Shown here: piece after piece, positions 1 through 64,000 of the stretch
How the letters are laid out: each line of letters opens with the position of its first letter
How positions within the stretch are numbered: the stretch's first letter is position 1
Assembly (NCBI GenBank): GCA_963668625.2
Contig: CAXXKA010000008.1
Coordinates: forward strand, 448,001-512,000
Direction of reading: 5' to 3'
DNA length: 64,000 nucleotides
Origin: an uncultured candidate division Zixibacteria bacterium
Lineage (GTDB): Bacteria; Zixibacteria; MSB-5A5; UBA10806; 4484-95
The notes under the pieces: model-generated
What the model was told of the DNA's origin: nothing
Database searches by the model: none
Seen by the model: only the letters and a program-made list of their open reading frames with translations
Made by a program: the position numbers and the translations under genes

Positions 1-1008
1 GAAGGCCTTGTCGACCTCATCGAATGGGAACGTGTGTGTGGTCAGCGGTGAGGGATCGACCTTCTTGTTTTTCAGAAGGCGCATCAAGCGATCCATCCTG
101 ACCTTGCCGCCGGGACAGAGGCCGGTTTTGATAATCTTGTTGCTCATGCCTACACCCCATTCCAGGCGCGGGATATTGACATAGTCACCCTCGCCGAAAT
201 AGCCGGCCACCGAGATCACGCCGCCGGGGCAGGTGGCTTTAACGCACGACTCGAACGTGGCCTGTCCACCCAAACATTCGATAGCCGAATCGACACCGAC
301 TCCATCGGTGAGCGCCATGATCTCCTTGATAGCGTCCTTCTCCTTGAAATTGATCACGACATCGGCGCCCATTTGCTTGGCCGTCTCCAGACGGCCGGGT
401 ACGCAGTCAACCCCGATGATGAGTCCGGCGCCACGAAGTTTCGCGCCCACTATGGCCATCAAGCCTACAGGTCCGAGCGCGAACACCGCCACTGTGCCGC
501 CAAGGGGAATATCGGCATTCTCCGCGCCCATGAACCCGGTCGACATCATGTCGGTGGCATACACCGCGATCTCCGGCGGAACGCTATCGGGTATATGCGC
601 TAAGTTAGCCTGGGCATCATTGACATGAAAATACTCGGCAAAGGTGCCATCCTTGATATTGGCGAATTTCCAGCCACCGAGCATCTCGGTACACTGCGAA
701 CTGAAACCGCGCAGGCAGTTATCGCATTTGTAGCAGGGGGTGATAGCGTTGATCGCCACCATATCGCCTTCTTTGAAACCCTTAACCTGGTCGCCCAGCT
801 TATGGATCTTGCCAACTGCTTCGTGGCCAAGCGTTAAATTTTTGCGATTACCAATCGCGCCTTTTACGGTATGAACATCCGAGGTGCAAACCAACCCGTG
901 GGTTGCCTTGATTATGGCATCGTTTGGCCCCGGCTGGGGAATTTCTTTTTCGGCGAAACCGACTTCACCGATTTGTTTCATAACGAATGCCTTCATTTTA
1001 GCACTCAT
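1..1008 (-). CDS. NAD(P)-dependent zinc-binding alcohol dehydrogenase (secondary ADH-like), runs off the window edge
   Basis: Manual translation: MSAKMKAFVMKQIG...CTSDVH...GHEAVG...C-C-C-C Zn loop...DMMSTGF...GPVGL; RBS GGAGG upstream; missing from ORF track because no stop lies in the window. Confidence 0.9.
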   Translation of the reverse strand, partial: MSAKMKAFVMKQIGEVGFAEKEIPQPGPNDAIIKATHGLVCTSDVHTVKGAIGNRKNLTLGHEAVGKIHKLGDQVKGFKEGDMVAINAITPCYKCDNCLRGFSSQCTEMLGGWKFANIKDGTFAEYFHVNDAQANLAHIPDSVPPEIAVYATDMMSTGFMGAENADIPLGGTVAVFALGPVGLMAIVGAKLRGAGLIIGVDCVPGRLETAKQMGADVVINFKEKDAIKEIMALTDGVGVDSAIECLGGQATFESCVKATCPGGVISVAGYFGEGDYVNIPRLEWGVGMSNKIIKTGLCPGGKVRMDRLMRLLKNKKVDPSPLTTHTFPFDEVDKAF

Positions 1009-1296
1009 TATGTCCTCCAATAGTTTTATTAGTGATTATATAATACCCGTCCCGACCGTGGAACAGGTGTGGTATTTTGATTTCGTACTTATCCAAGAGT
1101 CCCCCATAAAACCCTTTTTTAAAGCCGCCTGAATAAAGGAATTTAAAAATAGATGTCAAGTTAAATCGGATGGTTTTTTATCAGTATTTTTCTGATGTAA
1201 CGGAGGCGGATAAATCCGGGATACATAATACTGGAAATTGAGAAAATACCTGCTCAGGGTTGGTTTTTGGGATGATTTCTTCGAGTGAAAATCCAA

Positions 1297-1378
1297 ACGA
1301 GCGGAGCGAAGTAATCCGTATGTTTATTGCCAATGGCTTACAGATCGCTTCGTTTGTTTCACTACCTCGCTATGACAT
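1297..1378. repeat. Dispersed palindromic repeat of the 'cattgcgag...gcaatc / gattgcttcg...ctcgcaatgac' type; related degenerate copies near 26222-26262, 37475-37507, 49346-49418, 63620-63696
   Basis: Shared degenerate motifs seen by eye in several intergenic regions. Confidence 0.5.
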
Positions 1379-1524
1379 CGATGATGACTTCTTCAACAAT
1401 CCTTTCTGCGAGAATACATTAAGAAACCTTTCCGCCTAACAATATCATTGACAGTTGTAAATGGTTATACGATATAATCACATAATGAGACGAAGGTATA
1501 AAGAATCTAAAATATTTAGTAGCG

Positions 1525-2331
1525 ATGTTCAAACTTAAATCATTTATGACTATTCTCGCAATCATCATAGTGGGCGGCTACCTGGGTATCACCCTCGAGA
1601 TGTACCTTCTGCAGGATAGACTCATCTTCTTCCCGCAGAAACTCACCCCTACCTCATTGCCTGTTATCAGTTTCAAGGCGGATGAGATCATGATGGAAAG
1701 CAATAGCGTAACTCTTCACGGCTGGTTGCTAAACAGGGGAGAGGCTAAGCTTATCATCTACTACGGCGGCAACGGTGATGAGCTATCGCACAACATCCCC
1801 GACCTGAACAATATCGAGGGCTACTCCATCCTGCTATTGAACTACCGAGGCTATGGCCTAAGCGAGGGCAAGCCGGGCGAGGCGGCACTTTTTGAGGATG
1901 CGCTAAACGCGTATGATCATATCACGGCTAAGTTAAATATCGCGCCGGAGCATATCGTTCTTATGGGTAGAAGTCTCGGCAGCGGTGTGGCAACCTATGT
2001 CGCCTCGCAAAGGCCGGTATCGAAACTGATACTGGTAACGCCGTTCGATAGTGTCGAGCGTATCGCCAAAAACCAGTTCCCGATACTCCCCGTTGGCCTG
2101 ATACTAAAGCACAGGTTCAACTCGCTCGAATACGCGAAGAGTATAACCTGCCCGGCGCTTTTCATAATAGCCGGCGGTGATAGAACCATCCCCAACAGCC
2201 ACTCGATGAACCTGGCCAACAACTGGCGTGGTGAACACGAGGTAGTGAGAATCGATCAGGCAGATCATAACGATATATCAGATTATGAGGAATACTGGCA
2301 GGCGATTGAACATTTTTTGAATAGAATGTAA
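1525..2331 (+). CDS. Alpha/beta hydrolase (ABHD13/Bem46-like) with N-terminal membrane anchor
   Basis: YRGYG, GRSLG nucleophile elbow, D..IP and HND catalytic motifs. Confidence 0.9.
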   Translation: MFKLKSFMTILAIIIVGGYLGITLEMYLLQDRLIFFPQKLTPTSLPVISFKADEIMMESNSVTLHGWLLNRGEAKLIIYYGGNGDELSHNIPDLNNIEGYSILLLNYRGYGLSEGKPGEAALFEDALNAYDHITAKLNIAPEHIVLMGRSLGSGVATYVASQRPVSKLILVTPFDSVERIAKNQFPILPVGLILKHRFNSLEYAKSITCPALFIIAGGDRTIPNSHSMNLANNWRGEHEVVRIDQADHNDISDYEEYWQAIEHFLNRM

Positions 2332-2412
2332 TTATTGAAATAATATGACCGGGAGTTGTTCTTGTCTGTTGAATTCATCGCCTGGCATCTGCCTCTCAGA
2401 GGCATATATGGA

Positions 2413-2590
2413 GAGGCTGTCCCAAAAGCCGTTATGAATCTTTGTTCCAATTGATATTTTATCTTTTCGTAGCGACAGATCACTGATCTGTTCGAATCCC
2501 CCGCTTAGAACAGGCCCCCTATCCCCCCGGACAGCACTGGTGTGATTGTCCCTACATCCGCCCAACGTAAAAAACCTTTGGGACAGCCTC
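2413..2590. mobile_element. MITE-like element (178 bp) with 14-bp perfect terminal inverted repeats
   Basis: GAGGCTGTCCCAAA at 2413 and TTTGGGACAGCCTC ending at 2590; no transposase ORF inside. Confidence 0.65.
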
Positions 2591-2872
2591 AGGACGCGTG
2601 CCTCCCATAAATAGAATTCAGCATTTAGTATTGATAATACTTGAATATTTGTCAGCTTGCGGTTTATTATTATTGGAGGAGGTGATGGCGCTCAGCAGGT
2701 ATAACAGGCCTATCGGTGACGGGGATAATATGGAGGCTGTAATACTTGTATGGTCACGGGGAGTAAAATATCCCCAACGACTTCTAAATCCTCCCGCTTT
2801 TTTACTTGCGCTCGGGGATTTAATACCTATATTGGAAATCTGTTTTTGGAATAAAAATGTAGGTAAAATGAG

Positions 2873-3028
2873 ATGAAAAGAACCTTTCAACCATCAAATA
2901 GAAAACGGGTCAACGATCACGGTTTTCGCAAACGTATGTCGACTAAGGCCGGCCGTAACGTATTGAAGAGACGTCGTGCCAAAGGACGAAAAAGACTTAC
3001 AGTCTCCGACGAACCGCGCCATCCGTAG
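2873..3028 (+). CDS. rpmH: 50S ribosomal protein L34
   Basis: Manual translation [51 protein letters not shown]; below ORF-track size cut-off. Confidence 0.97.
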
Positions 3029-3362
3029 TAACGCATCCGATCTGAGGTTCCCCCGCGCTAACCATCTGAAGGGCAGAACCGCTATTCGCCAGACTATTGT
3101 CAAAGGCGTGCGTTACCGCGGAAAATGGCTAGGTGTGTCAGCCATCAAGGGGGAGACATCCAGGTTTGGTATTAGTATATCCCGGAAATTCGGCAAAGCG
3201 GTCAGACGAAATCGCGTGAAACGAATTATACGGGAATTTCTGCGGAACAACAAGGCGCTCTGGCCGGTAAACAGGTGGATAATGATCAGATTATTCTCCG
3301 ATCCGGCGGATGAAACCGTGATAACCGAGGAACTGAGGGCTTTACTGTCGAAGGTGAAATGA
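2976..3362 (+). CDS. rnpA: Ribonuclease P protein component (true start uncertain)
   Basis: [21 protein letters not shown] motif; position between rpmH and yidD. Confidence 0.9.
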
Positions 3363-3583
3363 TAGCTGTACTGTCAAAGATACTGGCCGGGTTAGTCCGG
3401 ATTTATCAGCTTACCTTGAGCCACGCGTTCCCGAATAGCTGCCGCTATTACCCGTCATGCTCCGAATATACCCGTCAGGCTATACTGATTAAAGGCCCGG
3501 TAAAGGGCATCGGTATGGGCGCCTGGCGCATCCTCAGATGCAATCCCTGGAGCAAGGGCGGCTACGACCCGGTAGAGAAGTAG
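3359..3583 (+). CDS. yidD: Membrane protein insertion efficiency factor
   Basis: CRYYPSCSEY...RILRCNPWSKGGYDPV. Confidence 0.95.
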   Translation: MIAVLSKILAGLVRIYQLTLSHAFPNSCRYYPSCSEYTRQAILIKGPVKGIGMGAWRILRCNPWSKGGYDPVEK

Positions 3584-3587
3584 GTAT

Positions 3588-5318
3588 ATGGATAAAAGAT
3601 CGATAATGGGATTCCTCCTGATTATGGTCATTCTTATTTTATGGCCATATTGGAATAAGCTGTTTTTCAAGGATGATCCTCAGCCGGTGCAAACCGTGCA
3701 ATCAACCGATAGCACGGAAGTTGCCGACAGGACACTGTCAACCGACACGATGCCGGAAAGCCCGATAGTCAACCCGAATGCCAAACCCTCAACGATGGGC
3801 GAGGTTGAACCTGATAAACAGGCCTCAATGGTTGCGCCGGCAAGCAGGCCCGAAAAAGCTGTCACTGTCGAAAACGAGGATTTCATCGTGACAATGTCCT
3901 CTAACGGCGGATTGATTAAGTCCATTAAATTGAAAAACTATTTTATAGAAAACGGCACGGACGGCGATAACCTGGTCGAACTGTTGGCCCCGGAGGAGCG
4001 TAATCCGTGGAATGTCCCGGGTGCGATTACACTCGGTGATGAAGACAGAATCCTGCCGATAAATAGAACCGGGTTCGAGGTTGAGGGCTACTCTACTGTT
4101 CTTCATGTGGGTGATTCGCCGAAAACCATATCATTTACGTTTAGCGATTCAGCTACCGGCGCGATGGTACGAAAAGATTACACGTTCCAGCCGGAAAAAT
4201 ACCAGATTAAGTTCAGGCTGACAGTCGAAAATCCAGCAGCATTCGGCTTTGATGATAAAATCACTGTTGGCTGGATGGTACCGAGCTGGCCCACTGAGAA
4301 AGATTTCAAAGGTGATCTAGATCAGTTCGGCGGTTTCTACAATATGGGCGGCGAGGTTGTTGACAATAAAGATTTAAAAGAAGGCAAGCTGGATTTAGCA
4401 GCCACAGGCGCTACGGAGTGGGTGGCAAATCGCACCAAGTATTTCACCAATGTTATTGTCGCTCAGGGCGATCCGGGTGATGAGATATATGTAAAGGGCG
4501 CACAGTCGAAAGTATTTGATTACGAGGGTAAAAGCCATAGCTGGGAGCAGTACGGTGTCGGCCTAACTTACGATATCCGCGGGAATTCGTTCCAGGAGGA
4601 TTTCCTGATCTACTCCGGCCCGCTAAATTATTACAGCCTGGATGAGCTGGGGCATAATCTCAGCCAGTTGGTTGATATGGGCTGGAAAGTATTCCGCCCG
4701 TTCGCTATCGGCATACTCTGGATACTGGTCCAGCTTCAGAGCCTGCTGGGTAATTTCGGTGTGGTGATTATCATATTCTCGCTGGTGATGAAAATAGTGT
4801 TCTGGCCGCTTACTCAGAAAAGCTCCCGGTCAATGATGCAGATGAAGGAGCTTCAGCCGAAGTTATCGGAAGTTAAAGAAAAATTCAGCAAGGATCCCAA
4901 GCGCCTCAACGAGGAGACCATGAAGATATACAAAGAACATGGTTTCAACCCGTTCGGTTCGTGCTTACCCATACTCGTTCAAATGCCGATTTTCTGGGCG
5001 TTGTTTTCGGTACTGCGTAACTCGATCGAGCTGCGCGCGGCCGAGTTCGTGTTCTGGATCACCGACCTTTCGCAGAAAGATCCCACCTGGGTGTTACCGA
5101 TATTTATGGGCCTGGCGATGTTCTTCCAGCAGAAAATGACTATCACCGATCCCAAGCAGAAGATGATGGCGTATATCATGCCGGTGGTATTCGTATTTAT
5201 ATTCGGCTCGATGGCCTCCGGGTTGGTCTTGTACTGGACAGTATTCAGCGTAGTAGGCGTAGGCGAGCAGATACTGGTAAAGCGCAAGATGGAAAGAGAG
5301 AAGCTGGCAAAAGCCTGA
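3588..5318 (+). CDS. yidC: Membrane protein insertase YidC
   Basis: N-terminal TM, periplasmic domain, GCLP-like SCLPILVQMPIF, WITDLS, GLVLYW motifs; synteny. Confidence 0.97.
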   Translation: MDKRSIMGFLLIMVILILWPYWNKLFFKDDPQPVQTVQSTDSTEVADRTLSTDTMPESPIVNPNAKPSTMGEVEPDKQASMVAPASRPEKAVTVENEDFIVTMSSNGGLIKSIKLKNYFIENGTDGDNLVELLAPEERNPWNVPGAITLGDEDRILPINRTGFEVEGYSTVLHVGDSPKTISFTFSDSATGAMVRKDYTFQPEKYQIKFRLTVENPAAFGFDDKITVGWMVPSWPTEKDFKGDLDQFGGFYNMGGEVVDNKDLKEGKLDLAATGATEWVANRTKYFTNVIVAQGDPGDEIYVKGAQSKVFDYEGKSHSWEQYGVGLTYDIRGNSFQEDFLIYSGPLNYYSLDELGHNLSQLVDMGWKVFRPFAIGILWILVQLQSLLGNFGVVIIIFSLVMKIVFWPLTQKSSRSMMQMKELQPKLSEVKEKFSKDPKRLNEETMKIYKEHGFNPFGSCLPILVQMPIFWALFSVLRNSIELRAAEFVFWITDLSQKDPTWVLPIFMGLAMFFQQKMTITDPKQKMMAYIMPVVFVFIFGSMASGLVLYWTVFSVVGVGEQILVKRKMEREKLAKA

Positions 5319-5375
5319 GAATGCGAATAGTATAGGAATCGATTTAGTTCGATATAGAAATAGATAGAGAAGTTT

Positions 5376-5406
5376 AAAAATCCCCGAGCCATCGGGGATT
5401 TTTTTT
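5376..5406 (+). terminator. Rho-independent terminator after yidC (bidirectional-type)
   Basis: AAAAATCCCCGA-GCCA-TCGGGGATTTTTTTT. Confidence 0.8.
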
Positions 5407-5605
5407 ATGGGTGATGGAATGGCGCGTAGGGGCGTATCGACATACGCTTGGGGATTGGGGAAAGGAGGGATATCAATTCCAGTACGCCTCCATAAATTGT
5501 TTTGCTACGAAGTATTTGACAAAAGCGCATGTCTTGACTATTATGAAATGAGTATCTGATAAAATTAAGCATCAATCTGATAGTAGAGCATCGTTAGGGG
5601 CTAAG

Positions 5606-7807
5606 TTGAATAAAATACTTAAGTGGATTGTCAGACATATACTTCCTAAAGCGATATGGGTAGCTATTCCATATTTGGTGATCTATAATCCATTAATCTA
5701 TTACGCTTATCAATCGGAAATTATTAGCGGTAGTATCTTGCTGGTGATTTTATTGTTTATCCTGGATTTCTATTTATTCTATAGAAAAAGAATTACCGAT
5801 TTTAAATCTCATTTCGATCATTATAAACCAGTTAAAAAGCTACGGCCGGAGGATATTGGAATTCAAAAATACCCTTCATATATAGAAAGAGAAAGCGATG
5901 ATCAAGTTCTAGAGATGTTGAGAAGTAGAAATATAGCTTTTATAACTGGCATTCCAGGTATGGGAAAAAGCCGGGCTACATATGAAGCTGCTAAAACTAT
6001 GAATGGCTATTATGCTCTAATACCAGAAAAGGGAAGAAGGATCGAGCTAAATAAGATAAAGGAACCGCTATTATTTAGTAGAAAAAGGGTATTATTAGTA
6101 ATTGATGATTTAGATAAACATGCAGGTAATATTGATCTTGATAGTTTGATAAGCAGATTAAGGAGAAAGTGCAAAGAGCTTAAGGTCATAGTGAACTGCC
6201 GAAGCGGCCATGAATATGAACAAGCAGCAATAAAAGAAAAGCAATTTGAATACCTTCTAACAGATTGTGATAAGAATAAAACAGAACCAAGAAAGCTTAC
6301 TGATCAAGAAGAGAATCGATTAATTAAGGAAACGGGGGAAAATGCAGAAGATGTTCAAAGGGATGGTACTCCCGGAGCAATTGTTAATAAACTCAAGGGT
6401 ATGAAAAGCAGATATAACGAACTTGAAAACGAACCGAGATGGATATTACACATCTTAAAACTACTTCGTGAGAGCAATATATTCTCATGGGACGAGAAGT
6501 TAATTAGGAACATTGGGAAAAGTGATTTATTTAGTATGCAGGATAATAATTCGCTATGGAACCAATGGCTTAATATTCTAAAAACACAGGGCTTTATTGT
6601 ACGTAGTGATGGTGAAGTAGAAATATCCCATGATACTTATCTAAGTGAATATTTTATAGAGGATTATGAAGTAACTGCTAATAAAATACTTCAATTAAAG
6701 GATATATTTGTCAAGTCAAATGATGAAATTAATTTATTCTATTTGGCCAATGGATTTTATTATAAAGGAGATATTGAAACTGCTATAGGGATACTAAAAA
6801 AGGTTATCAATATTAATTCAAAAATGGCAGAGGCTCACTACAACCTCGGCGTTTTGCAAAATCAGTTAGAACGTAATGATGAAGCGGAGCACTCGTATAA
6901 AGAAGCCATCCGTTGCGATCCTAATAAGGTAGAGGCTCACTACAATCTCGGCGTTTTGCTAAATCAGTTAGAACGTCATGATGAAGCGGAACAGTCGTAT
7001 AAAGAAGCCATCCGTTGCGATCCTAATAAGGCAGAGGCTCACTACAACCTCGGCGTTTTGCAAAATCAGTTAGAACGTTATGATGAAGCGGAACACTCGT
7101 ATAAAGAAGCCATCCGTTGCGATCCTAATGATGCATCTGCTCACTACAACCTCGGCGTTTTGCTCGATGATTTAGAACGTTATGATGAAGCGGAACACTC
7201 GTATAAAGAAGCCATCCGTTTCGATCCTAATAAGGCAGAGGCTCACTACAACCTCGGCGTTTTGCTTGATGATTTAGAACGTTATGATGAAGCGGAACAC
7301 TCGTATAAAGAAGCCATCCGTTGCGATCCTAATAAGGCAGAGGTTCACTCCAACCTCGGCGTTTTGCTATATCAGTTAGAACGTTATGATGAAGCGGAAC
7401 ACTCGTATAAAGAAGCCATCCGTTTCGATCCTAATAAGGCAGAGGCTCACTACAACCTCGGCGTTTTGCTTGATGATTTAGAACGTTATGATGAAGCGGA
7501 ACACTCGTATAAAGAAGCCATCCGTTGCGATCCTAATGATGCAGAGGCTCACTCCAACCTCGGCGTTTTGCTTGATGATTTAGAACGTTATGATGAAGCG
7601 GAACACTCGTATAAAGAAGCCATCCGTTGCGATCCTAATAAGGCAGAGGCTCATGCGAATTTGGGAATATTATATACTAACCTGAAGAATATTAGAGCTG
7701 CCAAAGATAAGCTGTTAGAGGCCCGTCAGCTTTTTGCAAATCAGGGGCGGAATGAGGATGTTGAAAAGATAAATGATATCTTAAATAACCTGGATAACTT
7801 GGAGTAG
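5606..7807 (+). CDS. Membrane-anchored P-loop NTPase (STAND/NLR-like) with C-terminal TPR array
   Basis: Two N-terminal hydrophobic helices, Walker A GIPGMGKS, Walker B LLVIDD, then ~10 TPR-like units; low GC. Confidence 0.75.
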   Translation: MNKILKWIVRHILPKAIWVAIPYLVIYNPLIYYAYQSEIISGSILLVILLFILDFYLFYRKRITDFKSHFDHYKPVKKLRPEDIGIQKYPSYIERESDDQVLEMLRSRNIAFITGIPGMGKSRATYEAAKTMNGYYALIPEKGRRIELNKIKEPLLFSRKRVLLVIDDLDKHAGNIDLDSLISRLRRKCKELKVIVNCRSGHEYEQAAIKEKQFEYLLTDCDKNKTEPRKLTDQEENRLIKETGENAEDVQRDGTPGAIVNKLKGMKSRYNELENEPRWILHILKLLRESNIFSWDEKLIRNIGKSDLFSMQDNNSLWNQWLNILKTQGFIVRSDGEVEISHDTYLSEYFIEDYEVTANKILQLKDIFVKSNDEINLFYLANGFYYKGDIETAIGILKKVININSKMAEAHYNLGVLQNQLERNDEAEHSYKEAIRCDPNKVEAHYNLGVLLNQLERHDEAEQSYKEAIRCDPNKAEAHYNLGVLQNQLERYDEAEHSYKEAIRCDPNDASAHYNLGVLLDDLERYDEAEHSYKEAIRFDPNKAEAHYNLGVLLDDLERYDEAEHSYKEAIRCDPNKAEVHSNLGVLLYQLERYDEAEHSYKEAIRFDPNKAEAHYNLGVLLDDLERYDEAEHSYKEAIRCDPNDAEAHSNLGVLLDDLERYDEAEHSYKEAIRCDPNKAEAHANLGILYTNLKNIRAAKDKLLEARQLFANQGRNEDVEKINDILNNLDNLE
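6827..7642 (+). repeat. Eight tandem near-identical 102-bp repeats, each encoding one 34-aa TPR
   Basis: Unit gcagaggctcactacaacctcggcgttttg...gatcctaataag repeated 8 times plus a partial ninth. Confidence 0.95.
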
Positions 7808-7916
7808 TAGCATACGAATCCCCTCTCATAAACTTTGCCGTTGCCTCAAACCGTTTTTTCCGTATCTCAACATCATTGAAAAAACCATAGTAAAGCCGTA
7901 AGGATATATAACTAGA

Positions 7917-8017
7917 AAAGAAGTCAAGCCCCAAGTAGGCTTGACCTCATGATGAATGATATGTTTGTGGCCGACAGACGTCTTCGTCTGCCGTATATAG
8001 ATAAATGGAATAAGCTT
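7917..8017 (+). repeat. ~101-bp direct repeat, copy 1 (copy 2 at 10291-10391)
   Basis: 11 mismatches in 101 nt by manual alignment; contains palindromes gtcaagcc-ccaagta-ggcttgac and cagacg-tctt-cgtctg. Confidence 0.85.
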
Positions 8018-8404
8018 CACTGAGCTGGAAGGAATCCTTTCCTTCCAGCTGAATTCATGCAGAATGTCGCCAGGAAAGGATAAACAAAGGACTTAGTCCG
8101 TCCAGCGACTCATGCAAATGACTTTTTCAATAACCCCAACAGGTGAAAGAAACCAGCAACTAATTAGATAGCTGAATAACCGAAATGTTTTGACCGGCAG
8201 AATTTCTCGCCTGCTGTTTTGTGAATATGGGAGAATGAGTTAATATTGATGCCAAACCTCAAATAAAGTGAGATGGGAGAACATAGTTGTTATACTCATT
8301 TTAGAATTTGAAAGTAGATGATGGTAAAACCCAGAAGTATTCGGTTTCGGATAGCTTTCTCCGGGAATGCGGTAATAATAGTATAAAAGCTGAAAGGCCG
8401 GATG

Positions 8405-9400
8405 CTAGCACTGATGGCTGGTTGAAATATCGGTATTTTTGTTTTTCACCAGACTCTTTAAACCATCAGGAGATATACCCGCTCTGTATTTTGAAAAGCT
8501 TATTCCATTTAAGGTCGCCTGATAGTTTCTGGTTCTAAAATAATATTTAAAGAGAAATGGTATTATGCATAATAACGGAAAAAACCACTTTAGAGCATAA
8601 CTCCCTTTTTGAAGCCAAATATCTTTTCGACCACAATAGCAGCTAATATCGGGAAGTATAATATTACCGGATCGATCATAATACTTTGAAATTCTCTTTG
8701 CGTAATACTCTTTCGTATTACTCGCAGGTGTGAATTCACCGTTTATATAGTAAGGTATTACTAAGTCAATATTGTTTTGAATCGTTTCCAAATCAAATGG
8801 GATTACTATGCCAAAATCAGGATCAATTATATACCAGGAGAGGTCATCACTTAGTACGGTTACTACTATGTGTCCCTGAAGACAAACCAGTCTTGCTTCG
8901 ATATTAGATGATTTTAAGATATCTATCGCGGCCAGGCTATGTTGCGAGCAAAGCCCAAAGCCTCTTTCCAGAGCTTTTTTGTAATCTACAAGTTCATATC
9001 CCATGCCATCATTGGGAGGGAAAAGCAAATGTGCTATATACATTATATAATTTTCCCAGAGCGGTATGCGCCGTTGATAATAGTTATCTTCCGTATCATC
9101 GTTCCAATAATGCGCCATGCTGTTGAATACCAGTTTGCTAATTCGTTTAACATAATCTTCATTAGATTCCTGTTCGAGTTTAATACATTTACTGATTGCT
9201 CTTCCGTAGTCTATGATTATATCATTTTTGAAAAGACATTTATTATCGAAAAGTATGGAAGGATTTCTTAGTGATTTGAATTGTCCAAAGACACATATCA
9301 GTAATAAGAATGTCCCGAATATAGCAAGTATATTGATGCAATTATTTTTATTCATTTTATTATATTTGGTTTTTGGTTTAGATCCCCAATCTTTTAACAC
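8405..9400 (-). CDS. Membrane protein with transglutaminase-like Cys-His-Asp domain (start may be ATG 9355)
   Basis: GLCSQHS...GHIVVTV...WYIIDPDFG; N- and C-terminal TM segments; low GC. Confidence 0.6.
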   Translation of the reverse strand: MLKDWGSKPKTKYNKMNKNNCINILAIFGTFLLLICVFGQFKSLRNPSILFDNKCLFKNDIIIDYGRAISKCIKLEQESNEDYVKRISKLVFNSMAHYWNDDTEDNYYQRRIPLWENYIMYIAHLLFPPNDGMGYELVDYKKALERGFGLCSQHSLAAIDILKSSNIEARLVCLQGHIVVTVLSDDLSWYIIDPDFGIVIPFDLETIQNNIDLVIPYYINGEFTPASNTKEYYAKRISKYYDRSGNIILPDISCYCGRKDIWLQKGSYALKWFFPLLCIIPFLFKYYFRTRNYQATLNGISFSKYRAGISPDGLKSLVKNKNTDISTSHQC

Positions 9401-9783
9401 GAAATTACAGGCAACAATATAAACTTAAGGAAAAAAACGGTATCGAGACATGATCAGCGAGAGGTAGGCAATTCCAAATGGGCTCGAATAGTTTATCCCG
9501 ACAAACTGTTTCTTACTAGCCTGGTAATGTTTCTATAAGCATATTTTATTTTTAGCCGAGTATCATTCCCCCAATCGGTATCTCAGCCGGAAAGAAAACA
9601 CTTATTAACCAGTATCACGAAAAGAGCTATTTTCGTTTAAAAGAGCACAACCCAGAAATATTTATTTTTCAAGCCGATATCTTAACAGGAGTGCGCGATA
9701 GTTCTCAGTCAAATTTCTAATAATATTAATTTATCATCAGAGCTATTCTTGATTGTTTAAACAGTATTGCTATAATTGAAGCA

Positions 9784-9800
9784 CGCAAAAATAATGCCAA
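9784..9800 (-). promoter_or_regulatory. Putative sigma54 -24/-12 promoter
   Basis: Minus strand TTGGCATTATTTTTGCG (GG-N10-GC), facing 8405-9400. Confidence 0.4.
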
Positions 9801-10290
9801 TAGAGGGCGATATAGAATATAGCTTATAGTTGCTTATGTTGTACTGGATTGCATAGAGCAAGTTTATCGATTTACATTTATCAAAATATTAATCTGTTCA
9901 GAATCCAATCAGTATATGAAAGTAGCTGCAGTATAAATATAGCCAGTGTCCTACCGAAGATATTGTGAACCGGAAAGATGTACTCAAAGCGATAAAGCGC
10001 AATAGTAAATACTAATATTCATACGATTGTCGCTCGATACTATATATGAAATACCTCCAGGCCGCTAAAGAGCGATTACTATAAACACGATGACTTTTTG
10101 TAGACCAGGCAAACGCCGGTGGAGAAAATTAAATGGATCATTCCTTGAAAATTACAGAAAATCCTGACTAGATAGTATATTGCCCTGGTTAAATTTTGCC
10201 ATTGCCTAAAAATGTTTTATCAGTATCTTAACATCGTTATATAAAGTATAGTAAAGTCGTCAGTGTTGAATGACGAACGATAAAAGTAAA

Positions 10291-10391
10291 AAAGAAGTCA
10301 GGCCCCAAGTAGGCTTGACGCCATGATGAATGAAATGTTTGTGGCTGGCAGATGTCCTCGTCTGCCGCATATAGATAAACGGAATAAACTT
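10291..10391 (+). repeat. ~101-bp direct repeat, copy 2, ending 1 nt before the mnmE start codon
   Basis: Aligns to 7917-8017. Confidence 0.85.
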
Positions 10392-10392
10392 A

Positions 10393-11754
10393 ATGTACAA
10401 CCCTCACGATACAATCTGCGCGATCGCTACTCCACCGGGAGAATCAGCGCTGGCAATAGTCCGTGTAAGCGGCAAGCTATCGCTTCCTATTGTGGAAAAG
10501 ATGTTGACATGTGGAAAACCTGTGGATCATAAAGCTACCTACAGCCATATAGTCAATCCCGGGGGCGAGATAATCGATGAGGTAATTGCCGTTTACTATA
10601 AGTCCCCCAACAGTTTCACTGGTGAGGACCTGGTAGAAATAACCTGCCATGGCGGCTATGTTGTTTCAAACCAGGTGTTAACATTGATGAGGGGACACGG
10701 GGCCAGGCTGGCCGAACCCGGCGAATTCACTGTCAGAGCCTTTCTAAACGGCCGAATCGATTTAACAGAGGCCGAAGCCGTGCAGTCTGTAATAAGCGCT
10801 CGTACTGAGAAATCAAAATCGCTGGCGCTGGGCAACCTTGAGGGCAGGTTAAGCGGGAAACTTAAAACTATAAGCGAATCGCTGATTGAGCTGATTACGA
10901 TCCTCGAGGCTGAGATAGATTTCGGGGATGAGGAGGTCTCAAAGCTTGAGACTGAGGAGACACTGGCTAAGATTGAAAATATATTAATCAATATTGAGGA
11001 TGTCATTTCCACATACGATATCGGCAGGGTGTCCGAGGGGCGAGCGCAGGTGGCTATTGTGGGCGCTCCAAATGTCGGAAAATCAAGTTTGTTTAACGCA
11101 ATTCTGAAAAACACCCGTGCTATAGTAACCGATACCCCTGGCACTACTCGTGACTATCTATCGGAATATGTCAATATAGATGGCTACCCTGTCATCCTGA
11201 CAGATACGGCTGGCATTCGCTCCTCCGAGGAGGAGATAGAGAGGATAGGAATATCTCGTTCGTTAGAGATGATAAACGACTCCGATTTATGCCTGTATAT
11301 GCTCGATTGCTCCAGGGATATTAACGAGGATGACAGGCGAATAAAGGCACAATTAGGAAAGAAGTCGACAATTGCAGTTATAAATAAAATTGATATAAGC
11401 GAAAATGCTAAAGTGCAAGAGTATGCACAGGTGGGTGTGGGAAACGTATTGCATATTTCTGCAAGAACCGGCAAAGGTATTAACTCGGTTCTTGAGCAAG
11501 TAAAAAGGCGGCTCATTAACGCTAAAACTGATATTTCAGGGGGCGTATTGTTGTCTCAGAGGCAACATAATTGCGCTTTAGAGGCTAAAAAGGCTCTTGA
11601 AAGCGCTAAAACAATAGTTTCAAGCGGTGAACCCGAGGAGATATATATCGGTGAGATTCGCGAGGCGCTCGATCAGATTGGGATTATAACAGGTAGAATA
11701 ACCAGCGAGGATATATTAAACCGTATTTTTTCCAGTTTTTGTATAGGTAAATGA
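10393..11754 (+). CDS. mnmE: tRNA modification GTPase MnmE
   Basis: DTICAIAT, SFTGED, GAPNVGKS, GTTRD, DTAG, NKID, C-terminal FCIGK. Confidence 0.98.
   Translation: MYNPHDTICAIATPPGESALAIVRVSGKLSLPIVEKMLTCGKPVDHKATYSHIVNPGGEIIDEVIAVYYKSPNSFTGEDLVEITCHGGYVVSNQVLTLMRGHGARLAEPGEFTVRAFLNGRIDLTEAEAVQSVISARTEKSKSLALGNLEGRLSGKLKTISESLIELITILEAEIDFGDEEVSKLETEETLAKIENILINIEDVISTYDIGRVSEGRAQVAIVGAPNVGKSSLFNAILKNTRAIVTDTPGTTRDYLSEYVNIDGYPVILTDTAGIRSSEEEIERIGISRSLEMINDSDLCLYMLDCSRDINEDDRRIKAQLGKKSTIAVINKIDISENAKVQEYAQVGVGNVLHISARTGKGINSVLEQVKRRLINAKTDISGGVLLSQRQHNCALEAKKALESAKTIVSSGEPEEIYIGEIREALDQIGIITGRITSEDILNRIFSSFCIGK
10491..10529 (-). promoter_or_regulatory. DnaA-box cluster inside the 5' end of mnmE
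   Basis: TGTGGAAAA 10491-10499, TGTGGAAAA 10510-10518, TGTGGATCA 10521-10529. Confidence 0.55.
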
Positions 11755-11878
11755 GTATAAAATACATCACAGCAAGTGTTAGATACACACTATAAATTTA
11801 TAAAAGTTATTGATATAACAACTTAGGAGGAAAGAGAGTGTGGGGCTATTGACAATAGCTTAGAAGTATTAAACATAC

Positions 11879-11907
11879 TTTTCCACATTATCAACATATT
11901 ATCCACA
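11879..11907 (+). promoter_or_regulatory. Three tandem DnaA boxes directly upstream of mnmG (candidate oriC part)
   Basis: TTTTCCACA 11879-11887, TTATCAACA 11888-11896, TTATCCACA 11899-11907. Confidence 0.7.
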
Positions 11908-13715
11908 TGGAATACAAGCTGATAGTGGTTGGCGGCGGGCACGCCGGTGTAGAGGCTGCCCTGGCCAGCGCAAGAATGGGATATAAAACAGCCCTGGTCA
12001 CGTTAAAAGCAGATATGATTGCCCAGATGAGCTGCAATCCGGCTGTAGGCGGACTGGCCAAGGGGCAACTAACGCGTGAAATAGATGCTATAGGTGGTGA
12101 AATAGGTTACTGTACCGACATGACCGGGATACAATTTCGCATTCTAAACAGAAGTAAGGGGCCGGCTGTTTGGTCTCATAGAGCGCAGGTTGACCGGGTG
12201 GCTTACCGTAAGTTTATGATTGATACTCTGGAAAAGCAGTCCAACCTCGACATAATAGAAGATGAGGGAGTGGGGCTGATAATAGAAAAAAAGACCTGTG
12301 TAGGGGTTGTGTGTGTTTCACGTGAAACAATTTCCGCTGAGGCGGTAATTATAACCGCCGGTACTTTCTTGAATGGCTTGATTCATGTGGGGGAGAAACA
12401 GTTTCCCGCGGGACGAATAGGCGAGAATCCGTCAAAAGGTTTATCGGAGTTTCTGGTTGGTTGGGGTATCGAGATGGGCAGGCTGAAAACCGGTACGCCG
12501 CCTCGCCTGGATGGCAACACTGTCGATTTCGATAAATGCAAGGAACAGTTGGGGGATGAGCCGCCGCCGTATTTCTCGCATAGAACTAAACGGGGGCAGA
12601 TAAAACAGATTAAATGCCATCTCACATATACTAATGAGGAAACACATGAGATAATCCGGGCTAATATAAAGAGATCGGCCCTGTATAGCGGCAATATAAC
12701 GGGTGTTGGGCCCAGGTATTGCCCCTCAATAGAGGATAAGCTGGTTAGATTCTCGGACAAAACACGACATCAACTGTTTTTAGAGCCGGAGGGGCTAAAT
12801 ACTAATGAGTACTATCTTAATGGATTCTCATCCTCGCTACCGGAATCGATTCAGTATAAAGCCGCCAGGACAATAGAGGGGCTGGAAAATGTTGAGTTTA
12901 CCCAGCCCGCCTACGCTATAGAATATGATTTCTTCCCGCCTCATCAATTGAAACCGACAATGGAATCGAAAATCATCGAAAACCTGTATTTTGCCGGGCA
13001 GGTTAACGGTACCTCCGGTTATGAGGAGGCGGCAGCGCAGGGTTTGATGGCCGCTATTAACGCGGTTATGAAAATGCGAGGCGAAAAACCTTTAATATTC
13101 GATCGTTCTCAAGCCTATATAGGAGTGCTTTTGGATGATCTGGTAACTAAATCGACTAATGAGCCATACCGGATGTTTACCTCCCGGGCTGAATACCGCC
13201 TTTTCCTTCGCGAGGATAACGCTGAGGACAGGCTTTCGCATATTGGGCATAGAATAGGCTTACTAAGTGAAGAAAGCTGGCAGGAGATTAAAGCCGAACG
13301 GGAATCCCGTCAGAGATTATACGAATTATTCAGGAAAACAAGAATCCGCTTTGATGGTATCGAAAATCCGCTTTCGGTGGCGGAGGCGGCCAGGCGGCCG
13401 GAGATCGATTTCAAGAGGATATTCGATAAATTACCTGAGGATATAAATGAAACATATCCGGTAATAGAGAAAGTATTAATAGAAATTAAATATGAGGGCT
13501 ATTTAAAACGTCAGGAAAGACAACTTGCGCGATTTAAAAGCATGGAATCGATGTTAATTCCGGAATCTCTTGACTACAGAACCATAAAAGGCTTAAAATT
13601 AGAGGCAATTGAGAAATTAAACAAAATGAAACCATCAACTTTAGGCCAGGCCTCCAGGATATCGGGTGTATCGCCGGGGGATATCGCCGTATTGATGGTA
13701 AACCTGAAGAATTAA
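11907..13715 (+). CDS. mnmG: tRNA uridine 5-carboxymethylaminomethyl modification enzyme MnmG (GidA)
   Basis: [48 protein letters not shown]. Confidence 0.98.
12314..12329. promoter_or_regulatory. parS site within mnmG
   Basis: Perfect palindrome TGTTTCACGTGAAACA. Confidence 0.9.
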
Positions 13716-13719
13716 CTAT

Positions 13720-14262
13720 ATGGATGACAGAACTACAATAATAAACTGGATGAAAGAGCATGAGATGAAATATTCCGAGGGGCAGATACGAGCCTTGTTG
13801 GAATATCTTGAGATGATTCGGGAATACTCTCCCACTATTAATCTCGTCTCGGCCGGCGATATGGAAATCATCGTTGAGCGTCATCTCTTGGATTCACTTC
13901 TAGCGCTGACAGTATATGATATAGCAACCGACTTGAAAGTAGCCGATGTTGGTAGTGGCGCTGGATTTCCTGGCATACCGATTGCCATTATGCGACCCGA
14001 TCTTCAGGTATACTTAATCGAGTCTCGCAGGAAGAAAAGCCTGTTTTTGTCCAGTGTTCTGAAAAACATAGGGCTGGCTAATGCCATCGTAATAAATGAT
14101 CGCTGGGAGAACTTAAGCCTTCTATTTGACCTGATATTAGCGCGGGCTATATTCCCGGAGGACAAGATAGTCGAGCAATTGCGTTCCGCGCTGGTACCTG
14201 GAGGGGCGATTCTATACTTTGCTAAGTATAATAATATCAAGGTATTGAAGCCGCGTATATAA
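13720..14262 (+). CDS. rsmG: 16S rRNA m7G527 methyltransferase RsmG (GidB), short C-terminus
   Basis: HLLDSL, DVGSGAGFPGIP, ES..KK..FL motifs; synteny. Confidence 0.92.
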   Translation: MDDRTTIINWMKEHEMKYSEGQIRALLEYLEMIREYSPTINLVSAGDMEIIVERHLLDSLLALTVYDIATDLKVADVGSGAGFPGIPIAIMRPDLQVYLIESRRKKSLFLSSVLKNIGLANAIVINDRWENLSLLFDLILARAIFPEDKIVEQLRSALVPGGAILYFAKYNNIKVLKPRI

Positions 14263-14265
14263 AAA

Positions 14266-14281
14266 TGTTTCACGTGAAACA
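14266..14281. promoter_or_regulatory. parS site upstream of parA
   Basis: Perfect palindrome TGTTTCACGTGAAACA. Confidence 0.92.
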
Positions 14282-14365
14282 ATAATTTCTTGCTTTTTCT
14301 CACGATATATCATACAATCCTCCGCGCTTGAAATATTTTCGTGTAACTTATAGATAGGTGGCAAA

Positions 14366-15124
14366 ATGGCAAAAATAATAGCTATCGCCAATCAAAAAGG
14401 CGGGGTTGGTAAAACTACAACTGCTATTAACCTTAGTTCCTCGCTTGCGGTGGCTGAACAGCGTACTCTATTAATCGATATCGATCCTCAGGCTAATTCT
14501 ACCTCAGGATTGGGGTACGATAAGAGTTCTGTTAATAGTTCTATTTATGATGTTCTCTGTAATGGGGTTCCGATTCCTGAGGCTCAGATTAAAACAGATA
14601 TCGAATATCTAAGCCTGCTTCCCTCACATATTAACCTGGTAGGCGCCGAAATCGAACTTGTTGCCCAGTCCGACAGAGAGTTCATTCTCAAGAAAGCGAT
14701 CGGCGCAGTCTCCGAACTTTACGATTTCGTTATTGTAGACTGCCCTCCCTCCCTGGGGCTTCTGACACTAAACACCCTGACCGCCGCCAACAGCGTTATC
14801 ATCCCAATACAATGCGAATACTATGCGCTGGAGGGATTGGGCCAGTTGATGAACACTATAGGGCTGGTACAAAAACAGTTAAACCCGGAACTGGAGATTC
14901 ACGGCATTTTGTTAACTATGTATGATGGCCGCCTCAATCTTTCACGACAGGTTGAACAAGAGGCCAGAAAGTATTTCTCCGATAAAGTGTACGAGACAGT
15001 AATAACCAGGAATGTCAGACTGTCCGAGGCGCCAAGTTTCGGTAAGCCTATTATATTGTATGATGTTGATAGTACGGGGGCGAAAAATTACCTCCGTTTT
15101 GCCGAGGAGGTATTAGCCAAATGA
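14366..15124 (+). CDS. parA: Chromosome partitioning ATPase ParA/Soj
   Basis: NQKGGVGKTT, DIDPQAN, DCPPSLG, EAPSFG. Confidence 0.97.
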   Translation: MAKIIAIANQKGGVGKTTTAINLSSSLAVAEQRTLLIDIDPQANSTSGLGYDKSSVNSSIYDVLCNGVPIPEAQIKTDIEYLSLLPSHINLVGAEIELVAQSDREFILKKAIGAVSELYDFVIVDCPPSLGLLTLNTLTAANSVIIPIQCEYYALEGLGQLMNTIGLVQKQLNPELEIHGILLTMYDGRLNLSRQVEQEARKYFSDKVYETVITRNVRLSEAPSFGKPIILYDVDSTGAKNYLRFAEEVLAK

Positions 15125-15972
15125 AAAGAGTCGCACTGGGCAAAGGTCTTGATGCGTTGATACCATCAGTGCAGGCCAACGATAAACGAGAGATAATTGA
15201 ATTAGAGTTATCGAAAATTAAAACGAATCCAAATCAGCCACGTAAGACATTTGACCCCGAGAAAATTTCAGAATTGGCGCAATCAATTGCTGAGAAAGGT
15301 CTTATACAGCCTATCGTCGTTCGCAAAAATGAGGATGGTTACGAGCTTATAGTGGGAGAGAGGCGTTTTCGGGCCGTTACATTTCTTGAATTAGATAAAA
15401 TCCCCGCAATTATATACCAACAGATCTCCAAACGCGATGTTATGGAGCTGGCATTAATCGAGAATATACAAAGAGAGAATTTAAACCCGATTGAGGAGGC
15501 CGAGGCCTATCGGGTGCTCCTTCAGGAATATGGGGTATCGCAAGAGGATCTGGCCTCGAAGGTTGGCAAGGATCGTTCGAGTGTCGCGAATTCTTTACGT
15601 TTATTGACATTGCCAGATAAGGTCAGACAGTATGTTGTTGAAAAAAAGTTATCTGCAGGAGCTGCCAGAGTAATTTTAGCTGTTCCGGGAGAGAAAGAAA
15701 AAATAGAACTTGCCGAAAGAGCTATTAGGGAGAGGTTCTCGGTTAGAGAGCTGGAGAAGATAGTTTACGGTGAGGGCAAGAAAAAGATAAGCCGTCGAGC
15801 GGTCGTAAAATCGCCTCACCTGATGTCAATCGAGGATGAGTTGAAGAAGAGGCTTCAGACTAAAGTCGCTATTACGCCAAAGAAAAAAGGCGGCAGGATA
15901 GTGATTGATTATTTCGATAACGATGGTTTAACTAGAATAATCGAAAAACTAAATTTATTAGATCGGGTATAG
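15121..15972 (+). CDS. parB: Chromosome partitioning protein ParB/Spo0J
   Basis: LGKGLDALI, NPNQPRKTF, GERRFRA, ENIQRENL. Confidence 0.97.
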   Translation: MKRVALGKGLDALIPSVQANDKREIIELELSKIKTNPNQPRKTFDPEKISELAQSIAEKGLIQPIVVRKNEDGYELIVGERRFRAVTFLELDKIPAIIYQQISKRDVMELALIENIQRENLNPIEEAEAYRVLLQEYGVSQEDLASKVGKDRSSVANSLRLLTLPDKVRQYVVEKKLSAGAARVILAVPGEKEKIELAERAIRERFSVRELEKIVYGEGKKKISRRAVVKSPHLMSIEDELKKRLQTKVAITPKKKGGRIVIDYFDNDGLTRIIEKLNLLDRV

Positions 15973-16776
15973 ATGAGTAAGTACATAGATTTCCTGGTTG
16001 TTCCGCAGGGGCGCGAGCCGTCTCTTAATTTCCGGTTACCGTCATGGTTGGTGAAAACGATTTTGATAGCTGTAATCATGTGGTTAATAGGCTTAATAAC
16101 CGCCACGTTTTTTTACGGCAAACTTTCCGGCCGAGCTTTGACAGCCGATCTTCTGGAAAACGAAAACGAACGTTTGCGTGATTACAACGCCAAGGTCGTT
16201 GAGATCGAAAACAGTTTCAGGAAGAACCTGGCTCTGACTGCTCGTATAGCGGAGATGGCGGGCATCAAGCTGGAGGATATCAATCCTTCTTTTAACGTTA
16301 ACTATGATTCGATGATTACCGACAGCAGTGGCCGTATGGTTATAGCCGGTATCGCAGGAGATCCCGTTCCTCTTTCCATAGAGGAGTTGGAGAAACTCAC
16401 TACACCTAAAGGACGCCCTTTATACGGTTGGATAACTCGTGGGTACAATCCTGATGGTCATGGAGGTAAAGAAAAACACGAGGGGATCGATATAGCTGTT
16501 AAAGAGGGTACTCCGATAGTAGCTACAGCTACCGGGGAGGTTTCATTTTCCGGTTGGGATAAGATTTTCGGAAACCTTTTGATCATTAACCACAAGAATG
16601 GATTACAGACAGTGTACGGTCACAATCAGAAAAATATTGTTGGCAAGGGGCAAAAGGTATATAAGGGTGACGTGATTGCTTTGTCGGGTAACACCGGGAG
16701 ATCATCCGCGCCGCATTTGCATTACGAGATAATTAAGGATGGCGAACCGATTGACCCATCCCCGTATTTAGATTAA
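15973..16776 (+). CDS. M23 family metallopeptidase
   Basis: HEGID and PHLHYE motifs; N-terminal TM and coiled coil. Confidence 0.9.
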   Translation: MSKYIDFLVVPQGREPSLNFRLPSWLVKTILIAVIMWLIGLITATFFYGKLSGRALTADLLENENERLRDYNAKVVEIENSFRKNLALTARIAEMAGIKLEDINPSFNVNYDSMITDSSGRMVIAGIAGDPVPLSIEELEKLTTPKGRPLYGWITRGYNPDGHGGKEKHEGIDIAVKEGTPIVATATGEVSFSGWDKIFGNLLIINHKNGLQTVYGHNQKNIVGKGQKVYKGDVIALSGNTGRSSAPHLHYEIIKDGEPIDPSPYLD

Positions 16777-16803
16777 CATTTGATGTAAAGAGGTTGTATT
16801 AGC

Positions 16804-17202
16804 ATGTCAGATAGAAACATGAAAAACGAGGGTAAGCTCGATACGATTATTGGTAGGGGAACACGAGTTGAAGGAACTATAAAAGTAGAAGGCGCTACTC
16901 GTATTGATGGTTATGTGTCGGGTAAATTGGAATCGAATGATATCGTTACGATAGGCCCGGGCGGCGAGGTTAAGGCCGAGGTTAAGGCTAAAACCATTAT
17001 AGTCGGGGGCAAGGTCGAGGGTAATCTCGAGGCAACGGAGAAGATTGAATTACAGTCGAAAGCCGAACTTCTGGGAGACCTGGTTTCAAAATCGCTGCTT
17101 ATCGAGCATGGCGCTATTTTTCACGGTCAATCTAATATGAAAGGAAAATCGCCAAACACGGTAGTAAAACCTCAGAATCCGCAGAAACCGTCCGATAAGT
17201 AA
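16804..17202 (+). CDS. Bactofilin (polymer-forming cytoskeletal protein)
   Basis: TIIGRGTRVEG...IDG...V.G.V.GN beta-solenoid pattern; typical position after an M23 gene. Confidence 0.9.
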   Translation: MSDRNMKNEGKLDTIIGRGTRVEGTIKVEGATRIDGYVSGKLESNDIVTIGPGGEVKAEVKAKTIIVGGKVEGNLEATEKIELQSKAELLGDLVSKSLLIEHGAIFHGQSNMKGKSPNTVVKPQNPQKPSDK

Positions 17203-17231
17203 TGTAAATTGTAAGGAAGGTCTTTTAGTTT

Positions 17232-17918
17232 ATGACAAGAGCCAGTCTCTTAGCGCTTATATTACTTCTGGCCGGTTTAATACTTCTATGGATATTTCTA
17301 ATTCGGCTTATCAGAAGACTAACTTATAAACCGGTGGAGGGTAAGCCAAATCAAGTGCCTCCCTCGGTGAGTTTTTGGTCTATATCGCTGGCTGTTGTCG
17401 TATTATCTCTTTCATGGATATTTTTCTGGATGGGGCAGCAGTTAAGCTCGTTTAAAAAATTCGATCCGCCGGGAATTATCGGCCATGTAGAAATAGTTAA
17501 TGAGCATGATCAAATTAAAACTCTTAACGTTAACTTTTTCTCTATGGTTGATGATTCCCTGGGAAAACCAACGAGTTTTTACTTAACCGGAGATCACTGG
17601 AAGCTTCAGGGGCAAGCAGTGAGACTTCCTTATTTACTAAAACCCGTGTTCAATGGCCAGCATTTCTTCAAGGTTACTGATTTTCGAGGCGAGTATATTG
17701 GGCATAAACCCCCTGGTTTCGATTCGCCGTTACTGGCACATCAAACCATAGAGGGCGGTATGGTGGATATGTTCGAGTATCTTGGCGTATTTCCGTATAT
17801 TCGTGATATTTTCATTGCGCAGGAGTTCGAAAATGAATTTCGTCTTCTAAAATATCGCGCTCAATATGATATTGTTCTTACAGACTCAAGCGAGATTTCC
17901 CTACTGGATTCTGAGTGA
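17232..17918 (+). CDS. Hypothetical membrane protein
   Basis: 228-aa ORF with two N-terminal TM segments, co-oriented. Confidence 0.7.
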   Translation: MTRASLLALILLLAGLILLWIFLIRLIRRLTYKPVEGKPNQVPPSVSFWSISLAVVVLSLSWIFFWMGQQLSSFKKFDPPGIIGHVEIVNEHDQIKTLNVNFFSMVDDSLGKPTSFYLTGDHWKLQGQAVRLPYLLKPVFNGQHFFKVTDFRGEYIGHKPPGFDSPLLAHQTIEGGMVDMFEYLGVFPYIRDIFIAQEFENEFRLLKYRAQYDIVLTDSSEISLLDSE

Positions 17919-18253
17919 CTGTAATGTTAAGAATATGCACCCGGCTGCATCCCGGTTTACCATATGAGTTAATGTAAAATAAGCTTAATAACAAAAAGTT
18001 ATCAGGATTATCTAATCTTAATCTATAAATAATAATGGTTTAGCCGGCTATTTGACAGATATGATGTATATATTGGTAACTCTGTTATGTTTTAATACAC
18101 TCCCCCCCTTACATATCCAACCATTATACAATAGTTTATGAAAACATAAATCATGTTATATATCATAACATATATTTAATGAACTTCTAATTTTTGCTGC
18201 AAGTTAAGTTATTGAAAAGCAACGGTAATAGAAGTATTCCATACGTAAAAAAA

Positions 18254-18270
18254 CAGGCATACTTTTTGCC
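18254..18270 (+). promoter_or_regulatory. Putative sigma54 -24/-12 promoter of the S8 protease gene
   Basis: CAGGCATACTTTTTGCC (GG-N10-GC) ~80 bp before ATG, within a long AT-rich leader. Confidence 0.5.
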
Positions 18271-18349
18271 GAACATTTTATTGGGAGAGAATATGTATAT
18301 GATTCTACGTCAATTAAATCTAACTTAAACCCAAATCTAAGGAGTAGTA

Positions 18350-21300
18350 ATGAGCAAAGCTAATTGGTTGTGCTTTCTACTGGTGTTAGTATTCGCGCCG
18401 GTAGTCTGGTCAGGACAAGTCAGTCCCTTCCTGGATGATTATCTTCAGGAATTTTCGACCAGTGCTGATGTCGAAGTGCTTGTAATGTTCGAACAGCAGG
18501 CCGACATCCAGAGCTTGAACCAGCAATTGAAAGATGAGAAAGCGACCCTGGCTGAACGTAACCGTCGTGTTATCGAGGCTCTACAGGAAGTCGCCACAAA
18601 CACACAGCCGTCAATGGTTGCCTATTTCGATCAGCTTCAATCCCAGGGTTATGTAAGCGAATACAAAACCATGTGGATTGCCAATATGGCTATCGTTAAA
18701 ACAACCAAGGCCGGTGTTTATGCAATGGCAGATAACAATGCTATCGGTGATATCGCCCTTAGCTATAAAGTCAGAGGTATTCAGCCGACTAAAATTTCGG
18801 AAGATGATGAATCTCTGATTGCCTCGGTTGAGGCTGGCCTTGAGGCTATCAATGCTCCGGCCGCCTGGGCTGCCGGTTTCACCGGCGCCGGCCGTGTAGT
18901 AGCGAATATGGATACCGGCGTTGACGGTAACCATCCGGCATTAGCCGATCGTTTCCGTGGTGATGTCGATGGCGATGATGATGTCGATGAGAGCTTCTTC
19001 GATCCTTATACAACCGGATGGACTTTTCCTCAGGATTCAGACTCGCATGGTACCCATACCATGGGTACGATTTGTGGCCGTTCCGAAGCCGGTGACACTG
19101 TTGGTGTCGCTATTGAGGCTCAGTGGATTGCCGCGGCTGCTATTGATCGTGGTGGCGGTATCGAGGGTACAGTCGCTGATGCTATCGAGTCGTTCCAGTG
19201 GTTTGTCGATCCCGATGACAATTCCGAAACCCAAGACAACCCGGATGCCGTCGGTAACTCCTGGGGTATCTCCCCGATTTATCATGGCGTTCCTCCATGT
19301 GATGATACTTTCTGGTCGGTAATCGATAATCTGGAAGCCGCCGGTACCGCCGTTATTTTCTCGGCCGGTAACGAGGGTCCGGATGTCGGTTCCTTGAGGA
19401 CTCCGTCCGATCGTGCTACAACCCGCTATAATGTATTTTCAGTAGGCGCTGTTGACGGCGGCAATGCGAATTACCCGGTTGCCAGTTTTTCATCCCGCGG
19501 CCCGTCTTATTGCACCCCGGATGGCGAACCGACTTTCAAGCCTGAAGTTGTCGCCCCCGGTGTTGATGTCAGAAGTTCGGTTCCCGGTGGTGGTTACTCC
19601 ACTATGAGCGGCACCTCGATGGCCTCGCCGCACGTTACCGGTTGTGTCGGTGTAATCCGCGGCGTCAATCCCGATCTCGATGTTGATTCTATCAAAGAGA
19701 TCCTGATGGCCACGGCTCATGACCTCGGCGCTGAAGGTCCTGATAACGATTACGGTGTTGGTATTATCGACATCTATGAAGCCTGCCTGATCGCTATGGA
19801 TGGCTACGGCTATATAGAAGGTTATGTATATGACGATGACACCGAAGATGGTATTGCTAATGCTTTAGTTTCTATTGATGGTACCACCAGAACTGCCATT
19901 GCCGACGACAATGGTTTCTACAGCATCGGTCTTCCCGCTGACACATCGTATTCGATGACTGCCAGTTATTTCGGTTATGTTTCCAGCAATGTCAGTGATG
20001 TCGCTGTTGTTGCCGATGAGACCACGGATCAGGATTTCTATCTTGAGCCCGCCGATGCCGGTTATCTTCATGGTTACGTAACCGACCTGGATGAGAATCC
20101 GATTGAGAGCGCGACTTTAACTATAGTCGATACTCCAATTGGTTCTGCAACCACCGATGAAAACGGCTACTATTTATTTGATGAAATTCCCGGTGGCGCC
20201 ACTTACACTGTTGAAGTTGCTGCTGTTGGATATGGTTTTGCATCTGGTATGGTTGATGTTCCGGTTGGCGATACCGCTACTTTAAGCTTCTCACTCCAGG
20301 GGATGGAGTCATTCGAAGGTTCGAATGGCGGTTATGACGGTGAAGGTACCTGGGAGTGGGGTGTGCCTAGTTCAGGTCCCGGCGAAGCCTATGATGGTAA
20401 TAATGTATGGGCTACTATTCTCGACGGTAACTATGTTGATGATCTCGATGACGGCCTGATCACACCGCAGTATGAGATTACCGACGCGAACGCCATGCTC
20501 TCGTTCTACCACTGGTACGTAATCGAGGAAGATTATGACGGTGGACAACTTCAGGTTTCTATCGATGGTGGTTTAAATTGGGATTTACTTACCCCAGAGG
20601 GTGGCTATCCGGTAGCCGAGGTCGTTGGGCTCGATGATGGTCCGGGATTCTCCGGCGAACCAGCTACCTGGGAATTAGTTGTCGTGGATCTCTCGGCTTA
20701 TGAGGGTGAAACAATCTCCATTAAATTCCGTTTCGGTACCGATGGTTCGCAACAACGCGCCGGCTGGTATATTGACGGCGTAGTACTTAACGGTGGTATC
20801 ATGAGAGCACCGGAGGCATCTTTGTCTTGTCCTTCGATGAATATTGATGTCATGCAGGGCGACTCGCATGACGTGCAGATGACTCTTTCCAACAACGGTG
20901 ATGCTCAGCTTAATTATAATGTTGTTGTGCTTACCGATCTGGCATTGAGTGCTACCGATGATACCGAAAGAAGCTACACCGGCCAGGTATTCGAGTCCAA
21001 AGAAGGCCATATCATGGACGAGAACGGTTCGATCAAGGTAACGGGCGAATCACCGTTCAACTACGATGATGTAATTACCAGTATTGGTGGCCCGGATGCA
21101 TTCGGCTACACTTACATAGACTCCGATGAGGAGAATGGCCCGCATTACGAGTGGAAAGATATCACCGGAATCGGTTCGGCGATCACTTTCAACGGTGGAA
21201 CAAATCCGAACGATGACGGTTACTCCAATTCTATCTCGATGGGCATGAATTTCGAGTTTTACGGTGTTCCTGTCACCGATATTCAGGTCAGCACCAACGG

Positions 21301-22195
21301 TTGGGTTTCTTTTAATAATTACTCGACCTCTTATCTCACCAACACCGGCATCCCCGGTACCAGTGATCCCAACAACATTATTGCCGTATTGTGGGATGAT
21401 CTCAATGGTTATGAAGGCACCTGCTACTACTACTACGATGAGACAGAGAATCAATTCATCGTCTCCTGGACCGATTGGGGTTTCTATATTTACGGTGGTG
21501 ATTCTCGTCGGTATGACATGCAGGTTATTCTTGATGGCGATGATAACTCGATTCTTTTACAATATGGTGATATCTCCGAGGGAGAATACGATAGTGATAT
21601 TTCCGTCGGTGTAGAAAACGCTGATGGTGATGTCGGGCTTGAGTACGCCTATGACAACTTTACCGGCTCAGGCGGTCTGGCTATCAAGTTCAGCTATCCT
21701 CTGTTCTGGCTGACCGTGGACCCGACTGTCGGCTATGTCGCGCCGGAAGGTTCGCAGGTATTCGATGTCAACTTCAATTCGGCTGAACTCGAACAGGGTA
21801 CCTATTACGGTGAGATTCGTATTAACACCAACGATCCCAACAACGGCATGTTCAGCGTACCATGTACTTTGAACGTAGGCCCGGTCGGTATCGATGATTA
21901 TTCATCGGCTGTTCCGAATGCGTTCACGCTGAATCAGAACTATCCCAACCCGTTCAACCCGACTACCGAGATCTCGTTCGGCTTGCCGACCGCCGGTCAC
22001 GTTAGTCTTGAGGTTTATGATGTCATGGGTCGCAAAGTCAGTATCGTCGTTGACGAGGAGATGGCTGCCGGTACCCATAGCATAATCTGGGATGGTAATA
22101 ACTTATCAGGTGAGAAGGTTACCTCGGGCGTTTATTTCTACAAACTCTCGCAGGGTGATAACACTACCACCAAAAAGATGATAATGTTGAAATAG
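18350..22195 (+). CDS. Secreted S8 subtilase (bacillopeptidase F-like) with carboxypeptidase-regulatory-like repeats, beta-sandwich domains and T9SS/FlgD-like C-terminal tail
   Basis: Signal peptide; DTG, HGTHTMG, GTSMASPHV triad; NYPNPFN...GVYFY tail. Confidence 0.9.
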   Translation: MSKANWLCFLLVLVFAPVVWSGQVSPFLDDYLQEFSTSADVEVLVMFEQQADIQSLNQQLKDEKATLAERNRRVIEALQEVATNTQPSMVAYFDQLQSQGYVSEYKTMWIANMAIVKTTKAGVYAMADNNAIGDIALSYKVRGIQPTKISEDDESLIASVEAGLEAINAPAAWAAGFTGAGRVVANMDTGVDGNHPALADRFRGDVDGDDDVDESFFDPYTTGWTFPQDSDSHGTHTMGTICGRSEAGDTVGVAIEAQWIAAAAIDRGGGIEGTVADAIESFQWFVDPDDNSETQDNPDAVGNSWGISPIYHGVPPCDDTFWSVIDNLEAAGTAVIFSAGNEGPDVGSLRTPSDRATTRYNVFSVGAVDGGNANYPVASFSSRGPSYCTPDGEPTFKPEVVAPGVDVRSSVPGGGYSTMSGTSMASPHVTGCVGVIRGVNPDLDVDSIKEILMATAHDLGAEGPDNDYGVGIIDIYEACLIAMDGYGYIEGYVYDDDTEDGIANALVSIDGTTRTAIADDNGFYSIGLPADTSYSMTASYFGYVSSNVSDVAVVADETTDQDFYLEPADAGYLHGYVTDLDENPIESATLTIVDTPIGSATTDENGYYLFDEIPGGATYTVEVAAVGYGFASGMVDVPVGDTATLSFSLQGMESFEGSNGGYDGEGTWEWGVPSSGPGEAYDGNNVWATILDGNYVDDLDDGLITPQYEITDANAMLSFYHWYVIEEDYDGGQLQVSIDGGLNWDLLTPEGGYPVAEVVGLDDGPGFSGEPATWELVVVDLSAYEGETISIKFRFGTDGSQQRAGWYIDGVVLNGGIMRAPEASLSCPSMNIDVMQGDSHDVQMTLSNNGDAQLNYNVVVLTDLALSATDDTERSYTGQVFESKEGHIMDENGSIKVTGESPFNYDDVITSIGGPDAFGYTYIDSDEENGPHYEWKDITGIGSAITFNGGTNPNDDGYSNSISMGMNFEFYGVPVTDIQVSTNGWVSFNNYSTSYLTNTGIPGTSDPNNIIAVLWDDLNGYEGTCYYYYDETENQFIVSWTDWGFYIYGGDSRRYDMQVILDGDDNSILLQYGDISEGEYDSDISVGVENADGDVGLEYAYDNFTGSGGLAIKFSYPLFWLTVDPTVGYVAPEGSQVFDVNFNSAELEQGTYYGEIRINTNDPNNGMFSVPCTLNVGPVGIDDYSSAVPNAFTLNQNYPNPFNPTTEISFGLPTAGHVSLEVYDVMGRKVSIVVDEEMAAGTHSIIWDGNNLSGEKVTSGVYFYKLSQGDNTTTKKMIMLK

Positions 22196-22223
22196 CTTAA
22201 CAACCAGCTAAATACATTAATAT

Positions 22224-22250
22224 GGGCGGTCGTTATGGCCGCCCTTTTTT
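22224..22250 (+). terminator. Rho-independent terminator
   Basis: GGGCGGTC-GTTAT-GGCCGCCC-TTTTTT. Confidence 0.8.
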
Positions 22251-22298
22251 ATTGTATTTTAATCCGAATATCAGTAAATATAATAAGTTTGGGGATAT

Positions 22299-23231
22299 AT
22301 GATTTTTGTAATTGATTTCGCGATAATAGCGGTTTGCGGTGTTGCCTTATGGTGGAGCGCCAATCTTATAGTCACTGGGGCAACTCATATCGCCCGACGA
22401 TTGGGGATCTCTGATCTGGTTGTTGGCCTGACCGTTGTTGCTTTCGGAACCTCAGCCCCGGAATTCGGAGTAACTATTGTCGCTGCTCTATCGGGGCATG
22501 GTAATTTATCGATTAGTAACGTGACCGGCTCCAATATCATTAATCTCGGTTTTGTGCTCGGATTAGTTGCTTTAATCAAAGCCATTAAAATATCACGCTC
22601 ATCTGTCAGGCGCGATGGCGTAATGCTAATTATAATTACGGCGCTTCTATATATTTTTCTGCTCGATTACAACCTTGACCATTGGGAGGGTATAGTATTT
22701 TTAGGAACGCTTATTATATATAACATCTACCTGATAAGAAATGGTAAGGTAAAGGTTGAAGAGATTGATCGGCAGACGTTCAAGCCATCGGATGTTTTCA
22801 AGCTCGTGCTGGGCATCGCCCTTATCGCTACTAGCTCTCATTTCCTGGTTAACTCGGCAGTGAAAATCGCCGGAGAACTGGGTGTTTCCGAATGGACTAT
22901 CGGGCAGACCATTATCGCGTTCGGCACCTCGATTCCGGAGCTGGCGACCTCGCTGGCGGCTGTCGTCAAAGGCCGTCACGGGATGTCGGTAGGTAATCTT
23001 ATCGGCTCTAATTTGTTCAATATACTGGGCGTGCTGGGGCTATCCTCGATAATACGAACGATGACTGTGGATAGCTCGGCTATTTTGAACCTGTATATCC
23101 TTATAGCTTTCACGATCATAGTCGTAATCATCATGCGTACCGGTAGAAAGATCAGCCGTGTCGAGGGAGGTATGTTGATAGCAATAAATTTGGCTATATG
23201 GGTACTCTCATTCATGGGGATTATCGGATAA
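22299..23231 (+). CDS. Calcium/sodium antiporter (YrbG family)
   Basis: Duplicated GTSAPE / GTSIPE and GSN motifs, ~10 TM helices. Confidence 0.92.
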   Translation: MIFVIDFAIIAVCGVALWWSANLIVTGATHIARRLGISDLVVGLTVVAFGTSAPEFGVTIVAALSGHGNLSISNVTGSNIINLGFVLGLVALIKAIKISRSSVRRDGVMLIIITALLYIFLLDYNLDHWEGIVFLGTLIIYNIYLIRNGKVKVEEIDRQTFKPSDVFKLVLGIALIATSSHFLVNSAVKIAGELGVSEWTIGQTIIAFGTSIPELATSLAAVVKGRHGMSVGNLIGSNLFNILGVLGLSSIIRTMTVDSSAILNLYILIAFTIIVVIIMRTGRKISRVEGGMLIAINLAIWVLSFMGIIG

Positions 23232-23378
23232 TTTTTCTTGATCTAACAGGTAATCTAAACTCTTTGGCAGGGCAGCGATATAGTTTGTTACACTAGTATC
23301 CGGTGTTTTTCGATAAATTTTAAATTTCTCCCTGGAATTGTTGGTTAAAGATATTTTCCGATATAATTAAACATTCAT

Positions 23379-23545
23379 CGTATCATACATCCTGATATGT
23401 CTTGTCGATGTTAGCTTAGTTTCCTGGTTTCCAAGCGCTGCCTGGAAACCTTGTTGAGTCATGTAGAATAGGCATTCTGCCAGCAGACAAGCCACGTTGC
23501 GAAGCAGCGCTTCGCAACGAGATGGAAAGGCCGGACAGTAGTGAG
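23379..23545. repeat. ~150-170-bp dispersed REP/REPIN-like repeat; other copies ~24647-24775, ~26666-26746 (partial), ~44796-44963
   Basis: Shared core ggtttccaagc-ctgcctggaaacctt-ttgagtcat-tagaat...gcattctgcc...ccacgttgcgaagcag-gcttcg-aacgagatggaaag. Confidence 0.85.
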
Positions 23546-23932
23546 TTTGTTAAAAATACTATATTTTTAACGCATGTCCCGCGATAATATCAATTTTGGT
23601 TTTATGTCGTTATACCGGTTCTAAGATTTTACTAAATCAAAAAGCCTATAATAACGCTCAATATCATCATAATGATTTCAAGCATTATTTTGGAGGATAC
23701 ACCCAGTACCAGCATAAGGGATAAAGCTATAACTACTATTACAGTAGCGATTATAACTGTCAGGGGATTACTCAATTTACCTCGCCCTTTTTATTGAGTG
23801 TTTGACTTATCTACAATCCATTAACTATACAACCTGATGAGGAAATTATTCTGTTTTAAAAGAGAATATATATGAGTTTCGTCTGTATATAGCCTGACAG
23901 TTAACAATTTTAAAATCGCTACGGGAGGATAT

Positions 23933-24499
23933 ATGAAATTGATTGGAATTTTCATCATATTAGTATTTACGATCTTTTCCGGTATTTTTATTCAGGCACA
24001 GGATATTGGAAATTATTTCACGCCGTATGGATTTCAATACCCGAACCTGACTGCGGGGCAGTATGCGCTAACACTTCGAGGTGATTATTCCGATTTTAAA
24101 TATAATCGCAAATCCGGAACCAACTCGCTTATTGATAGGCATTTTGAGGTTAATTCCTATGCCACATTCAGTGGTTTACTTGCCCTAACAGACCAGTTCA
24201 TGATTAGCGCCGACGTTGAGTACCATCCCCGGCGATTTGCCTCGGATCAGTTGACCTCGGTCTCGGTACTGGCCTCACCTCGCTTGCGGGAATTACAGTA
24301 TTCCTCTTTCAGGCCATCATTTGGATTAGTATACAAGCCGTCTTCTAATCTCGAGATATTCGGCAATTTCGGTTATAGCTATAATGAGTACGATTTCCGG
24401 GATTATAATGATTATTACGATGAGGAATATGATGTGATACCATACTGGCAGAGGAGGTATAGCGGTGCTATAGGGATTACGTATTTGGGGAAACTATAG
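23933..24499 (+). CDS. Secreted/outer-membrane beta-strand-rich hypothetical protein
   Basis: Signal peptide; alternating beta pattern; RBS GGGAGG. Confidence 0.6.
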   Translation: MKLIGIFIILVFTIFSGIFIQAQDIGNYFTPYGFQYPNLTAGQYALTLRGDYSDFKYNRKSGTNSLIDRHFEVNSYATFSGLLALTDQFMISADVEYHPRRFASDQLTSVSVLASPRLRELQYSSFRPSFGLVYKPSSNLEIFGNFGYSYNEYDFRDYNDYYDEEYDVIPYWQRRYSGAIGITYLGKL

Positions 24500-24806
24500 G
24501 AATGGAATCACTAATGTCCTGTGTAAATTTGCTATCTTAATCATTGTATGTAGCAAAATTTCTCATATTGATTTTTAGATCGAATTAGAAGTTAATATCT
24601 GGATATAGTTCCGCTTCCATCCTTCTAAATCCCGCTTATGTAAGTCTTATTTCCCCTGTTTTCCAAACGCTAACTCGAAAACTCCTCGAGTCATGTAGAA
24701 TACGTATTCTACCGGCAGGCAAACCACATTGCGAAGCAGCGCTTAGTAATGAGAAGGAAAGACCGAACAGTATTAGAATAGAATATTAAAGCAATACTAT
24801 CGGGGT

Positions 24807-26198
24807 TTACAATTTCAAACTACCGATAAACTCATCTACCTCCGGGATACCGCCCTGCAAGACAAGGTAGCCATCATAGGGCTCGCGTGGGGTTATCTCA
24901 TCGGCGATAGGAGTGAGCATGATATTTTTCACCTCGTCGGGGTCGGTGGTTTGGCCGAGCGCCCAGCCGAGCTTGACATAAGCCACCTCTGGCAGCATGT
25001 TGGCGGCCGGTACCACACCCAGATGCATCAGGTCACGACCGGTGTCGTACACGTACATATCGACATAGCCCCAGAGAGTCTGCACGGTCATGTATACCGC
25101 GACTCCCTTATCGATAGCTTTTTTCAGAGGCTTATACAGCGGTTTGTTAACATGACCCAGTCCGGTTCCGGCGATCACTATCCCCTTATAGCCGTTGTCA
25201 ATCAGGGCCTCGATAATATCTGGCTGCATATTGGGGTAGTAATAAACGATCGCTATTTTGTCCTCGAATACCGGATTGATTTTAACGTTACGATCATCCC
25301 GACGCTTTTTGTAAGCGGTTTTAATATGGGAGATACCGCCCACCTCGACACGCGCGATCGGGACATCGCTTAAAGTACGAAACGTGGAACGATAGCTGGA
25401 ATGCATCTTACGAACCCGGGTACCCGAATGAAGCAGGTTGTATTGATCGGAGGTTGGCCCGAACATACACACCATCACCTGGGCAATATCGCCATGCGCG
25501 GCTGTCCAGGCAGCCGCCATCAGGTTACGAGCGGCATCCGAGGAGGGACGATCCGAGGAACGCTGCGATCCGACCATGACAATTGGAATCGGAGAGTCTT
25601 GCACCATGAAAGTTAATGCAGCTGCAGTGTGATGCATAGTATCGGTGCCATGACCGACGATTATACCATCAACGCCATTCTCAATCTCGCGGCCAATTGC
25701 CTCGGCTACGAGTTTCCACTGCTCCGGCCCCATATTTTCAGAAAATATACCGCAGATCTTCTCCGTGCGCATATTGCAGATATCGGCTAATTCAGGCACT
25801 GCGCCGTACAATTCGCCCGGTGTGAAAGCCGGAATAACCGCCCCGGTACGATAATCGAGGCGTGAGGCTATGGTTCCGCCGGTGCCAAGCAGGGTAACAT
25901 TGGGCTTTTTCTCATCGAACGGAAACTCTTTTTCGGGTATTTTGTACACGGCCTCTTTAAATGCCGTTTCCTTAGCCTCAAGGATGGAGGTGGTGGCCAA
26001 ACCGATATTGTAACCGTTTCGGAGTTTTAGTACGATATGTTTATCACCAGAGGTTTCCGAGCGTGGAAGAATCACGCCGACGAATTTGCCCTTATTGCTT
26101 TTAATTACAACATCCGACCATACCCGAACGCCCAGCTCCTTTAATTTGGCCAGGGCTTCGCCTTTATATCCTTTGTAAACAACGCTATCATCAGCCAC
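24807..26198 (-). CDS. gatD: Glu-tRNA(Gln) amidotransferase subunit GatD (archaeal-type)
   Basis: GatD N-domain (ILPRSE...IVLKLRNGYNIG) plus asparaginase core TGGTIASRLDYRTGAV, HGTDT, GSQRSSDRPSSD, KMHSSYRSTF. Confidence 0.9.
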   Translation of the reverse strand: MADDSVVYKGYKGEALAKLKELGVRVWSDVVIKSNKGKFVGVILPRSETSGDKHIVLKLRNGYNIGLATTSILEAKETAFKEAVYKIPEKEFPFDEKKPNVTLLGTGGTIASRLDYRTGAVIPAFTPGELYGAVPELADICNMRTEKICGIFSENMGPEQWKLVAEAIGREIENGVDGIIVGHGTDTMHHTAAALTFMVQDSPIPIVMVGSQRSSDRPSSDAARNLMAAAWTAAHGDIAQVMVCMFGPTSDQYNLLHSGTRVRKMHSSYRSTFRTLSDVPIARVEVGGISHIKTAYKKRRDDRNVKINPVFEDKIAIVYYYPNMQPDIIEALIDNGYKGIVIAGTGLGHVNKPLYKPLKKAIDKGVAVYMTVQTLWGYVDMYVYDTGRDLMHLGVVPAANMLPEVAYVKLGWALGQTTDPDEVKNIMLTPIADEITPREPYDGYLVLQGGIPEVDEFIGSLKL

Positions 26199-26300
26199 GG
26201 TATTTTCCTTTTCTCTTTATTGCTATTGCGAGGCCTCCTGATTGTGAGGCCGCGTCAATCTCCTTAAGTTGAAAGCTTCAATCGGCGGTTACGAAACGGC

Positions 26301-26444
26301 GGCTTGCTGAAAAAGCCTTTTTCACCCGTCGCTTGGCTGATGAAGTCCTTTGCTCATCCTTTCCCGGCGACATCCGCATGAAATCAGGTATCAGGAAATG
26401 ATTCATGACATCGCAACTATCCAATTTGGCTTTTTCAATAATCC
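26301..26444. mobile_element. 144-bp MITE with 17-bp imperfect TIRs and 4-bp target duplication
   Basis: Left GGCTTGCTGAAAAAGCC, right reverse complement GGATTATTGAAAAAGCC (14/17); CGGC on both sides; internal segment recurs at ~59537-59603. Confidence 0.6.
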
Positions 26445-26747
26445 CGGCGTTTCGCAACGAGATTGTTATTGCGCGCAGACCGTTAATCTACCGCGCGATT
26501 AAACGCGTGTAATGTAATGTTTGGAGGTGGGTTTGGCAAGTTGGAAATATCTGTTAATAACAGGTATAAACATATGTGATTTTCGTCGTGTATCATGACA
26601 TTCGTTACATCTTATATTACCCTGGAATGAGAAATATTAAATTTCGCCGTCAGTTAACTCAGACCGAGTTTCCTGATTTCCAGGCGCTGCCTGGGAACCT
26701 TCTTGAGTCATGTAGACTGCGCATTCTGCCGGCAAACAAGCCGCGTC

Positions 26748-26822
26748 TGGTTCTAACTGATCGGGAGACGGTGCAGCAGATATCGGAAAATCCTTATCTT
26801 CAATACTTTCTTGGATTTTCAT
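26748..26822 (+). mobile_element. IS5-family transposase fragment
   Basis: Peptide LTDRETVQQISENPYLQYFLGFS resembles the conserved DUF772/IS5 transposase N-terminal segment. Confidence 0.6.
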
Positions 26823-26923
26823 ATGCCGAGCGGTGTGAAAATACTATTCTCAGCAGATAAGGTTTGTATCGTTGCTATCATGATGATTGCTACCATCACC
26901 ATCATTATCGTTTTCATCTTCAT
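26819..26923 (-). pseudogene. Truncated 7th array gene (signal peptide only, 34 aa)
   Basis: MKMKTIMMVMVAIIMIATIQTLSAENSIFTPLGI*; first 25 aa identical to 28312-29325 and 30721-31731. Confidence 0.8.
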
Positions 26924-26979
26924 TATTCCTCCCTTGAGAGGCGGGTAGATCAGGCAGTGCCTGACCTACCCTTACTATG

Positions 26980-28254
26980 TTACTTCAACAGTGTCATCTG
27001 CTTTGTCTCGGTGAAGGTGCCAGTGTCGATGGTGTAGAAATATACCCCACTTGCGGCATCTCTGGTATCCCAGGTTATGTTGTGATTGCCTGCGGGTAAT
27101 TGTCCCGGTGATAATGCCTCAACCAGCTGGCCTGTTATGTTGTAGATACGAATGTTAACCTCAGTCTCCTCGGGCAGGGCGAAACTGATATTCGTTTGAG
27201 CGTTGAACGGGTTGGGGTAGTTCTGAGAGAGGCTGTACTCCTGCGGCAATGGTTGCTCTGGAGCATCTACAGTGTAGAACAGATTAGCGAGGATGGCGTT
27301 AAGCATCTCGGCGCGCGTGTTCTGGCCCTCGTCGGTGAAGTAGGCAAAGCCGAAACCGTTGTACCAGTCGAAGCGGCCAGTTTCGCCAGCTTCAACAATA
27401 ATACCTCTTTTGCCGGGATAATAGGGAATACCTTCAAAAGCTGTTCGAATTATATCATCTCTAGGACTGTAATCATCATGAGGCGCAGGTTCATTATATT
27501 CTACAATTAAGCCCGAAGTACATCGATTATAGGAAACCCCAGCAATAGCACGATTAAGCAAAACAGGCCAAGATGGAAATGTATTAAAAATATTAAAGTA
27601 ATCATCATTGTTAAAATCACCGAAATTGATTACTTTTCCTCCGTTTTCAGCATAGGGGTATATTAAATCGAAATGGTTTTGTAATTGCTGTTCGGTTAGT
27701 CTTTGTTCTCCATACTGCCCATCGCAATCAATTACTACATCATAGCAGTTAAGCTCAAGCATATCGGGAAGTGAATTTGCAGTAGTGAAATTATAACCTA
27801 TTCTTGAACCTACTGCAATTAAGCTGTCAGCATTGTGGGAATCTATCTCGTCGATTACGAGTATGGCATTAACATCCGCACATTTACCAAGCGGTGTGAT
27901 ATTTTCATCACGCGGTTCGTACCTGCCGATGGGGATATTTCTATCCTCGTAGAACCTGTTAGGATACGAGGCTCTTATTTGTACTTGTCCTGGCCGCCAG
28001 ATTGTTGAATTGAAGAAATACCTGCCTTGCTGAGTATAACCTATTTTCATTAAATTATTCTCCGGGCTCCAGCAAACTACTTTTATACTGTCAGGTTGGC
28101 CATTGTTATCGTATCGACCATTGTCATCTACATTGATGATTACCTGCTGTGGGTTTCTTGATGGTGAAATGTGGTTCTGGGCTGATAATGGTATCAGCAA
28201 TGCCAGCATGAACACAACCACCGCCATTATCATCAATATCGTTTTGTTATTCAT
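26980..28254 (-). CDS. Array gene G6: secreted protein, signal + module A + module B(type 3) + T9SS-like tail
   Basis: Signal peptide; shared modules with neighbours; NYPNPFN tail. Confidence 0.85.
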   Translation of the reverse strand: MNNKTILMIMAVVVFMLALLIPLSAQNHISPSRNPQQVIINVDDNGRYDNNGQPDSIKVVCWSPENNLMKIGYTQQGRYFFNSTIWRPGQVQIRASYPNRFYEDRNIPIGRYEPRDENITPLGKCADVNAILVIDEIDSHNADSLIAVGSRIGYNFTTANSLPDMLELNCYDVVIDCDGQYGEQRLTEQQLQNHFDLIYPYAENGGKVINFGDFNNDDYFNIFNTFPSWPVLLNRAIAGVSYNRCTSGLIVEYNEPAPHDDYSPRDDIIRTAFEGIPYYPGKRGIIVEAGETGRFDWYNGFGFAYFTDEGQNTRAEMLNAILANLFYTVDAPEQPLPQEYSLSQNYPNPFNAQTNISFALPEETEVNIRIYNITGQLVEALSPGQLPAGNHNITWDTRDAASGVYFYTIDTGTFTETKQMTLLK

Positions 28255-28311
28255 TATTCCTCCCTTGAGAGGGGGGGTAAGTCAGGCAGTGCCTGACCTA
28301 CCCTTACTATG

Positions 28312-29325
28312 TTACTTCAACAGTGTCATCTGCTTTGTCTCGGTGAAGGTGCCAGTGTCGATGGTGTAGAAATATACCCCACTTGCGGCATCTCTGGTAT
28401 CCCAGGTTACGTTATGATTGCCCGCGGGTAACAACCCCGGTGATAATGTCTCAACCAACTGGCCGGTGATGTTGTAAATGCGGATGCTGACCTCAGTCTC
28501 CTCTGGCAAAGCGAAACTGATATTTGTTTTAGCGTTGAATGGGTTGGGGTAGTTCTGGGAGAGTGAGTACTCCTGCGGCAATGGTTGCTCCGGCGCATCG
28601 ACAGTGTAGAACAGGTTTTTGAGGATGACGTTTAGCATCTCAGCGCGTGTGTTCTGCCCCTCATCGGTGAAGTAGGCAAAGCCGAAACCGTTGTACCAGT
28701 CGAAACGGCCAGTTTCGCCGACTTCAACTATAATCCCGCGTACACCTTGAATGAAAGGAGCTGGTTCAAATATTGCTGTATACCAGCCAGTAACTCTCGG
28801 CATGTAATCGTTGTGGGGAGCAGGTTCGTTGTACTCAACACTTATCCCAGCAGTTACATCATTGCAGCTTAATCCCACCATGGATGTATTGCACCCTAAG
28901 AATGGAATTGTAGTATAATCAAAAACGCCGATGTAATCATCATTTCTAAAATCACCGAAGTTAATGACTTTACCTCCAAGTTCAGCGTATGCATAAAGCA
29001 AATTAAAATGCTCTTGAAGTTGTTGTTCACTCATGAATGGTTCACCGTATTGCCTGGAGCCGTCAAAGTCTATTACAACATCGTAAATATCAAGCTCAAG
29101 CATATCAGGTAGAACATTTACGGTTGTTAAATTGTAATCTAACCTTGTTGCCACAGCAATTAAACTATCAGCGTTAGGAGAGTTGAGTTGGTCGATTACT
29201 AAGATTGAATCAACGTCAGCGCATTTGTTGAATGGCGTGAAACTACTATCCTCAGCAGATAAGGTTTGTATCGTTGCTATCATGATGATTGCTACCATCA
29301 CCATCATTATCGTTTTCATCTTCAT
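28312..29325 (-). CDS. Array gene G5: secreted protein, signal + module B(type 2) + T9SS-like tail
   Basis: As above. Confidence 0.85.
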   Translation of the reverse strand: MKMKTIMMVMVAIIMIATIQTLSAEDSSFTPFNKCADVDSILVIDQLNSPNADSLIAVATRLDYNLTTVNVLPDMLELDIYDVVIDFDGSRQYGEPFMSEQQLQEHFNLLYAYAELGGKVINFGDFRNDDYIGVFDYTTIPFLGCNTSMVGLSCNDVTAGISVEYNEPAPHNDYMPRVTGWYTAIFEPAPFIQGVRGIIVEVGETGRFDWYNGFGFAYFTDEGQNTRAEMLNVILKNLFYTVDAPEQPLPQEYSLSQNYPNPFNAKTNISFALPEETEVSIRIYNITGQLVETLSPGLLPAGNHNVTWDTRDAASGVYFYTIDTGTFTETKQMTLLK

Positions 29326-29383
29326 TATTCCTCCCTTGAGAGGCGGGTAGATCAGGCAGTACCTGACCTACTCTGTGACTATG

Positions 29384-30664
29384 TTACCTCAACAGTGTCA
29401 TCTGCTTTGTCTCGGTGAAAGCGCCGGTGTCGATAGTGTAGAAATACACACCACTGGCGGCATCGTTGGCATCCCAGGTTACGTTATGATTGCCTGCGGG
29501 TAACAACCCCGGTGATAGTGTCTCCACCAACTGGCCGGTTATGTTGTAGATGCGGATGCTGACCTCAGTCTCCTCTGGCAAAGCGAAACTGATATTTGTT
29601 TTAGCGTTGAATGGGTTGGGGTAGTTCTGGGAGAGTGAGTACTCCTGCGGCAATGGTTGCTCCGGAGCATCGACAGTATAGAACAGGTTAGCGAGGATGG
29701 CGTTTAGCATCTCGGCGCGGGTGTTCTGGCCCTCATCGGTGAAATAGGCAAAGCCGAAACCGGGATACCAATCAAATCGGCCTGTCTCGCCCGCCTCAAT
29801 TGCCATTGCTCGTGTTCCCTGCCTGAATGGCATAGGTTCGAAAATTGTAGTACTCCAGCCAGAGTAAGGCATATAATCATCATGCGGTGCAGGCTCGTTG
29901 TATGCTATACTCATTCCACCGGTAATAGGATTATTAATAAATCCATTCATAACTGAATTAATGCCAAGGAAGAAAGTATCCCAACAGCTAAATATATCCC
30001 AGTAATCATCATTTCTAAAGTCCCCGAAATTGATTATCTTTCCACCATTTTCAGCGTATTGGTATAGTAAATCGAAATGCTCTTGAAGCACTTCGTCACT
30101 CATGAAAGATTCGCCATATAGCCTGGAACCATCGAAATCAATAACAACATCGTAGTTCTCAAGCTCTAACGAGGAAGGAAGTTCATGTGTTTTACAAATC
30201 TCATATCCCTGACGTATGCCTATCTTAATCAAACTATCGGCGTTGTGTGAATAAGTTTGATCAATGACAAGTATTGTTCGTACATCAGCGCATTTGCTGA
30301 GAGGTGTTATATTTTCATCGCGTGGTTCGTATCTGCCAATGGGGATATTTTTATCATCGTAGAATCTGTTAGGATATGAGGCTCTTACCTGTACTTGCCC
30401 CGGCCGCCAGATTGTTGAATTGAAGAAATACCTACCTTGCTGAGTATAACCTATTTTCATTAAGTTGTTCTCAGGACTCCAGCACACTACTTTTACGCTG
30501 TCAGGTTGGCTATTGTTATCGTATCGGCCGTTGTCATCTACGTTTATGATTACCTGCTGTGGGTTTCTTGATGGTGAAATGTGGTTCTGGGCTGATAATG
30601 GTATCAGCAATGCCAGCATGAACACAACCACCGCCATTATCATCAATATCGTTTTGTTATTCAT
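29384..30664 (-). CDS. Array gene G4: secreted protein, signal + module A + module B(type 1) + T9SS-like tail
   Basis: Start reassigned to ATG 30664 (MNNK) after GGGAGG RBS; module B nearly identical to that of G1. Confidence 0.85.
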   Translation of the reverse strand: MNNKTILMIMAVVVFMLALLIPLSAQNHISPSRNPQQVIINVDDNGRYDNNSQPDSVKVVCWSPENNLMKIGYTQQGRYFFNSTIWRPGQVQVRASYPNRFYDDKNIPIGRYEPRDENITPLSKCADVRTILVIDQTYSHNADSLIKIGIRQGYEICKTHELPSSLELENYDVVIDFDGSRLYGESFMSDEVLQEHFDLLYQYAENGGKIINFGDFRNDDYWDIFSCWDTFFLGINSVMNGFINNPITGGMSIAYNEPAPHDDYMPYSGWSTTIFEPMPFRQGTRAMAIEAGETGRFDWYPGFGFAYFTDEGQNTRAEMLNAILANLFYTVDAPEQPLPQEYSLSQNYPNPFNAKTNISFALPEETEVSIRIYNITGQLVETLSPGLLPAGNHNVTWDANDAASGVYFYTIDTGAFTETKQMTLLR

Positions 30665-30720
30665 TATTCCTCCCACGAGAGGGGGGTAAGTCAGGCAGTG
30701 CCTGACCTACCCTTACTATG

Positions 30721-31731
30721 TTACTTCAACAGTGTCATCTGCTTTGTCTCGATGAAAGCTCCGGTATCGATAGTGTAGAAATACACCCCGCTGGCGGCAT
30801 CGTTGGCATCCCAGGTTACGTTGTGATTGCCTGCGGGCAGCAATCCCGGTGATAGTGTCTCAACCAACTGGCCGGTGATGTTGTAAATGCGGATGCTGAC
30901 CTCAGTCTCCTCTGGCAACGCGAAACTGATATTTGTTTTAGCGTTGAAAGGATTGGGGTAGTTCTGGGAGAGGCTATATTCCTGTGGCAGTTCTTGTTCG
31001 GGCGCATCGACAGTGTAGAACAGGTTAGCGAGGATGGCGTTGAGTAGCTCCTCTCTGGTATTCTGTCCTTCATCAGTGAAGTAGGCAAAGCCGAAACCGT
31101 TGTACCAGTCGAAACGGCCAGTTTCGCCGATTACAACTGTAACACCTCTTTTACCGGGATAATAAGGAAGCCCCTCAAAAGCTGTTCGGCCATTATCATC
31201 TCTGGGCCAGTAATCACAATGAGGGGCAGGTTCATTATAATCTACAATGAGGCCTGAAGTACATCGATTATAGGAAACCCCGGCCATAGCATGATTAAGC
31301 ATAACAGGATCTGATGTAAAAGTGTAGAAGACATCAAAATAATCGTCATTCTCAAAATCACCGAAATTGATTACTTTGCCTCCATTTTCAGCGTATTGGT
31401 ATAGTAAATCGAAATGCTCTTGAAGTACTTCGTCGCTCATGAAAGATTCGCCATATTGCCTGGAGCCGTCAAAGTCTATTACAACATCGTAAATATCAAG
31501 CTCAAGCATATCAGGTAGAACATTTACGGTTGTTAAATTGTAATCTAACCTTGTTGCCACAGCAATTAAACTATCAGCGTTAGGAGAGTTGAGTTGGTCG
31601 ATTACTAAGATTGAATCAACGTCAGCGCATTTGTTGAATGGGGTGAAACTACTATCCTCAGCAGATAAGGTTTGTATCGTTGCTATCATGATGATTGCTA
31701 CCATCACCATCATTATCGTTTTCATCTTCAT
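30721..31731 (-). CDS. Array gene G3: secreted protein, signal + mosaic module B + T9SS-like tail
   Basis: Segments match G5, G4 and G6 in turn. Confidence 0.85.
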   Translation of the reverse strand: MKMKTIMMVMVAIIMIATIQTLSAEDSSFTPFNKCADVDSILVIDQLNSPNADSLIAVATRLDYNLTTVNVLPDMLELDIYDVVIDFDGSRQYGESFMSDEVLQEHFDLLYQYAENGGKVINFGDFENDDYFDVFYTFTSDPVMLNHAMAGVSYNRCTSGLIVDYNEPAPHCDYWPRDDNGRTAFEGLPYYPGKRGVTVVIGETGRFDWYNGFGFAYFTDEGQNTREELLNAILANLFYTVDAPEQELPQEYSLSQNYPNPFNAKTNISFALPEETEVSIRIYNITGQLVETLSPGLLPAGNHNVTWDANDAASGVYFYTIDTGAFIETKQMTLLK

Positions 31732-31789
31732 TATTCCTCCCTTGAGAGGCGGGTAGATCAGGCAGTACCTGACCTACTCTGTGACTATG

Positions 31790-32803
31790 TTACCTCAACA
31801 GTGTCATCTGCTTTGTCTCGGTGAAAGCGCCGGTGTCGATAGTGTAGAAATACACACCACTGGCGGCATCGTTGGCATCCCAGGTTACGTTGTGATTGCC
31901 TGCGGGCAGCAATCCCGGTGATAGTGTCTCAACCAACTGGCCGGTGATGTTGTAAATGCGGATGCTGACCTCAGTCTCCTCTGGCAGGGCGAAACTGATA
32001 TTCGTTTGAGCATTGAACGGGTTGGGGTAGTTCTGGGATAGGTTGTACTCCCGCGGTAGTGATAGTTCTGGCGTATCGACAGTGTAGAACAGGTTTTTGA
32101 GGATGACGTTTAGCATCTCAGCGCGTGTGTTCTGCCCCTCATCGGTGAAGTAGGCAAAGCCGAAACCGTTGTACCAGTCGAAACGGCCAGTTTCGCCGAC
32201 TTCAACTATAATCCCGCGTACACCTTGAATGAAAGGAGCTGGTTCAAATATTGCTGTATACCAGCCAGTAACTCTTGGCATGTAATCGTTGTGGGGACCA
32301 GGTTCGTTGTACTCAACACTTATCCCAGCAGTTACATCATTGCAGCTTAATCCCACCATGGATGTATTGCATCCTAAGAATGGAATTGTAGTATAATCAA
32401 AAACGCCGATGTAATCATCATTTCTAAAATCACCGAAGTTAATGGCTTTACCTCCAAGTTCAGCGTATGCATAAAGCAAATTAAAATGCTCTTGAAGTTG
32501 TTGTTCACTCATGAATGGTTCACCATATAGCCTTGAGCCGTCAAAGTCTAATACCACATCGTAAGTATCAAGCTCAAGCATATTGGGAAGAGCATTTACA
32601 AAAGTTAAATTATAGCCTTGCCTTGTACCTATAGCAACTAAACTATCAGCGTTGTGGGAGTTGAGCTGATCGATAACCAGGATTGAATCAATATCGGCAC
32701 ATTTGTTGAATGGCGTGATACTACTATCCTCAGCAGATAAGGTTTGTATCGTTGCTATCATGATGATTGCCGCCAGCACCATCATTATCGTTTTGTTATT
32801 CAT
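31790..32803 (-). CDS. Array gene G2: secreted protein, signal + module B(type 2) + T9SS-like tail
   Basis: C-terminal part of module B near-identical to G5. Confidence 0.85.
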   Translation of the reverse strand: MNNKTIMMVLAAIIMIATIQTLSAEDSSITPFNKCADIDSILVIDQLNSHNADSLVAIGTRQGYNLTFVNALPNMLELDTYDVVLDFDGSRLYGEPFMSEQQLQEHFNLLYAYAELGGKAINFGDFRNDDYIGVFDYTTIPFLGCNTSMVGLSCNDVTAGISVEYNEPGPHNDYMPRVTGWYTAIFEPAPFIQGVRGIIVEVGETGRFDWYNGFGFAYFTDEGQNTRAEMLNVILKNLFYTVDTPELSLPREYNLSQNYPNPFNAQTNISFALPEETEVSIRIYNITGQLVETLSPGLLPAGNHNVTWDANDAASGVYFYTIDTGAFTETKQMTLLR

Positions 32804-32859
32804 TATTCCTCCCTTGAGAGGCGGGTAGATCAGGCAGTGCCTGACCTACCCTTACTATG

Positions 32860-35800
32860 TTACTTCAACAGTGTCATCTGCTTTGTCTCTGTGAAAGCTC
32901 CGGTGTCGATAGTGTAGAAATACACCCCGCTGGCGGCATCGTTGGCATCCCAGGTTATGTTGTGGTTGCCCGCGGGTAACTGCCCCGGTGATATCGTCTG
33001 AACTAACTGGCCTTTTATGTTGTAGATACGAATGTTAACCTCAGTCTCCTCTGGCAGGGCGAAACTGATATTCGTTTGAGCGTTGAACGGGTTGGGGTAA
33101 TTCTGGGATAGTGAGTACTCCTGTGGCAGTGGTTGCTCGGGCGCATCGACAGTGTAGAACAGGTTTTTGAGTATGGCGTTTAGCATATCGGCGCGTGTGT
33201 TTTGGCCCTCATCGGTGAAGTAGGCAAAACCGAAACCGGGATACCAATCAAATCGCCCGGTCTCACCCGCCTCGATTGCCATTGCTCGTGTTCCCTGCCT
33301 GAATGGCATAGGTTCGAAAATTGTAGTACTCCAGCCAGAGTAAGGCATATAATCATCATGCGGTGCAGGCTCGTTGTATGCTATACTCATTCCACCGGTA
33401 ATAGGATTATTAATAAATCCATTCATAACTGAATTAATGCCAAGGAAGAAAGTATCCCAACAGCTAAATATATCCCAGTAATCATCATTTCTAAAGTCCC
33501 CGAAATTGATTATCTTTCCACCATTTTCAGCATATGGGTATAGTAAATCATAATGCTCTTGAAGCACTTCGTCACTCATGAAAGATTCGCCATATAGCCT
33601 GGAACCATCGAAATCAATAACAACATCGTAGTTCTCAAGCTCTAACGAGGAAGGAAGTTCATGTGTTTTACAAATCTCATATCCCTGACGTATGCCTATC
33701 TTAATCAAACTATCGGCGTTGTGTGAATAAGTTTGATCAATGACAAGTATTGTTCGTACATCCGCGCATTTGCTGAGAGGTGTGATATTTTCATCACGCG
33801 GTTCGTACCTGCCGATGGGGATATTTCTATCATCGTAGAACCTGTTAGGATACGAGGCTCTTACTTGTACTTGCCCCGGCCGCCAGATTGTTGAATTGAA
33901 GAAATACCTACCTTGCTGAGTATAACCTATTTTCATTAAATTATTCTCCGGGCTCCAGCAAACTACTTTTATACTGTCAGGTTGGCCATTGTTATCGTAT
34001 CGACCATTGTCATCTACATTGATGATTACCTGCTGTGGGTTTCTTGATGGTGAAATGTGGCTAGGACATTCTGATTGTAAGTATCTGTAACTAGTATTAC
34101 TACGCATTGGTGCTAAGGGGTTGCCAAAGTAATTTAATACTCTAAATTCCTGTGTATAAGGGCATGAAGATCCCCCCATAGCGAGGTAATGGCCAAAAGC
34201 AATTGATCTCTCTTCAATCGGTAAATCACTCATCTCTACAACAAAGAGAAACCTATTCAAGCATTTTAAATAAAACGGGTACGATGGTTTGTACAATGCT
34301 CCGGCAGCACCGATGCAGCTATGAGATGAACCGCTATTCATCAAAAACTCCACCATAGATGTATCACTGTAGTGGTCTACATCCCACCAGCTATAATCAT
34401 CGCAATCAACAGATGCAGAAAAGTCTGGTAAAATGTATATATTACCGCCATACTGATAATTACATCTTTTACTATAAAAGAAACTAAAATTAGATAAGTA
34501 CGGCCCATAGTAACCAGATTGCCTGGTAGTAAACATTGCCGGGTTGCAAGGTGCCATAACCATATTGTAATAGTTATCCCCCCATGGCGCCATTAGTTGC
34601 TCGGGTGTATATACTAAAGGAAGTTCAGCATCGCCATCAGGCTGGCCCTCAAATCCCTCAGGGAAATGAGAAATATTGTATCCAGAGATCGGCTCTGTCG
34701 CATAAAGGTATGATCCCCAATCAACGAATTCGTTAACTGAATAGGTGGCAATATCTCTTACATGCAGATACGGATTATCAAATGGAAGACTTTCCGGTAC
34801 CGGTTGGTTCTCAGAACGAACCATAGCCTCGGCATAGTTTGCAAGTTCGCTTGCATTGTTGCAGGGAATCCTACCGAGCCAGACTTGCGGAATAGTAGGG
34901 TAGATACCATCAATATTACGAGCCTCTAAGTAAGCTCCGTTACCGTTGCCATCATATAACGATAGCTCGCCAACGAGTAATGTGTAAATTATGTCGCTTC
35001 TGTTTAAATCGTCAGGTCTGCCATCCGGGTGCGCCTCGGGAAACGCCGTGTAGAAAATTGGGATGTCGGTGTTGGGGTCATCGCTTTGGGGGGCGAAACT
35101 GCCTATGAGCATCACGTAATTGGTGCCGTACTGCTGTTTGTGATACTTAATACAGTTGCGGATCTTATCCTTGGTGTTGATACCCGTATAATCATGCTCA
35201 ATCCGTTCGCGCGAAAGAGTCAACGGCGGATAACCCATCATGAGCAGGTGATGGGCGATCTTGTAGGTCGGCTCGGTGTCGTAGAAATCGTTGGCGGTGA
35301 TAAGCAGTATGGCGGGGTTGGTAAACTCCATCACCGAATTAACAGTGTCGACATCCCGGAACACGGTCTCGTTGTATTGAAGGATAGCGGTGCCGGAGGG
35401 CTGCCTTGCGGGCACCTGCCGCGGGTTTAAGGTGACCATAGCTTTCTGCACCGCGATATTCAACGCCGAGTCGGCAACGAACATGGCGCTGGGGCAAATC
35501 GGGTCGCGGCTAATCGAGGTGTAGTTAAACGAGAAACTGACACTCTCGACATGGCGTATCTGGTTGGTGGCGGGGTAGTAAACATAGGAGTATATCATCA
35601 CCCGGGCAAACGTGGCCCCGTTGAGATAGTCCTCCCCGATGAACTCTACCGGGTCGGCGGGATACTGCGCCATCGAGTACTCCGCGCCGGGCGGTACGAA
35701 CTCGGGCGGCTGCGGCCACGGGTAGAGTTCAAAGTTAACCAGGCTGTCGGCGATATCGTGATCGGGCGGCTGCACCGGCAGCGGCAGGTAATCCAGATCG

Positions 35801-36093
35801 ATCGGATCGCCAAGCTGCACGGTATAGCTCACGCCATTAGCGATGAGATTTTGCGGCGAGATCTCCATCTCGTAGATCACCGGGATCTCGGGCGCGCCTA
35901 CCTGGCCGGAGTTGGTGAGCGCTAATTCCTCACCGCTAAGTTTAATGTACTGATTGCTATTATAAGTAACTTCGGTTCGATTGAGTTCACCAAAACGAGA
36001 GTGAACATCAATACTGTAATTTGCCAGTGCGAGCTGTGTGGTGAGACCCAAGATGAAAAAGCATATGATCCAAAACATCCGTGTGCGAGTCAT
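32860..36093 (-). CDS. Array head gene G1: gingipain/peptidase C25-like protein (propeptide + C25-like domain) fused to module A + module B(type 1) + T9SS-like tail
   Basis: GAPEIP propeptide motif, ILLIT, IRNCIK...YVMLIG, SD..Y, WLGRIP, N.FGNP; RBS GGAGGAG. Confidence 0.75.
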   Translation of the reverse strand: MTRTRMFWIICFFILGLTTQLALANYSIDVHSRFGELNRTEVTYNSNQYIKLSGEELALTNSGQVGAPEIPVIYEMEISPQNLIANGVSYTVQLGDPIDLDYLPLPVQPPDHDIADSLVNFELYPWPQPPEFVPPGAEYSMAQYPADPVEFIGEDYLNGATFARVMIYSYVYYPATNQIRHVESVSFSFNYTSISRDPICPSAMFVADSALNIAVQKAMVTLNPRQVPARQPSGTAILQYNETVFRDVDTVNSVMEFTNPAILLITANDFYDTEPTYKIAHHLLMMGYPPLTLSRERIEHDYTGINTKDKIRNCIKYHKQQYGTNYVMLIGSFAPQSDDPNTDIPIFYTAFPEAHPDGRPDDLNRSDIIYTLLVGELSLYDGNGNGAYLEARNIDGIYPTIPQVWLGRIPCNNASELANYAEAMVRSENQPVPESLPFDNPYLHVRDIATYSVNEFVDWGSYLYATEPISGYNISHFPEGFEGQPDGDAELPLVYTPEQLMAPWGDNYYNMVMAPCNPAMFTTRQSGYYGPYLSNFSFFYSKRCNYQYGGNIYILPDFSASVDCDDYSWWDVDHYSDTSMVEFLMNSGSSHSCIGAAGALYKPSYPFYLKCLNRFLFVVEMSDLPIEERSIAFGHYLAMGGSSCPYTQEFRVLNYFGNPLAPMRSNTSYRYLQSECPSHISPSRNPQQVIINVDDNGRYDNNGQPDSIKVVCWSPENNLMKIGYTQQGRYFFNSTIWRPGQVQVRASYPNRFYDDRNIPIGRYEPRDENITPLSKCADVRTILVIDQTYSHNADSLIKIGIRQGYEICKTHELPSSLELENYDVVIDFDGSRLYGESFMSDEVLQEHYDLLYPYAENGGKIINFGDFRNDDYWDIFSCWDTFFLGINSVMNGFINNPITGGMSIAYNEPAPHDDYMPYSGWSTTIFEPMPFRQGTRAMAIEAGETGRFDWYPGFGFAYFTDEGQNTRADMLNAILKNLFYTVDAPEQPLPQEYSLSQNYPNPFNAQTNISFALPEETEVNIRIYNIKGQLVQTISPGQLPAGNHNITWDANDAASGVYFYTIDTGAFTETKQMTLLK

Positions 36094-36897
36094 ATCTCCT
36101 CCAAGAGTTAAAGGTATAAAACAGTAATTGATTATCAGCCTGCGAATGGGGTGGTTAGCTCGAATCCCAATTTATAGTATGGTTTACTCCAACTTTAATA
36201 ATGTCGATGATTTAATAATGCAAGGTTTGACCAAAACGAGCTATAGCCGTTTGATAGGTTTCCTAAGAATCATTTTAAACCCCTTTCCTTGTGGCTATAT
36301 AAGAAATATCGGCCGGCCTCGATAGACTTTTAGCGAGCCTCCGCAACTTTGGGTTATTACCGATAAATGCAATTTATGCCGCCTCGTTCCATAGCCCAAA
36401 AAATAATTACTCTCTTAGACATGGCATCGCAGTAGATGCCGTCCTCTCTCACTTACTCGAATTGATTATAATCTCCCGATTTCGGGGTGAATGTTTTTGT
36501 TTATCTCATTTACGATTGTTAATGCCGAACTGCTTTCAAGTAGTAGGGGAAATTCGTTGCGGGCTGATGAAAATCATGCCGCCCTATCAAACGAGCCGTG
36601 GAAAAACGAGCCTCGCCTGCATAAAAAAATCGATTATACTACGTATGTAGCAAATCGATTTTATTCTTTAGATATTACATTAGTGCTGGATTCATGATAG
36701 TTTGCATTCTCCCCTTAACCAAAACCTTCTTTAATATACCAGCAGACAAAAGCCTGTCAAGGGAAAAATGATCTATTTATCTGGCTTATTGACACCTAAT
36801 GCAATAGCTAATAAATAGATAACAAATTGCAAGTTGGGGCACCGCCCGGGCAAGCAAGGACGTACCCTAGCCACGAAATTATCATTCCTGAATTGGA

Positions 36898-37446
36898 TTA
36901 TCGTCTTGCAACTTTGCGTGGAAGGCCGGTTAAGCGTAGTTTCTCGTCAATTAGATTTTCATAACCGGCATTCAGATAATACTCCTCGATATTCTCATAG
37001 GCTTTGATGAACGGCTTGCCATGCCCCATACGTCCATGACGGGTGGCCTCCAATACATGCGCGGACTCGTGAATGAATGTCTCGAATATCTCGGATTCGG
37101 AGTAGGGCCGTATATCTCGCGGCGTCCATTTGTCGTAGGCTTTGTTGTGACGGCCTTTGATCGAGTAGATCCGCACCTCGGAGGGCACGCCGCCGGTATG
37201 GAATGTCACGCCGGCCACGAATATCTTTTTGCGTATCGGGAGATACACCGGCAGTTTCTTCAACTCGAAATCCTCGCTGAGCTGATCGTATAGATGCTGC
37301 AATTCGGCCCGCGCCTGGCCACGAAGTTTTTTAAACGAGGGATCGTTTTTCAGTTGATAGGTGAAATCGGTCAACGTGGAGGTTGCCTGTTGCAAGAGTT
37401 CCACGGCCTGTTTATAGTTTCCGTACTTTTCGAGAGCGTTTGTCAT
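36898..37446 (-). CDS. HEXXH zinc-metalloprotease-like (SprT-like) protein
   Basis: HESAH...GHGKPF motif. Confidence 0.55.
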   Translation of the reverse strand: MTNALEKYGNYKQAVELLQQATSTLTDFTYQLKNDPSFKKLRGQARAELQHLYDQLSEDFELKKLPVYLPIRKKIFVAGVTFHTGGVPSEVRIYSIKGRHNKAYDKWTPRDIRPYSESEIFETFIHESAHVLEATRHGRMGHGKPFIKAYENIEEYYLNAGYENLIDEKLRLTGLPRKVARR

Positions 37447-37546
37447 TGATTATATATACCTTCATTTAACAAACAGATTGCCACCTTGCCTTGATCCTCG
37501 CAATGACTGCTTTGATTAAAGCATGGCGATTGATTTACGATTTGCT

Positions 37547-37939
37547 TTACTTCACATGCTTGCGAAGGCCCAGGACGATGGTGATTATCAATGCTGAAAA
37601 CATAACATGTTGAGGCGCCGAATCGGTCAGCAGGGATGGCATCTTGAACGCGCTGACGATTAGAAACAGTAGGAAATTGGCGATTACTATGCAGAGTATC
37701 ACTATCGCGCCGGATTTCGATACGGTTGATTTGATTTTTGCCGCGAATAATACCAGGGCTATTCCAGAGACCGCCAGCAGGGCCGTCACCTGATGCCAGC
37801 CTATGAAAAACGCGATCTTCGTCAGCTCCGTTGAGTTCGAGTTGTTCAAGTCCGGGATGATTTGTATATCGCCCCAGATAGCATGAGCCACCGAGAGTAT
37901 CAACGATAAGATGCCTGCGGCCAGGTAGTAGTAATTCAT
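37547..37939 (-). CDS. Small 4-TM membrane protein
   Basis: Start taken at MNYYYL (ATG 37939); four hydrophobic helices. Confidence 0.6.
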   Translation of the reverse strand: MNYYYLAAGILSLILSVAHAIWGDIQIIPDLNNSNSTELTKIAFFIGWHQVTALLAVSGIALVLFAAKIKSTVSKSGAIVILCIVIANFLLFLIVSAFKMPSLLTDSAPQHVMFSALIITIVLGLRKHVK

Positions 37940-38380
37940 AATCGTATGATATGTATTGTGAGATATTTCAGTCAAGCGGGAAATTATTTCAATCAAGTTA
38001 TCCTCACCGGTGATACAGCCTTGCAATGTACATGTCGGAGGAATATTATCAGTGACAGATTCCCGGCTTGTGCAAGGATACTCGTTGTTGCCGGAGTGGC
38101 TGACATAGTGTTAATGTCGTTGGCGGAAATTATTATTGTAAGTGTGATTTTTAGTATTACTGTATGCTTCGTTTATTTAGCCTGCCTTGGCATGACCCCG
38201 GGTACCCCTTACTAAACAATTTAAATGATCGAATTACCTATACTGCTTTTATGATAAACCTCACTAAGATTATCGAGCAGCGCCTGGTAACCAGGAAATA
38301 ACCCCCGCTGTTTGTAGTACTCTTTCTAGTATGTAGATATTTTGCAGTTGAGTTTGAGCTATGTTTAATCGTATACTCAA

Positions 38381-38662
38381 GTGATGTATAAATATTTGAG
38401 AATCGCTAAAGCGCTTGTCGTATCAGGACATATACATGTTGCATTATCGCTGGGTATTAGTATAATAGCGCTAGCTTATGTTTCAAAGCGGATACTACCA
38501 GAGCCGATTAAACCAATCTACATGAGTATCATCTCACTGATAATGGTGGGTTACGAAAGCCTGATTGGTTCAAACAAGAACTCGCGCCTGGCTAATTCTA
38601 TTTACTGGGTGCTGGCTATCTTCATTGCCACTGCCATAATAATATCTATTCACCTTCCATGA
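38381..38662 (+). CDS. Small hypothetical membrane protein
   Basis: 93-aa ORF, three hydrophobic segments. Confidence 0.5.
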   Translation: MMYKYLRIAKALVVSGHIHVALSLGISIIALAYVSKRILPEPIKPIYMSIISLIMVGYESLIGSNKNSRLANSIYWVLAIFIATAIIISIHLP

Positions 38663-39005
38663 TAAACACTCAAAGTCCATTATATACTCATCCAATAGCT
38701 CCATTGAATATGCATTTGCACCAGTGTTTTATTGCGCAGCTCAGGCTAATATGCTTTTACTTATATCCTTACGGTTATTAATATGTATGAAATAACCGTT
38801 TTAAAATAGGACTATCAATAGCCCGATTAAACTACATTTGTTACATATATATATCTATTGTGAAATAGTGAATTTGTCTTATTAATTATTTGTTATAAAA
38901 TAACATAAATTCACTTGCTAATTAAGCTTAATCGGTTTAGATTCGGATTCGTTATATTTGTGAATATTTTAGCAATGTAAGAAGTACTTTACAGGAGATA
39001 CAGCA

Positions 39006-40547
39006 ATGTCTGCTAAAGATAGAATTCGTTTAAAAGCGCTTCATGATAAAATTATGAGTGCCGAGGAAGCGGCTGCTCTTATTCCCAATGGCGTAAATGT
39101 CGGGATGAGTGGTTTTACCGGCGCGGGCTACCCCAAGGTAGTACCCAAAGCTCTGGCCAAGAGAATCATGGATAAGCATCTCGAGGGTGATAATTTCCGT
39201 ATCAGTGTCTGGACAGGCGCCTCGACAGCTCCGGAGCTTGACGGCGCTTTAGCTATGGTCGATGGCCTTGAACTTCGTTTACCATACCAATCCGATCCTA
39301 TCTGCCGTAAGAAAATCAACTCCGGAGATATGGAGTATATCGATAATCACCTGTCGCATGTGGCCGAGGCCGTATCCTATGGTTTCTATGGCGAACTTGG
39401 AGTAGCTATTATCGAGGTTACCGGTATCACTGAGGAGGGGTATCTGATTCCGGCATCCTCTGTGGGCAACAATGTTACCTGGATTGATTTCGCCGATAAG
39501 GTAATTCTTGAGGTTAACGAGTGGCAAAGCCCCAAGCTCGAGGGAATGCATGACATTTACGGTCAATTGCGTATGCCCCCGAATCGCAAACCATTACCCC
39601 TGGTTCATCCCTCCGATAGGATTGGTACGCCATATATGAAATGCCCCCAGGAGAAGATTGCCGGTATCGTCCTAACCAATACCTCAGATCGTAACACACC
39701 TCTCGCCAAACCCGATGAGAACTCGACGAAAATTGCCCAGCACATCCTGGATTTCCTTGAGATCGAGGTTAAAAGCGGAAGAATTCCGGAGAATTTATTA
39801 CCTCTGCAATCGGGAGTGGGGAATATCGCCAACGCCGTTTTGTACGGTTTGAATGAGGGGAATTTCGAAAATATCACTTCCTATACCGAAGTTATTCAGG
39901 ATGGGATGATCGACCTGTTGGATTCGGGCAAGATGACGATTGCCTCGGCAACGGCCTTTTCGCTTTCACCTGATTTAAACGAGAAAATCAACAAGAACAT
40001 GGATGAGTATCGCAGCAAGATCATACTTCGCGCCCAGAGGATTTCCAATCATCCCGAGATCATCCGTAGATTAGGTTGTCTGGCGATGAATGCTATGATC
40101 GAATCCGATATTTATGGTCATGTTAATTCCACACACGTTATGGGTTCGAAGATCATGAATGGTATAGGCGGCTCGGGCGATTTTGCCAGGAACGCCTCGA
40201 TTTCATTCTTCATGAGTCCCTCGACCGCGAAAAACGGCTCGATTTCATGTATCGTGCCGATGGTTTCGCATGTGGATCACACCGAGCATGATGTTAACGT
40301 GATTGTTACCGAGCAGGGCCTGGCCGATCTTCGCGGACTATGCCCGACCAAACGCGCTAAGCTAATTATCGAAAAATGCGCCCACCCGGATTACAAACCG
40401 ATGCTTCAAGAGTATTTCCGTAAGGCGATGAATTCCTCTCCGGGGAAACATACGCCACATATTCTCGGTGAGGCTCTAAGCTGGCATGAGAGATTCGTTA
40501 ATACCGGAACCATGATGCGTGAGGGAGCGATTGCCCGTATCGCCTAA
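39006..40547 (+). CDS. Acetyl-CoA hydrolase/succinate CoA-transferase family protein
   Basis: SGFTGAGYPK, QSGVGNIANA, TEVIQDG, NGIGGSGDF, VTEQG. Confidence 0.92.
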   Translation: MSAKDRIRLKALHDKIMSAEEAAALIPNGVNVGMSGFTGAGYPKVVPKALAKRIMDKHLEGDNFRISVWTGASTAPELDGALAMVDGLELRLPYQSDPICRKKINSGDMEYIDNHLSHVAEAVSYGFYGELGVAIIEVTGITEEGYLIPASSVGNNVTWIDFADKVILEVNEWQSPKLEGMHDIYGQLRMPPNRKPLPLVHPSDRIGTPYMKCPQEKIAGIVLTNTSDRNTPLAKPDENSTKIAQHILDFLEIEVKSGRIPENLLPLQSGVGNIANAVLYGLNEGNFENITSYTEVIQDGMIDLLDSGKMTIASATAFSLSPDLNEKINKNMDEYRSKIILRAQRISNHPEIIRRLGCLAMNAMIESDIYGHVNSTHVMGSKIMNGIGGSGDFARNASISFFMSPSTAKNGSISCIVPMVSHVDHTEHDVNVIVTEQGLADLRGLCPTKRAKLIIEKCAHPDYKPMLQEYFRKAMNSSPGKHTPHILGEALSWHERFVNTGTMMREGAIARIA

Positions 40548-40623
40548 TAGGGATGTGCAATGATGCTTACCTTGTTGGCATGCTGCTAAGTAAGCAATCT
40601 TCTTTTTTGTTTAGATACTCCCG

Positions 40624-40654
40624 AACCGGCGGATATTTTATCCGCCGGTTTTTT
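40624..40654 (+). terminator. Rho-independent terminator
   Basis: AACCGGCGGATA-TTT-TATCCGCCGGTTTTTT. Confidence 0.8.
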
Positions 40655-40759
40655 ATTGATCCTAAAAACCACCGGTTTACCCGGTGTGTACGTTTGAGGC
40701 GAAGTATTTGCAGTAAATTTTATTATCAACAGCGACGACTGATTCTCTCAATAGCTGCA

Positions 40760-41329
40760 CTATCGTATATCTGTCATTACCTCATCCACCTTATCGAATA
40801 CTTTAAGACTCTTCTCGAAACACTCCTGAGATTTATCATAATCACCGAAATCGGCGTAAGCCGCGCCTACTCCCTGAAGAGCCCAGGCCTCGAATTGATT
40901 TTCATCCGTTTGCTAGAAAGTCTTTAAGGCTTCGAGCGCATACGATAACGCCTGATCGTAGTCGCCCATGCTGAGTTTGACACTGCCAAGTAGCTGAAAA
41001 ACCTTAGCACGATTTGCAATCGAACCACTCTGCTCGACCATCGACTTGGCTTTGAACAGCTTCATCAGGGAGGACTCATAGTCTGACATCATGTAGCAGG
41101 CGAAACCCATGAGCGCCATACTGTAGGCGATACCATCATGGTAGGCGAGTTTTTCCGTGATTTCGTTGGTATCGGTTGCCAGTTGAAGGCCGCGCTGGGG
41201 TTCGTTAACTAATACGAGTTGGGTGTATTCGTTTTGAATATCTATACGACAAGTTGATAGCTCGCTTTTTTCTAAAAGCGGTTTAAGCTCAGCCTCTAAT
41301 TCCGCTTGACGAGATTTCTGGTACGACAT
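40760..41329 (-). pseudogene. TPR-repeat protein interrupted by an in-frame TAG at 40913-40915
   Basis: TPR pattern continues past the stop: QTDENQFEAWALQGVGAAYADFGDYDKSQECFEKSLKVF..., next stop at 40760. Confidence 0.65.
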
Positions 41330-41348
41330 GAGGCCTTTCGTGACTTCT

Positions 41349-41570
41349 TTATTCTTTCACCAGCAGTACGTTTATGGCTTTGACCACTACCTTGATATTA
41401 TCGCCCTCTTTTAAACCGAGGTCATCGAGCGATTCCATGGTGCAGACCGAGTTCATGAGAGAACCCTCCGGGATATCCAGGGTTACCTGGCACATTATAT
41501 CGCCTTTTTTGATTTTCTTTACCGTACCTTTGATCTGATTACGTGCTCCGTATTTCATCTTGCTCTCCAT
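41349..41570 (-). CDS. TOBE-domain molybdate-binding protein (Mop-like)
   Basis: MKYGARNQIKG...L.LKEGD...VVKA. Confidence 0.85.
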   Translation of the reverse strand: MESKMKYGARNQIKGTVKKIKKGDIMCQVTLDIPEGSLMNSVCTMESLDDLGLKEGDNIKVVVKAINVLLVKE

Positions 41571-41585
41571 TAATTATTGTATGGT

Positions 41586-42893
41586 TTATTTCCAAAATTT
41601 GTAAATATCCATTAAGCTTTCGCGATGTTTTAACACCTCGATTTTTTCACCATCATTATAATAACCGATAATCGTCGGCATCTGGCGGCTATTGTAGCGA
41701 GACCACATGCTTGTAGTATACGCTCCGGTATCGTGTATGGTTACATAGTCACCGGGATTTAACTCCGGTAATTTAACTTTTTCGGAGATGATATCCCCGG
41801 AGAAACAGAGTGGCCCGGCAATATCGTATTTAACCTGCTTGCCTAGCTTTATTTTTCCCTCCGAGGTTAAAGCCGAAAATTCATGCGGCCAGTTTCCACG
41901 GTCGTAGCATTCTCGGATAAACATATCGGCGCCCAGATGAATAACCGCGTAATTTTTTTTATCGTAATTTTTCACGTATTCCACCCGAGATATTGCCCAG
42001 CCTGCATTTGCGTGTATATAACGCCCGAACTCGGTAATGATTTTATATTTTCCCGAAAACAATCCCGGTACGGCGGTTTTAAGCTTACCGAAATAGTCAT
42101 CAATGTTTGGCATGGGGGTGTTTTCGAGATAGGTGACCGGCATTCCGCCGCCGATATCGACTATTTCGATACGATTCCCCGCGCCCCTTTTTTCTAGCAA
42201 TTGATTTATTTCTTCAGCCAAATCGTATAATTTTCTTATACCCTCTACCAGTTTATCCAGAGGCATACCTTGCGAACCGATATGTACGTGAATACCGGTT
42301 AACCAGCTATATTTCCCATAGGCCTCTATGATCTGATCCTTGAACCGATCGAGCGGTACGCCGAATTTGGAGTGTTTGCCGGCCGTGCTCGTGATCTCTA
42401 TATCGCCCGAGCCTACCTGGGGATTTACGCGCAAACCAAACGTGCTTTTAGTTTCAATCCTTTTCAGTATATTTGCAATCCGACTTAACTCCTCCGGCGA
42501 ATCGGCGTTCATGTGAACGTTTCTCTCTATGGCATATTCCAGTTCAACGATAGTTTTTGCCGGGGAGTCGAACACGATCCTGTCTGGTGCGAATCCCGTT
42601 TCCAATGCCATATATAGTTCTGGTAATGTCGCTGTTTCCACGCCGATATCAAGCTCGATCAATTTTGCGAGTACGGATACCAGTGGGTTGGCTTTTACCG
42701 CGGAGGTATGAAGGGCCTCGATATCTCCGGTGTGATATTTCAACCGTGCGATATTCGATTCTATCAGTGAAAGATCGTAAAATATCACAGCGGTATCATC
42801 CCCGGTTATATATTTCTCTTTACGAACCTTGCGTAGAACCGCAGCCATTCGCTCGGGAGAAATTCGACCGGTATTCGAGCTTTCGTTATTCAT
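41586..42893 (-). CDS. PLP-dependent group IV decarboxylase (diaminopimelate decarboxylase-like)
   Basis: AVKAN, DSPAK, SKFG, HIGSQ, DIGGG, EFGR, GPLC..D, GAY. Confidence 0.85.
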   Translation of the reverse strand: MNNESSNTGRISPERMAAVLRKVRKEKYITGDDTAVIFYDLSLIESNIARLKYHTGDIEALHTSAVKANPLVSVLAKLIELDIGVETATLPELYMALETGFAPDRIVFDSPAKTIVELEYAIERNVHMNADSPEELSRIANILKRIETKSTFGLRVNPQVGSGDIEITSTAGKHSKFGVPLDRFKDQIIEAYGKYSWLTGIHVHIGSQGMPLDKLVEGIRKLYDLAEEINQLLEKRGAGNRIEIVDIGGGMPVTYLENTPMPNIDDYFGKLKTAVPGLFSGKYKIITEFGRYIHANAGWAISRVEYVKNYDKKNYAVIHLGADMFIRECYDRGNWPHEFSALTSEGKIKLGKQVKYDIAGPLCFSGDIISEKVKLPELNPGDYVTIHDTGAYTTSMWSRYNSRQMPTIIGYYNDGEKIEVLKHRESLMDIYKFWK

Positions 42894-42915
42894 CTCAATA
42901 CGAATTATCTTTTAG

Positions 42916-44394
42916 TTACTCGCTTAGTATTTCGTAGTTCATGTCGTAATCCCATTGATCGAAATAGAGGTTACCACCCGCCCATTCTACCTCGCCGCGC
43001 TGCGAGTCTAAAGTCTCGGAACGAAAATGTATTTTCTTGGGATAAAACTCATCCGAGAAATTATCATTGAAAATAAGCCGGCCGTTATCCATGCCGCCCA
43101 AACGGAACCACTTGAGCTCTTCGTTATCGCTTTCGCACAGACCATAATCGGGATCGAACGGCAGCCAGCCGTATGGTTCGAAATATATCATACCCCAGTC
43201 ATGCATGTTATCGTAATTAGCGAACGCCGGCTCGAAATGCCACCCCGACTGCCATCTGGCGGGGATACCATTCAAGCGGCAGAGCGTGATCATGAGCATT
43301 GCCTTGATACCACAATCGCCGTGCATGTTGATAATGGGGTATTCACTAAGGTTACGGATAGTGGAATATTCGCGCGCCGAGGCCCAGGGGATGTTCTCTC
43401 CTATCCAGGCGAATATTTTCTGTGCCTTGCGATAGGGATTAGTTTCATCTCCAACAATCTTAGTTGATAAAGCTCTCATGGTATCGGTAAACATTATATG
43501 CGGCGCGCGCTCCGAGAGAAACGGCTTGAGCCCTCCCTCGGGATCGACCGGCACGACATTCTCGGGGACGATATCGGTGTACATGGCATATATCGTATAC
43601 TCGTACTGCGCCCTGAATACGGTTGGTTCGCCGGCGGTCGCCTTTTTCTCGAAATATATCGTGCGCTGTTTGGTAATATCGTTGGGCGCTATTTGATACT
43701 CGGCCGGATCGCTGCTCAAGTATTTGATATTTAGCTGCCTGTCCTGGATCTCGCGCGGGTAGGGTATCCAGCAGCGGATTGTTTCACCGGCGGGAACGGC
43801 ATCGGCGTTAACAGTGATAGAATAGTCGATTCGCCGCGTGGCAGGATAAGCATATTTTCCTCCGGTGCGATGGTAATAATCTATTACGGCCTGATTATGC
43901 TTGTTGAACACCAGCGCCGAGCGGGTGGAATCGTCCGGGGCTTTTACTCTATCGGGATGACGAGCCTCCCAGATTCCCTTGGCCTCCTTATTTATCCGAA
44001 ATAGGTTACGGGCGGCATTGCGGAAATAACGCTTCTGACCATCAATGAGCATCATCTCCAGGGACTTGTCGGTCTCCCATTGGTCTAATTGCTTATCGGT
44101 AAGGTCCGGGTAATAATCGCGAAAATACTCCCTGACATCCTCTCGGGTTTTGTTGAAGTCGATTTCGATACGTCTTATGCGCTCAAGTTCGAACTGAGCG
44201 TTATACACTTCCGCCTCGGTTAGCGTGGTGTCGTTATCGAGCATATCGTTTATGACTTGCCGGGCTTCGGTGAATTCGCCCTGATTAATCAGCGATTTGT
44301 AATCGGCGTGATGATTAAGAGATGTGCAGGACATCAATAAAATCAATATTATTGAAAAGGTTAAAGCCGCTTTTGCGATAGCGTTTAAATTCAT
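42916..44394 (-). CDS. Transglutaminase-like lipoprotein
   Basis: Lipobox LMSC; GDCG...GIPARWQSG...HDW...GWLPFDP. Confidence 0.85.
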   Translation of the reverse strand: MNLNAIAKAALTFSIILILLMSCTSLNHHADYKSLINQGEFTEARQVINDMLDNDTTLTEAEVYNAQFELERIRRIEIDFNKTREDVREYFRDYYPDLTDKQLDQWETDKSLEMMLIDGQKRYFRNAARNLFRINKEAKGIWEARHPDRVKAPDDSTRSALVFNKHNQAVIDYYHRTGGKYAYPATRRIDYSITVNADAVPAGETIRCWIPYPREIQDRQLNIKYLSSDPAEYQIAPNDITKQRTIYFEKKATAGEPTVFRAQYEYTIYAMYTDIVPENVVPVDPEGGLKPFLSERAPHIMFTDTMRALSTKIVGDETNPYRKAQKIFAWIGENIPWASAREYSTIRNLSEYPIINMHGDCGIKAMLMITLCRLNGIPARWQSGWHFEPAFANYDNMHDWGMIYFEPYGWLPFDPDYGLCESDNEELKWFRLGGMDNGRLIFNDNFSDEFYPKKIHFRSETLDSQRGEVEWAGGNLYFDQWDYDMNYEILSE

Positions 44395-44978
44395 AACCTG
44401 TCCTTTCGATAAATTTCATTCAGATTTTCAGTGATTGGGGTAGGTCCTCATGCCCCAACTGGTTTGTCTACAAACCAATGCTTACAGACGAGGACGTCCG
44501 CCAGCCACGATTCATCAATATAGCCCAAACGTGTATTAGGATGATAGGAGAATGCAGGGGAAATTTCAACAGGATTTATAAGTCGTATAAAGGTAAAGTA
44601 TCGATGGTAGCTTGTCAGGAAAGAGAGTCCCGTTAATGAACGGATTGTTTTATTTTTCCTATTCTATCAATGATATCCAAGAAAACGCGTTATTATTTCT
44701 CCCAATAATACCACATCACTTCCGATATCCACTCCGGCTGTTTGATTTCGCTCCTTTGCAGAAACTCTTTCACTACCAATATAATTATATATTCTGCGTA
44801 TCATGTATTCTGACATGTCCTGTCGATGTTAGGCTTAGTTCCCTGGTTTCCAAGCACTGCCTGGAAACCTTCTTGAGTCATATAGAATGCGCATTCTGCC
44901 GGCAAATAAGCCACGTTGCGAAGCAGAGCTTCGTAACGAGATGGAAAGCCCGGACAGTGGTGAATTATACTCATCAAT

Positions 44979-45380
44979 TTATGATTTCATGGATTTTTTG
45001 GTCTCGACCGATTTGACGATCACGAATGCCAGTAGGGCGAACACGAAAAAGATCAGAAGTACCCAGGCCATCCCTTGAATAGTGCCAATTATCGTGCCGT
45101 ACACCTCGAGCACCCATCGTTCGTTTGTTAGCTCCAGCATCTGCCTTTCGCCGTCAATCATCGTGGGAGTGATATAACGCTTGAGCTCCCAGATCCGTAC
45201 ACCGCTCGAGATACCGACCACATACAGGGCGAATTGCATGTATTTTACCCAGGCCATGCTAATCTCATCAGCAATAATACGAGTGAGGATTTTAATCAGC
45301 GAAGGGGAGAATATTTTAACTACTATAAACGATACCACGAACGCGATAATAAAAGTAACCAGCATTAATAACATAAACAT
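44979..45380 (-). CDS. Hypothetical membrane protein
   Basis: Three TM segments. Confidence 0.7.
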   Translation of the reverse strand: MFMLLMLVTFIIAFVVSFIVVKIFSPSLIKILTRIIADEISMAWVKYMQFALYVVGISSGVRIWELKRYITPTMIDGERQMLELTNERWVLEVYGTIIGTIQGMAWVLLIFFVFALLAFVIVKSVETKKSMKS

Positions 45381-45425
45381 AGAAACTCCCGCGAAATATA
45401 TGAATGATAGATTTATATCAAAAGC

Positions 45426-45764
45426 TTATGGTACTTGGACGTTTTCTGAGGGTACCCAGCCCTTTTCGCCCTCGCGATTTTTACAGAAAACCCAGCCGCT
45501 TTCCTCCTCTAAGATATTTAATGGCTCGCCCTCGGCGGCGTTTAACTCTAAAGCGGTATAATCGCGATTAATTCTAGCTTTATCACCATCGATTTCTAGA
45601 AAGGCCTCCGGGACCCAACCGCTTTTCTCGTTCCTGTCGGTGCACCAGATCCAACCGGGATAGTCTTCATCCCTCTCTATAATTTCCAGCTCATCGCCTT
45701 CTTTGACAATAAGTGGGTCAGGATATGTCCGTCTATGAGCTTTAACTACTCTGCATCTTTTCAT
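45426..45764 (-). CDS. Tandem SH3-like domain protein
   Basis: Two copies of GW.(W/F)C.....GWVP. Confidence 0.75.
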   Translation of the reverse strand: MKRCRVVKAHRRTYPDPLIVKEGDELEIIERDEDYPGWIWCTDRNEKSGWVPEAFLEIDGDKARINRDYTALELNAAEGEPLNILEEESGWVFCKNREGEKGWVPSENVQVP

Positions 45765-45772
45765 CTTATTCC

Positions 45773-46186
45773 TTACTCCAGCAATTTACCCATACTAACT
45801 CTAGGTTCAATATGATAGCCCAGCTTTTCGTAAAACGCAACAACTTCCTTGTTTCCCTCGCGTATTTGAAGGTTAATTTTTGAACATCCGGCCTCTTTTA
45901 GTCCCTGCTCGGCCCGGGCCATCAATGCCGACCCGATACCCTGTCTTCTTATATCGGCATCTACCGCCACATAATAAATCCAGCCGCGATGACCATCATA
46001 ACCGGCCATTACAGTCCCGATTATTTGGGAATCAATTTCGGCGACGTAGAATAAATCTCTTTGTACCTTTAGCTTACGCTCAATATCCAGTTCCGGTTTG
46101 TTATGCCGGGGATTCCCGGGAAACACCTTACGCCATAAATCGGCGACACGCTTTGTATCATTTTTTTCGAAAGTCCTGATTTTCAT
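45773..46186 (-). CDS. GNAT acetyltransferase (YpeA-like)
   Basis: MAGYDGHRGWIYYVAV...RRQGIG...KINLQ. Confidence 0.9.
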   Translation of the reverse strand: MKIRTFEKNDTKRVADLWRKVFPGNPRHNKPELDIERKLKVQRDLFYVAEIDSQIIGTVMAGYDGHRGWIYYVAVDADIRRQGIGSALMARAEQGLKEAGCSKINLQIREGNKEVVAFYEKLGYHIEPRVSMGKLLE

Positions 46187-46236
46187 TCTAATTTCATCCC
46201 AAAATCTGATTTAAGCGGTTCTCTATAGCTAAACTA

Positions 46237-47382
46237 TTATTCACGCCAATCAATCACTCCCCACTCGACGAGAGTGAAGCCATCCCGATTGAACTGATCG
46301 TTTATCTCAGGCTGTTCTAAAATAATGTCGTTTTCAAGTGGGCGAATAATGAAAAATGCCCTCAATATATTGGGAGGAACAGGGGTAACATCAAGTCTTA
46401 TAAGCGATTTAGGCTCCTGATAGTAAAATGCGTAATAAGCGTGGCCCTCGATTCGCGGTTGCCAGAAATCCACGAAATCATCAATCTCGCGGCCGGCAAA
46501 ACCTATGTCCTCGAGAAGGCTCCTCATCTCTTGCTCCAGGTTGCCGCCATCCAGAACCCAGCCTTGGCAGTTGACATTATCAAGAATTATTGCTCCCTCA
46601 TAGAACAGGTAATCGTACTGCCCGTTTATAATGCCCTCAGGATTAACATTGACATTCCAGCCACTGTTATATTCGGGTTCCGATTCGGTAATAGTGCCCT
46701 CGCATAATATATCAACTCGTACGCTGATATCGGTGGTATGCTCAGGATACAGGTAGATATACGGAGCTTCTACCACAGCTACCTCTTCATAGTCCAAATC
46801 ATAATAATCGGTACCGTTGGAATTGACAATGTCGAGTGTGACTGTTGGGTCACTATAGTCAAGGATAAGCGTGTACTCACCAACCGGTAGATTGCCTAAA
46901 CCGAATCGTCCCTGGCTATCGGTCGTGGTTGAGGCGTATCCGCCATCCAAACCGGATAAATAAATATCCCTGTTTGCATAGTAGCAGCTATGCCACATTG
47001 GTTGAGTTGCAACTATCGTTCCCGTGATTGACATGGTGGTTTGTGGAACCGAGTCGAGATCTATTGTGAGGGTATCATAATCGTTACGATAGTAGTACTG
47101 TGAGTAATATCCTTCCGCCGAGGCGTAAATATTGAGGCCATGTCCGTTGGTGGCGGATGAATCATCCAGGACAACTGTCAGGGTAGTTTCGGCGGGCAAG
47201 GTGGATATTTGTAAAAGAGAGTCGTTATATACCGAGTATATAGATAGCTCTATGTTTTGAGCCTCGCTTTCGATTGGATCGGGAAAATCATGTGGATCAT
47301 CCGAATCCGTGGAGTTATCGCAGGCCGCTAAAGATAAAACTAAAGACAATGTGGTTACCATAAGGGGAAAAGGTAATTTCAT
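46237..47382 (-). CDS. Lipoprotein with carboxypeptidase-regulatory-like domain and C-terminal (K)PxIYLYP...EWG domain
   Basis: Lipobox LAAC; TTDSQGRF; APYIYLYP, YDYLFYE, VEWG. Confidence 0.7.
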   Translation of the reverse strand: MKLPFPLMVTTLSLVLSLAACDNSTDSDDPHDFPDPIESEAQNIELSIYSVYNDSLLQISTLPAETTLTVVLDDSSATNGHGLNIYASAEGYYSQYYYRNDYDTLTIDLDSVPQTTMSITGTIVATQPMWHSCYYANRDIYLSGLDGGYASTTTDSQGRFGLGNLPVGEYTLILDYSDPTVTLDIVNSNGTDYYDLDYEEVAVVEAPYIYLYPEHTTDISVRVDILCEGTITESEPEYNSGWNVNVNPEGIINGQYDYLFYEGAIILDNVNCQGWVLDGGNLEQEMRSLLEDIGFAGREIDDFVDFWQPRIEGHAYYAFYYQEPKSLIRLDVTPVPPNILRAFFIIRPLENDIILEQPEINDQFNRDGFTLVEWGVIDWRE

Positions 47383-47550
47383 AATTAACCTCCAATTATT
47401 CTTTATATTAAATATTATATATATAAAGCTCTAAAGTTCAAAATAATTAATGATTCGGGTATTATATGCGGTTCCCGCAATTAGCCCGGTTGGGATGATT
47501 AAAAATATTATTTCGCCGGCATTTTGGGATTTTCACCGGTTCCCCGACTT

Positions 47551-48723
47551 TTACGTCTGTGCTTTTACTACTTTTGTTTTTTCGGTCGAGGGTACGACCA
47601 GCTCTATCCTAATACCCATCCTGGCAATATCCTTGAAAAAGAGCTGGGGATCAACCATTAATCCCTGATACCATAATCCGGGAACACGTTTATCATTATG
47701 AAGGTATTGTTTCAGGCAGGCAACAACCGGGATTGCCGCCATATAGTAGAAATCGTGATGAGCTATGTTGATAATAGCTCTTTTCGTGACTTCCCCCAAT
47801 ATGCCCTCCGCTTCCAACCTTAAAAATCCATTGTAAAGAGGATCGGTAAACTGCCTGAGCGACCAGAATAGAATTTTCCCCAGAGTGTCATTGAGACTAT
47901 TACCGAACAAGCCTTGTGAAATTATTGCAAGAGGCATCAAGATATAGTCAACGAACCAGTTAAAACCGGGATAGAAAAAGCCTGTTTCCAATAATGATGG
48001 AAATTCTATGGGAAGGTATTCCATTTCCTCCAGAAATATAGGGTAGCACAATTTCGGGTTGGCGAAAAGGCGGGAGTCAAGTCTCTTGTATTCGCGCCAC
48101 TTAATCCGTTTCCAGGTACCATCACGATATGCCAGAGGTCTAAATTCTTTGAAACTACTTACCAGGTCAGCCGCCGTACTTGGTGAGTTGATGAATTTTT
48201 CCCAGTTATACTGGATGGAGGCTATAACGTCCGCCTTGGTTATCTCATCGAAAAAAGTAGCGGCGTATCTGACCATCGCCGCTGGCAAACCGGGATGCGC
48301 GCCGGCATCGGTAATAAAACATAGTTCGCTTCGGAGTATTTCTTTTTCGAATGATTTGAGAATATTAGATTTTGATTTAAGCGACAGATTGGTATCGAGA
48401 TAATCGATTTTGGAGCCAATCGCGGCCTCGACAATATTCCGGGTGTGTTGAAGAGTGCCGGCCGCGTTGATCACTATATCGATATCCTCGAACGCGCTTA
48501 TCAGGCTTTTATAGTCGGAAGCATCGGCATAACGAGACTCGAATCTGTGGGTGACATATTTATCATTCAACAGCGCGGCTGTTTTTTGGGTGCTTTTTTC
48601 ATTTTTGCCGGCAATTATAATTATATCTTCTTTAGTCTCTCGGATTAGGAGTTCCGCGATACAATAGCCAAGATTACCGTAGCCGCCGAGGATCAGTATT
48701 TGTTTCGACATGTGAACGTCCAC
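47551..48723 (-). CDS. Saccharopine dehydrogenase-family oxidoreductase
   Basis: ILGGYGNLG Rossmann motif, INAAG, YLD, GAHPG. Confidence 0.8.
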   Translation of the reverse strand: MDVHMSKQILILGGYGNLGYCIAELLIRETKEDIIIIAGKNEKSTQKTAALLNDKYVTHRFESRYADASDYKSLISAFEDIDIVINAAGTLQHTRNIVEAAIGSKIDYLDTNLSLKSKSNILKSFEKEILRSELCFITDAGAHPGLPAAMVRYAATFFDEITKADVIASIQYNWEKFINSPSTAADLVSSFKEFRPLAYRDGTWKRIKWREYKRLDSRLFANPKLCYPIFLEEMEYLPIEFPSLLETGFFYPGFNWFVDYILMPLAIISQGLFGNSLNDTLGKILFWSLRQFTDPLYNGFLRLEAEGILGEVTKRAIINIAHHDFYYMAAIPVVACLKQYLHNDKRVPGLWYQGLMVDPQLFFKDIARMGIRIELVVPSTEKTKVVKAQT

Positions 48724-49457
48724 TCCAATTTTAATGATACGAATTTATATCAAATGAGCCCCGGGTCATTCAACTATCAGATCGCTATTTTCGTTATCGG
48801 AAACAGAAGTGATAAAATTGAATTTTAAATTTATATTCATGTAGATAGTCGTGTCTTTTATTGGGGTGTTTAAGGGATGTTTTAAATATTTTCGACAGTT
48901 TAAATAGCTTAGGATTATTGAATTAAAATTATGGGAGTTTTAGTTTTTAAGATTTATGTAAGTTATGAATCTGTCCAATTGTATCATTCTGTTACAGGTT
49001 TTGCGGTAGTAAAAGATTTGATATTTCTTAGAGCTGGTGTTCGGTATTTTCGGTTTATTTTATAATTACTCTGGAAATCATCGGCGAAAACTATTTTTCG
49101 ATGTAATCTTATAGTCAGCGCGTCAGGATGTCGCTCTGCTTTCATACCGACTCATCCAGTCCCCTTATACAAGAGTTATATATTACAATATCTTCTTCCA
49201 GCCAGATGTCTCAGGCTGGAAGGTGCGACGTAAACACAATTTAAAAAAATTGAGCCTCGCCGGACACGGCGGATTTCTTATATGTTATATCCACAACGAT
49301 AGTATTTTAAAAAAAATTGTAATACGCTTGTCCATAAAGTGAAAAAGACTGCTTCGCCAATTATCGCAACGACCTGGGCTTATTGCCATTACGAGGAGCG
49401 TGGGCGGCGAAGCAGCCAATTTAAAGGAACCTGCTAGTATTTTAAAAGGCACTTATT

Positions 49458-51530
49458 TTAATTCTCAACAATTGACTTTTCGATCTCCATCGACTTTTTC
49501 ACCAACTCGATAAACTCGGCGCGATAACCGTTGATATCCTCGCCTCTGGCTTTTTGGGCCAGTTTTAGTACCTGCTCGTAGTCGCCATCCCCGGAGAACT
49601 CCGATTCACGAATGAGCATGCCCCATTCGGCAACCGCGGCCGAGAATTGGAAATTATCCGAGGTCTTTTTCAGCTTGATAGCCTCATCGAGCTGCGCCTT
49701 TTCGATAAGCTTGCTTTTATCACCATCCGGTTGTTTATAGCGAAGCTTTATATTGGCGATCTCCTGGCTTTCGATCGCGTTTACCGGTATCATAACCACC
49801 TGGTATTTCAAATCATCCACCGAGGCCAACGGCTCACTGCTACCCGAGGAGGGGATGATCTCGTACAGGGCGGTCACGGTATGACCCGCGCCAAGCTCTC
49901 CGGCATCCTTGCTGTCATCGTTGAAATCCTCCTTTGTCAGTATCCTGTTTTCGTATCCCACCAGACGATAACCCTTAACTCTAAGTGGATTGAACTCGAT
50001 CTGTATTTTAACATCTTTGGCGATAGTGAACAGCGTACCGCGAAGGTCATGCACCAGCACTTTCTTTGCCTCGTTGATATTATCGATATAGGCGTAGTTA
50101 CCGTTGCCCTTATCCGCCAGGATCTCCATCTTGCTGTCTTTATAATTCCCCATGCCGAAACCCAGCACGGTCAGGAATATACCGTCATCCCGCTTGCTCT
50201 CGATTAACTCGGTCATCTCACCATCACTGGAAACACCGATATTGAAATCACCATCGGTGGCGAGAATTACACGGTTGTTGCCGCCATTGATGAAATACCT
50301 TTTGGCCACCTCATAAGCGGTGATTATACCTTTAGCTCCGGCAGTACAGCCGCCGGCGGAAAGACCATCGATAGCCCGGTTGATTTTAACCTTCTCGTTG
50401 CCCGGCGTTGATTCGAGAACGAGTCCGGCGTTACCGGCGTAAGTAACCATGGCAACTCTATCCTGTTCGCGAAGCTCATTGACCAGTAATTTCATCGAGC
50501 GTTGTAAAAGCGGTAGTTTATTGTAATCCATCATCGAACCGGAGACATCAATGAGGAACACCAGGTTGCAGGCGGACAAATTCTCATGAGGAATATCTTT
50601 TCCCTGAAGTCCTACATGCAGAAGCTTGTTCTCATCGTTCCATGGACACTGCGAAAGCTCTGTGGTAATCAAAAACGGCAGGTCGTCCTCCGGTTGAGGG
50701 TAGTCGTAATTGAAATAGTTAATCAGCTCCTCCAAACGGACGGCATCTATAGGCGGCAGGAAACCATCATTGAGGTAGCGTCGGACATTACTGTATGAGG
50801 CCGCGTCGACATCGATAGAGAACGTTGAAAGCGGGTTGTCCTTCGGGCTTTTAAACTCGTTTTCGACTATATGCGCGTACGATTCGGTGTTCCAGCGGTA
50901 CATCTCCGCGCGACGTTTGACACGATCCGCCGGTGCTGGAGAGGTCTCGCCATAGCCGCCAAGGTTATCGCGGATCAGTACACCGTCATCTATGAAACCC
51001 AGCTCGCCAGCGCGTGAACCACGGACATGTAATGAGCCGCCCTGGCTGGCGAAACCGGTTTGCATTTTGACTATACCCTGTATATTGCTAACGGGCAGTG
51101 CTTCTATTTCACGGGATGATATTCTATCTATACATCTAGTTTCAAATTTATCAACCTCTTTAGTTCTTGCACATACTACTATGCTATCAATTTCAATTGG
51201 TTGAGATTCCATCTTGAAATCTAATTGGGTTGTTATATCAGCAAGGATCTCTAAATCTGGTACGGTAATCCGGTTGTAGCCTATACATGAGGCTACAATG
51301 GTATACTTACCGGCAGGTATATTTTGAATGGCATAGCTGCCATCTATAGCATTTGCTGCTGCGCCTATAGTAGTGCCTTCTAGCTGAACTCTGGCGCCTA
51401 TTACCGGTTGATTATTTTCACTGTCCAGAATAAACCCGGCCAGCTTGCCGGTTTCCCCAGCCCATGCCGTATTTAGCGCCATAGTCGACAGCGCTATTAT
51501 TATTACCATCAGTACATACGTTCTTTTCAT
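49458..51530 (-). CDS. YfbK-like vWA protein with N-terminal carboxypeptidase-regulatory-like and TonB-plug-like segments
   Basis: Start at ATG 51530 after GGGAGGA; PLSTFSIDVD, DVSGSM MIDAS, ATDGDFNIG, DAGELGAGH. Confidence 0.88.
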   Translation of the reverse strand: MKRTYVLMVIIIALSTMALNTAWAGETGKLAGFILDSENNQPVIGARVQLEGTTIGAAANAIDGSYAIQNIPAGKYTIVASCIGYNRITVPDLEILADITTQLDFKMESQPIEIDSIVVCARTKEVDKFETRCIDRISSREIEALPVSNIQGIVKMQTGFASQGGSLHVRGSRAGELGFIDDGVLIRDNLGGYGETSPAPADRVKRRAEMYRWNTESYAHIVENEFKSPKDNPLSTFSIDVDAASYSNVRRYLNDGFLPPIDAVRLEELINYFNYDYPQPEDDLPFLITTELSQCPWNDENKLLHVGLQGKDIPHENLSACNLVFLIDVSGSMMDYNKLPLLQRSMKLLVNELREQDRVAMVTYAGNAGLVLESTPGNEKVKINRAIDGLSAGGCTAGAKGIITAYEVAKRYFINGGNNRVILATDGDFNIGVSSDGEMTELIESKRDDGIFLTVLGFGMGNYKDSKMEILADKGNGNYAYIDNINEAKKVLVHDLRGTLFTIAKDVKIQIEFNPLRVKGYRLVGYENRILTKEDFNDDSKDAGELGAGHTVTALYEIIPSSGSSEPLASVDDLKYQVVMIPVNAIESQEIANIKLRYKQPDGDKSKLIEKAQLDEAIKLKKTSDNFQFSAAVAEWGMLIRESEFSGDGDYEQVLKLAQKARGEDINGYRAEFIELVKKSMEIEKSIVEN

Positions 51531-51753
51531 AGTTCCTCCCATCACTCGCCTGTTCGGCGATCCCTTCCGGGCATACCCGCGTGGACTACTCATCGGACTC
51601 CCCCCAGCGGTTTGCCCGTCCTTTCATCCACGCGGACTCTCTCACCCATTACGAATTACTTGTGTCATCAATACAACCGGTACCGGATTGTGCCTTTGCC
51701 ATATTAGTTAGTGTTACATACAACGATTCCAAATAATCCACCCGATAAACCCA

Positions 51754-52338
51754 TCAATGTCCACCCAGCTCATCCCGAATTAACACCCCATCATCTATAT
51801 AGCCAACTTCGCCGGAACGGCTCCCGCGAATGTGCCAGGAGCCGTTTTTATCTATATTTAAACCGGCATATTTTAATATTCCCTGCAGGTTTGATGTTGG
51901 AAGCACCTTGATCTCGCGCGATGATATCTCTATTACTGATCGTGCTTCGTATCTATCAATCATACTGTAGGTACAGATACATCCTCTCCAATTATCTATC
52001 TCTATAGCTTGAGATTCCATGCAGATATCGATTATAAGCGTATCATTTTCACTTACAATGATGCTGTCGAAAAAAACGGGGTTATAAGCAATACAACTGG
52101 CAACAAGAGTTATAGCGGTATTAGCAGGCACTTTCATGATTATGTATTCGCCGTTTATGGCGTTAACCATTGCGCCTAAAGTAGTACCCTCTATCTGCAC
52201 CCGTGCTCCGATAACCGGCTGATCATTGTCGAAATCCAATACGGTTCCTATTATAATTCCGGTACTACCAGTAGCGAATGAACACTGGCTGATTATTAGT
52301 ATGTAGATTACTATCACCACTCGTATCATTATTTTCAC
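51754..52338 (-). CDS. Carboxypeptidase-regulatory-like + plug-like protein without barrel
   Basis: Paralogous to N-terminus of 49458-51530 (NQPVIGARVQ.EGTT.GA; HIRGSRSGEVGYIDDGVLIRD). Confidence 0.7.
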   Translation of the reverse strand: MKIMIRVVIVIYILIISQCSFATGSTGIIIGTVLDFDNDQPVIGARVQIEGTTLGAMVNAINGEYIIMKVPANTAITLVASCIAYNPVFFDSIIVSENDTLIIDICMESQAIEIDNWRGCICTYSMIDRYEARSVIEISSREIKVLPTSNLQGILKYAGLNIDKNGSWHIRGSRSGEVGYIDDGVLIRDELGGH

Positions 52339-52565
52339 TCCGGATACACCATCACACTTTAATTAACAAAAGAATCCTGATACTCATCTATTCAAGTTTA
52401 TCGTTTATGCCGGTTAAATCGCTCGTTGAGAGCGCCTCACAATCAATTCATTCGAGCGTCCGTCCGGTTTATATACAATTTAGTATTTGAATTATTCCGT
52501 AAGAATTTAAAGGGGGGGCTAACCCGGCTATGACTTAATCGGCGGCGTTAGGTATCTCTTGCGAA

Positions 52566-52943
52566 TTATTCCAGGTCCAGCCAGCGATCCTCGATGGAGC
52601 TTGTCTCGATAAAATCCTCGAGCAATCTGGTATCGTCATCTGTTGCATCCAGCAGTTCAACACCGGAGTCGAAGAAACCGGGATGGTCGCCAACTGCCGA
52701 CCAGACTACACGTCCGTTAAAATGTAATTCACGTTTGCTCTTGAAAGATTCCGGCAGAATTACGTCGAGTTTTATCTCCTTGTTTGGCTCGAGAGGATCG
52801 GGACCGTAAAGACCCAGGCCACTTACAGATAAATCGACGGCCTCCCCCAGGGTCTTATCGGTGCTTGTTTCCTGGACTTTTGTGTAAGAGATAACATGTA
52901 CTCGTTTGTTAGCTCGCCTTTCGCTCATGGTTATGCCCCCCAA
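52566..52943 (-). CDS. PilZ domain protein
   Basis: RRANKR and DLSVSG motifs. Confidence 0.85.
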   Translation of the reverse strand: MGGITMSERRANKRVHVISYTKVQETSTDKTLGEAVDLSVSGLGLYGPDPLEPNKEIKLDVILPESFKSKRELHFNGRVVWSAVGDHPGFFDSGVELLDATDDDTRLLEDFIETSSIEDRWLDLE

Positions 52944-52957
52944 ATAGCGAAGAAATA

Positions 52958-53326
52958 TTAATAATTAAATGAATGAAATTTCATTAAATAATCGATCGTA
53001 TGCCTGCTTGTTTCAGGTAACTGGGTGAACTCGAAGCCGACATCGAAATAATCTGGATTATAAGCTTTCTTGCACCATCTGCAGTTACCCTCGAAACGGA
53101 TATCTGTCTCATCGGTGATAGCTACTCCATCGGGTAAAGCCATCCTGAAATTGAACCTGGTGTCACGCTCGATAGGTCTATCGCTCATAATCATCATGCC
53201 CTCAGGAGTAATATTCACTAACCGCCCGGTAACACTGTTTTTGTCGCTGTCGAGTACCTGTGAGTAATTATACAGATATCTTCTTACTGACTTTCTTTTC
53301 TCATCCATAGCGCCTCTCTCTTTCAA
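52958..53326 (-). CDS. PilZ domain protein
   Basis: KRKSVRR and NITPEG motifs, GFEF. Confidence 0.8.
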   Translation of the reverse strand: MKERGAMDEKRKSVRRYLYNYSQVLDSDKNSVTGRLVNITPEGMMIMSDRPIERDTRFNFRMALPDGVAITDETDIRFEGNCRWCKKAYNPDYFDVGFEFTQLPETSRHTIDYLMKFHSFNY

Positions 53327-53459
53327 TATTTATTATCGGCTGGTTTCATAAGATAATAATCTTTCTGAAATTAATCATTCTTCCTGTCATTGCCCGTGAT
53401 GTTAATCCCGGTGCTACATTCGTACCATTTTAAAAACATATCATCACTCGGCTGGACTG

Positions 53460-53807
53460 CTAGAAAATACTGGCATGTTTAATCAGCCGGTCGATTATTC
53501 TGGCAGATTTATCGTTGATGTTCACGAAAGCAAAACCATTATCGTATTGATTCTCTATCGAAGCTTGTTTGGACCATTTGCTTTTCGCCTCGATTACCAG
53601 ATTTCTTTTGCCCTCGATTGCTTCGGGTAAAATCAGTTTGAATTTGTACTCGTTATCGGAACTGATTGGCTTCTCACTGACCATCATCATGCCTTCGTGG
53701 GTAATATCCACCAGGCGCCCCGCCATCTCTCTCGTGTCCTCATCGAAAACTCTGGAGTAGTAATAGAGATGCCGTCTGGGCAGCTTTCTTCTCTCCTCCA
53801 TATCCAT
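53460..53807 (-). CDS. PilZ domain protein
   Basis: RRKLPRR and DITHEG motifs. Confidence 0.8.
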   Translation of the reverse strand: MDMEERRKLPRRHLYYYSRVFDEDTREMAGRLVDITHEGMMMVSEKPISSDNEYKFKLILPEAIEGKRNLVIEAKSKWSKQASIENQYDNGFAFVNINDKSARIIDRLIKHASIF

Positions 53808-54087
53808 CCCCTGACAAACATGAAAATTTATCTTGCCACTATTTATTACTTAACATGTTGTCTATTAAGATGATCGGCAGCATAGACGGATACCTGACTT
53901 TATAAAAGGCAAAATTTGTCAAGAGATTAGCAATATTGGTTAATATTTTAGCAAGCAGAGGCAAGCATTCGATATCGGGATTGATTAAATCTAACTTGAC
54001 TTTTGTGTATACGGGAAATAATATGGGTTATTCGATAGCGAATGAAGAAGATAACAAACTAATCGTTGAATTGATATACGAACACCG

Positions 54088-55281
54088 GTGGTATCTATGA
54101 GTGAAAAGCCCGATTTATCAGCATTAAGAATCAACCGTGACCAGGAGCGGGAGACATTTCCCTCCGGCAAATATTTAAAGATTGCCCTCTGGATTATTAT
54201 TCCGGTGATATTTATATTTGCGCTGCTACTAATATTAAACAGCTTATCCCCCACGGTAGAGATCAAAACCGATATCGCTCGAAAACTTACTGTTAACCAA
54301 TCGCAGGCGGTGCTAAGCGCTACCGGTTACGTGGTAGCTCAACGTCAGGCGGCGGTTGCCTCCAAAGCTACGGGTCGTCTGGAGTACTTGAGCGCCGAGG
54401 AGGGTGATCGGGTAAGCAAGGGCGAATTAATTGGCAGGTTGGAAAATAATGATATGATAGCGGCGCTCGATATGTCTAAAGCCCAGTTGGCCCAGGCAAG
54501 AGCAGAAAGCACCGAGGCAGCGCTAAACTATAACCGTCAGAGCAAATTGTTGGAGACAGGTTCGACCACCGGTGATGTGGTCGAGATAGCCGAGGCAAAA
54601 TTCAAAGCCGCAGCGGCTGGTGTCGAATACGCCAAGGCCTCCGTAAAATCCTCTAAGGTGGCGTTGGAGAACACCTACATACGCGCTCCTTTCGACGGCA
54701 CCGTGCTGACCAAGTACGCCGATTTAGGCGAGATAGTCGCTCCGATGGCGGCCTCGGCCACCTCGCAAGGAGCTATAGTCGATCTGGCCGATATGAAATC
54801 GCTCGAGGTGGAGGCGGATGTCTCGGAGTCCAACATCCAGCGGGTGGAGATGAATCAACCCTGTGAGATCATCCTCGATGCCTATCCCGAGAACAGTTAC
54901 CGGGGATATGTCAAAAAAATAGTGCCGACAGCCGACAGGTCTCGGGCTACGGTGATGACAAAAGTGGCGTTTTTCGATATCGATAATTACGTGCTGCCGG
55001 AGATGAGCGCCCGGGTGAATTTCCTGAAAAATGAAACGTCGGAAAATGCGGAACCCGAGCCGAACACGGTGACAGTCGATAACAAGGCGCTTATCATGAG
55101 AGGCGGCGCTCATGCGTTGTTTATCGTAGAGGGTGATATTGCCCGCGAGATAAAAGTGGAAACCGGCAGGAAACTGGGAAAACGAACCGAGATTATAAGC
55201 GGGATAAATGTCGGGCAAAAAGTTATTCTCTCGCCTCCCTCTGATTTGCAAACCGGAGATAAAATAGAAATTAGCCAATAG
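54088..55281 (+). CDS. Efflux transporter periplasmic adaptor (MFP) subunit
   Basis: N-terminal TM, GYVVA, IRAPFDG, VSESNI. Confidence 0.9.
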   Translation: MVSMSEKPDLSALRINRDQERETFPSGKYLKIALWIIIPVIFIFALLLILNSLSPTVEIKTDIARKLTVNQSQAVLSATGYVVAQRQAAVASKATGRLEYLSAEEGDRVSKGELIGRLENNDMIAALDMSKAQLAQARAESTEAALNYNRQSKLLETGSTTGDVVEIAEAKFKAAAAGVEYAKASVKSSKVALENTYIRAPFDGTVLTKYADLGEIVAPMAASATSQGAIVDLADMKSLEVEADVSESNIQRVEMNQPCEIILDAYPENSYRGYVKKIVPTADRSRATVMTKVAFFDIDNYVLPEMSARVNFLKNETSENAEPEPNTVTVDNKALIMRGGAHALFIVEGDIAREIKVETGRKLGKRTEIISGINVGQKVILSPPSDLQTGDKIEISQ

Positions 55282-55285
55282 AAGG

Positions 55286-55969
55286 ATGTTTTCAATGACG
55301 GAAACACTCGTAAAACTGACTAACGTAAATAAAAGCTACAGACGGGATAGTTTGAAAATCCCGGTGCTGGATAATATCAATCTCGAAATACCGGAGGGCG
55401 AGTTTTTGGCCCTGATGGGGCCGTCCGGCTCTGGTAAAACTACTCTTTTAAACCTGATCGCGGGAATAGATTCGCCAACCGCCGGCGATATCGTTATCGG
55501 GGATATAAAAGTCAGCGGGCTGTCCGAATCGAGGCTGGCCAACTGGCGGGCGCGGAATATCGGATTCGTCTTTCAGTTCTATAACCTGATGCCGGTACTC
55601 ACGGCATTCGAAAACGTCGAACTGCCTCTTCTGCTAACCGGGCTTTCGGGCAAGGAACGCCGTAAGCATGTCGAGACCGCGCTTTCGATTGTCGGGCTTG
55701 CGGATCGCATGAAACATTATCCCCGTCAGCTTTCCGGCGGACAGGAGCAACGGGTTGCCATAGCGCGCGCCCTGGTCACCGACCCGACCCTGATTTTAGC
55801 CGATGAACCGACCGGCGATCTGGATAAGAATTCAGCCGAGGAGATCATGAGTTTACTCACGACCCTGAACGAGGAATACAACAAAACGATAATCATGGTG
55901 ACCCACGATTCTCGCGCCGCCGAGAAAGCTCATGTGGAAAAACATCTCGATAAAGGCGAGTTGAGCTGA
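55286..55969 (+). CDS. ABC transporter ATP-binding protein (MacB/LolD-like)
   Basis: [26 protein letters not shown]. Confidence 0.95.
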
Positions 55970-55971
55970 TT

Positions 55972-57132
55972 ATGTGGGCGCTGAAAATGATAAGAAGGAA
56001 TGCCGGCCGTCACAAGCTGAGAACGCTACTGACTATTTTAGGCATGGCGGTGGCCATCATCGCCTTTATCCTGATAAGTACGCTTATAGATGCTTTCTAT
56101 AAGTCGGCGGAGGTGCTGCCTCCTGACAGGTTGGTAACTCGTCACGCGGTCTCGTTCATATTCGAGCTTCCAATGTCATACTACGAAAAGATAAAGCGTG
56201 TCGATGGTGTAGAGGATGTCTGCTATGGTAACTGGTTCGGTGGAACCTACAAGGATGATCCGAAAAATTTCTTCGCCAGCGTAGCTATTGGACCGGATAA
56301 TTATTTCGATATTTACGCGGAGTATATCATTCCGGAGGATCAGAAAAAGGAATTTTACACGCATCGCAATTCCTGTATGGCCGGTGTGCAGCTTGCCAAT
56401 CGTTTCGGTTGGAAAATCGGGGATGTTATCAGGTTAACCGGCCAGATATATCCCGGCGAGTGGGAGTTCGTTTTAAGAGCTATCTATAAAGGCGATAAAA
56501 CCGGCGTGGATGAGAATACGTTTTATTTCCATAGCGAGTATTTGGATGAGGAGTTGAAAAAACGGGCTCCTATGATGGCTGGTAGTATCGGTTGGTATAT
56601 CATCAAAATAAATGACCCGGAGCGCGCGCCTGAGATAAGTGAGGCAATTGATGAGCTTTTCGCAAACTCCGCCGCCGAGACCCTCACTGAAACCGAGAAG
56701 GCGTTCACGCTAAATTTCATGGCAACCATGGATGCCATAATCAACGGTATGAGGATTATCAGCTTCATGATAATCGGGGTGATACTGATGGTGTTGGCCA
56801 ATACTATGGCGATGAGCGCTCGTGAGCGAACAACTGAGTATGCCGTTTTGAAAACGCTGGGATTCAAATCGTACCATATTACCGGTTTGATCTTCGGGGA
56901 ATCCATGCTGATAGGCGGTATCGGCGGAGCGCTGGGAGTAATACTCACATTCCCGATTCTTTCGGTTTTAGGCAGGTATCTTAAAATGTTTTTCAACCAG
57001 ATCGAGATAGGCTCGTTGACGCTCATGCTCTCGATAATATTTACTGTAATAGTCGCGCTTATCGCCGCCCTTTTCCCCGTAATCCAAACCCTCAGGGTGT
57101 CCATCGTTAATGGTTTGAGAAAGGTTGGGTAG
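55972..57132 (+). CDS. ABC transporter permease (FtsX/MacB-like)
   Basis: RERTTEYAVLKTLGF, ES motif, 4 TM. Confidence 0.9.
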   Translation: MWALKMIRRNAGRHKLRTLLTILGMAVAIIAFILISTLIDAFYKSAEVLPPDRLVTRHAVSFIFELPMSYYEKIKRVDGVEDVCYGNWFGGTYKDDPKNFFASVAIGPDNYFDIYAEYIIPEDQKKEFYTHRNSCMAGVQLANRFGWKIGDVIRLTGQIYPGEWEFVLRAIYKGDKTGVDENTFYFHSEYLDEELKKRAPMMAGSIGWYIIKINDPERAPEISEAIDELFANSAAETLTETEKAFTLNFMATMDAIINGMRIISFMIIGVILMVLANTMAMSARERTTEYAVLKTLGFKSYHITGLIFGESMLIGGIGGALGVILTFPILSVLGRYLKMFFNQIEIGSLTLMLSIIFTVIVALIAALFPVIQTLRVSIVNGLRKVG

Positions 57133-57138
57133 GATTCT

Positions 57139-58305
57139 ATGAGTACACCTATAAGATATTCGGTGAGAAGCGTATTCAATCGCCGCCTTACTTTCACGTT
57201 TACCGTGCTTGGTATAACCCTGGTAGCGTTCGTGTTCGCGGCCGTTCTCATGATGTCCAACGGTATCAAGGAGACACTGGTGGCCTCTGGCTGTGAGGAT
57301 AATGTCGTGGTTATTCGCGAGGGCTCGGTTACCGAGATGCAGAGCTTTGTTAGCCGCGAGCAGTCCAATATTATCGAGACACTGCCGGAGATAAAGCAAA
57401 ATAGCGGGGGAAGACCACTGGTCACCGGCGAAGTGGTTGTGGTTATCAATATCAACAAGTTAGGCACGGATATACCGGCTAATGTGGTTGTTCGTGGAGC
57501 GGGAGTGATGTCCACTGAAGTACACCGGGGTGTGAATATTTATGATGGCAGAATGTTCGAGCTCGGACAAACCGAAATCATAGTTGGTGAAAAGGTAGCC
57601 GATAACTACGAGGGCTGTCAAATTGGCGATATTCTACGTTTCGGCAACACCGACTGGACAGTTGTCGGTTTGTTCGAATCCGATGGCTCTGCTTTCGAAT
57701 CAGAGATTTGGGGTGATGTTGATCAGCTCATGCCGGCTTTCGGTAGGCCTGTTTTCAGTTCGATGACATTCACCATGAACGATATCTCGAAGTTCGATGA
57801 AGTTCGCGACAGGGTACGCTCCGATCCCCGTATGACCGTTACCATGAAACAGGAGCAGGTTTATTACGAGGAACAGTCGACCTCACTGCGAACATTTATT
57901 ACGATTCTCGGCACCGTAATAAGTATCGTGTTCAGTATAGGCGCAATAATCGGCGCGATGATTACCATGTACGCCGCCGTTGCCAATCGTACTACCGAGA
58001 TTGCCACATTGCGAGCGTTGGGTTTCAAACGATTCAATATACTGCTGGCGTTCCTGGTCGAGTCTCTTTCGATTGCCACCATTGGTGGATTACTGGGGCT
58101 CGTGATTGCTTCGTTGCTGAGTTTCGTGGATGTTTCCACCATGAACTGGGAGTCGTTCTCCGAGATTACTTTCAGTTTCGAGATGTCCTGGGAAATTGTA
58201 ATCAGTGTTATGATATTCGCAGTGGTAATGGGATTCGTAGGCGGTTTTCTACCCGCTATCCGTGCCTCTCGAATAAAGATAACCGAGGCTTTGAGAGCGG
58301 AATAA
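57139..58305 (+). CDS. ABC transporter permease (FtsX/MacB-like)
   Basis: NRTTEIATLRALGF, PAIRASR. Confidence 0.9.
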   Translation: MSTPIRYSVRSVFNRRLTFTFTVLGITLVAFVFAAVLMMSNGIKETLVASGCEDNVVVIREGSVTEMQSFVSREQSNIIETLPEIKQNSGGRPLVTGEVVVVININKLGTDIPANVVVRGAGVMSTEVHRGVNIYDGRMFELGQTEIIVGEKVADNYEGCQIGDILRFGNTDWTVVGLFESDGSAFESEIWGDVDQLMPAFGRPVFSSMTFTMNDISKFDEVRDRVRSDPRMTVTMKQEQVYYEEQSTSLRTFITILGTVISIVFSIGAIIGAMITMYAAVANRTTEIATLRALGFKRFNILLAFLVESLSIATIGGLLGLVIASLLSFVDVSTMNWESFSEITFSFEMSWEIVISVMIFAVVMGFVGGFLPAIRASRIKITEALRAE

Positions 58306-58462
58306 AATTTACATTAAACTATATTTAATACTTTCATATTCGCTTGCCGTAAAATGCGCGGTTTATTATAATGTTTACGTTTACTGGTCTTAATTATTTT
58401 TGTTGGAAAAGATGTATCGATACCATGTCCTGTGATGATTTTATTAAATCGGGAGAAACTAT

Positions 58463-59389
58463 TTGACTCAATCCAGGTTGAAAAACATCATAAAAAAAAC
58501 CCTCGAGGAAAAATTCCCATCTAATTTGGATAAATATGAAAAGGAAAAATGCCTTAACGAGACAGCCGGTAAAATATTGGATATCATAAGGCGGGAGATT
58601 TTCGATCCCCCCGATTCCGATGAGGGTATTGCTTTCGACGGCGAACCGATTGACGGTAAATTCGCGGAAATGGCCCAGCGGGTACTTAGCGATGTCAAAT
58701 TCGGCTACCTCTCCAGTAATCTTCAAATGATGATGGCTTTGGGCAGTGCGATTGCCGAACGTTATACCGGTAGCAGCGCGCATAATTTCAAGGTTACCCT
58801 TTTTGCCGTGCGCCTGGGCGAGCTTGCGGGGTTGGAGAAAAGTAAAATGCAGGCTTTGATAAAAGGCTCGTTCCTTCATGATATAGGCAAAATTGGCATT
58901 CCCGATAGAATTCTTCTGAAAGAAGGCAAGCTCTCCGATTTCGAGAAAGTTACGATGCATGAGCATGTGAAGTTAGGCTCACATATTATTCGCGAGGTGA
59001 AATGGCTCGAGGATGCCGTTGATATAGTGTTGTACCATCATGAGCGCTGGGATGGCTCGGGATACTTATCCAATATGGAGGGGGATGATATACCGGTAAA
59101 CGCGCGTATATTTTCCATTGTGGATGTTTTCGACGCGCTAACCTCCGATCGCCCGTATAAGCCGTATATCACTTATGATGAGACCATCGATTATATGAAA
59201 GATCAATCGGGGAAACATTTCGATCCGGAGTTATTCGATCTTTTTATAACGATAGCGGAGGATTCGTATTCTACCATAAGTGATAAAAATTTTCAGGAAT
59301 TGAATAATCTTATTAAAGATGTGATTCAGCGATATTTCGATATAGACTTGGCTGATAAGAAACTTCAAACGAAATACAGCTTATTATAA
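58463..59389 (+). CDS. HD-GYP domain phosphodiesterase-like protein
   Basis: LHDIGKIG, HHERWDGSGY, DVFDALTSDRPYK. Confidence 0.88.
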   Translation: MTQSRLKNIIKKTLEEKFPSNLDKYEKEKCLNETAGKILDIIRREIFDPPDSDEGIAFDGEPIDGKFAEMAQRVLSDVKFGYLSSNLQMMMALGSAIAERYTGSSAHNFKVTLFAVRLGELAGLEKSKMQALIKGSFLHDIGKIGIPDRILLKEGKLSDFEKVTMHEHVKLGSHIIREVKWLEDAVDIVLYHHERWDGSGYLSNMEGDDIPVNARIFSIVDVFDALTSDRPYKPYITYDETIDYMKDQSGKHFDPELFDLFITIAEDSYSTISDKNFQELNNLIKDVIQRYFDIDLADKKLQTKYSLL

Positions 59390-59740
59390 ATATCTTATTT
59401 TTTTGATGTAGAATTACTATAAGCGGTGGTGATGTTGGTTATATGCCGCAGGGGCACGGCATGTAATGCTATCTACGATAGATGGAGATATGGCCTGGAT
59501 GTTAAGCGTTTAAAATATTCATGATTCGCCGGGCGGACGAAGCCTTTTGTTCAGCCTTTCCCGGCTAATTGCCATATGAACCCGGGTATCAGGAAATGAT
59601 GAATAAAGGACACCGTCCTCCTGCCACCGCAAGTAATATCTTGATGTGATTTAGAAAGCCGGTATCACGGGACTTGCCGACATCCCGTTGGCAAGGTAGG
59701 CAGGGCCGCTATTTTTGCGACCCTGCTTTATAATTATAAT

Positions 59741-61894
59741 CTATTCGGGTTTGGAAAAGAAATTATCGTCTACGTTGGGATTAATCTTAAATTCGGAAAT
59801 CTCGATTTTCATTACCTGCTGACCATCCATGCTTCTGTAGGTGATAAGCGGTAAGTTGACGCCGCTTATATCCGAATAGTTATCGTAGGTCTCGATGATA
59901 TTACCTTCACCGGTGACTGTTTCGCCCCAGTACGAGTTGGAGGCCAGTCTGTGGGAGTCGGCATAAAAGCCTAACCGGCAGATTTTTTCGCCGCTACCAT
60001 CGAGCAGCGCGACATAGTCGATATCTTTGCCGTCGACTTTATCATTACCGTTATAAACAGCTTTATACTCGGGATTGCCGGCGGTAGAGAACACGTACAC
60101 GACATCTCTCATTAGCTCGTTCGAATCTTTAGTGATATCCTCGGGAGTTTTTTCCACCAGTTCGCCCATCTGGTTCGTTTTCCAGCCGGCATCACCGTTA
60201 CGGATATCGAGCATCTCGTTACCCATCATATTGACAACGGTTTTGCTCTTGTCCGGGAAAATTTGGCACTGCTCGACCGCCAGCGGAAAATCTCCTCGCG
60301 GCGTGCTCAGTATGTAAGTTCCCTTATGCGATTGGCCTTTCACTTTCTTGAAATTATCCATACCGCCGTGAGCGTTTATCGCGGCCAGGAGAATGTCGCC
60401 ACCTTTGGCCAACGCTTCCGGTGTGGCCTCGATAGCCTCGCTTGTTTCGCCCGAGGGGATCGTTATGTCAACCTGAGTGACCGGGCCCAGCCCGAGATCC
60501 TCAAGCGGCATATCGAAATCAGCTTTATTGCCGACCACGATTATATACATCTCGTCCGGGTGAAGATTACTCTTGGCCGCTTCTAATACATCCTGCTTGG
60601 TTACATTTTCAACGGCTTCTTTCCTTCTAAAGAGAAGGTCTTCATCGAGGCCGTAAAAATCGTATGTCATCATACGATTAACCACCTCGGACTTGGTATC
60701 GAAATTGAACACGAAGGAATTCAAGTATCCATCCTTGCCCAGCTTCATCTCGGTATCCGTCGGTAAATCGGTTTGCATGCTTTTAATTTGCTTGATCATC
60801 TCTTTGATAGCTTTGCCGGTGTTTTCGGCATTGGCGAAAGCGTAGGCATAGAAAAGACCGGGATACTTGATATTAGCCGTATAGCTGCCACCGGCGGAGT
60901 ACGCCAGCCCCAGACGAGTGCGGACATTGTTAGTCAACCTGCTACCGAATCCGCCGCCCAGTACGCTGTTCATAACGATCCTGTCGGGGTAGTCCTCATC
61001 GAGAGTGTAACCACCGATATGCCCCATGATGATGTTGGTCTGGGGAGCATCGAGTTTTTCCGCGTAGATGAGTTTGCTAACGTACTTGTAATCGACCTGG
61101 GGTGGGGCTGGTATAGTGGTGTTGCCGGCCGGCCAGTCGCTGAAATATTTCTCTATCTTTTTGATGATATCTTTTTTCTTGAGATCGCCCCAGATAGCTA
61201 TCTGGATGTTTTCCGGGTGATAATATTTAGCGTGGAAATCAACCAGGTCATCACGGGTAATGGCGTTTATGGTGGCATATTCGGTGTGACGGCCATACGG
61301 TGAATCCTCTCCGTATAGATTCTTCCTGAATAATCGCGTGGCTATCGGCCAGGGTTCGTCATTACGGCGGGAGATATCGGTACGCTCCTGCACTTTGGCA
61401 AGGTTGATCTTATCCTCATCGAAAACGGGATACCTGAGTACCTGTGATAATACCTCCAGCGCCAGGTCGGTATGCTCGCTCAACACCTGGACGTATGCAG
61501 TACCCGACTCTCTGCCAATCGAGGTTTCTACCGTGCCGCCGATTCCTTCGAGTATTTCATCGAGTTTGTCACCGCTCCATTTTTTGGTGCCGCCGGTGCG
61601 CATGACCGTACCGCATATCGAAGCGAGTCCAACCATATCGGCCGGTTCGAGATACGAGCCGCAATTTACCCGAACACTTGCCTCGAAAGTAGGCAGGCTT
61701 TTATCCTCTATCAAATATAAACGTATGCCGTTATCGAGAGTTTTCTTCTCGACTTTCGGCATCTCGATCTTGTTCAGTTTTGGGAAAGTCAACTCATCGA
61801 CTATATCATTAGCGAGAGAGACCTGAAAAAACATGGTAAATGCCAGGAGAAATATTATCGATCCTGTTATTAACCTTCCTTTATTCATTTCCAA
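59741..61894 (-). CDS. M16 peptidase non-catalytic partner with C-terminal extension
   Basis: LDNG, SRL..NVR..LGLAYS; lacks HxxEH. Confidence 0.85.
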   Translation of the reverse strand: MEMNKGRLITGSIIFLLAFTMFFQVSLANDIVDELTFPKLNKIEMPKVEKKTLDNGIRLYLIEDKSLPTFEASVRVNCGSYLEPADMVGLASICGTVMRTGGTKKWSGDKLDEILEGIGGTVETSIGRESGTAYVQVLSEHTDLALEVLSQVLRYPVFDEDKINLAKVQERTDISRRNDEPWPIATRLFRKNLYGEDSPYGRHTEYATINAITRDDLVDFHAKYYHPENIQIAIWGDLKKKDIIKKIEKYFSDWPAGNTTIPAPPQVDYKYVSKLIYAEKLDAPQTNIIMGHIGGYTLDEDYPDRIVMNSVLGGGFGSRLTNNVRTRLGLAYSAGGSYTANIKYPGLFYAYAFANAENTGKAIKEMIKQIKSMQTDLPTDTEMKLGKDGYLNSFVFNFDTKSEVVNRMMTYDFYGLDEDLLFRRKEAVENVTKQDVLEAAKSNLHPDEMYIIVVGNKADFDMPLEDLGLGPVTQVDITIPSGETSEAIEATPEALAKGGDILLAAINAHGGMDNFKKVKGQSHKGTYILSTPRGDFPLAVEQCQIFPDKSKTVVNMMGNEMLDIRNGDAGWKTNQMGELVEKTPEDITKDSNELMRDVVYVFSTAGNPEYKAVYNGNDKVDGKDIDYVALLDGSGEKICRLGFYADSHRLASNSYWGETVTGEGNIIETYDNYSDISGVNLPLITYRSMDGQQVMKIEISEFKINPNVDDNFFSKPE

Positions 61895-61903
61895 TACCTC
61901 ATG

Positions 61904-63412
61904 TTATTTGCTTGCGGTTTCCATAATAGCTACAGTTCGATTTTGCTTGCCGAAGTATTCATTGGCAACACGCTGGATATCCTCCGCGGTGATAGCATTG
62001 ATTCTATCGATGTTGGCGAACATCTCATGCCAGTTTCCACCAACAGTCTGATAGATAGCCAGTTGCATGGCCATTCCCATGTTGCTATCCAATCCGAATA
62101 TGAAATTGGCCCTGGCCCTTGATTTGATCTTTTCGACCTCTTCGGCCGGTAAAGGTTCGCTCTTGATTTTTTCTAACTCGGCCCAGATATCAGCCTCGAT
62201 ATCGGCGACATCGCTGCCCGGCGTCGGTATGGCGTAAACCAGGAAGAACGTGGGGTATTTCGAGGCCGGATAGCCTACATACACGCCAACCTGAGCGGCT
62301 GTTTTCTTCTCTTTAACGAGCTTTTTGTACAGAAGAGAGGTACGTCCCTGGCCGAGGTGATCCGCCAATGCCTCGATTATGGGGAAATCAGGATGCGTAG
62401 CGGCAGGGATATGGAATCCGGCGGTGAATAACGGTTGTGATGGATCCTCCAATAAAATCCTACGCTCGGCTTTTTGCTCAGGTTCGATAATCGTCACCTG
62501 TTCGGGTTTCGGGCTGTGAGGAATATCACCCCAATACTTCTCAGCCATCTTGAAAATATCTTTAGATTTAACATCTCCTACGATACAAACAACCAAATTT
62601 TCTGGTACATAGTATTCTTTATAATATTCCATCGCTTTTTCGCGAGTGTAATTTCTGATATCGCTTTCATGTCCTATAATCGAGATGCCGTAGGGATGGG
62701 CTTTAAACGCCGCCGCCAGCAATTCCTCGAGTGTGCGTCCAAACGGGCTGGATTCGAGTACTTGATGACGCTCCTCCATGATAACATCCCGCTCCTTGTA
62801 CATCTCGCGAAGAACCGGGTTTTTAAAACGATCCGATTCCATTCTCATCCATAACTCGGTTTTATTCGAGGGATAGCTCATCATGTAAACCGTGAAATCT
62901 TTCGAGGTGCCGGCGTTAACGCCCACGCCACCCTCGCGCTCGACTATCTGTGAAAATTCGTTGGGTACCACCAGTTTGAAAGAGGCTTCGCGAGCATCAT
63001 CATAAGCTTTTTCCAAAACGGCGAGTTTAGCCTCATCGGCGGCATCACCTTTCAGTCGTTCGCTTCTGAGCTCCATGTAGATAGAGTCCTCGACCGCGAT
63101 GAGTTTCATCTCTTGCTCGATATCCTCGGTGCCGATAGTGCGGGTACCTTTAAACGCCATGTGTTCGAACATGTGCGCCAGCCCGCTATAACCCTTGGGA
63201 TCATCACAGCCGCCCACATTAGCGAGTGTCACGAACGAGGCCACGGGCGCGTCGTGACGTTCCAGTACGATGATTTTCAGACCGTTATCCAGAGTCTTCT
63301 CTTTTACTTCCTTTTCAATCCTGGTAAAATCGAAACCGAAAGCGAGACCGGTGAAAGCCACAAAAAATATCATGGCTGCTGCAAGTGACCGTTGACTGGT
63401 TTTCTTCATCAA
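61904..63412 (-). CDS. M16 zinc peptidase catalytic subunit
   Basis: GLAHMFEHMAFKG, NAGT, ER.VI.EE, HPYG. Confidence 0.92.
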   Translation of the reverse strand: MMKKTSQRSLAAAMIFFVAFTGLAFGFDFTRIEKEVKEKTLDNGLKIIVLERHDAPVASFVTLANVGGCDDPKGYSGLAHMFEHMAFKGTRTIGTEDIEQEMKLIAVEDSIYMELRSERLKGDAADEAKLAVLEKAYDDAREASFKLVVPNEFSQIVEREGGVGVNAGTSKDFTVYMMSYPSNKTELWMRMESDRFKNPVLREMYKERDVIMEERHQVLESSPFGRTLEELLAAAFKAHPYGISIIGHESDIRNYTREKAMEYYKEYYVPENLVVCIVGDVKSKDIFKMAEKYWGDIPHSPKPEQVTIIEPEQKAERRILLEDPSQPLFTAGFHIPAATHPDFPIIEALADHLGQGRTSLLYKKLVKEKKTAAQVGVYVGYPASKYPTFFLVYAIPTPGSDVADIEADIWAELEKIKSEPLPAEEVEKIKSRARANFIFGLDSNMGMAMQLAIYQTVGGNWHEMFANIDRINAITAEDIQRVANEYFGKQNRTVAIMETASK

Positions 63413-64000
63413 TTCCTCCTTAAATGATTTGGCTTTGATATATTAACGTAAAAATATGCAAAAAGTATTCAAATTACTAAACAAAAAGATAAACAAAATG
63501 TGGGAAAGTCACGTATATGGAAGTTTGCTTTAGCCGAACGAATAACATTCAATAATAAGACGGTAAGTAATGTTGGTTTGCTTTTCGATAATTAAGGTTA
63601 TCTTTCTCTTTAATCAGAGGGGATCGCTTATTTGTTAGCTCGCAACCGCTTATTATAGCTACCATTGCGAGCGCCTGAAAGGAGTGCGGCAATTCTGTCA
63701 ACTTATGGCACAGCCTGATTATTTCTGCCTGCTCGGTACCGGTAGTGTTTAAGCGGGGAAGAATGAATTAAGAATTTTGTTGTCCGGCGATACCCACAAT
63801 AAGCTTTTCAATAATCCCGATTATTCACGATGATCCTGAATTATGGTGAGACTTTTAGTATAATACTCGCAATACCGGTTATTCCAAACCGGGCAAGCCC
63901 CGGAATTCAACGGATAAGGTATGAGAGTTACCGCTATTGCGAATATCTATTCTCATTTCGATTATTTCAGCAATACCATCCTCTTACTCTCGGAATAATC

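Follow-up and report, generated by a model that had tools for sequence, protein, structure and literature searches.

The gene array described here is best read as a lineage-restricted tandem multigene family of type IX secretion system (T9SS) cargo proteins, an interpretation to which we give a probability of roughly 60%. It lies in DNA from an uncultured Zixibacteria bacterium of the FCB group, within a 64-kb stretch (hereafter the window) to which all coordinates refer. According to the ORF listing, it occupies the minus strand and consists of a 1077-aa head gene followed by five intact genes and a 34-aa stump.

Organization of the Array

Protein alignment confirmed two proposals of the initial annotation: the C-terminal part of the head gene product (about 400 aa) recurs in the downstream genes, and these genes come in long forms made of modules A and B plus tail (G4 and G6) and short forms made of module B plus tail (G2, G3, and G5). 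Module B spans about 214 aa in each intact gene. Module A, of about 97 aa, is optional and occurs in G1, G4, and G6. V1 and V2 below denote two variable patches of module B.

32860-36093, minus strand: G1, head gene, 1077 aa; signal peptide, N-terminal region, C25-like region, module A, module B (V2 type I), T9SS type-A sorting domain
31790-32803, minus strand: G2, 337 aa, short form (signal, B, sorting domain); V2 type III at 32198-32422
30721-31731, minus strand: G3, 336 aa, short form; V2 type II at 31129-31350
29384-30664, minus strand: G4, 426 aa counted from ATG, long form (signal, A, B, sorting domain); V2 type I at 29792-30013
28312-29325, minus strand: G5, 337 aa, short form; V2 type III at 28720-28944
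26980-28254, minus strand: G6, 424 aa, long form; V2 type II at 27388-27609
26819-26923, minus strand: G7, stump of a seventh cassette, 34 aa; short-form signal peptide and a few residues
33772-34062 (G1), 30296-30586 (G4), and 27886-28176 (G6), minus strand: module A, about 97 aa
33130-33771, minus strand: module B in G1, about 214 aa; V1 at 33631-33771, V2 at 33268-33489
26576-26860, plus strand: IS5-like transposase remnant, 94-aa ORF with a DUF772 match (PF05598, E 9.8e-6, 25.9 bits, cut-off 23.1)

When the modules were compared with the window by tblastn, every array copy was recovered at E ≤ 1e-89 and no match fell outside the array, which excludes chance as the origin of the similarity. 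The seventh gene had been described as truncated. It is indeed a stump, to which we add that its break abuts the transposase remnant: the homology of G7 to G3 and G5 ends near 26823, and the adjoining remnant is truncated at the same junction.

Secretion Signals

The tail of these proteins exceeded the curated cut-offs in all six intact genes, both as the PF18962 sorting domain (44-49 bits, cut-off 27) and as the TIGR04183 type-A sorting domain (44.7-48.3 bits, cut-off 23). Against the PDB, G1 was matched only through this domain, the nearest solved chain being 8glj_D (Por sorting domain, E 0.0017). At the other end of the proteins, inspection of the translations by eye recognized N-terminal Sec signal peptides, in which charged residues at the N-terminus are followed by a hydrophobic core (15-20 residues) and by a small-x-small site with Ser-Ala at its end.

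T9SS machinery genes were absent from the 64-kb window. Eight of nine neighboring hypothetical ORFs had neither a T9SS component nor any other assignment in NCBIfam, and the ninth (36898-37446) gave only a sub-threshold TPR-type match (21.3 bits, cut-off 32). The same window does contain another T9SS cargo gene at 18350-22195, encoding an S8 peptidase that carries a sorting domain. Its presence suggests that the organism uses the T9SS route. Among the open-access papers searched, none names both Zixibacteria and type IX secretion or T9SS.

The Head Gene and Its C25-Like Region

The C25-like character attributed to the head gene holds, since the Peptidase_C25 profile matched G1 above the Pfam cut-off. 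The match covers the first half of the profile, and the region that follows is a putative continuation of the same domain.

34693-35307, minus strand: Peptidase_C25 match, first half, G1 residues 263-467; profile positions 2-185 of 374, E 2e-11, 44.2 bits, cut-off 23
34063-34800, minus strand: putative divergent C-terminal subdomain of C25, G1 residues 432-677, from Atlas language-model features

Residues 50-431 of G1 are 24% identical to P0008, a C25 protein with a CTD (BLASTP, pairwise E 1e-14). Residues 432-677 had no Pfam match, and their comparison with P0008 was not significant (score 31, shuffle mean 36.6). Nevertheless, 29 of the 30 Atlas clusters nearest to residues 432-677 were Peptidase_C25 (score 0.94, 183 of 256 features in common), and this segment is probably a divergent C-terminal, candidate catalytic C25 subdomain.

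One automatic MAFFT alignment placed a Pro and an Asp of G1 opposite the candidate His and Cys of P0008. By eye, His478 and Cys516 of G1 follow hydrophobic strands and are 38 residues apart, the spacing in P0008 being 36. An AlphaFold model of G1 residues 231-677 with P0008 was unusable (pLDDT 28.3). Searches with G1 residues 250-600 retained one of 3095 candidates at E up to 10, again P0008 (E 0.084), which itself had no match in the PDB. The N-terminal region of G1 found relatives in none of 5380 candidates and no match in NCBIfam.

Modules A and B

Much of the repeated part is nearly constant, with protein identities of 94-96% in module A, 85-98% in the C-terminal block of B, and 89-99% in the tail. 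The initial annotation had counted the signal peptide among the near-constant parts as well; this did not hold, as it falls into two classes plus a hybrid in G2. In contrast, the middle of module B does fall into three very different types, as had been described. In this larger patch, V2, type I comprises G1 and G4, type II G3 and G6, and type III G2 and G5; protein identity is 38-49% between types and 76-100% within them. The main classes of V1, a smaller second patch at the start of B, are 53-68% identical. Both patches differ strongly and are combined differently among the copies. Module B also contains a fully invariant stretch of 25 residues and many invariant Asp, Asn, His, and Glu, and the protein alignment contained the motifs previously quoted for it.

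To judge from the sequence searches, modules A and B are an orphan domain family without detectable relative in the databases covered. When G2 residues 25-256 were used in a word-seeded search of 5.8 billion proteins, only proteins of the window itself came back, as four matches among 235 candidates. A profile of modules A and B from all six copies, compared exhaustively with 1.84 billion representative proteins, gave two matches at E ≤ 0.001. The first was again a protein of the window itself; the second, P0005 (E 8.4e-4), was rejected as chance, being a repetitive low-complexity translation aligned to profile positions 24-67 only. At E up to 10 the A+B region found no match in the PDB and, in Pfam, nothing but a chance-level DUF4325 (E 0.1). 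The A+B part of G4 had no match in a phage collection. Its plasmid match (E 0.01, 26% identity) was rejected because it lies within no ORF of at least 80 aa in that frame. A relationship between module B and the C25 region was likewise rejected, as hhalign of the A+B profile against a C25-region profile gave a probability of 0.1.

By tblastn at E up to 0.01, none of 80 loci around GatD relatives encoded module A, module B, or the N-terminal region of G1; the only matches there were to the sorting domain, in 15 loci. Among the 11 context-compared loci listed, a single one (L001) had a neighboring gene in common with the window, namely the S8 peptidase (52% identity).

Duplication, Gene Conversion, and Selection

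A period of about 2.4 kb had been noted in the array. Gene starts are indeed 2406/2402 and 2410 nt apart, but the strongest period is a different one. Long-overlap ungapped self-similarity peaked at an offset of 3476 nt (0.465 identity over 3806 nt), compared with 0.391 at 2406 nt; an offset of 5880 nt scored higher but over only 1402 nt. Aligned bases are identical at 2114 of 2273 positions (93%) between G1c plus G2 and G4 plus G5, and at 1978 of 2378 positions (83%) between G3 plus G4 and G5 plus G6. Together with the 3476-nt offset, these block identities indicate that the array is better described as a three-gene unit (V2 types I, III, II) present twice. Tandem Repeats Finder reported nothing, as its longest period is 500.

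Diversification by recombination, proposed from the first reading, is strongly supported. The copies are mosaic: within the same gene pair, adjacent 60-column windows switch between 98-100% and 43-60% DNA identity, and the dominant site partition shifts along the alignment. The PHI statistic was 0.121 vs 0.266 in permutations, and 0.145 vs 0.273 when limited to module B plus tail; in both tests none of 1000 permutations was as low. Exact tracts of 150-257 nt are common to four gene pairs. Type I V2 of G4 is identical to that of G1 within the 257-nt tract, and windows over the signal peptide and V1 of G3 and G5 are 98-100% identical in DNA.

Synonymous divergence is substantial (dS 0.2-0.9), with dN/dS of 0.04-0.10 in the sorting domain and 0.04-0.16 in module A. 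Of the 15 pairs compared over the C-terminal block of B, 12 have dN/dS of 0.03-0.14, whereas G2-G3, G2-G5, and G3-G5 range from 0.19 to 0.41. In V2, where dS is saturated between types, dN/dS is 0.19-0.37 where measurable, giving no signal of positive selection on that patch. From these substitution patterns, the constant parts are old and under purifying selection, with recent gene-conversion tracts overlaid. Because modules A and B are under such strong purifying selection, they are functional.

Alternative Explanations

Module B could instead be an enzyme domain, of the ThuA/class-I-amidotransferase-like fold suggested in the initial annotation or of another alpha/beta hydrolytic fold, and the array a set of secreted isoenzymes with different substrate specificities. 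Its invariant 25-residue stretch and many invariant Asp, Asn, His, and Glu would suit a catalytic domain, as would the alternating strand-helix elements in an AlphaFold model of A+B from six sequences, although with a pLDDT of 36.2 that model is of low confidence and otherwise unusable. Atlas neighbors automatically named "xanthan lyase (fragment)" and DUF4960 (score 0.92-0.93) point in the same direction; however, they share 145-159 of 256 features, compared with 170 typical of true family members, and most are without a family. Given also that no nucleophile motif is recognizable by eye and that the Pfam and PDB searches described above were negative, we consider the enzymatic alternative unlikely.

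Two other explanations concern the array rather than the module, and both start from the near-identity of some copies. Over about 480 alignment columns, module B of G1 is 97-100% DNA-identical to that of G4, including the 257-nt exact tract, which implies recent transfer between the head gene and a cassette. Such transfer, with the recombination signal found throughout, would be expected of an antigenic variation locus in which G1 is the functional expression site and the downstream copies are mainly gene-conversion donors rewriting its C-terminal part. Yet none of the cassettes lacks a start codon, Shine-Dalgarno sequence, signal peptide, or sorting domain of its own, and all are intact and under strong purifying selection, unlike silent cassettes. 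Nor does the window contain a recombinase, a reverse transcriptase, or an invertible promoter. No Pfam domain of a reverse transcriptase or site-specific recombinase was found in the 39 ORFs scanned (out of 67 listed of at least 120 aa) or in the array genes, which were scanned besides, and inverted repeats upstream of G1 amount to three weak pairs of 15-17 nt. This makes a donor role for the cassettes very improbable. We hold it equally improbable that the array is in part an assembly artefact, with its copy number, its order, or some mosaic junctions produced by chimeric joins via near-identical repeats. Exact tracts of up to 257 nt mean that a short-read assembler could have mis-joined copies, and a comparable repeat-bearing T9SS-cargo locus of Tannerella forsythia is described as mis-assembled in the reference genome, yielding non-existent ORFs (PMC4404884). 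On the other hand, six reading frames are all intact across 9 kb, synonymous divergence between copies is high, and the array sits in a source contig of 1,398,153 bases. Moreover, G3 and G6, of the same type, are 69-90% DNA-identical across V2, so they are not collapsed duplicates.

Comparison with Known Systems

The gingipains RgpA and Kgp of Porphyromonas gingivalis, together with HagA, resemble the array in having a C25-family head protein, C-terminal non-catalytic modules that also occur in a separate protein, and a terminal T9SS sorting domain. The comparison drawn in the initial annotation thus stands as an analogy. It does not extend to the modules themselves, since Pfam searches with A and B found no match to the cleaved-adhesin family or to any other family, and G2-G6 have no Pfam family besides the sorting domain. 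The stand-alone copies here also differ in being small tandem genes that directly follow the head gene and each encode a separate signal peptide and sorting domain. Furthermore, the host belongs to another phylum, and the catalytic dyad of G1 is only a candidate one. Mosaic variants of gingipain and HagA modules are ascribed to domain rearrangement and genetic exchange, one Kgp adhesin domain being reported in three variants (PMC5266723).

KLIKK proteases of T. forsythia are likewise encoded by T9SS cargo genes that lie in a cluster and have almost the same sorting domain. In the C-terminal extension of these proteases, a conserved segment of 30 aa is described as preceding a variable region of 140-160 aa and a conserved sorting domain of 86 aa, and the same account characterizes the extension as lacking homology to known proteins (PMC4404884). 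The protease domain differs from one KLIKK gene to the next, and a small lipoprotein gene precedes each of them (PMC4404884). By contrast, the array has a protease-like region in the head gene only, the remaining genes amounting to the "extension" by itself, and there are no lipoprotein genes in between. No sequence similarity to KLIKK proteins was detected, because the searches returned no relatives whatever.

Gene conversion diversifies several multigene families of surface proteins, among them Neisseria opa/pilS, Anaplasma msp2, and Borrelia vls. As in these families, divergent central patches of the array lie between conserved flanks and tracts are swapped among paralogues. Unlike them, its copies are all complete genes, with no split between expression site and silent cassettes and no signs of programmed switching in the window.

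Proposed Origin and Function

The T9SS cargo family favored here grew by segmental duplication of the three-gene unit of about 3.48 kb, with later exchange of tracts between copies via gene conversion. Module A, the sorting domain, and the C-terminal block of B vary little in protein sequence, being held by purifying selection even though synonymous divergence is substantial. The products are probably exported by Sec and then by the T9SS, and would lose the sorting domain and be either attached to the cell surface or released. A+B is probably a non-catalytic accessory or binding module with specificity set by V1 and V2. Several specificities would then be on display in one cell, with a protease-like domain attached to one of them, an arrangement parallel to that of gingipain adhesin modules and HagA.

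The array had also been put forward as a new system. This was not borne out: complete genes under purifying selection and the lack of a recombinase, reverse transcriptase, or invertible promoter indicate an ordinary, though orphan, multigene family. It is tentatively conceivable, if rather doubtful, that the locus is an undescribed surface-diversity locus of Zixibacteria, built on the A+B domain family, for which some 15 billion predicted proteins offer no detectable relative. In such a locus, purifying selection would preserve a structural frame and the parts for secretion and anchoring, while gene conversion would recombine two ancient allele sets of a recognition patch (V1 and V2) between expressed copies in tandem. 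The tail of G1, gingipain-like and perhaps catalytically dead, would be one of these copies, and each cell would have combinatorial specificities.

If the array is real, a logic familiar from oral Bacteroidota would be at work in an uncultured phylum with wholly different building blocks, namely a protease-like T9SS cargo with C-terminal modules that recur as secreted proteins in their own right and are reshuffled through recombination. The locus opens no long-standing question, and nothing seen suggests a new mechanism. Modules A and B are nonetheless a reasonable target for structure determination, as current sequence and structure-prediction methods fail to place them.

Predicted Expression of the Array

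The earlier suggestion of a single operon is plausible, since the genes share one strand and are separated by near-identical spacers of 56-58 nt, each with a Shine-Dalgarno sequence and none with a terminator-like site. Co-transcription would probably start from a promoter upstream of G1. The best candidate, about 640 nt from its start codon, comes from a consensus scan that found 42 sites vs 33.8 expected in shuffles and is hence weak evidence. Rfam and tRNA scans of the window found nothing.

32804-32859, 31732-31789, 30665-30720, 29326-29383, 28255-28311, and 26924-26979, minus strand: six near-identical spacers of 56-58 nt, one before each of G2-G7
36733-36760, minus strand: best sigma-70-like promoter match, 11 of 12 hexamer positions, 16-nt spacer, TG before the -10

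Integron cassettes are unrelated genes, each followed by an attC-like site, and are accompanied by an integrase. An integron-type array was rejected here: the spacer stems are near-perfect, at 11-13 bp with 3-nt loops, the window contains no integrase, and the cassettes are paralogues.

Every spacer carries one such hairpin, without a T-run, followed by a 5-bp hairpin covering the Shine-Dalgarno sequence. Predicted energies of the hairpins are -22 to -31 kcal/mol, and both variants of the 3' arm stay paired. The motif is confined to these six places in the window, with 0 expected by chance. The hairpins may tune mRNA stability or translation for each cistron; they may also be kept merely as part of the duplicated unit.

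Organization of the array

The array occupies 26819-36093 on the minus strand and consists of six intact genes and a stump, built from two modules, A (~97 aa) and B (~214 aa), that precede a type IX secretion system (T9SS) type-A sorting domain, here called the tail:

32860-36093, minus: G1, first gene of the array, 1077 aa
within 26819-36093, minus: G2, 337 aa, B + tail
within 26819-36093, minus: G3, 336 aa, B + tail
within 26819-36093, minus: G4, 426 aa, A + B + tail
within 26819-36093, minus: G5, 337 aa, B + tail
within 26819-36093, minus: G6, 424 aa, A + B + tail
26819-26923, minus: G7, stump of 34 aa, signal peptide and a few residues only

Protein alignment shows the ~400 C-terminal residues of G1 repeated downstream, each time behind a new signal peptide. 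Since G2 to G7 thus recur as the initial annotation had described them, its gene map of long forms, short forms and a stump is correct. The intergenic gaps are near-identical throughout (56-58 nt), and tblastn found no copy of the modules in the window outside the array. The sorting domain terminates all six intact genes, matching PF18962 at 44-49 bits (cut-off 27) and TIGR04183 at 44.7-48.3 bits (cut-off 23). These features are consistent with a multigene family of T9SS cargo that is restricted to one lineage. Among the open-access papers searched, we found none pairing Zixibacteria with type IX secretion or T9SS. Predicted signal-peptidase cleavage would leave an N-terminal Gln in G4 and G6 (starts at 30664 and 28254) and a Glu in the short forms; PMC5837995 describes an N-terminal Gln rule for Bacteroidetes and not for the whole FCB group.

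Duplication, exchange and constraint

Module B contains two variable patches, V1 and V2. Protein identity among copies is 94-96% in module A, 69-96% in the middle of B, 85-98% in its C-terminal block and 89-99% in the sorting domain. V1 is 53-68% identical between its main classes (77% for G2 versus G3/G5). V2 falls into type I (G1/G4), type II (G3/G6) and type III (G2/G5), 76-100% identical within types and 38-49% between them. The near-constant module A and tail and the three very different types in the middle of module B proposed earlier are borne out by these values.

From G1 to G6 the V2 types run I, III, II, I, III, II, and this twofold order indicates that the array is a duplicated three-gene unit. 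G4 and G5 match the C-terminal part of G1 and G2 at 2114 of 2273 bases (93%), and G5 and G6 match G3 and G4 at 1978 of 2378 (83%). The spacing of ~2.4 kb between start codons that had been taken as a higher-order period is real, but it is not the strongest over a long range: ungapped self-similarity reaches 0.465 identity at an offset of 3476 nt over 3806 nt, versus 0.391 at 2406 nt. Module A is present in G6 and absent from its counterpart, G3.

The evidence is in keeping with a family enlarged by segmental duplication, whose members exchange tracts by gene conversion. G3 and G5 have V1 in common and differ in V2, G2 and G5 have V2 in common, and G3 and G6 are of the same V2 type with different V1. 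Because V1 and V2 sharing link different gene pairs, the two patches occur in different combinations. Recombination among cassettes, suspected from the outset, is supported by the PHI test (0.121 versus a permutation value of 0.266, which none of 1000 permutations brought as low; for B and tail only, 0.145 versus 0.273, again 0 of 1000), by abrupt switches in the DNA identity of one gene pair between 98-100% and 43-60% in neighbouring 60-column windows, and by a dominant site partition that shifts along the alignment.

Judged by their substitutions, the constant parts owe their uniformity to more than homogenisation. Their synonymous divergence is 0.2-0.9 and dN/dS is low (0.04-0.16 in module A; 0.04-0.10 in the sorting domain; 0.03-0.14 in 12 of 15 pairs for the C-terminal block of B, and 0.19-0.41 there for G2-G3, G2-G5 and G3-G5), so the copies are old and functional. 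Recent conversion tracts, with up to 257 identical bases, overlie these old copies. Between V2 types, dN is ~0.5 and dS is saturated; positive selection was not shown in V2, as dN/dS is 0.19-0.37 where measurable. There was no indication of a dedicated diversification machine within the 64-kb window.

Modules A and B

On present sequence comparisons, modules A and B are best described as orphans. Pfam and NCBIfam contain no family for them, a word-seeded search across 5.8 billion proteins recovered just four clusters, all of them the window's own, and a PDB profile search with A+B gave no hit with an E-value of 10 or below. Exhaustive HMMER comparison of a six-sequence A+B profile with 1.84 billion representatives retrieved the window's own protein and one further match, a repetitive sequence attributed to chance. 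A phage collection gave no match, and the sole match in a plasmid collection was judged spurious. AlphaFold on the six A+B paralogues gave a pLDDT of 36. Neighbours of B in the Atlas, which compares clusters by language-model features, are mostly unnamed clusters sharing 145-159 of 256 features, under the level typical of true relatives.

Our preferred reading is that A and B would be binding modules; its main rival is that module B is enzymatic. By eye, the strand pattern of module A would suit a small beta-sandwich, and the Asp/Asn-rich loops of B could bind calcium. A ThuA/amidotransferase fold for B is an idea read from its strand-helix pattern. As to known systems, the array has two closest parallels. 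One is the sharing of modules between the gingipains and HagA of Porphyromonas gingivalis (PMC5266723). The other is the Tannerella forsythia KLIKK proteases, whose C-terminal extension, according to PMC4404884, is laid out in the same way, with a conserved segment, a variable region and a sorting domain; the same paper reports a mis-assembly of the KLIKK locus in the reference genome. The array modules are unrelated in sequence to gingipain/HagA and KLIKK proteins, and we therefore do not claim membership in either family.

The C25-like head protein

The description of G1 as a C25-like head gene holds for the first half of the Peptidase_C25 profile, matched by residues 263-467 at 44.2 bits (cut-off 23). 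A single distant relative was found, the metagenomic protein P0008 (893 aa), which matches C25 in full and carries a sorting domain. Residues 50-431 of G1 are 24% identical to it (pairwise E 1e-14); residues 432-677 show no detectable sequence similarity to it (local score 31 versus a shuffle mean of 36.6). In language-model features, 29 of the 30 neighbours of this latter region are C25 clusters (score 0.94, 183 of 256 features shared). MAFFT places a Pro and an Asp of G1 opposite the candidate His and Cys of P0008. By eye, His478 and Cys516 of G1 each follow a hydrophobic stretch, 38 residues apart versus 36 in P0008; the catalytic dyad of RgpB is spaced by 33. G1 may be a peptidase, active or dead.

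Spacers, leader and array end

Each of the six spacers contains an 11-13-bp hairpin that lacks a T-run and, after it, a small hairpin covering the Shine-Dalgarno sequence, with folding energies of -22 to -31 kcal/mol and z-scores of -1.4 to -5.2. A window-wide scan found this motif in the array spacers only, and no terminator-like site lies within any spacer. Co-transcription of the array is plausible. The best match to a promoter is found ~640 nt upstream of G1, and the leader from that site to the G1 start codon is unusually long:

36094-36760, minus: non-coding leader, ~640-800 nt, matching nothing in Rfam and containing no notable ORF

At the other end, homology of G7 stops near 26823, where it meets a transposase fragment on the opposite strand:

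26576-26860, plus: IS5-like (DUF772) transposase remnant, 94 aa, cut at the junction that truncates G7

This arrangement suggests that one deletion junction took the remainder of both G7 and the transposase, including part of the array, which may thus once have been longer.

Genomic neighbourhood

The window carries origin-region housekeeping genes (yidC, mnmE, mnmG, rsmG, parA, parB). It also carries two further genes:

24807-26198, minus: GatD, archaeal-type Glu-tRNA(Gln) amidotransferase subunit, adjoining the array (NCBIfam equivalog, 510.6 bits, cut-off 310)
18350-22195, plus: S8 subtilase, T9SS cargo, 1281 aa, with two carboxypeptidase-regulatory-like domains, a MAM-like domain and a sorting domain

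GatD is of archaeal type in a bacterial genome, and GatE was not observed in the window. Of 448 genome-contig stretches that were matched, 408 have a GatD relative, with best identities of 83% (one Zixibacteria MAG and one Ignavibacteria-labelled MAG), then 79%, 76% and 75% (all Zixibacteria). No relative reached 100%, so this collection lacks the source genome, which is probably that of a Zixibacterium. In the 80 loci fetched they are 69-83% identical; these loci belong mostly to MAGs of the FCB group (Zixibacteria, Ignavibacteria, Fermentibacteria, Calditrichota, Bacteroidales), a few carry other labels, and none of the 80 encodes module A, module B or the N-terminal region of G1.

The sorting domain of the S8 subtilase is 43% identical to that of the array. 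Among 11 loci from the context comparison, only one Zixibacteria MAG locus, L001, shares this neighbour; its counterpart (17721-21383) is 52% identical and likewise near GatD. On the array side of GatD, L001 has oppositely oriented ORFs, none matching a window gene.

Upstream of the array lies a further ORF on the same strand:

36898-37446, minus: 182-aa ORF with an HExxH motif

Its SprT-like match is below threshold (E 1.4e-4, 22.1 bits, cut-off 25.6), and it may be a small metallopeptidase. Between yidC and mnmE, a low-GC stretch (5606-9400; 0.36-0.39 versus ~0.44-0.49 elsewhere) encodes a STAND-NTPase/TPR protein of 733 aa, together with an ORF of 331 aa that weakly matches a transglutaminase core, and may be an inserted island. 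A last pair of genes lies upstream of a carboxypeptidase-regulatory-like ORF and a VWA/YfbK-type protein on the same strand:

52566-53326, minus: two small genes side by side, each with a PilZ domain (125 and 122 aa)

Follow-up and report, generated by a model that had tools for sequence, protein, structure and literature searches.

The 64,000-nucleotide window, that is, the whole stretch of DNA analysed here, contains six tandem genes (G1 to G6) and the truncated start of a seventh (G7), all identified on the minus strand from its list of open reading frames (Table 1). All six reading frames are intact and preceded by a Shine-Dalgarno sequence, and each begins with a leader; only G7 is a fragment. 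G2 to G6 are free-standing versions of the C-terminal part of G1, consisting of module B and a tail, in some cases preceded by module A, and each with its own putative signal peptide, of which two kinds occur among the array genes. The array is cut off by the remnant of a DUF772 transposase (94 aa), where the 5'-truncated G7 copy is interrupted; the G7 fragment and its spacer are identical to the starts of G3 and G5 over 110 nt, and the similarity can be traced to approximately position 26832. The limits given for the mosaic region in a preliminary description of this DNA (26980 and 34060) are exact, the former corresponding to the G6 stop and the latter to the onset of identity between G1 and G6. 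The G7 copy, the tracts crossing gene boundaries and the full extent of G1, with its C25-peptidase-like N-terminal part, were absent from that description.

Table 1. Position, strand and content of the array genes, their modules and associated features, in window coordinates.
Feature	Position	Strand	Content
G1	32860-36093	-	1077 aa, predicted secreted; N-terminal C25-peptidase-like region, module A, module B, T9SS sorting domain
G2	31790-32803	-	337 aa; putative signal peptide, B, sorting domain
G3	30721-31731	-	336 aa; mosaic
G4	29384-30676	-	430 aa from GTG start (ATG at 30664); putative signal peptide, A, B, sorting domain
G5	28312-29325	-	337 aa; mosaic
G6	26980-28254	-	424 aa; leader identical to that of G4, A close to that of G1, B the most diverged of the six
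G7 fragment	26819-26923	-	34 codons of gene start, then stop
Module A (90 aa)	33790-34059 (G1); 30314-30583 (G4); 27904-28173 (G6)	-	
Module B (215 aa in G1)	33145-33789 (G1); 32075-32722 (G2); 31006-31650 (G3)	-	
Module B, further copies	29669-30313 (G4); 28597-29244 (G5); 27265-27903 (G6)	-	
Intergenic spacers (56-58 nt)	32804-32859; 31732-31789; 30665-30720; 29326-29383; 28255-28311; 26924-26979	-	
438-nt tract	31454-31891	-	G2 3' end, spacer, G3 5' part; 1 mismatch to its repeat
438-nt tract, repeat	29048-29485	-	G4 3' end, spacer, G5 5' part
Transposase remnant	26576-26860	+	Pfam DUF772, E = 9.8e-6, 25.9 bits (cut-off 23.1)

Several features point to the six products as T9SS cargo. The Por_Secre_tail domain (PF18962) was detected in all six genes with scores of 44-49 bits against a cut-off of 27 (residues 999-1072 in G1), and the three genes scanned with TIGR04183 all matched it (45.9-48.3 bits, cut-off 23). 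Their N-terminal leaders, read by eye from the sequences, are hydrophobic and end in LSA, as putative Sec signal peptides. The genome likewise encodes components of the T9SS machinery, with a PorU-type sortase at 681.8 bits over a cut-off of 420 and SprA at 570.8 bits over one of 200; the GldM model TIGR03517 had no match in the genome, but also none in any control genome. The C-terminal sorting domains and this machinery hence suggest that G1 to G6 are secreted through this route. In G1, residues 263-467 match Peptidase_C25 (PF01364) with 44.2 bits against a cut-off of 23, the match spanning positions 2-185 of the 374 in the profile, that is, its first half. The N-terminal region of G1 had no match in 23 genomes of the same family or order, and matched weakly in 4 of 17 genomes of the same class.

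Neither module has a recognizable relative in the collections searched for it. Module A returned no Pfam match up to E = 10, and at the same threshold neither A nor any of the six B modules matched the cleaved-adhesin or DUF2436 families. For module B, no homologue from outside the window was found in 5.8 billion sequences or 1.84 billion representative proteins, and structure prediction was of low confidence (mean pLDDT 39.6). Among PDB profiles, the best match was a malic enzyme (E = 0.98). Within the array, module B comprises old and very diverged types, four in sub-segment B1 and three each in B2 and B3, joined in five distinct combinations among the six genes. Different types differ at 37-48% of their nucleotides (52-63% identity) and are saturated at synonymous sites; within a type, identity between copies is 98-100%, indicating that the exchanges are recent.

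The preliminary description had portrayed the genes as mosaics in six statements of likeness between copies, all of which hold in both protein and nucleotide alignments; the patchwork is genuine at the nucleotide level. G3 follows G5 from its start codon as far as nt 278, at the codons for SRQYGE (1 mismatch in 275 aligned nt), next matches G4 (73 nt, 2 mismatches) and afterwards resembles G6 (240 nt, 82.9%), its complete order being G5-like, G4-like, G6-like, G5-like and G2-like. G5 switches to a match with G2 (445 nt, 5 mismatches) within the same 3-nt interval as G3, and its successive segments correspond to G3 (275 nt, 1 mismatch), G2 (445 nt, 5), G4 (196 nt, 6) and G6 (98 nt, 0). Module A of G6 is close to that of G1 (5 mismatches in 277 nt), with a module B only 58-71% identical to any other copy, and G4 carries the B of G1 (1 mismatch in 183 nt in B1, none in 238 nt in B3) with a module A more diverged from it (21 mismatches in 277 nt). 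The nearest copy to G4 is G1 over 822 nt (96.4%), followed by G5 and then G2; for G2 it is mostly G5, its 3' end being identical to G3 (95 nt) and then to G4 (102 nt). Three short internal patches have sequence of another kind on either side: G3 contains 73 nt of the G4 type, G6 contains 84 nt of the G1 type, and G2 contains 95 nt of the G3 type. Patches bounded in this way are a signature of conversion.

Near-identical tracts of 90-450 nt with 0-4 mismatches adjoin segments of 52-63% identity. Fifteen tracts of at least 90 nt were recorded, two of them nested inside a longer one, and the longest extend over 450 nt (4 mismatches), 438 nt (1), 257 nt (0), 232 nt (1) and 183 nt (1). Identity per segment is bimodal: in B3, G1 and G4 differ at 0 of 238 nt and G2 and G5 at 4 of 241, and different types are 52-61% identical. 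The same pattern extends to synonymous sites, which are identical within common tracts and saturated outside them; in B1, for instance, G1 and G4 show one synonymous difference in 39 synonymous sites, and the comparison of G1 with G2 is saturated. Exchange is not only sub-genic, as the preliminary description had it, since tracts cross spacers into the next gene: six of the 15 involve intergenic spacer, four of these entering the neighbouring gene. The break at YGE common to G3 and G5 is one end of the single 438-nt tract and hence does not represent two independent crossovers.

Formal tests provided further evidence of recombination. The PHI statistic (995 ungapped columns, 312 informative sites) was 0.138, whereas permutations averaged 0.282 (z = -32.6) and none of 2000 was as low; homoplasy at saturated sites inflates both this signal and the four-gamete bound (Rm = 33). 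The longest concordant polymorphic run was reached in 0 of 5000 permutations for nine of the 15 gene pairs, and in at most 12 of 5000 for 13 of them. Congruent segment trees had been named beforehand as grounds for abandoning the mosaic reading; the trees are incongruent, with conflicting clades at 100% bootstrap: (G3,G5) in B1, (G2,G5) and (G3,G6) in B3, and (G2,G4) and (G5,G6) at the 3' end. In all four segments subjected to AU tests, the five trees from other segments were rejected (p-AU < 0.03, values inflated by segment borders having been picked after inspection of the data). The dN/dS ratio, also proposed earlier as a check, yielded omega values of 0.29-0.33 for the G3-G6 variable region, and values of 0.06-0.14 were obtained in the sorting domain (15 pairs). 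These ratios suggest that the array genes are functional and under purifying selection.

The proposal that exchange among copies occurred by gene conversion or unequal crossover fits these data; the short motifs put forward as its homology anchors mostly do not. At YGE, GGK and ITP(L/F), the inferred parents share only 3, 2 and 5 nt, respectively, and across 15 junctions the shared stretch ranges from 1 to 62 nt (median 5). No run of 12 nt or longer is identical across all six copies of module B, and the DNA around the B-region junctions is not better conserved than that at randomly chosen positions (P = 0.06 with four junctions, 0.18 with five). GETGRFDWY is the exception, as G2, G3 and G5 are identical over a 55-nt run within the GETGRFDWY-GFGFAYF block. 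Given that six of the 15 tracts touch a spacer, the conserved block formed by tail, spacer and leader is a likelier pairing site than the micro-motifs.

The spacers contain an 11-13-bp hairpin followed by a small one in which the ribosome-binding GGGAGG is paired. Four of the six were folded, yielding minimum free energies of -22 to -31 kcal/mol and z-scores of -5.2, -1.4, -3.9 and -4.3, and the hairpin sequence occurs six times in the genome, always in this array. Promoter-like sites are not enriched in the array (23 found, 21.3 expected). The purifying selection on all copies, their own ribosome-binding sites and the lack of a promoter excess suggest that the array is probably a single co-transcribed unit, the products of which would be exported and displayed together.

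No reading other than recombination between tandem copies fits these observations. Uneven constraint acting on plain duplicates, without recombination, might be invoked for the conserved motifs and the sorting domain, which are under strong purifying selection (omega 0.03-0.19), but tract identity extends to synonymous sites and segment trees reject one another; the segment trees, the AU tests and the synonymous-site pattern already refute it, and its probability is negligible. It is very unlikely that the mosaics arose in assembly, from an assembler switching between similar copies or merging the alleles of co-existing strains into a tandem array. The genome, in 10 contigs, was assembled from a metagenome (1.6-1.8 million contigs per run), and exact repeats within the array reach 257 nt. 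Two public runs (X1 and X2) contain the stretch, both from one sample that may be the source sample; their k-mer contigs (depth 2-10) cannot phase copies over the identical tracts of 232-450 nt, and one X2 contig joins 32032 to 33086, skipping 1053 nt, with a shorter side of only 20 letters. Nevertheless, contigs from these runs reproduce the stretch at 99% likeness or more in 62 of 63 cases (X1) and 58 of 60 (X2), with a single variant letter over 7.6 kb in the two runs, and bridge the G5 junction at 29048-29050 (one contig) and three G6 junctions (contig 27343-27922). The 1.4-Mb assembly contig that carries the array contains no N, every copy has its own spacer and flanks, and 12 of the 15 junctions have fewer than 31 nt common to the parents, so that mis-traversal of a k-mer graph cannot make them; re-phasing over the long identical tracts would reshuffle the mosaics, not abolish them.

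Diverged alleles could also have been imported from other strains or species through homologous recombination with foreign DNA. The locus as a whole is lineage-specific, and divergence between the module types has reached saturation (dS above 1 or not computable), which would be hard to accumulate inside a homogenising array. Each near-identical tract has a partner within the array, however, so the recent events need no outside donor; no source of module B emerged from the databases searched, and the G+C content of the array (0.44-0.455) is similar to that of the adjoining DNA, leaving import quite unlikely. The combinatorial nature of the variants and the position of the array downstream of one large gene might evoke a dedicated programmed system. 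Candidates would be a diversity-generating retroelement, switching by a shufflon or an invertase, or silent cassettes that feed an expression site in the manner of pilE/pilS or vlsE. Yet the PF00078 model, which gave matches in control genomes, detected no reverse transcriptase in this genome (95.9% complete), and the 41-114 mismatches per pair show no adenine bias. All copies are direct, with one weak inverted repeat (27 nt, 74% complementary) in 14.5 kb, and a Pfam scan of eight flanking ORFs returned no intact recombinase, the DUF772 remnant being the sole transposase-related match. All six copies are complete ORFs with a ribosome-binding site and putative signal peptide, which sets them apart from silent cassettes. 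A programmed system appears highly improbable.

We therefore consider it very probable that the locus is a tandem array of paralogous T9SS cargo genes re-assorted by homologous recombination between misaligned copies. The main process would probably be the transfer of short gene-conversion tracts, with unequal crossover setting copy number. Pairing may begin in the best-conserved DNA, namely the end of the sorting domain together with spacer and leader, and also in the 55-nt identical GETGRFDWY-GFGF block, and tracts would end where divergence halts branch migration or mismatch repair cuts, thus leaving junctions with few shared bases. In one genome, conversion, repeated unequal crossover and strain import are all compatible with the mosaics, and donor and recipient cannot be assigned because the module occurs in no other genome or metagenome searched.

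Recombination between tandem copies is a familiar bacterial route to surface-protein variation. In Neisseria pilE/pilS, Borrelia vlsE and Treponema tprK, one expression site is accompanied by silent, incomplete cassettes, and segmental conversion gives combinatorial surface variants from local diverged copies. The array resembles these systems in the combinatorial variants drawn from local diverged copies, but all six of its copies are complete and apparently expressible. Multigene families of bacteria also undergo interparalogue gene conversion and concerted evolution (PMC8223754, PMC12046097, PMC1762029). Short tracts are then transferred non-reciprocally between similar copies of one genome, which leaves identical patches, hybrid genes and segment trees that disagree. 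Of this pattern, the array shows near-identical tracts whose flanks are diverged also at synonymous sites, together with incongruence between adjacent segments; its transfers would likewise be non-reciprocal, and its mechanism is not visibly different.

The closest parallel in overall design is found in Porphyromonas gingivalis, where PMC5266723 describes 'combinatorial modularity' in kgp, rgpA and hagA and attributes phylogenetic incongruence to recombination. As in the gingipains described there, modules and a T9SS sorting domain follow a C25-type protease region at its C-terminal side; as in HagA and PG0411, the modules recur in protease-free proteins with their own leader and sorting domain, and identical repeats occur within and between genes. 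If the adhesin domains of the gingipains are taken as a guide, module B probably serves in binding, as a partner of the protease. Unlike the gingipain modules, however, it matches neither cleaved-adhesin nor DUF2436, and the C25 match of G1 covers the first half of the profile only. Furthermore, the array copies are separate small genes in tandem, whereas the P. gingivalis repeats lie inside polyproteins at dispersed loci. Exchange in the array, unlike that in the gingipain system, is also sub-domain, involving three sub-segments within one 215-aa module, and its host is an uncultured environmental bacterium, as opposed to a host-associated member of the Bacteroidota.

A more speculative extension, which we regard as rather doubtful, is that the array constitutes a selected standing library diversifying an orphan surface-binding module. 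Selection would hold apart the three to four ancient versions of each of the three sub-segments, conversion seeded in the tail-spacer-leader block would keep recombining them, and all variants would be expressed together, in one operon next to the C25-like protease bearing the same module. If so, one cell line would show a changing set of specificities, and the array would represent an environmental equivalent of the gingipain/HagA system in a non-pathogen, based on a domain for which no relatives can be detected. As a product of recombination between tandem copies, the array would be a new example of interparalogue conversion, here affecting the T9SS cargo genes of a bacterium from a candidate phylum.

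On the minus strand of window positions 26819-36093, we identified a tandem array of six genes (G1 to G6, numbered in transcriptional order), all of which end in the type IX secretion (T9SS) C-terminal sorting domain Por_Secre_tail (44-49 bits, cut-off 27). The sole further Pfam match was to Peptidase_C25, present in G1 only (residues 263-467, 44.2 bits, cut-off 23) and spanning just positions 2-185 of the 374 in the profile. The C-terminal 400 residues of G1 comprise a 90-aa module A, a 215-aa module B and the sorting domain. G4 and G6 present this A-B-tail arrangement behind a putative signal peptide, and G2, G3 and G5 encode B and the tail behind a putative signal peptide unlike that of G4 and G6. 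Downstream of G6, another spacer leads into the start of a seventh gene of the G3/G5 kind, which reads for 34 codons before a stop, can be followed by homology to about position 26832 and is cut short by what remains of a DUF772 transposase on the opposite strand. The genome (4.30 Mb in 10 contigs, 95.9% complete) encodes a PorU-type sortase and SprA, both scoring over their cut-offs, and contains at least 150 sorting-domain matches (150 scored among 226 candidates).

The intergenic spacers measure 56-58 nt. In the four of six spacers that were folded (window 32804-32859 and five others make up the set), a stable hairpin of 11-13 bp that lacks a U tract was predicted, followed by a 5-bp hairpin pairing CCUCU with the Shine-Dalgarno sequence GGGAGG; these structures may influence how the transcript is translated or how stable it is. 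The sequence of the long hairpin occurs six times in the genome, always inside the array. A single operon would be plausible, since promoter-like sites are not enriched in the array (23 against 21.3 expected).

Coordinates of the array genes, of neighbouring features in the window and of other tandem arrays of secreted paralogues in the same genome (contigs C1 to C6)
Feature	Location	Strand	Description
G1	32860-36093	-	1077 aa
G2	31790-32803	-	337 aa
G3	30721-31731	-	336 aa
G4	29384-30676	-	430 aa
G5	28312-29325	-	337 aa
G6	26980-28254	-	424 aa
Interspersed element	26659-26749		~80 nt, just downstream of the array
Second interspersed repeat	26284-26449		~145 nt
GatD-like protein	24807-26198	-	463 aa
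Subtilase	18350-22195	+	1281 aa
Other paralogue array	C1:9972-15913		8-12 exact tracts of at least 80 nt
Other paralogue array	C4:70103-76317		8-12 exact tracts of at least 80 nt
Other paralogue array	C5:63422-72261		8-12 exact tracts of at least 80 nt
Other paralogue array	C6:799741-814010		8-12 exact tracts of at least 80 nt

The comparative analysis of the six copies bore out the mosaic pattern reported in the preliminary description. At both the protein and the nucleotide level, G3 and G5 begin alike, with one mismatch across the first 275 aligned nt, and both switch within the same 3-nt interval in the SRQYGE codons. Beyond this point G3 is G4-like for 73 nt (2 mismatches) and then G6-like for 240 nt (82.9% identity), and G5 is G2-like for 445 nt (5 mismatches), G4-like for 196 nt (6 mismatches) and G6-like for the following 98 nt (0 mismatches). 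Module A of G6 likewise matches that of G1 (5 mismatches in 277 nt), although its module B is merely 58-71% identical to the others, whereas G4 carries the module B of G1 (1 mismatch in 183 nt and 0 in 238 nt) next to a more distant module A (21 mismatches in 277 nt). Sub-segment B3 of module B shows bimodal identity: copies of the same type, that is, near-identical ones, have 0 mismatches in 238 positions or 4 in 241, and copies of different types are 52-61% identical. In the array and genome-wide, near-identical tracts were located by exact-word chaining; identity-filtered BLAST self-comparisons overlooked them, their alignments having extended into diverged DNA. Recombination between copies is the correct reading of this mosaic.

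Permutation and phylogenetic analyses were in agreement with the claim of mosaicism. The PHI statistic was 0.138; the 2000 permutations averaged 0.282 (z = -32.6), and none of them was as low. A run-length test, performed on polymorphic sites only so as to remove the influence of invariant blocks, returned 0/5000 permutations in 9 of the 15 gene pairs and at most 12/5000 in 13 of them. Maximum likelihood trees inferred for six segments were not congruent, presenting clades in conflict at 100% bootstrap: (G3,G5) in sub-segment B1, (G2,G5) and (G3,G6) in B3, and (G2,G4) and (G5,G6) in the last 98 nt. The AU test rejected all five other-segment trees in each of the four segments tested (p < 0.03, mostly far smaller), with p-values that are optimistic because the segment borders were picked after the data had been seen; the log-likelihood gaps between segment trees (10-320 units) are large despite these post hoc borders. 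A Hudson-Kaplan bound (Rm = 33) was discarded, given that multiple hits inflate its value.

Sequence constraint cannot explain the near-identical tracts, since their identity extends to synonymous sites (a single synonymous difference across 39 such sites between G1 and G4 in B1) and dS between types is saturated. In the variable region, the G3-G6 comparison yielded an omega of 0.29-0.33 (dS 0.50-0.54, dN 0.15-0.18), and over all 15 pairs omega was 0.03-0.19 for the conserved block and 0.06-0.14 for the sorting domain. The variable region is hence under relaxed purifying selection, and dN/dS gave no averaged signal of positive selection.

The genome was assembled from a metagenome, and the contigs of the public sequencing runs, at a depth of 2-10, cannot phase the copies through identical tracts of 232-450 nt, so that the mosaics might be taken for assembly artefacts. 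Re-phasing over such long tracts, however, re-assorts the mosaics and leaves them mosaic, and at 12 of the 15 junctions, the points at which a mosaic gene switches between inferred parents, fewer than 31 nt are common to both parents, so a k-mer graph could not have switched copies there. Two runs from one sample, possibly the source sample, contain 0.80-0.81 of the sampled words of the stretch. Contigs at least 99% alike to the stretch amount to 62 of 63 in run X1 and 58 of 60 in run X2, with one variant letter across 7.6 kb; one contig (29017-29271) spans the G5 junction with 31 letters on its short side, and another (27343-27922) spans three G6 junctions. No contigs matching the stretch were obtained from run X3. 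Parts of the stretch with scant or zero contig cover, such as 33304-33557, and a contig joint from 32032 to 33086 with just 20 letters on its shorter side were not counted as evidence. Five loose-end consensus strings were uninformative on the array: three lie elsewhere in the genome, one beside an IS-like repeat and two within one other gene on contig C1, and the remaining two do not. With the junction structure as the stronger argument and the run contigs beside it, an assembly origin of the mosaics is very improbable. Loci such as this one call for long reads.

Variation driven by a diversity-generating retroelement is argued against by the lack of any reverse transcriptase in the genome, in a search that was positive in control genomes, and by mismatches devoid of adenine bias. 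The copies are all direct repeats, with a single weak inverted repeat within 14.5 kb. Unlike silent cassettes, all six copies are complete, each with its own ribosome-binding site and leader. The boldest reading, an unlikely one, would be a selected, co-expressed library diversifying a surface-binding module. The mosaic is real, and arose among the tandem T9SS cargo genes through ordinary homologous recombination.

Several short internal patches have sequence of another kind on either side: G3 contains 73 nt of G4 type, G6 contains 84 nt of G1 type and G2 contains 95 nt of G3 type. Such patches are what gene conversion would leave, with donor and recipient indistinguishable in one genome. Unequal crossover must also have acted, because it sets copy number, and a single genome cannot separate it from conversion; that long and short units alternate and that the seventh copy is truncated both fit with crossover.

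The preliminary description had further proposed that short conserved motifs (YGE, GGK, ITP(L/F) and GETGRFDWY) served as homology anchors for these exchanges. With a junction defined as the stretch identical among the recipient and both inferred parents, the 15 junctions range from 1 to 62 nt (median 5), and those at YGE, GGK and ITPL are only 3, 2 and 5 nt long, respectively; the GFGF junction has 9 nt. The named motifs are conserved at the protein level, yet their synonymous sites differ. Module B contains no six-way identical run of 12 nt or longer, and junctions in the B region do not fall in more conserved DNA than random positions (P = 0.06, n = 4; P = 0.18, n = 5). Recombination among copies stands. 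As DNA anchors YGE, GGK and ITP(L/F) are not supported; GETGRFDWY is, with 55 nt of the GETGRFDWY-GFGFAYF block identical in G2, G3 and G5.

Of greater weight, the tracts do not respect gene borders. A 438-nt tract with one mismatch runs from nt 913 of G2 through the spacer to nt 278 of G3, and recurs from nt 1192 of G4 through the spacer to nt 278 of G5, indicating that the YGE break common to G3 and G5 is one end of a single event. In total, 6 of 15 tract rows of at least 90 nt (two of the 15 nested within a longer row) involve a spacer, and four of these continue into the adjacent gene. The block formed by tail, spacer and leader is the most conserved DNA of the unit, and all six copies share their longest identical run (25 nt) where the sorting domain ends. 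We infer that pairing would begin in this tail-spacer-leader block, that the heteroduplex would next reach into module B, and that the tract would stop at the point where divergence halts extension. Conserved protein motifs at breakpoints may not be the DNA homology used by recombination.

Modules A and B returned no match in Pfam, NCBIfam or PDB sequence searches. For module B, a word-seeded search of 5.8 billion sequences recovered four clusters only, all of this contig, and a full HMMER profile search of 1.84 billion representatives recovered only the window's own protein. The locus was not found with the six-copy module B alignment against metagenome contigs, with a degenerate GETGRFDWY...AYFT pattern in a metagenome scan, or with the G1 N-terminus against genome contigs, and a query of 262 C-terminal aa (sorting domain included) matched relatives through the sorting domain only, as two of these matches showed. 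An AlphaFold model of module B from the six-sequence alignment was unusable (mean pLDDT 39.6, pTM 0.39), and an ESM Atlas feature search peaked at 0.88, under the 0.9 lead level. The N-terminal 678 aa of G1 had no match at E <= 1e-5 in any of 23 genomes of the same family or order, and, among 17 genomes of the same class, weak ones in four (25-30% identity), a distribution that argues for a lineage-specific locus. The absence of module B relatives from the largest protein sets searched makes its function a testable question.

At least four other loci in this genome present similar patches of exact repeats among tandem secreted paralogues, and the same 388-aa ORF, possibly a transposase, splits the arrays on C4 and C6. 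Patchy exchange among tandem paralogues thus seems general in this genome. A BLAST comparison with the genome gave 123 rows. Of these, 80 belong to the interspersed element next to the array, with copies on 8 of 10 contigs at mostly 88-92% identity; it may represent a MITE or the end of an IS. Another 36 rows, on 9 of 10 contigs at 77-92% identity, belong to the second repeat. Rfam gave no match across 26150-27000, which covers both. The adjacent GatD-like protein combines GatD_N with N- and C-terminal asparaginase domains, the architecture of archaeal GatD, and is conserved in many MAGs of the FCB group (Zixibacteria, Ignavibacteria, Calditrichota and Bacteroidales), with identities of 69-83%. 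In a pattern search, 408 of 448 matches encoded relatives. The best matches of the protein come from MAGs labelled Zixiibacteriota (83, 79, 76 and 75%) and from one labelled Ignavibacteria (83%), which gives no more than a taxonomic lead towards Zixibacteria. Situated 5 kb from the array, the subtilase (Peptidase_S8 with CarboxypepD_reg, MAM-like and T9SS sorting domains) is a further large protease among the T9SS cargo.

Interparalogue gene conversion is well known in bacteria (PMC8223754, PMC12046097). Full-text literature searches returned nothing connecting Zixibacteria with type IX secretion. For T9SS with gene conversion they returned one paper that appears unrelated from its title and the start of its abstract, and work on Porphyromonas gingivalis (PMC5266723). 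The gingipain/HagA complex treated there is the closest system: its C25 proteases bear a T9SS sorting domain and adhesin modules that reappear in proteins without a protease, identical repeats occur inside and among genes, and both 'combinatorial modularity' and groupings incongruent with the genome tree are reported (PMC5266723). The array operates similarly, yet it is not a member of that system. Its modules A and B have no match to the cleaved-adhesin or DUF2436 families, its copies are separate small genes within one array, and exchange also takes place below the domain level. The combination of an orphan shuffled domain and a gingipain-like layout in a distant uncultured lineage places the finding slightly above the routine. 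The layout of a protease plus free modules, with recombination between copies, is hence not confined to P. gingivalis, and occurs here in the T9SS cargo of an uncultured FCB-group bacterium.
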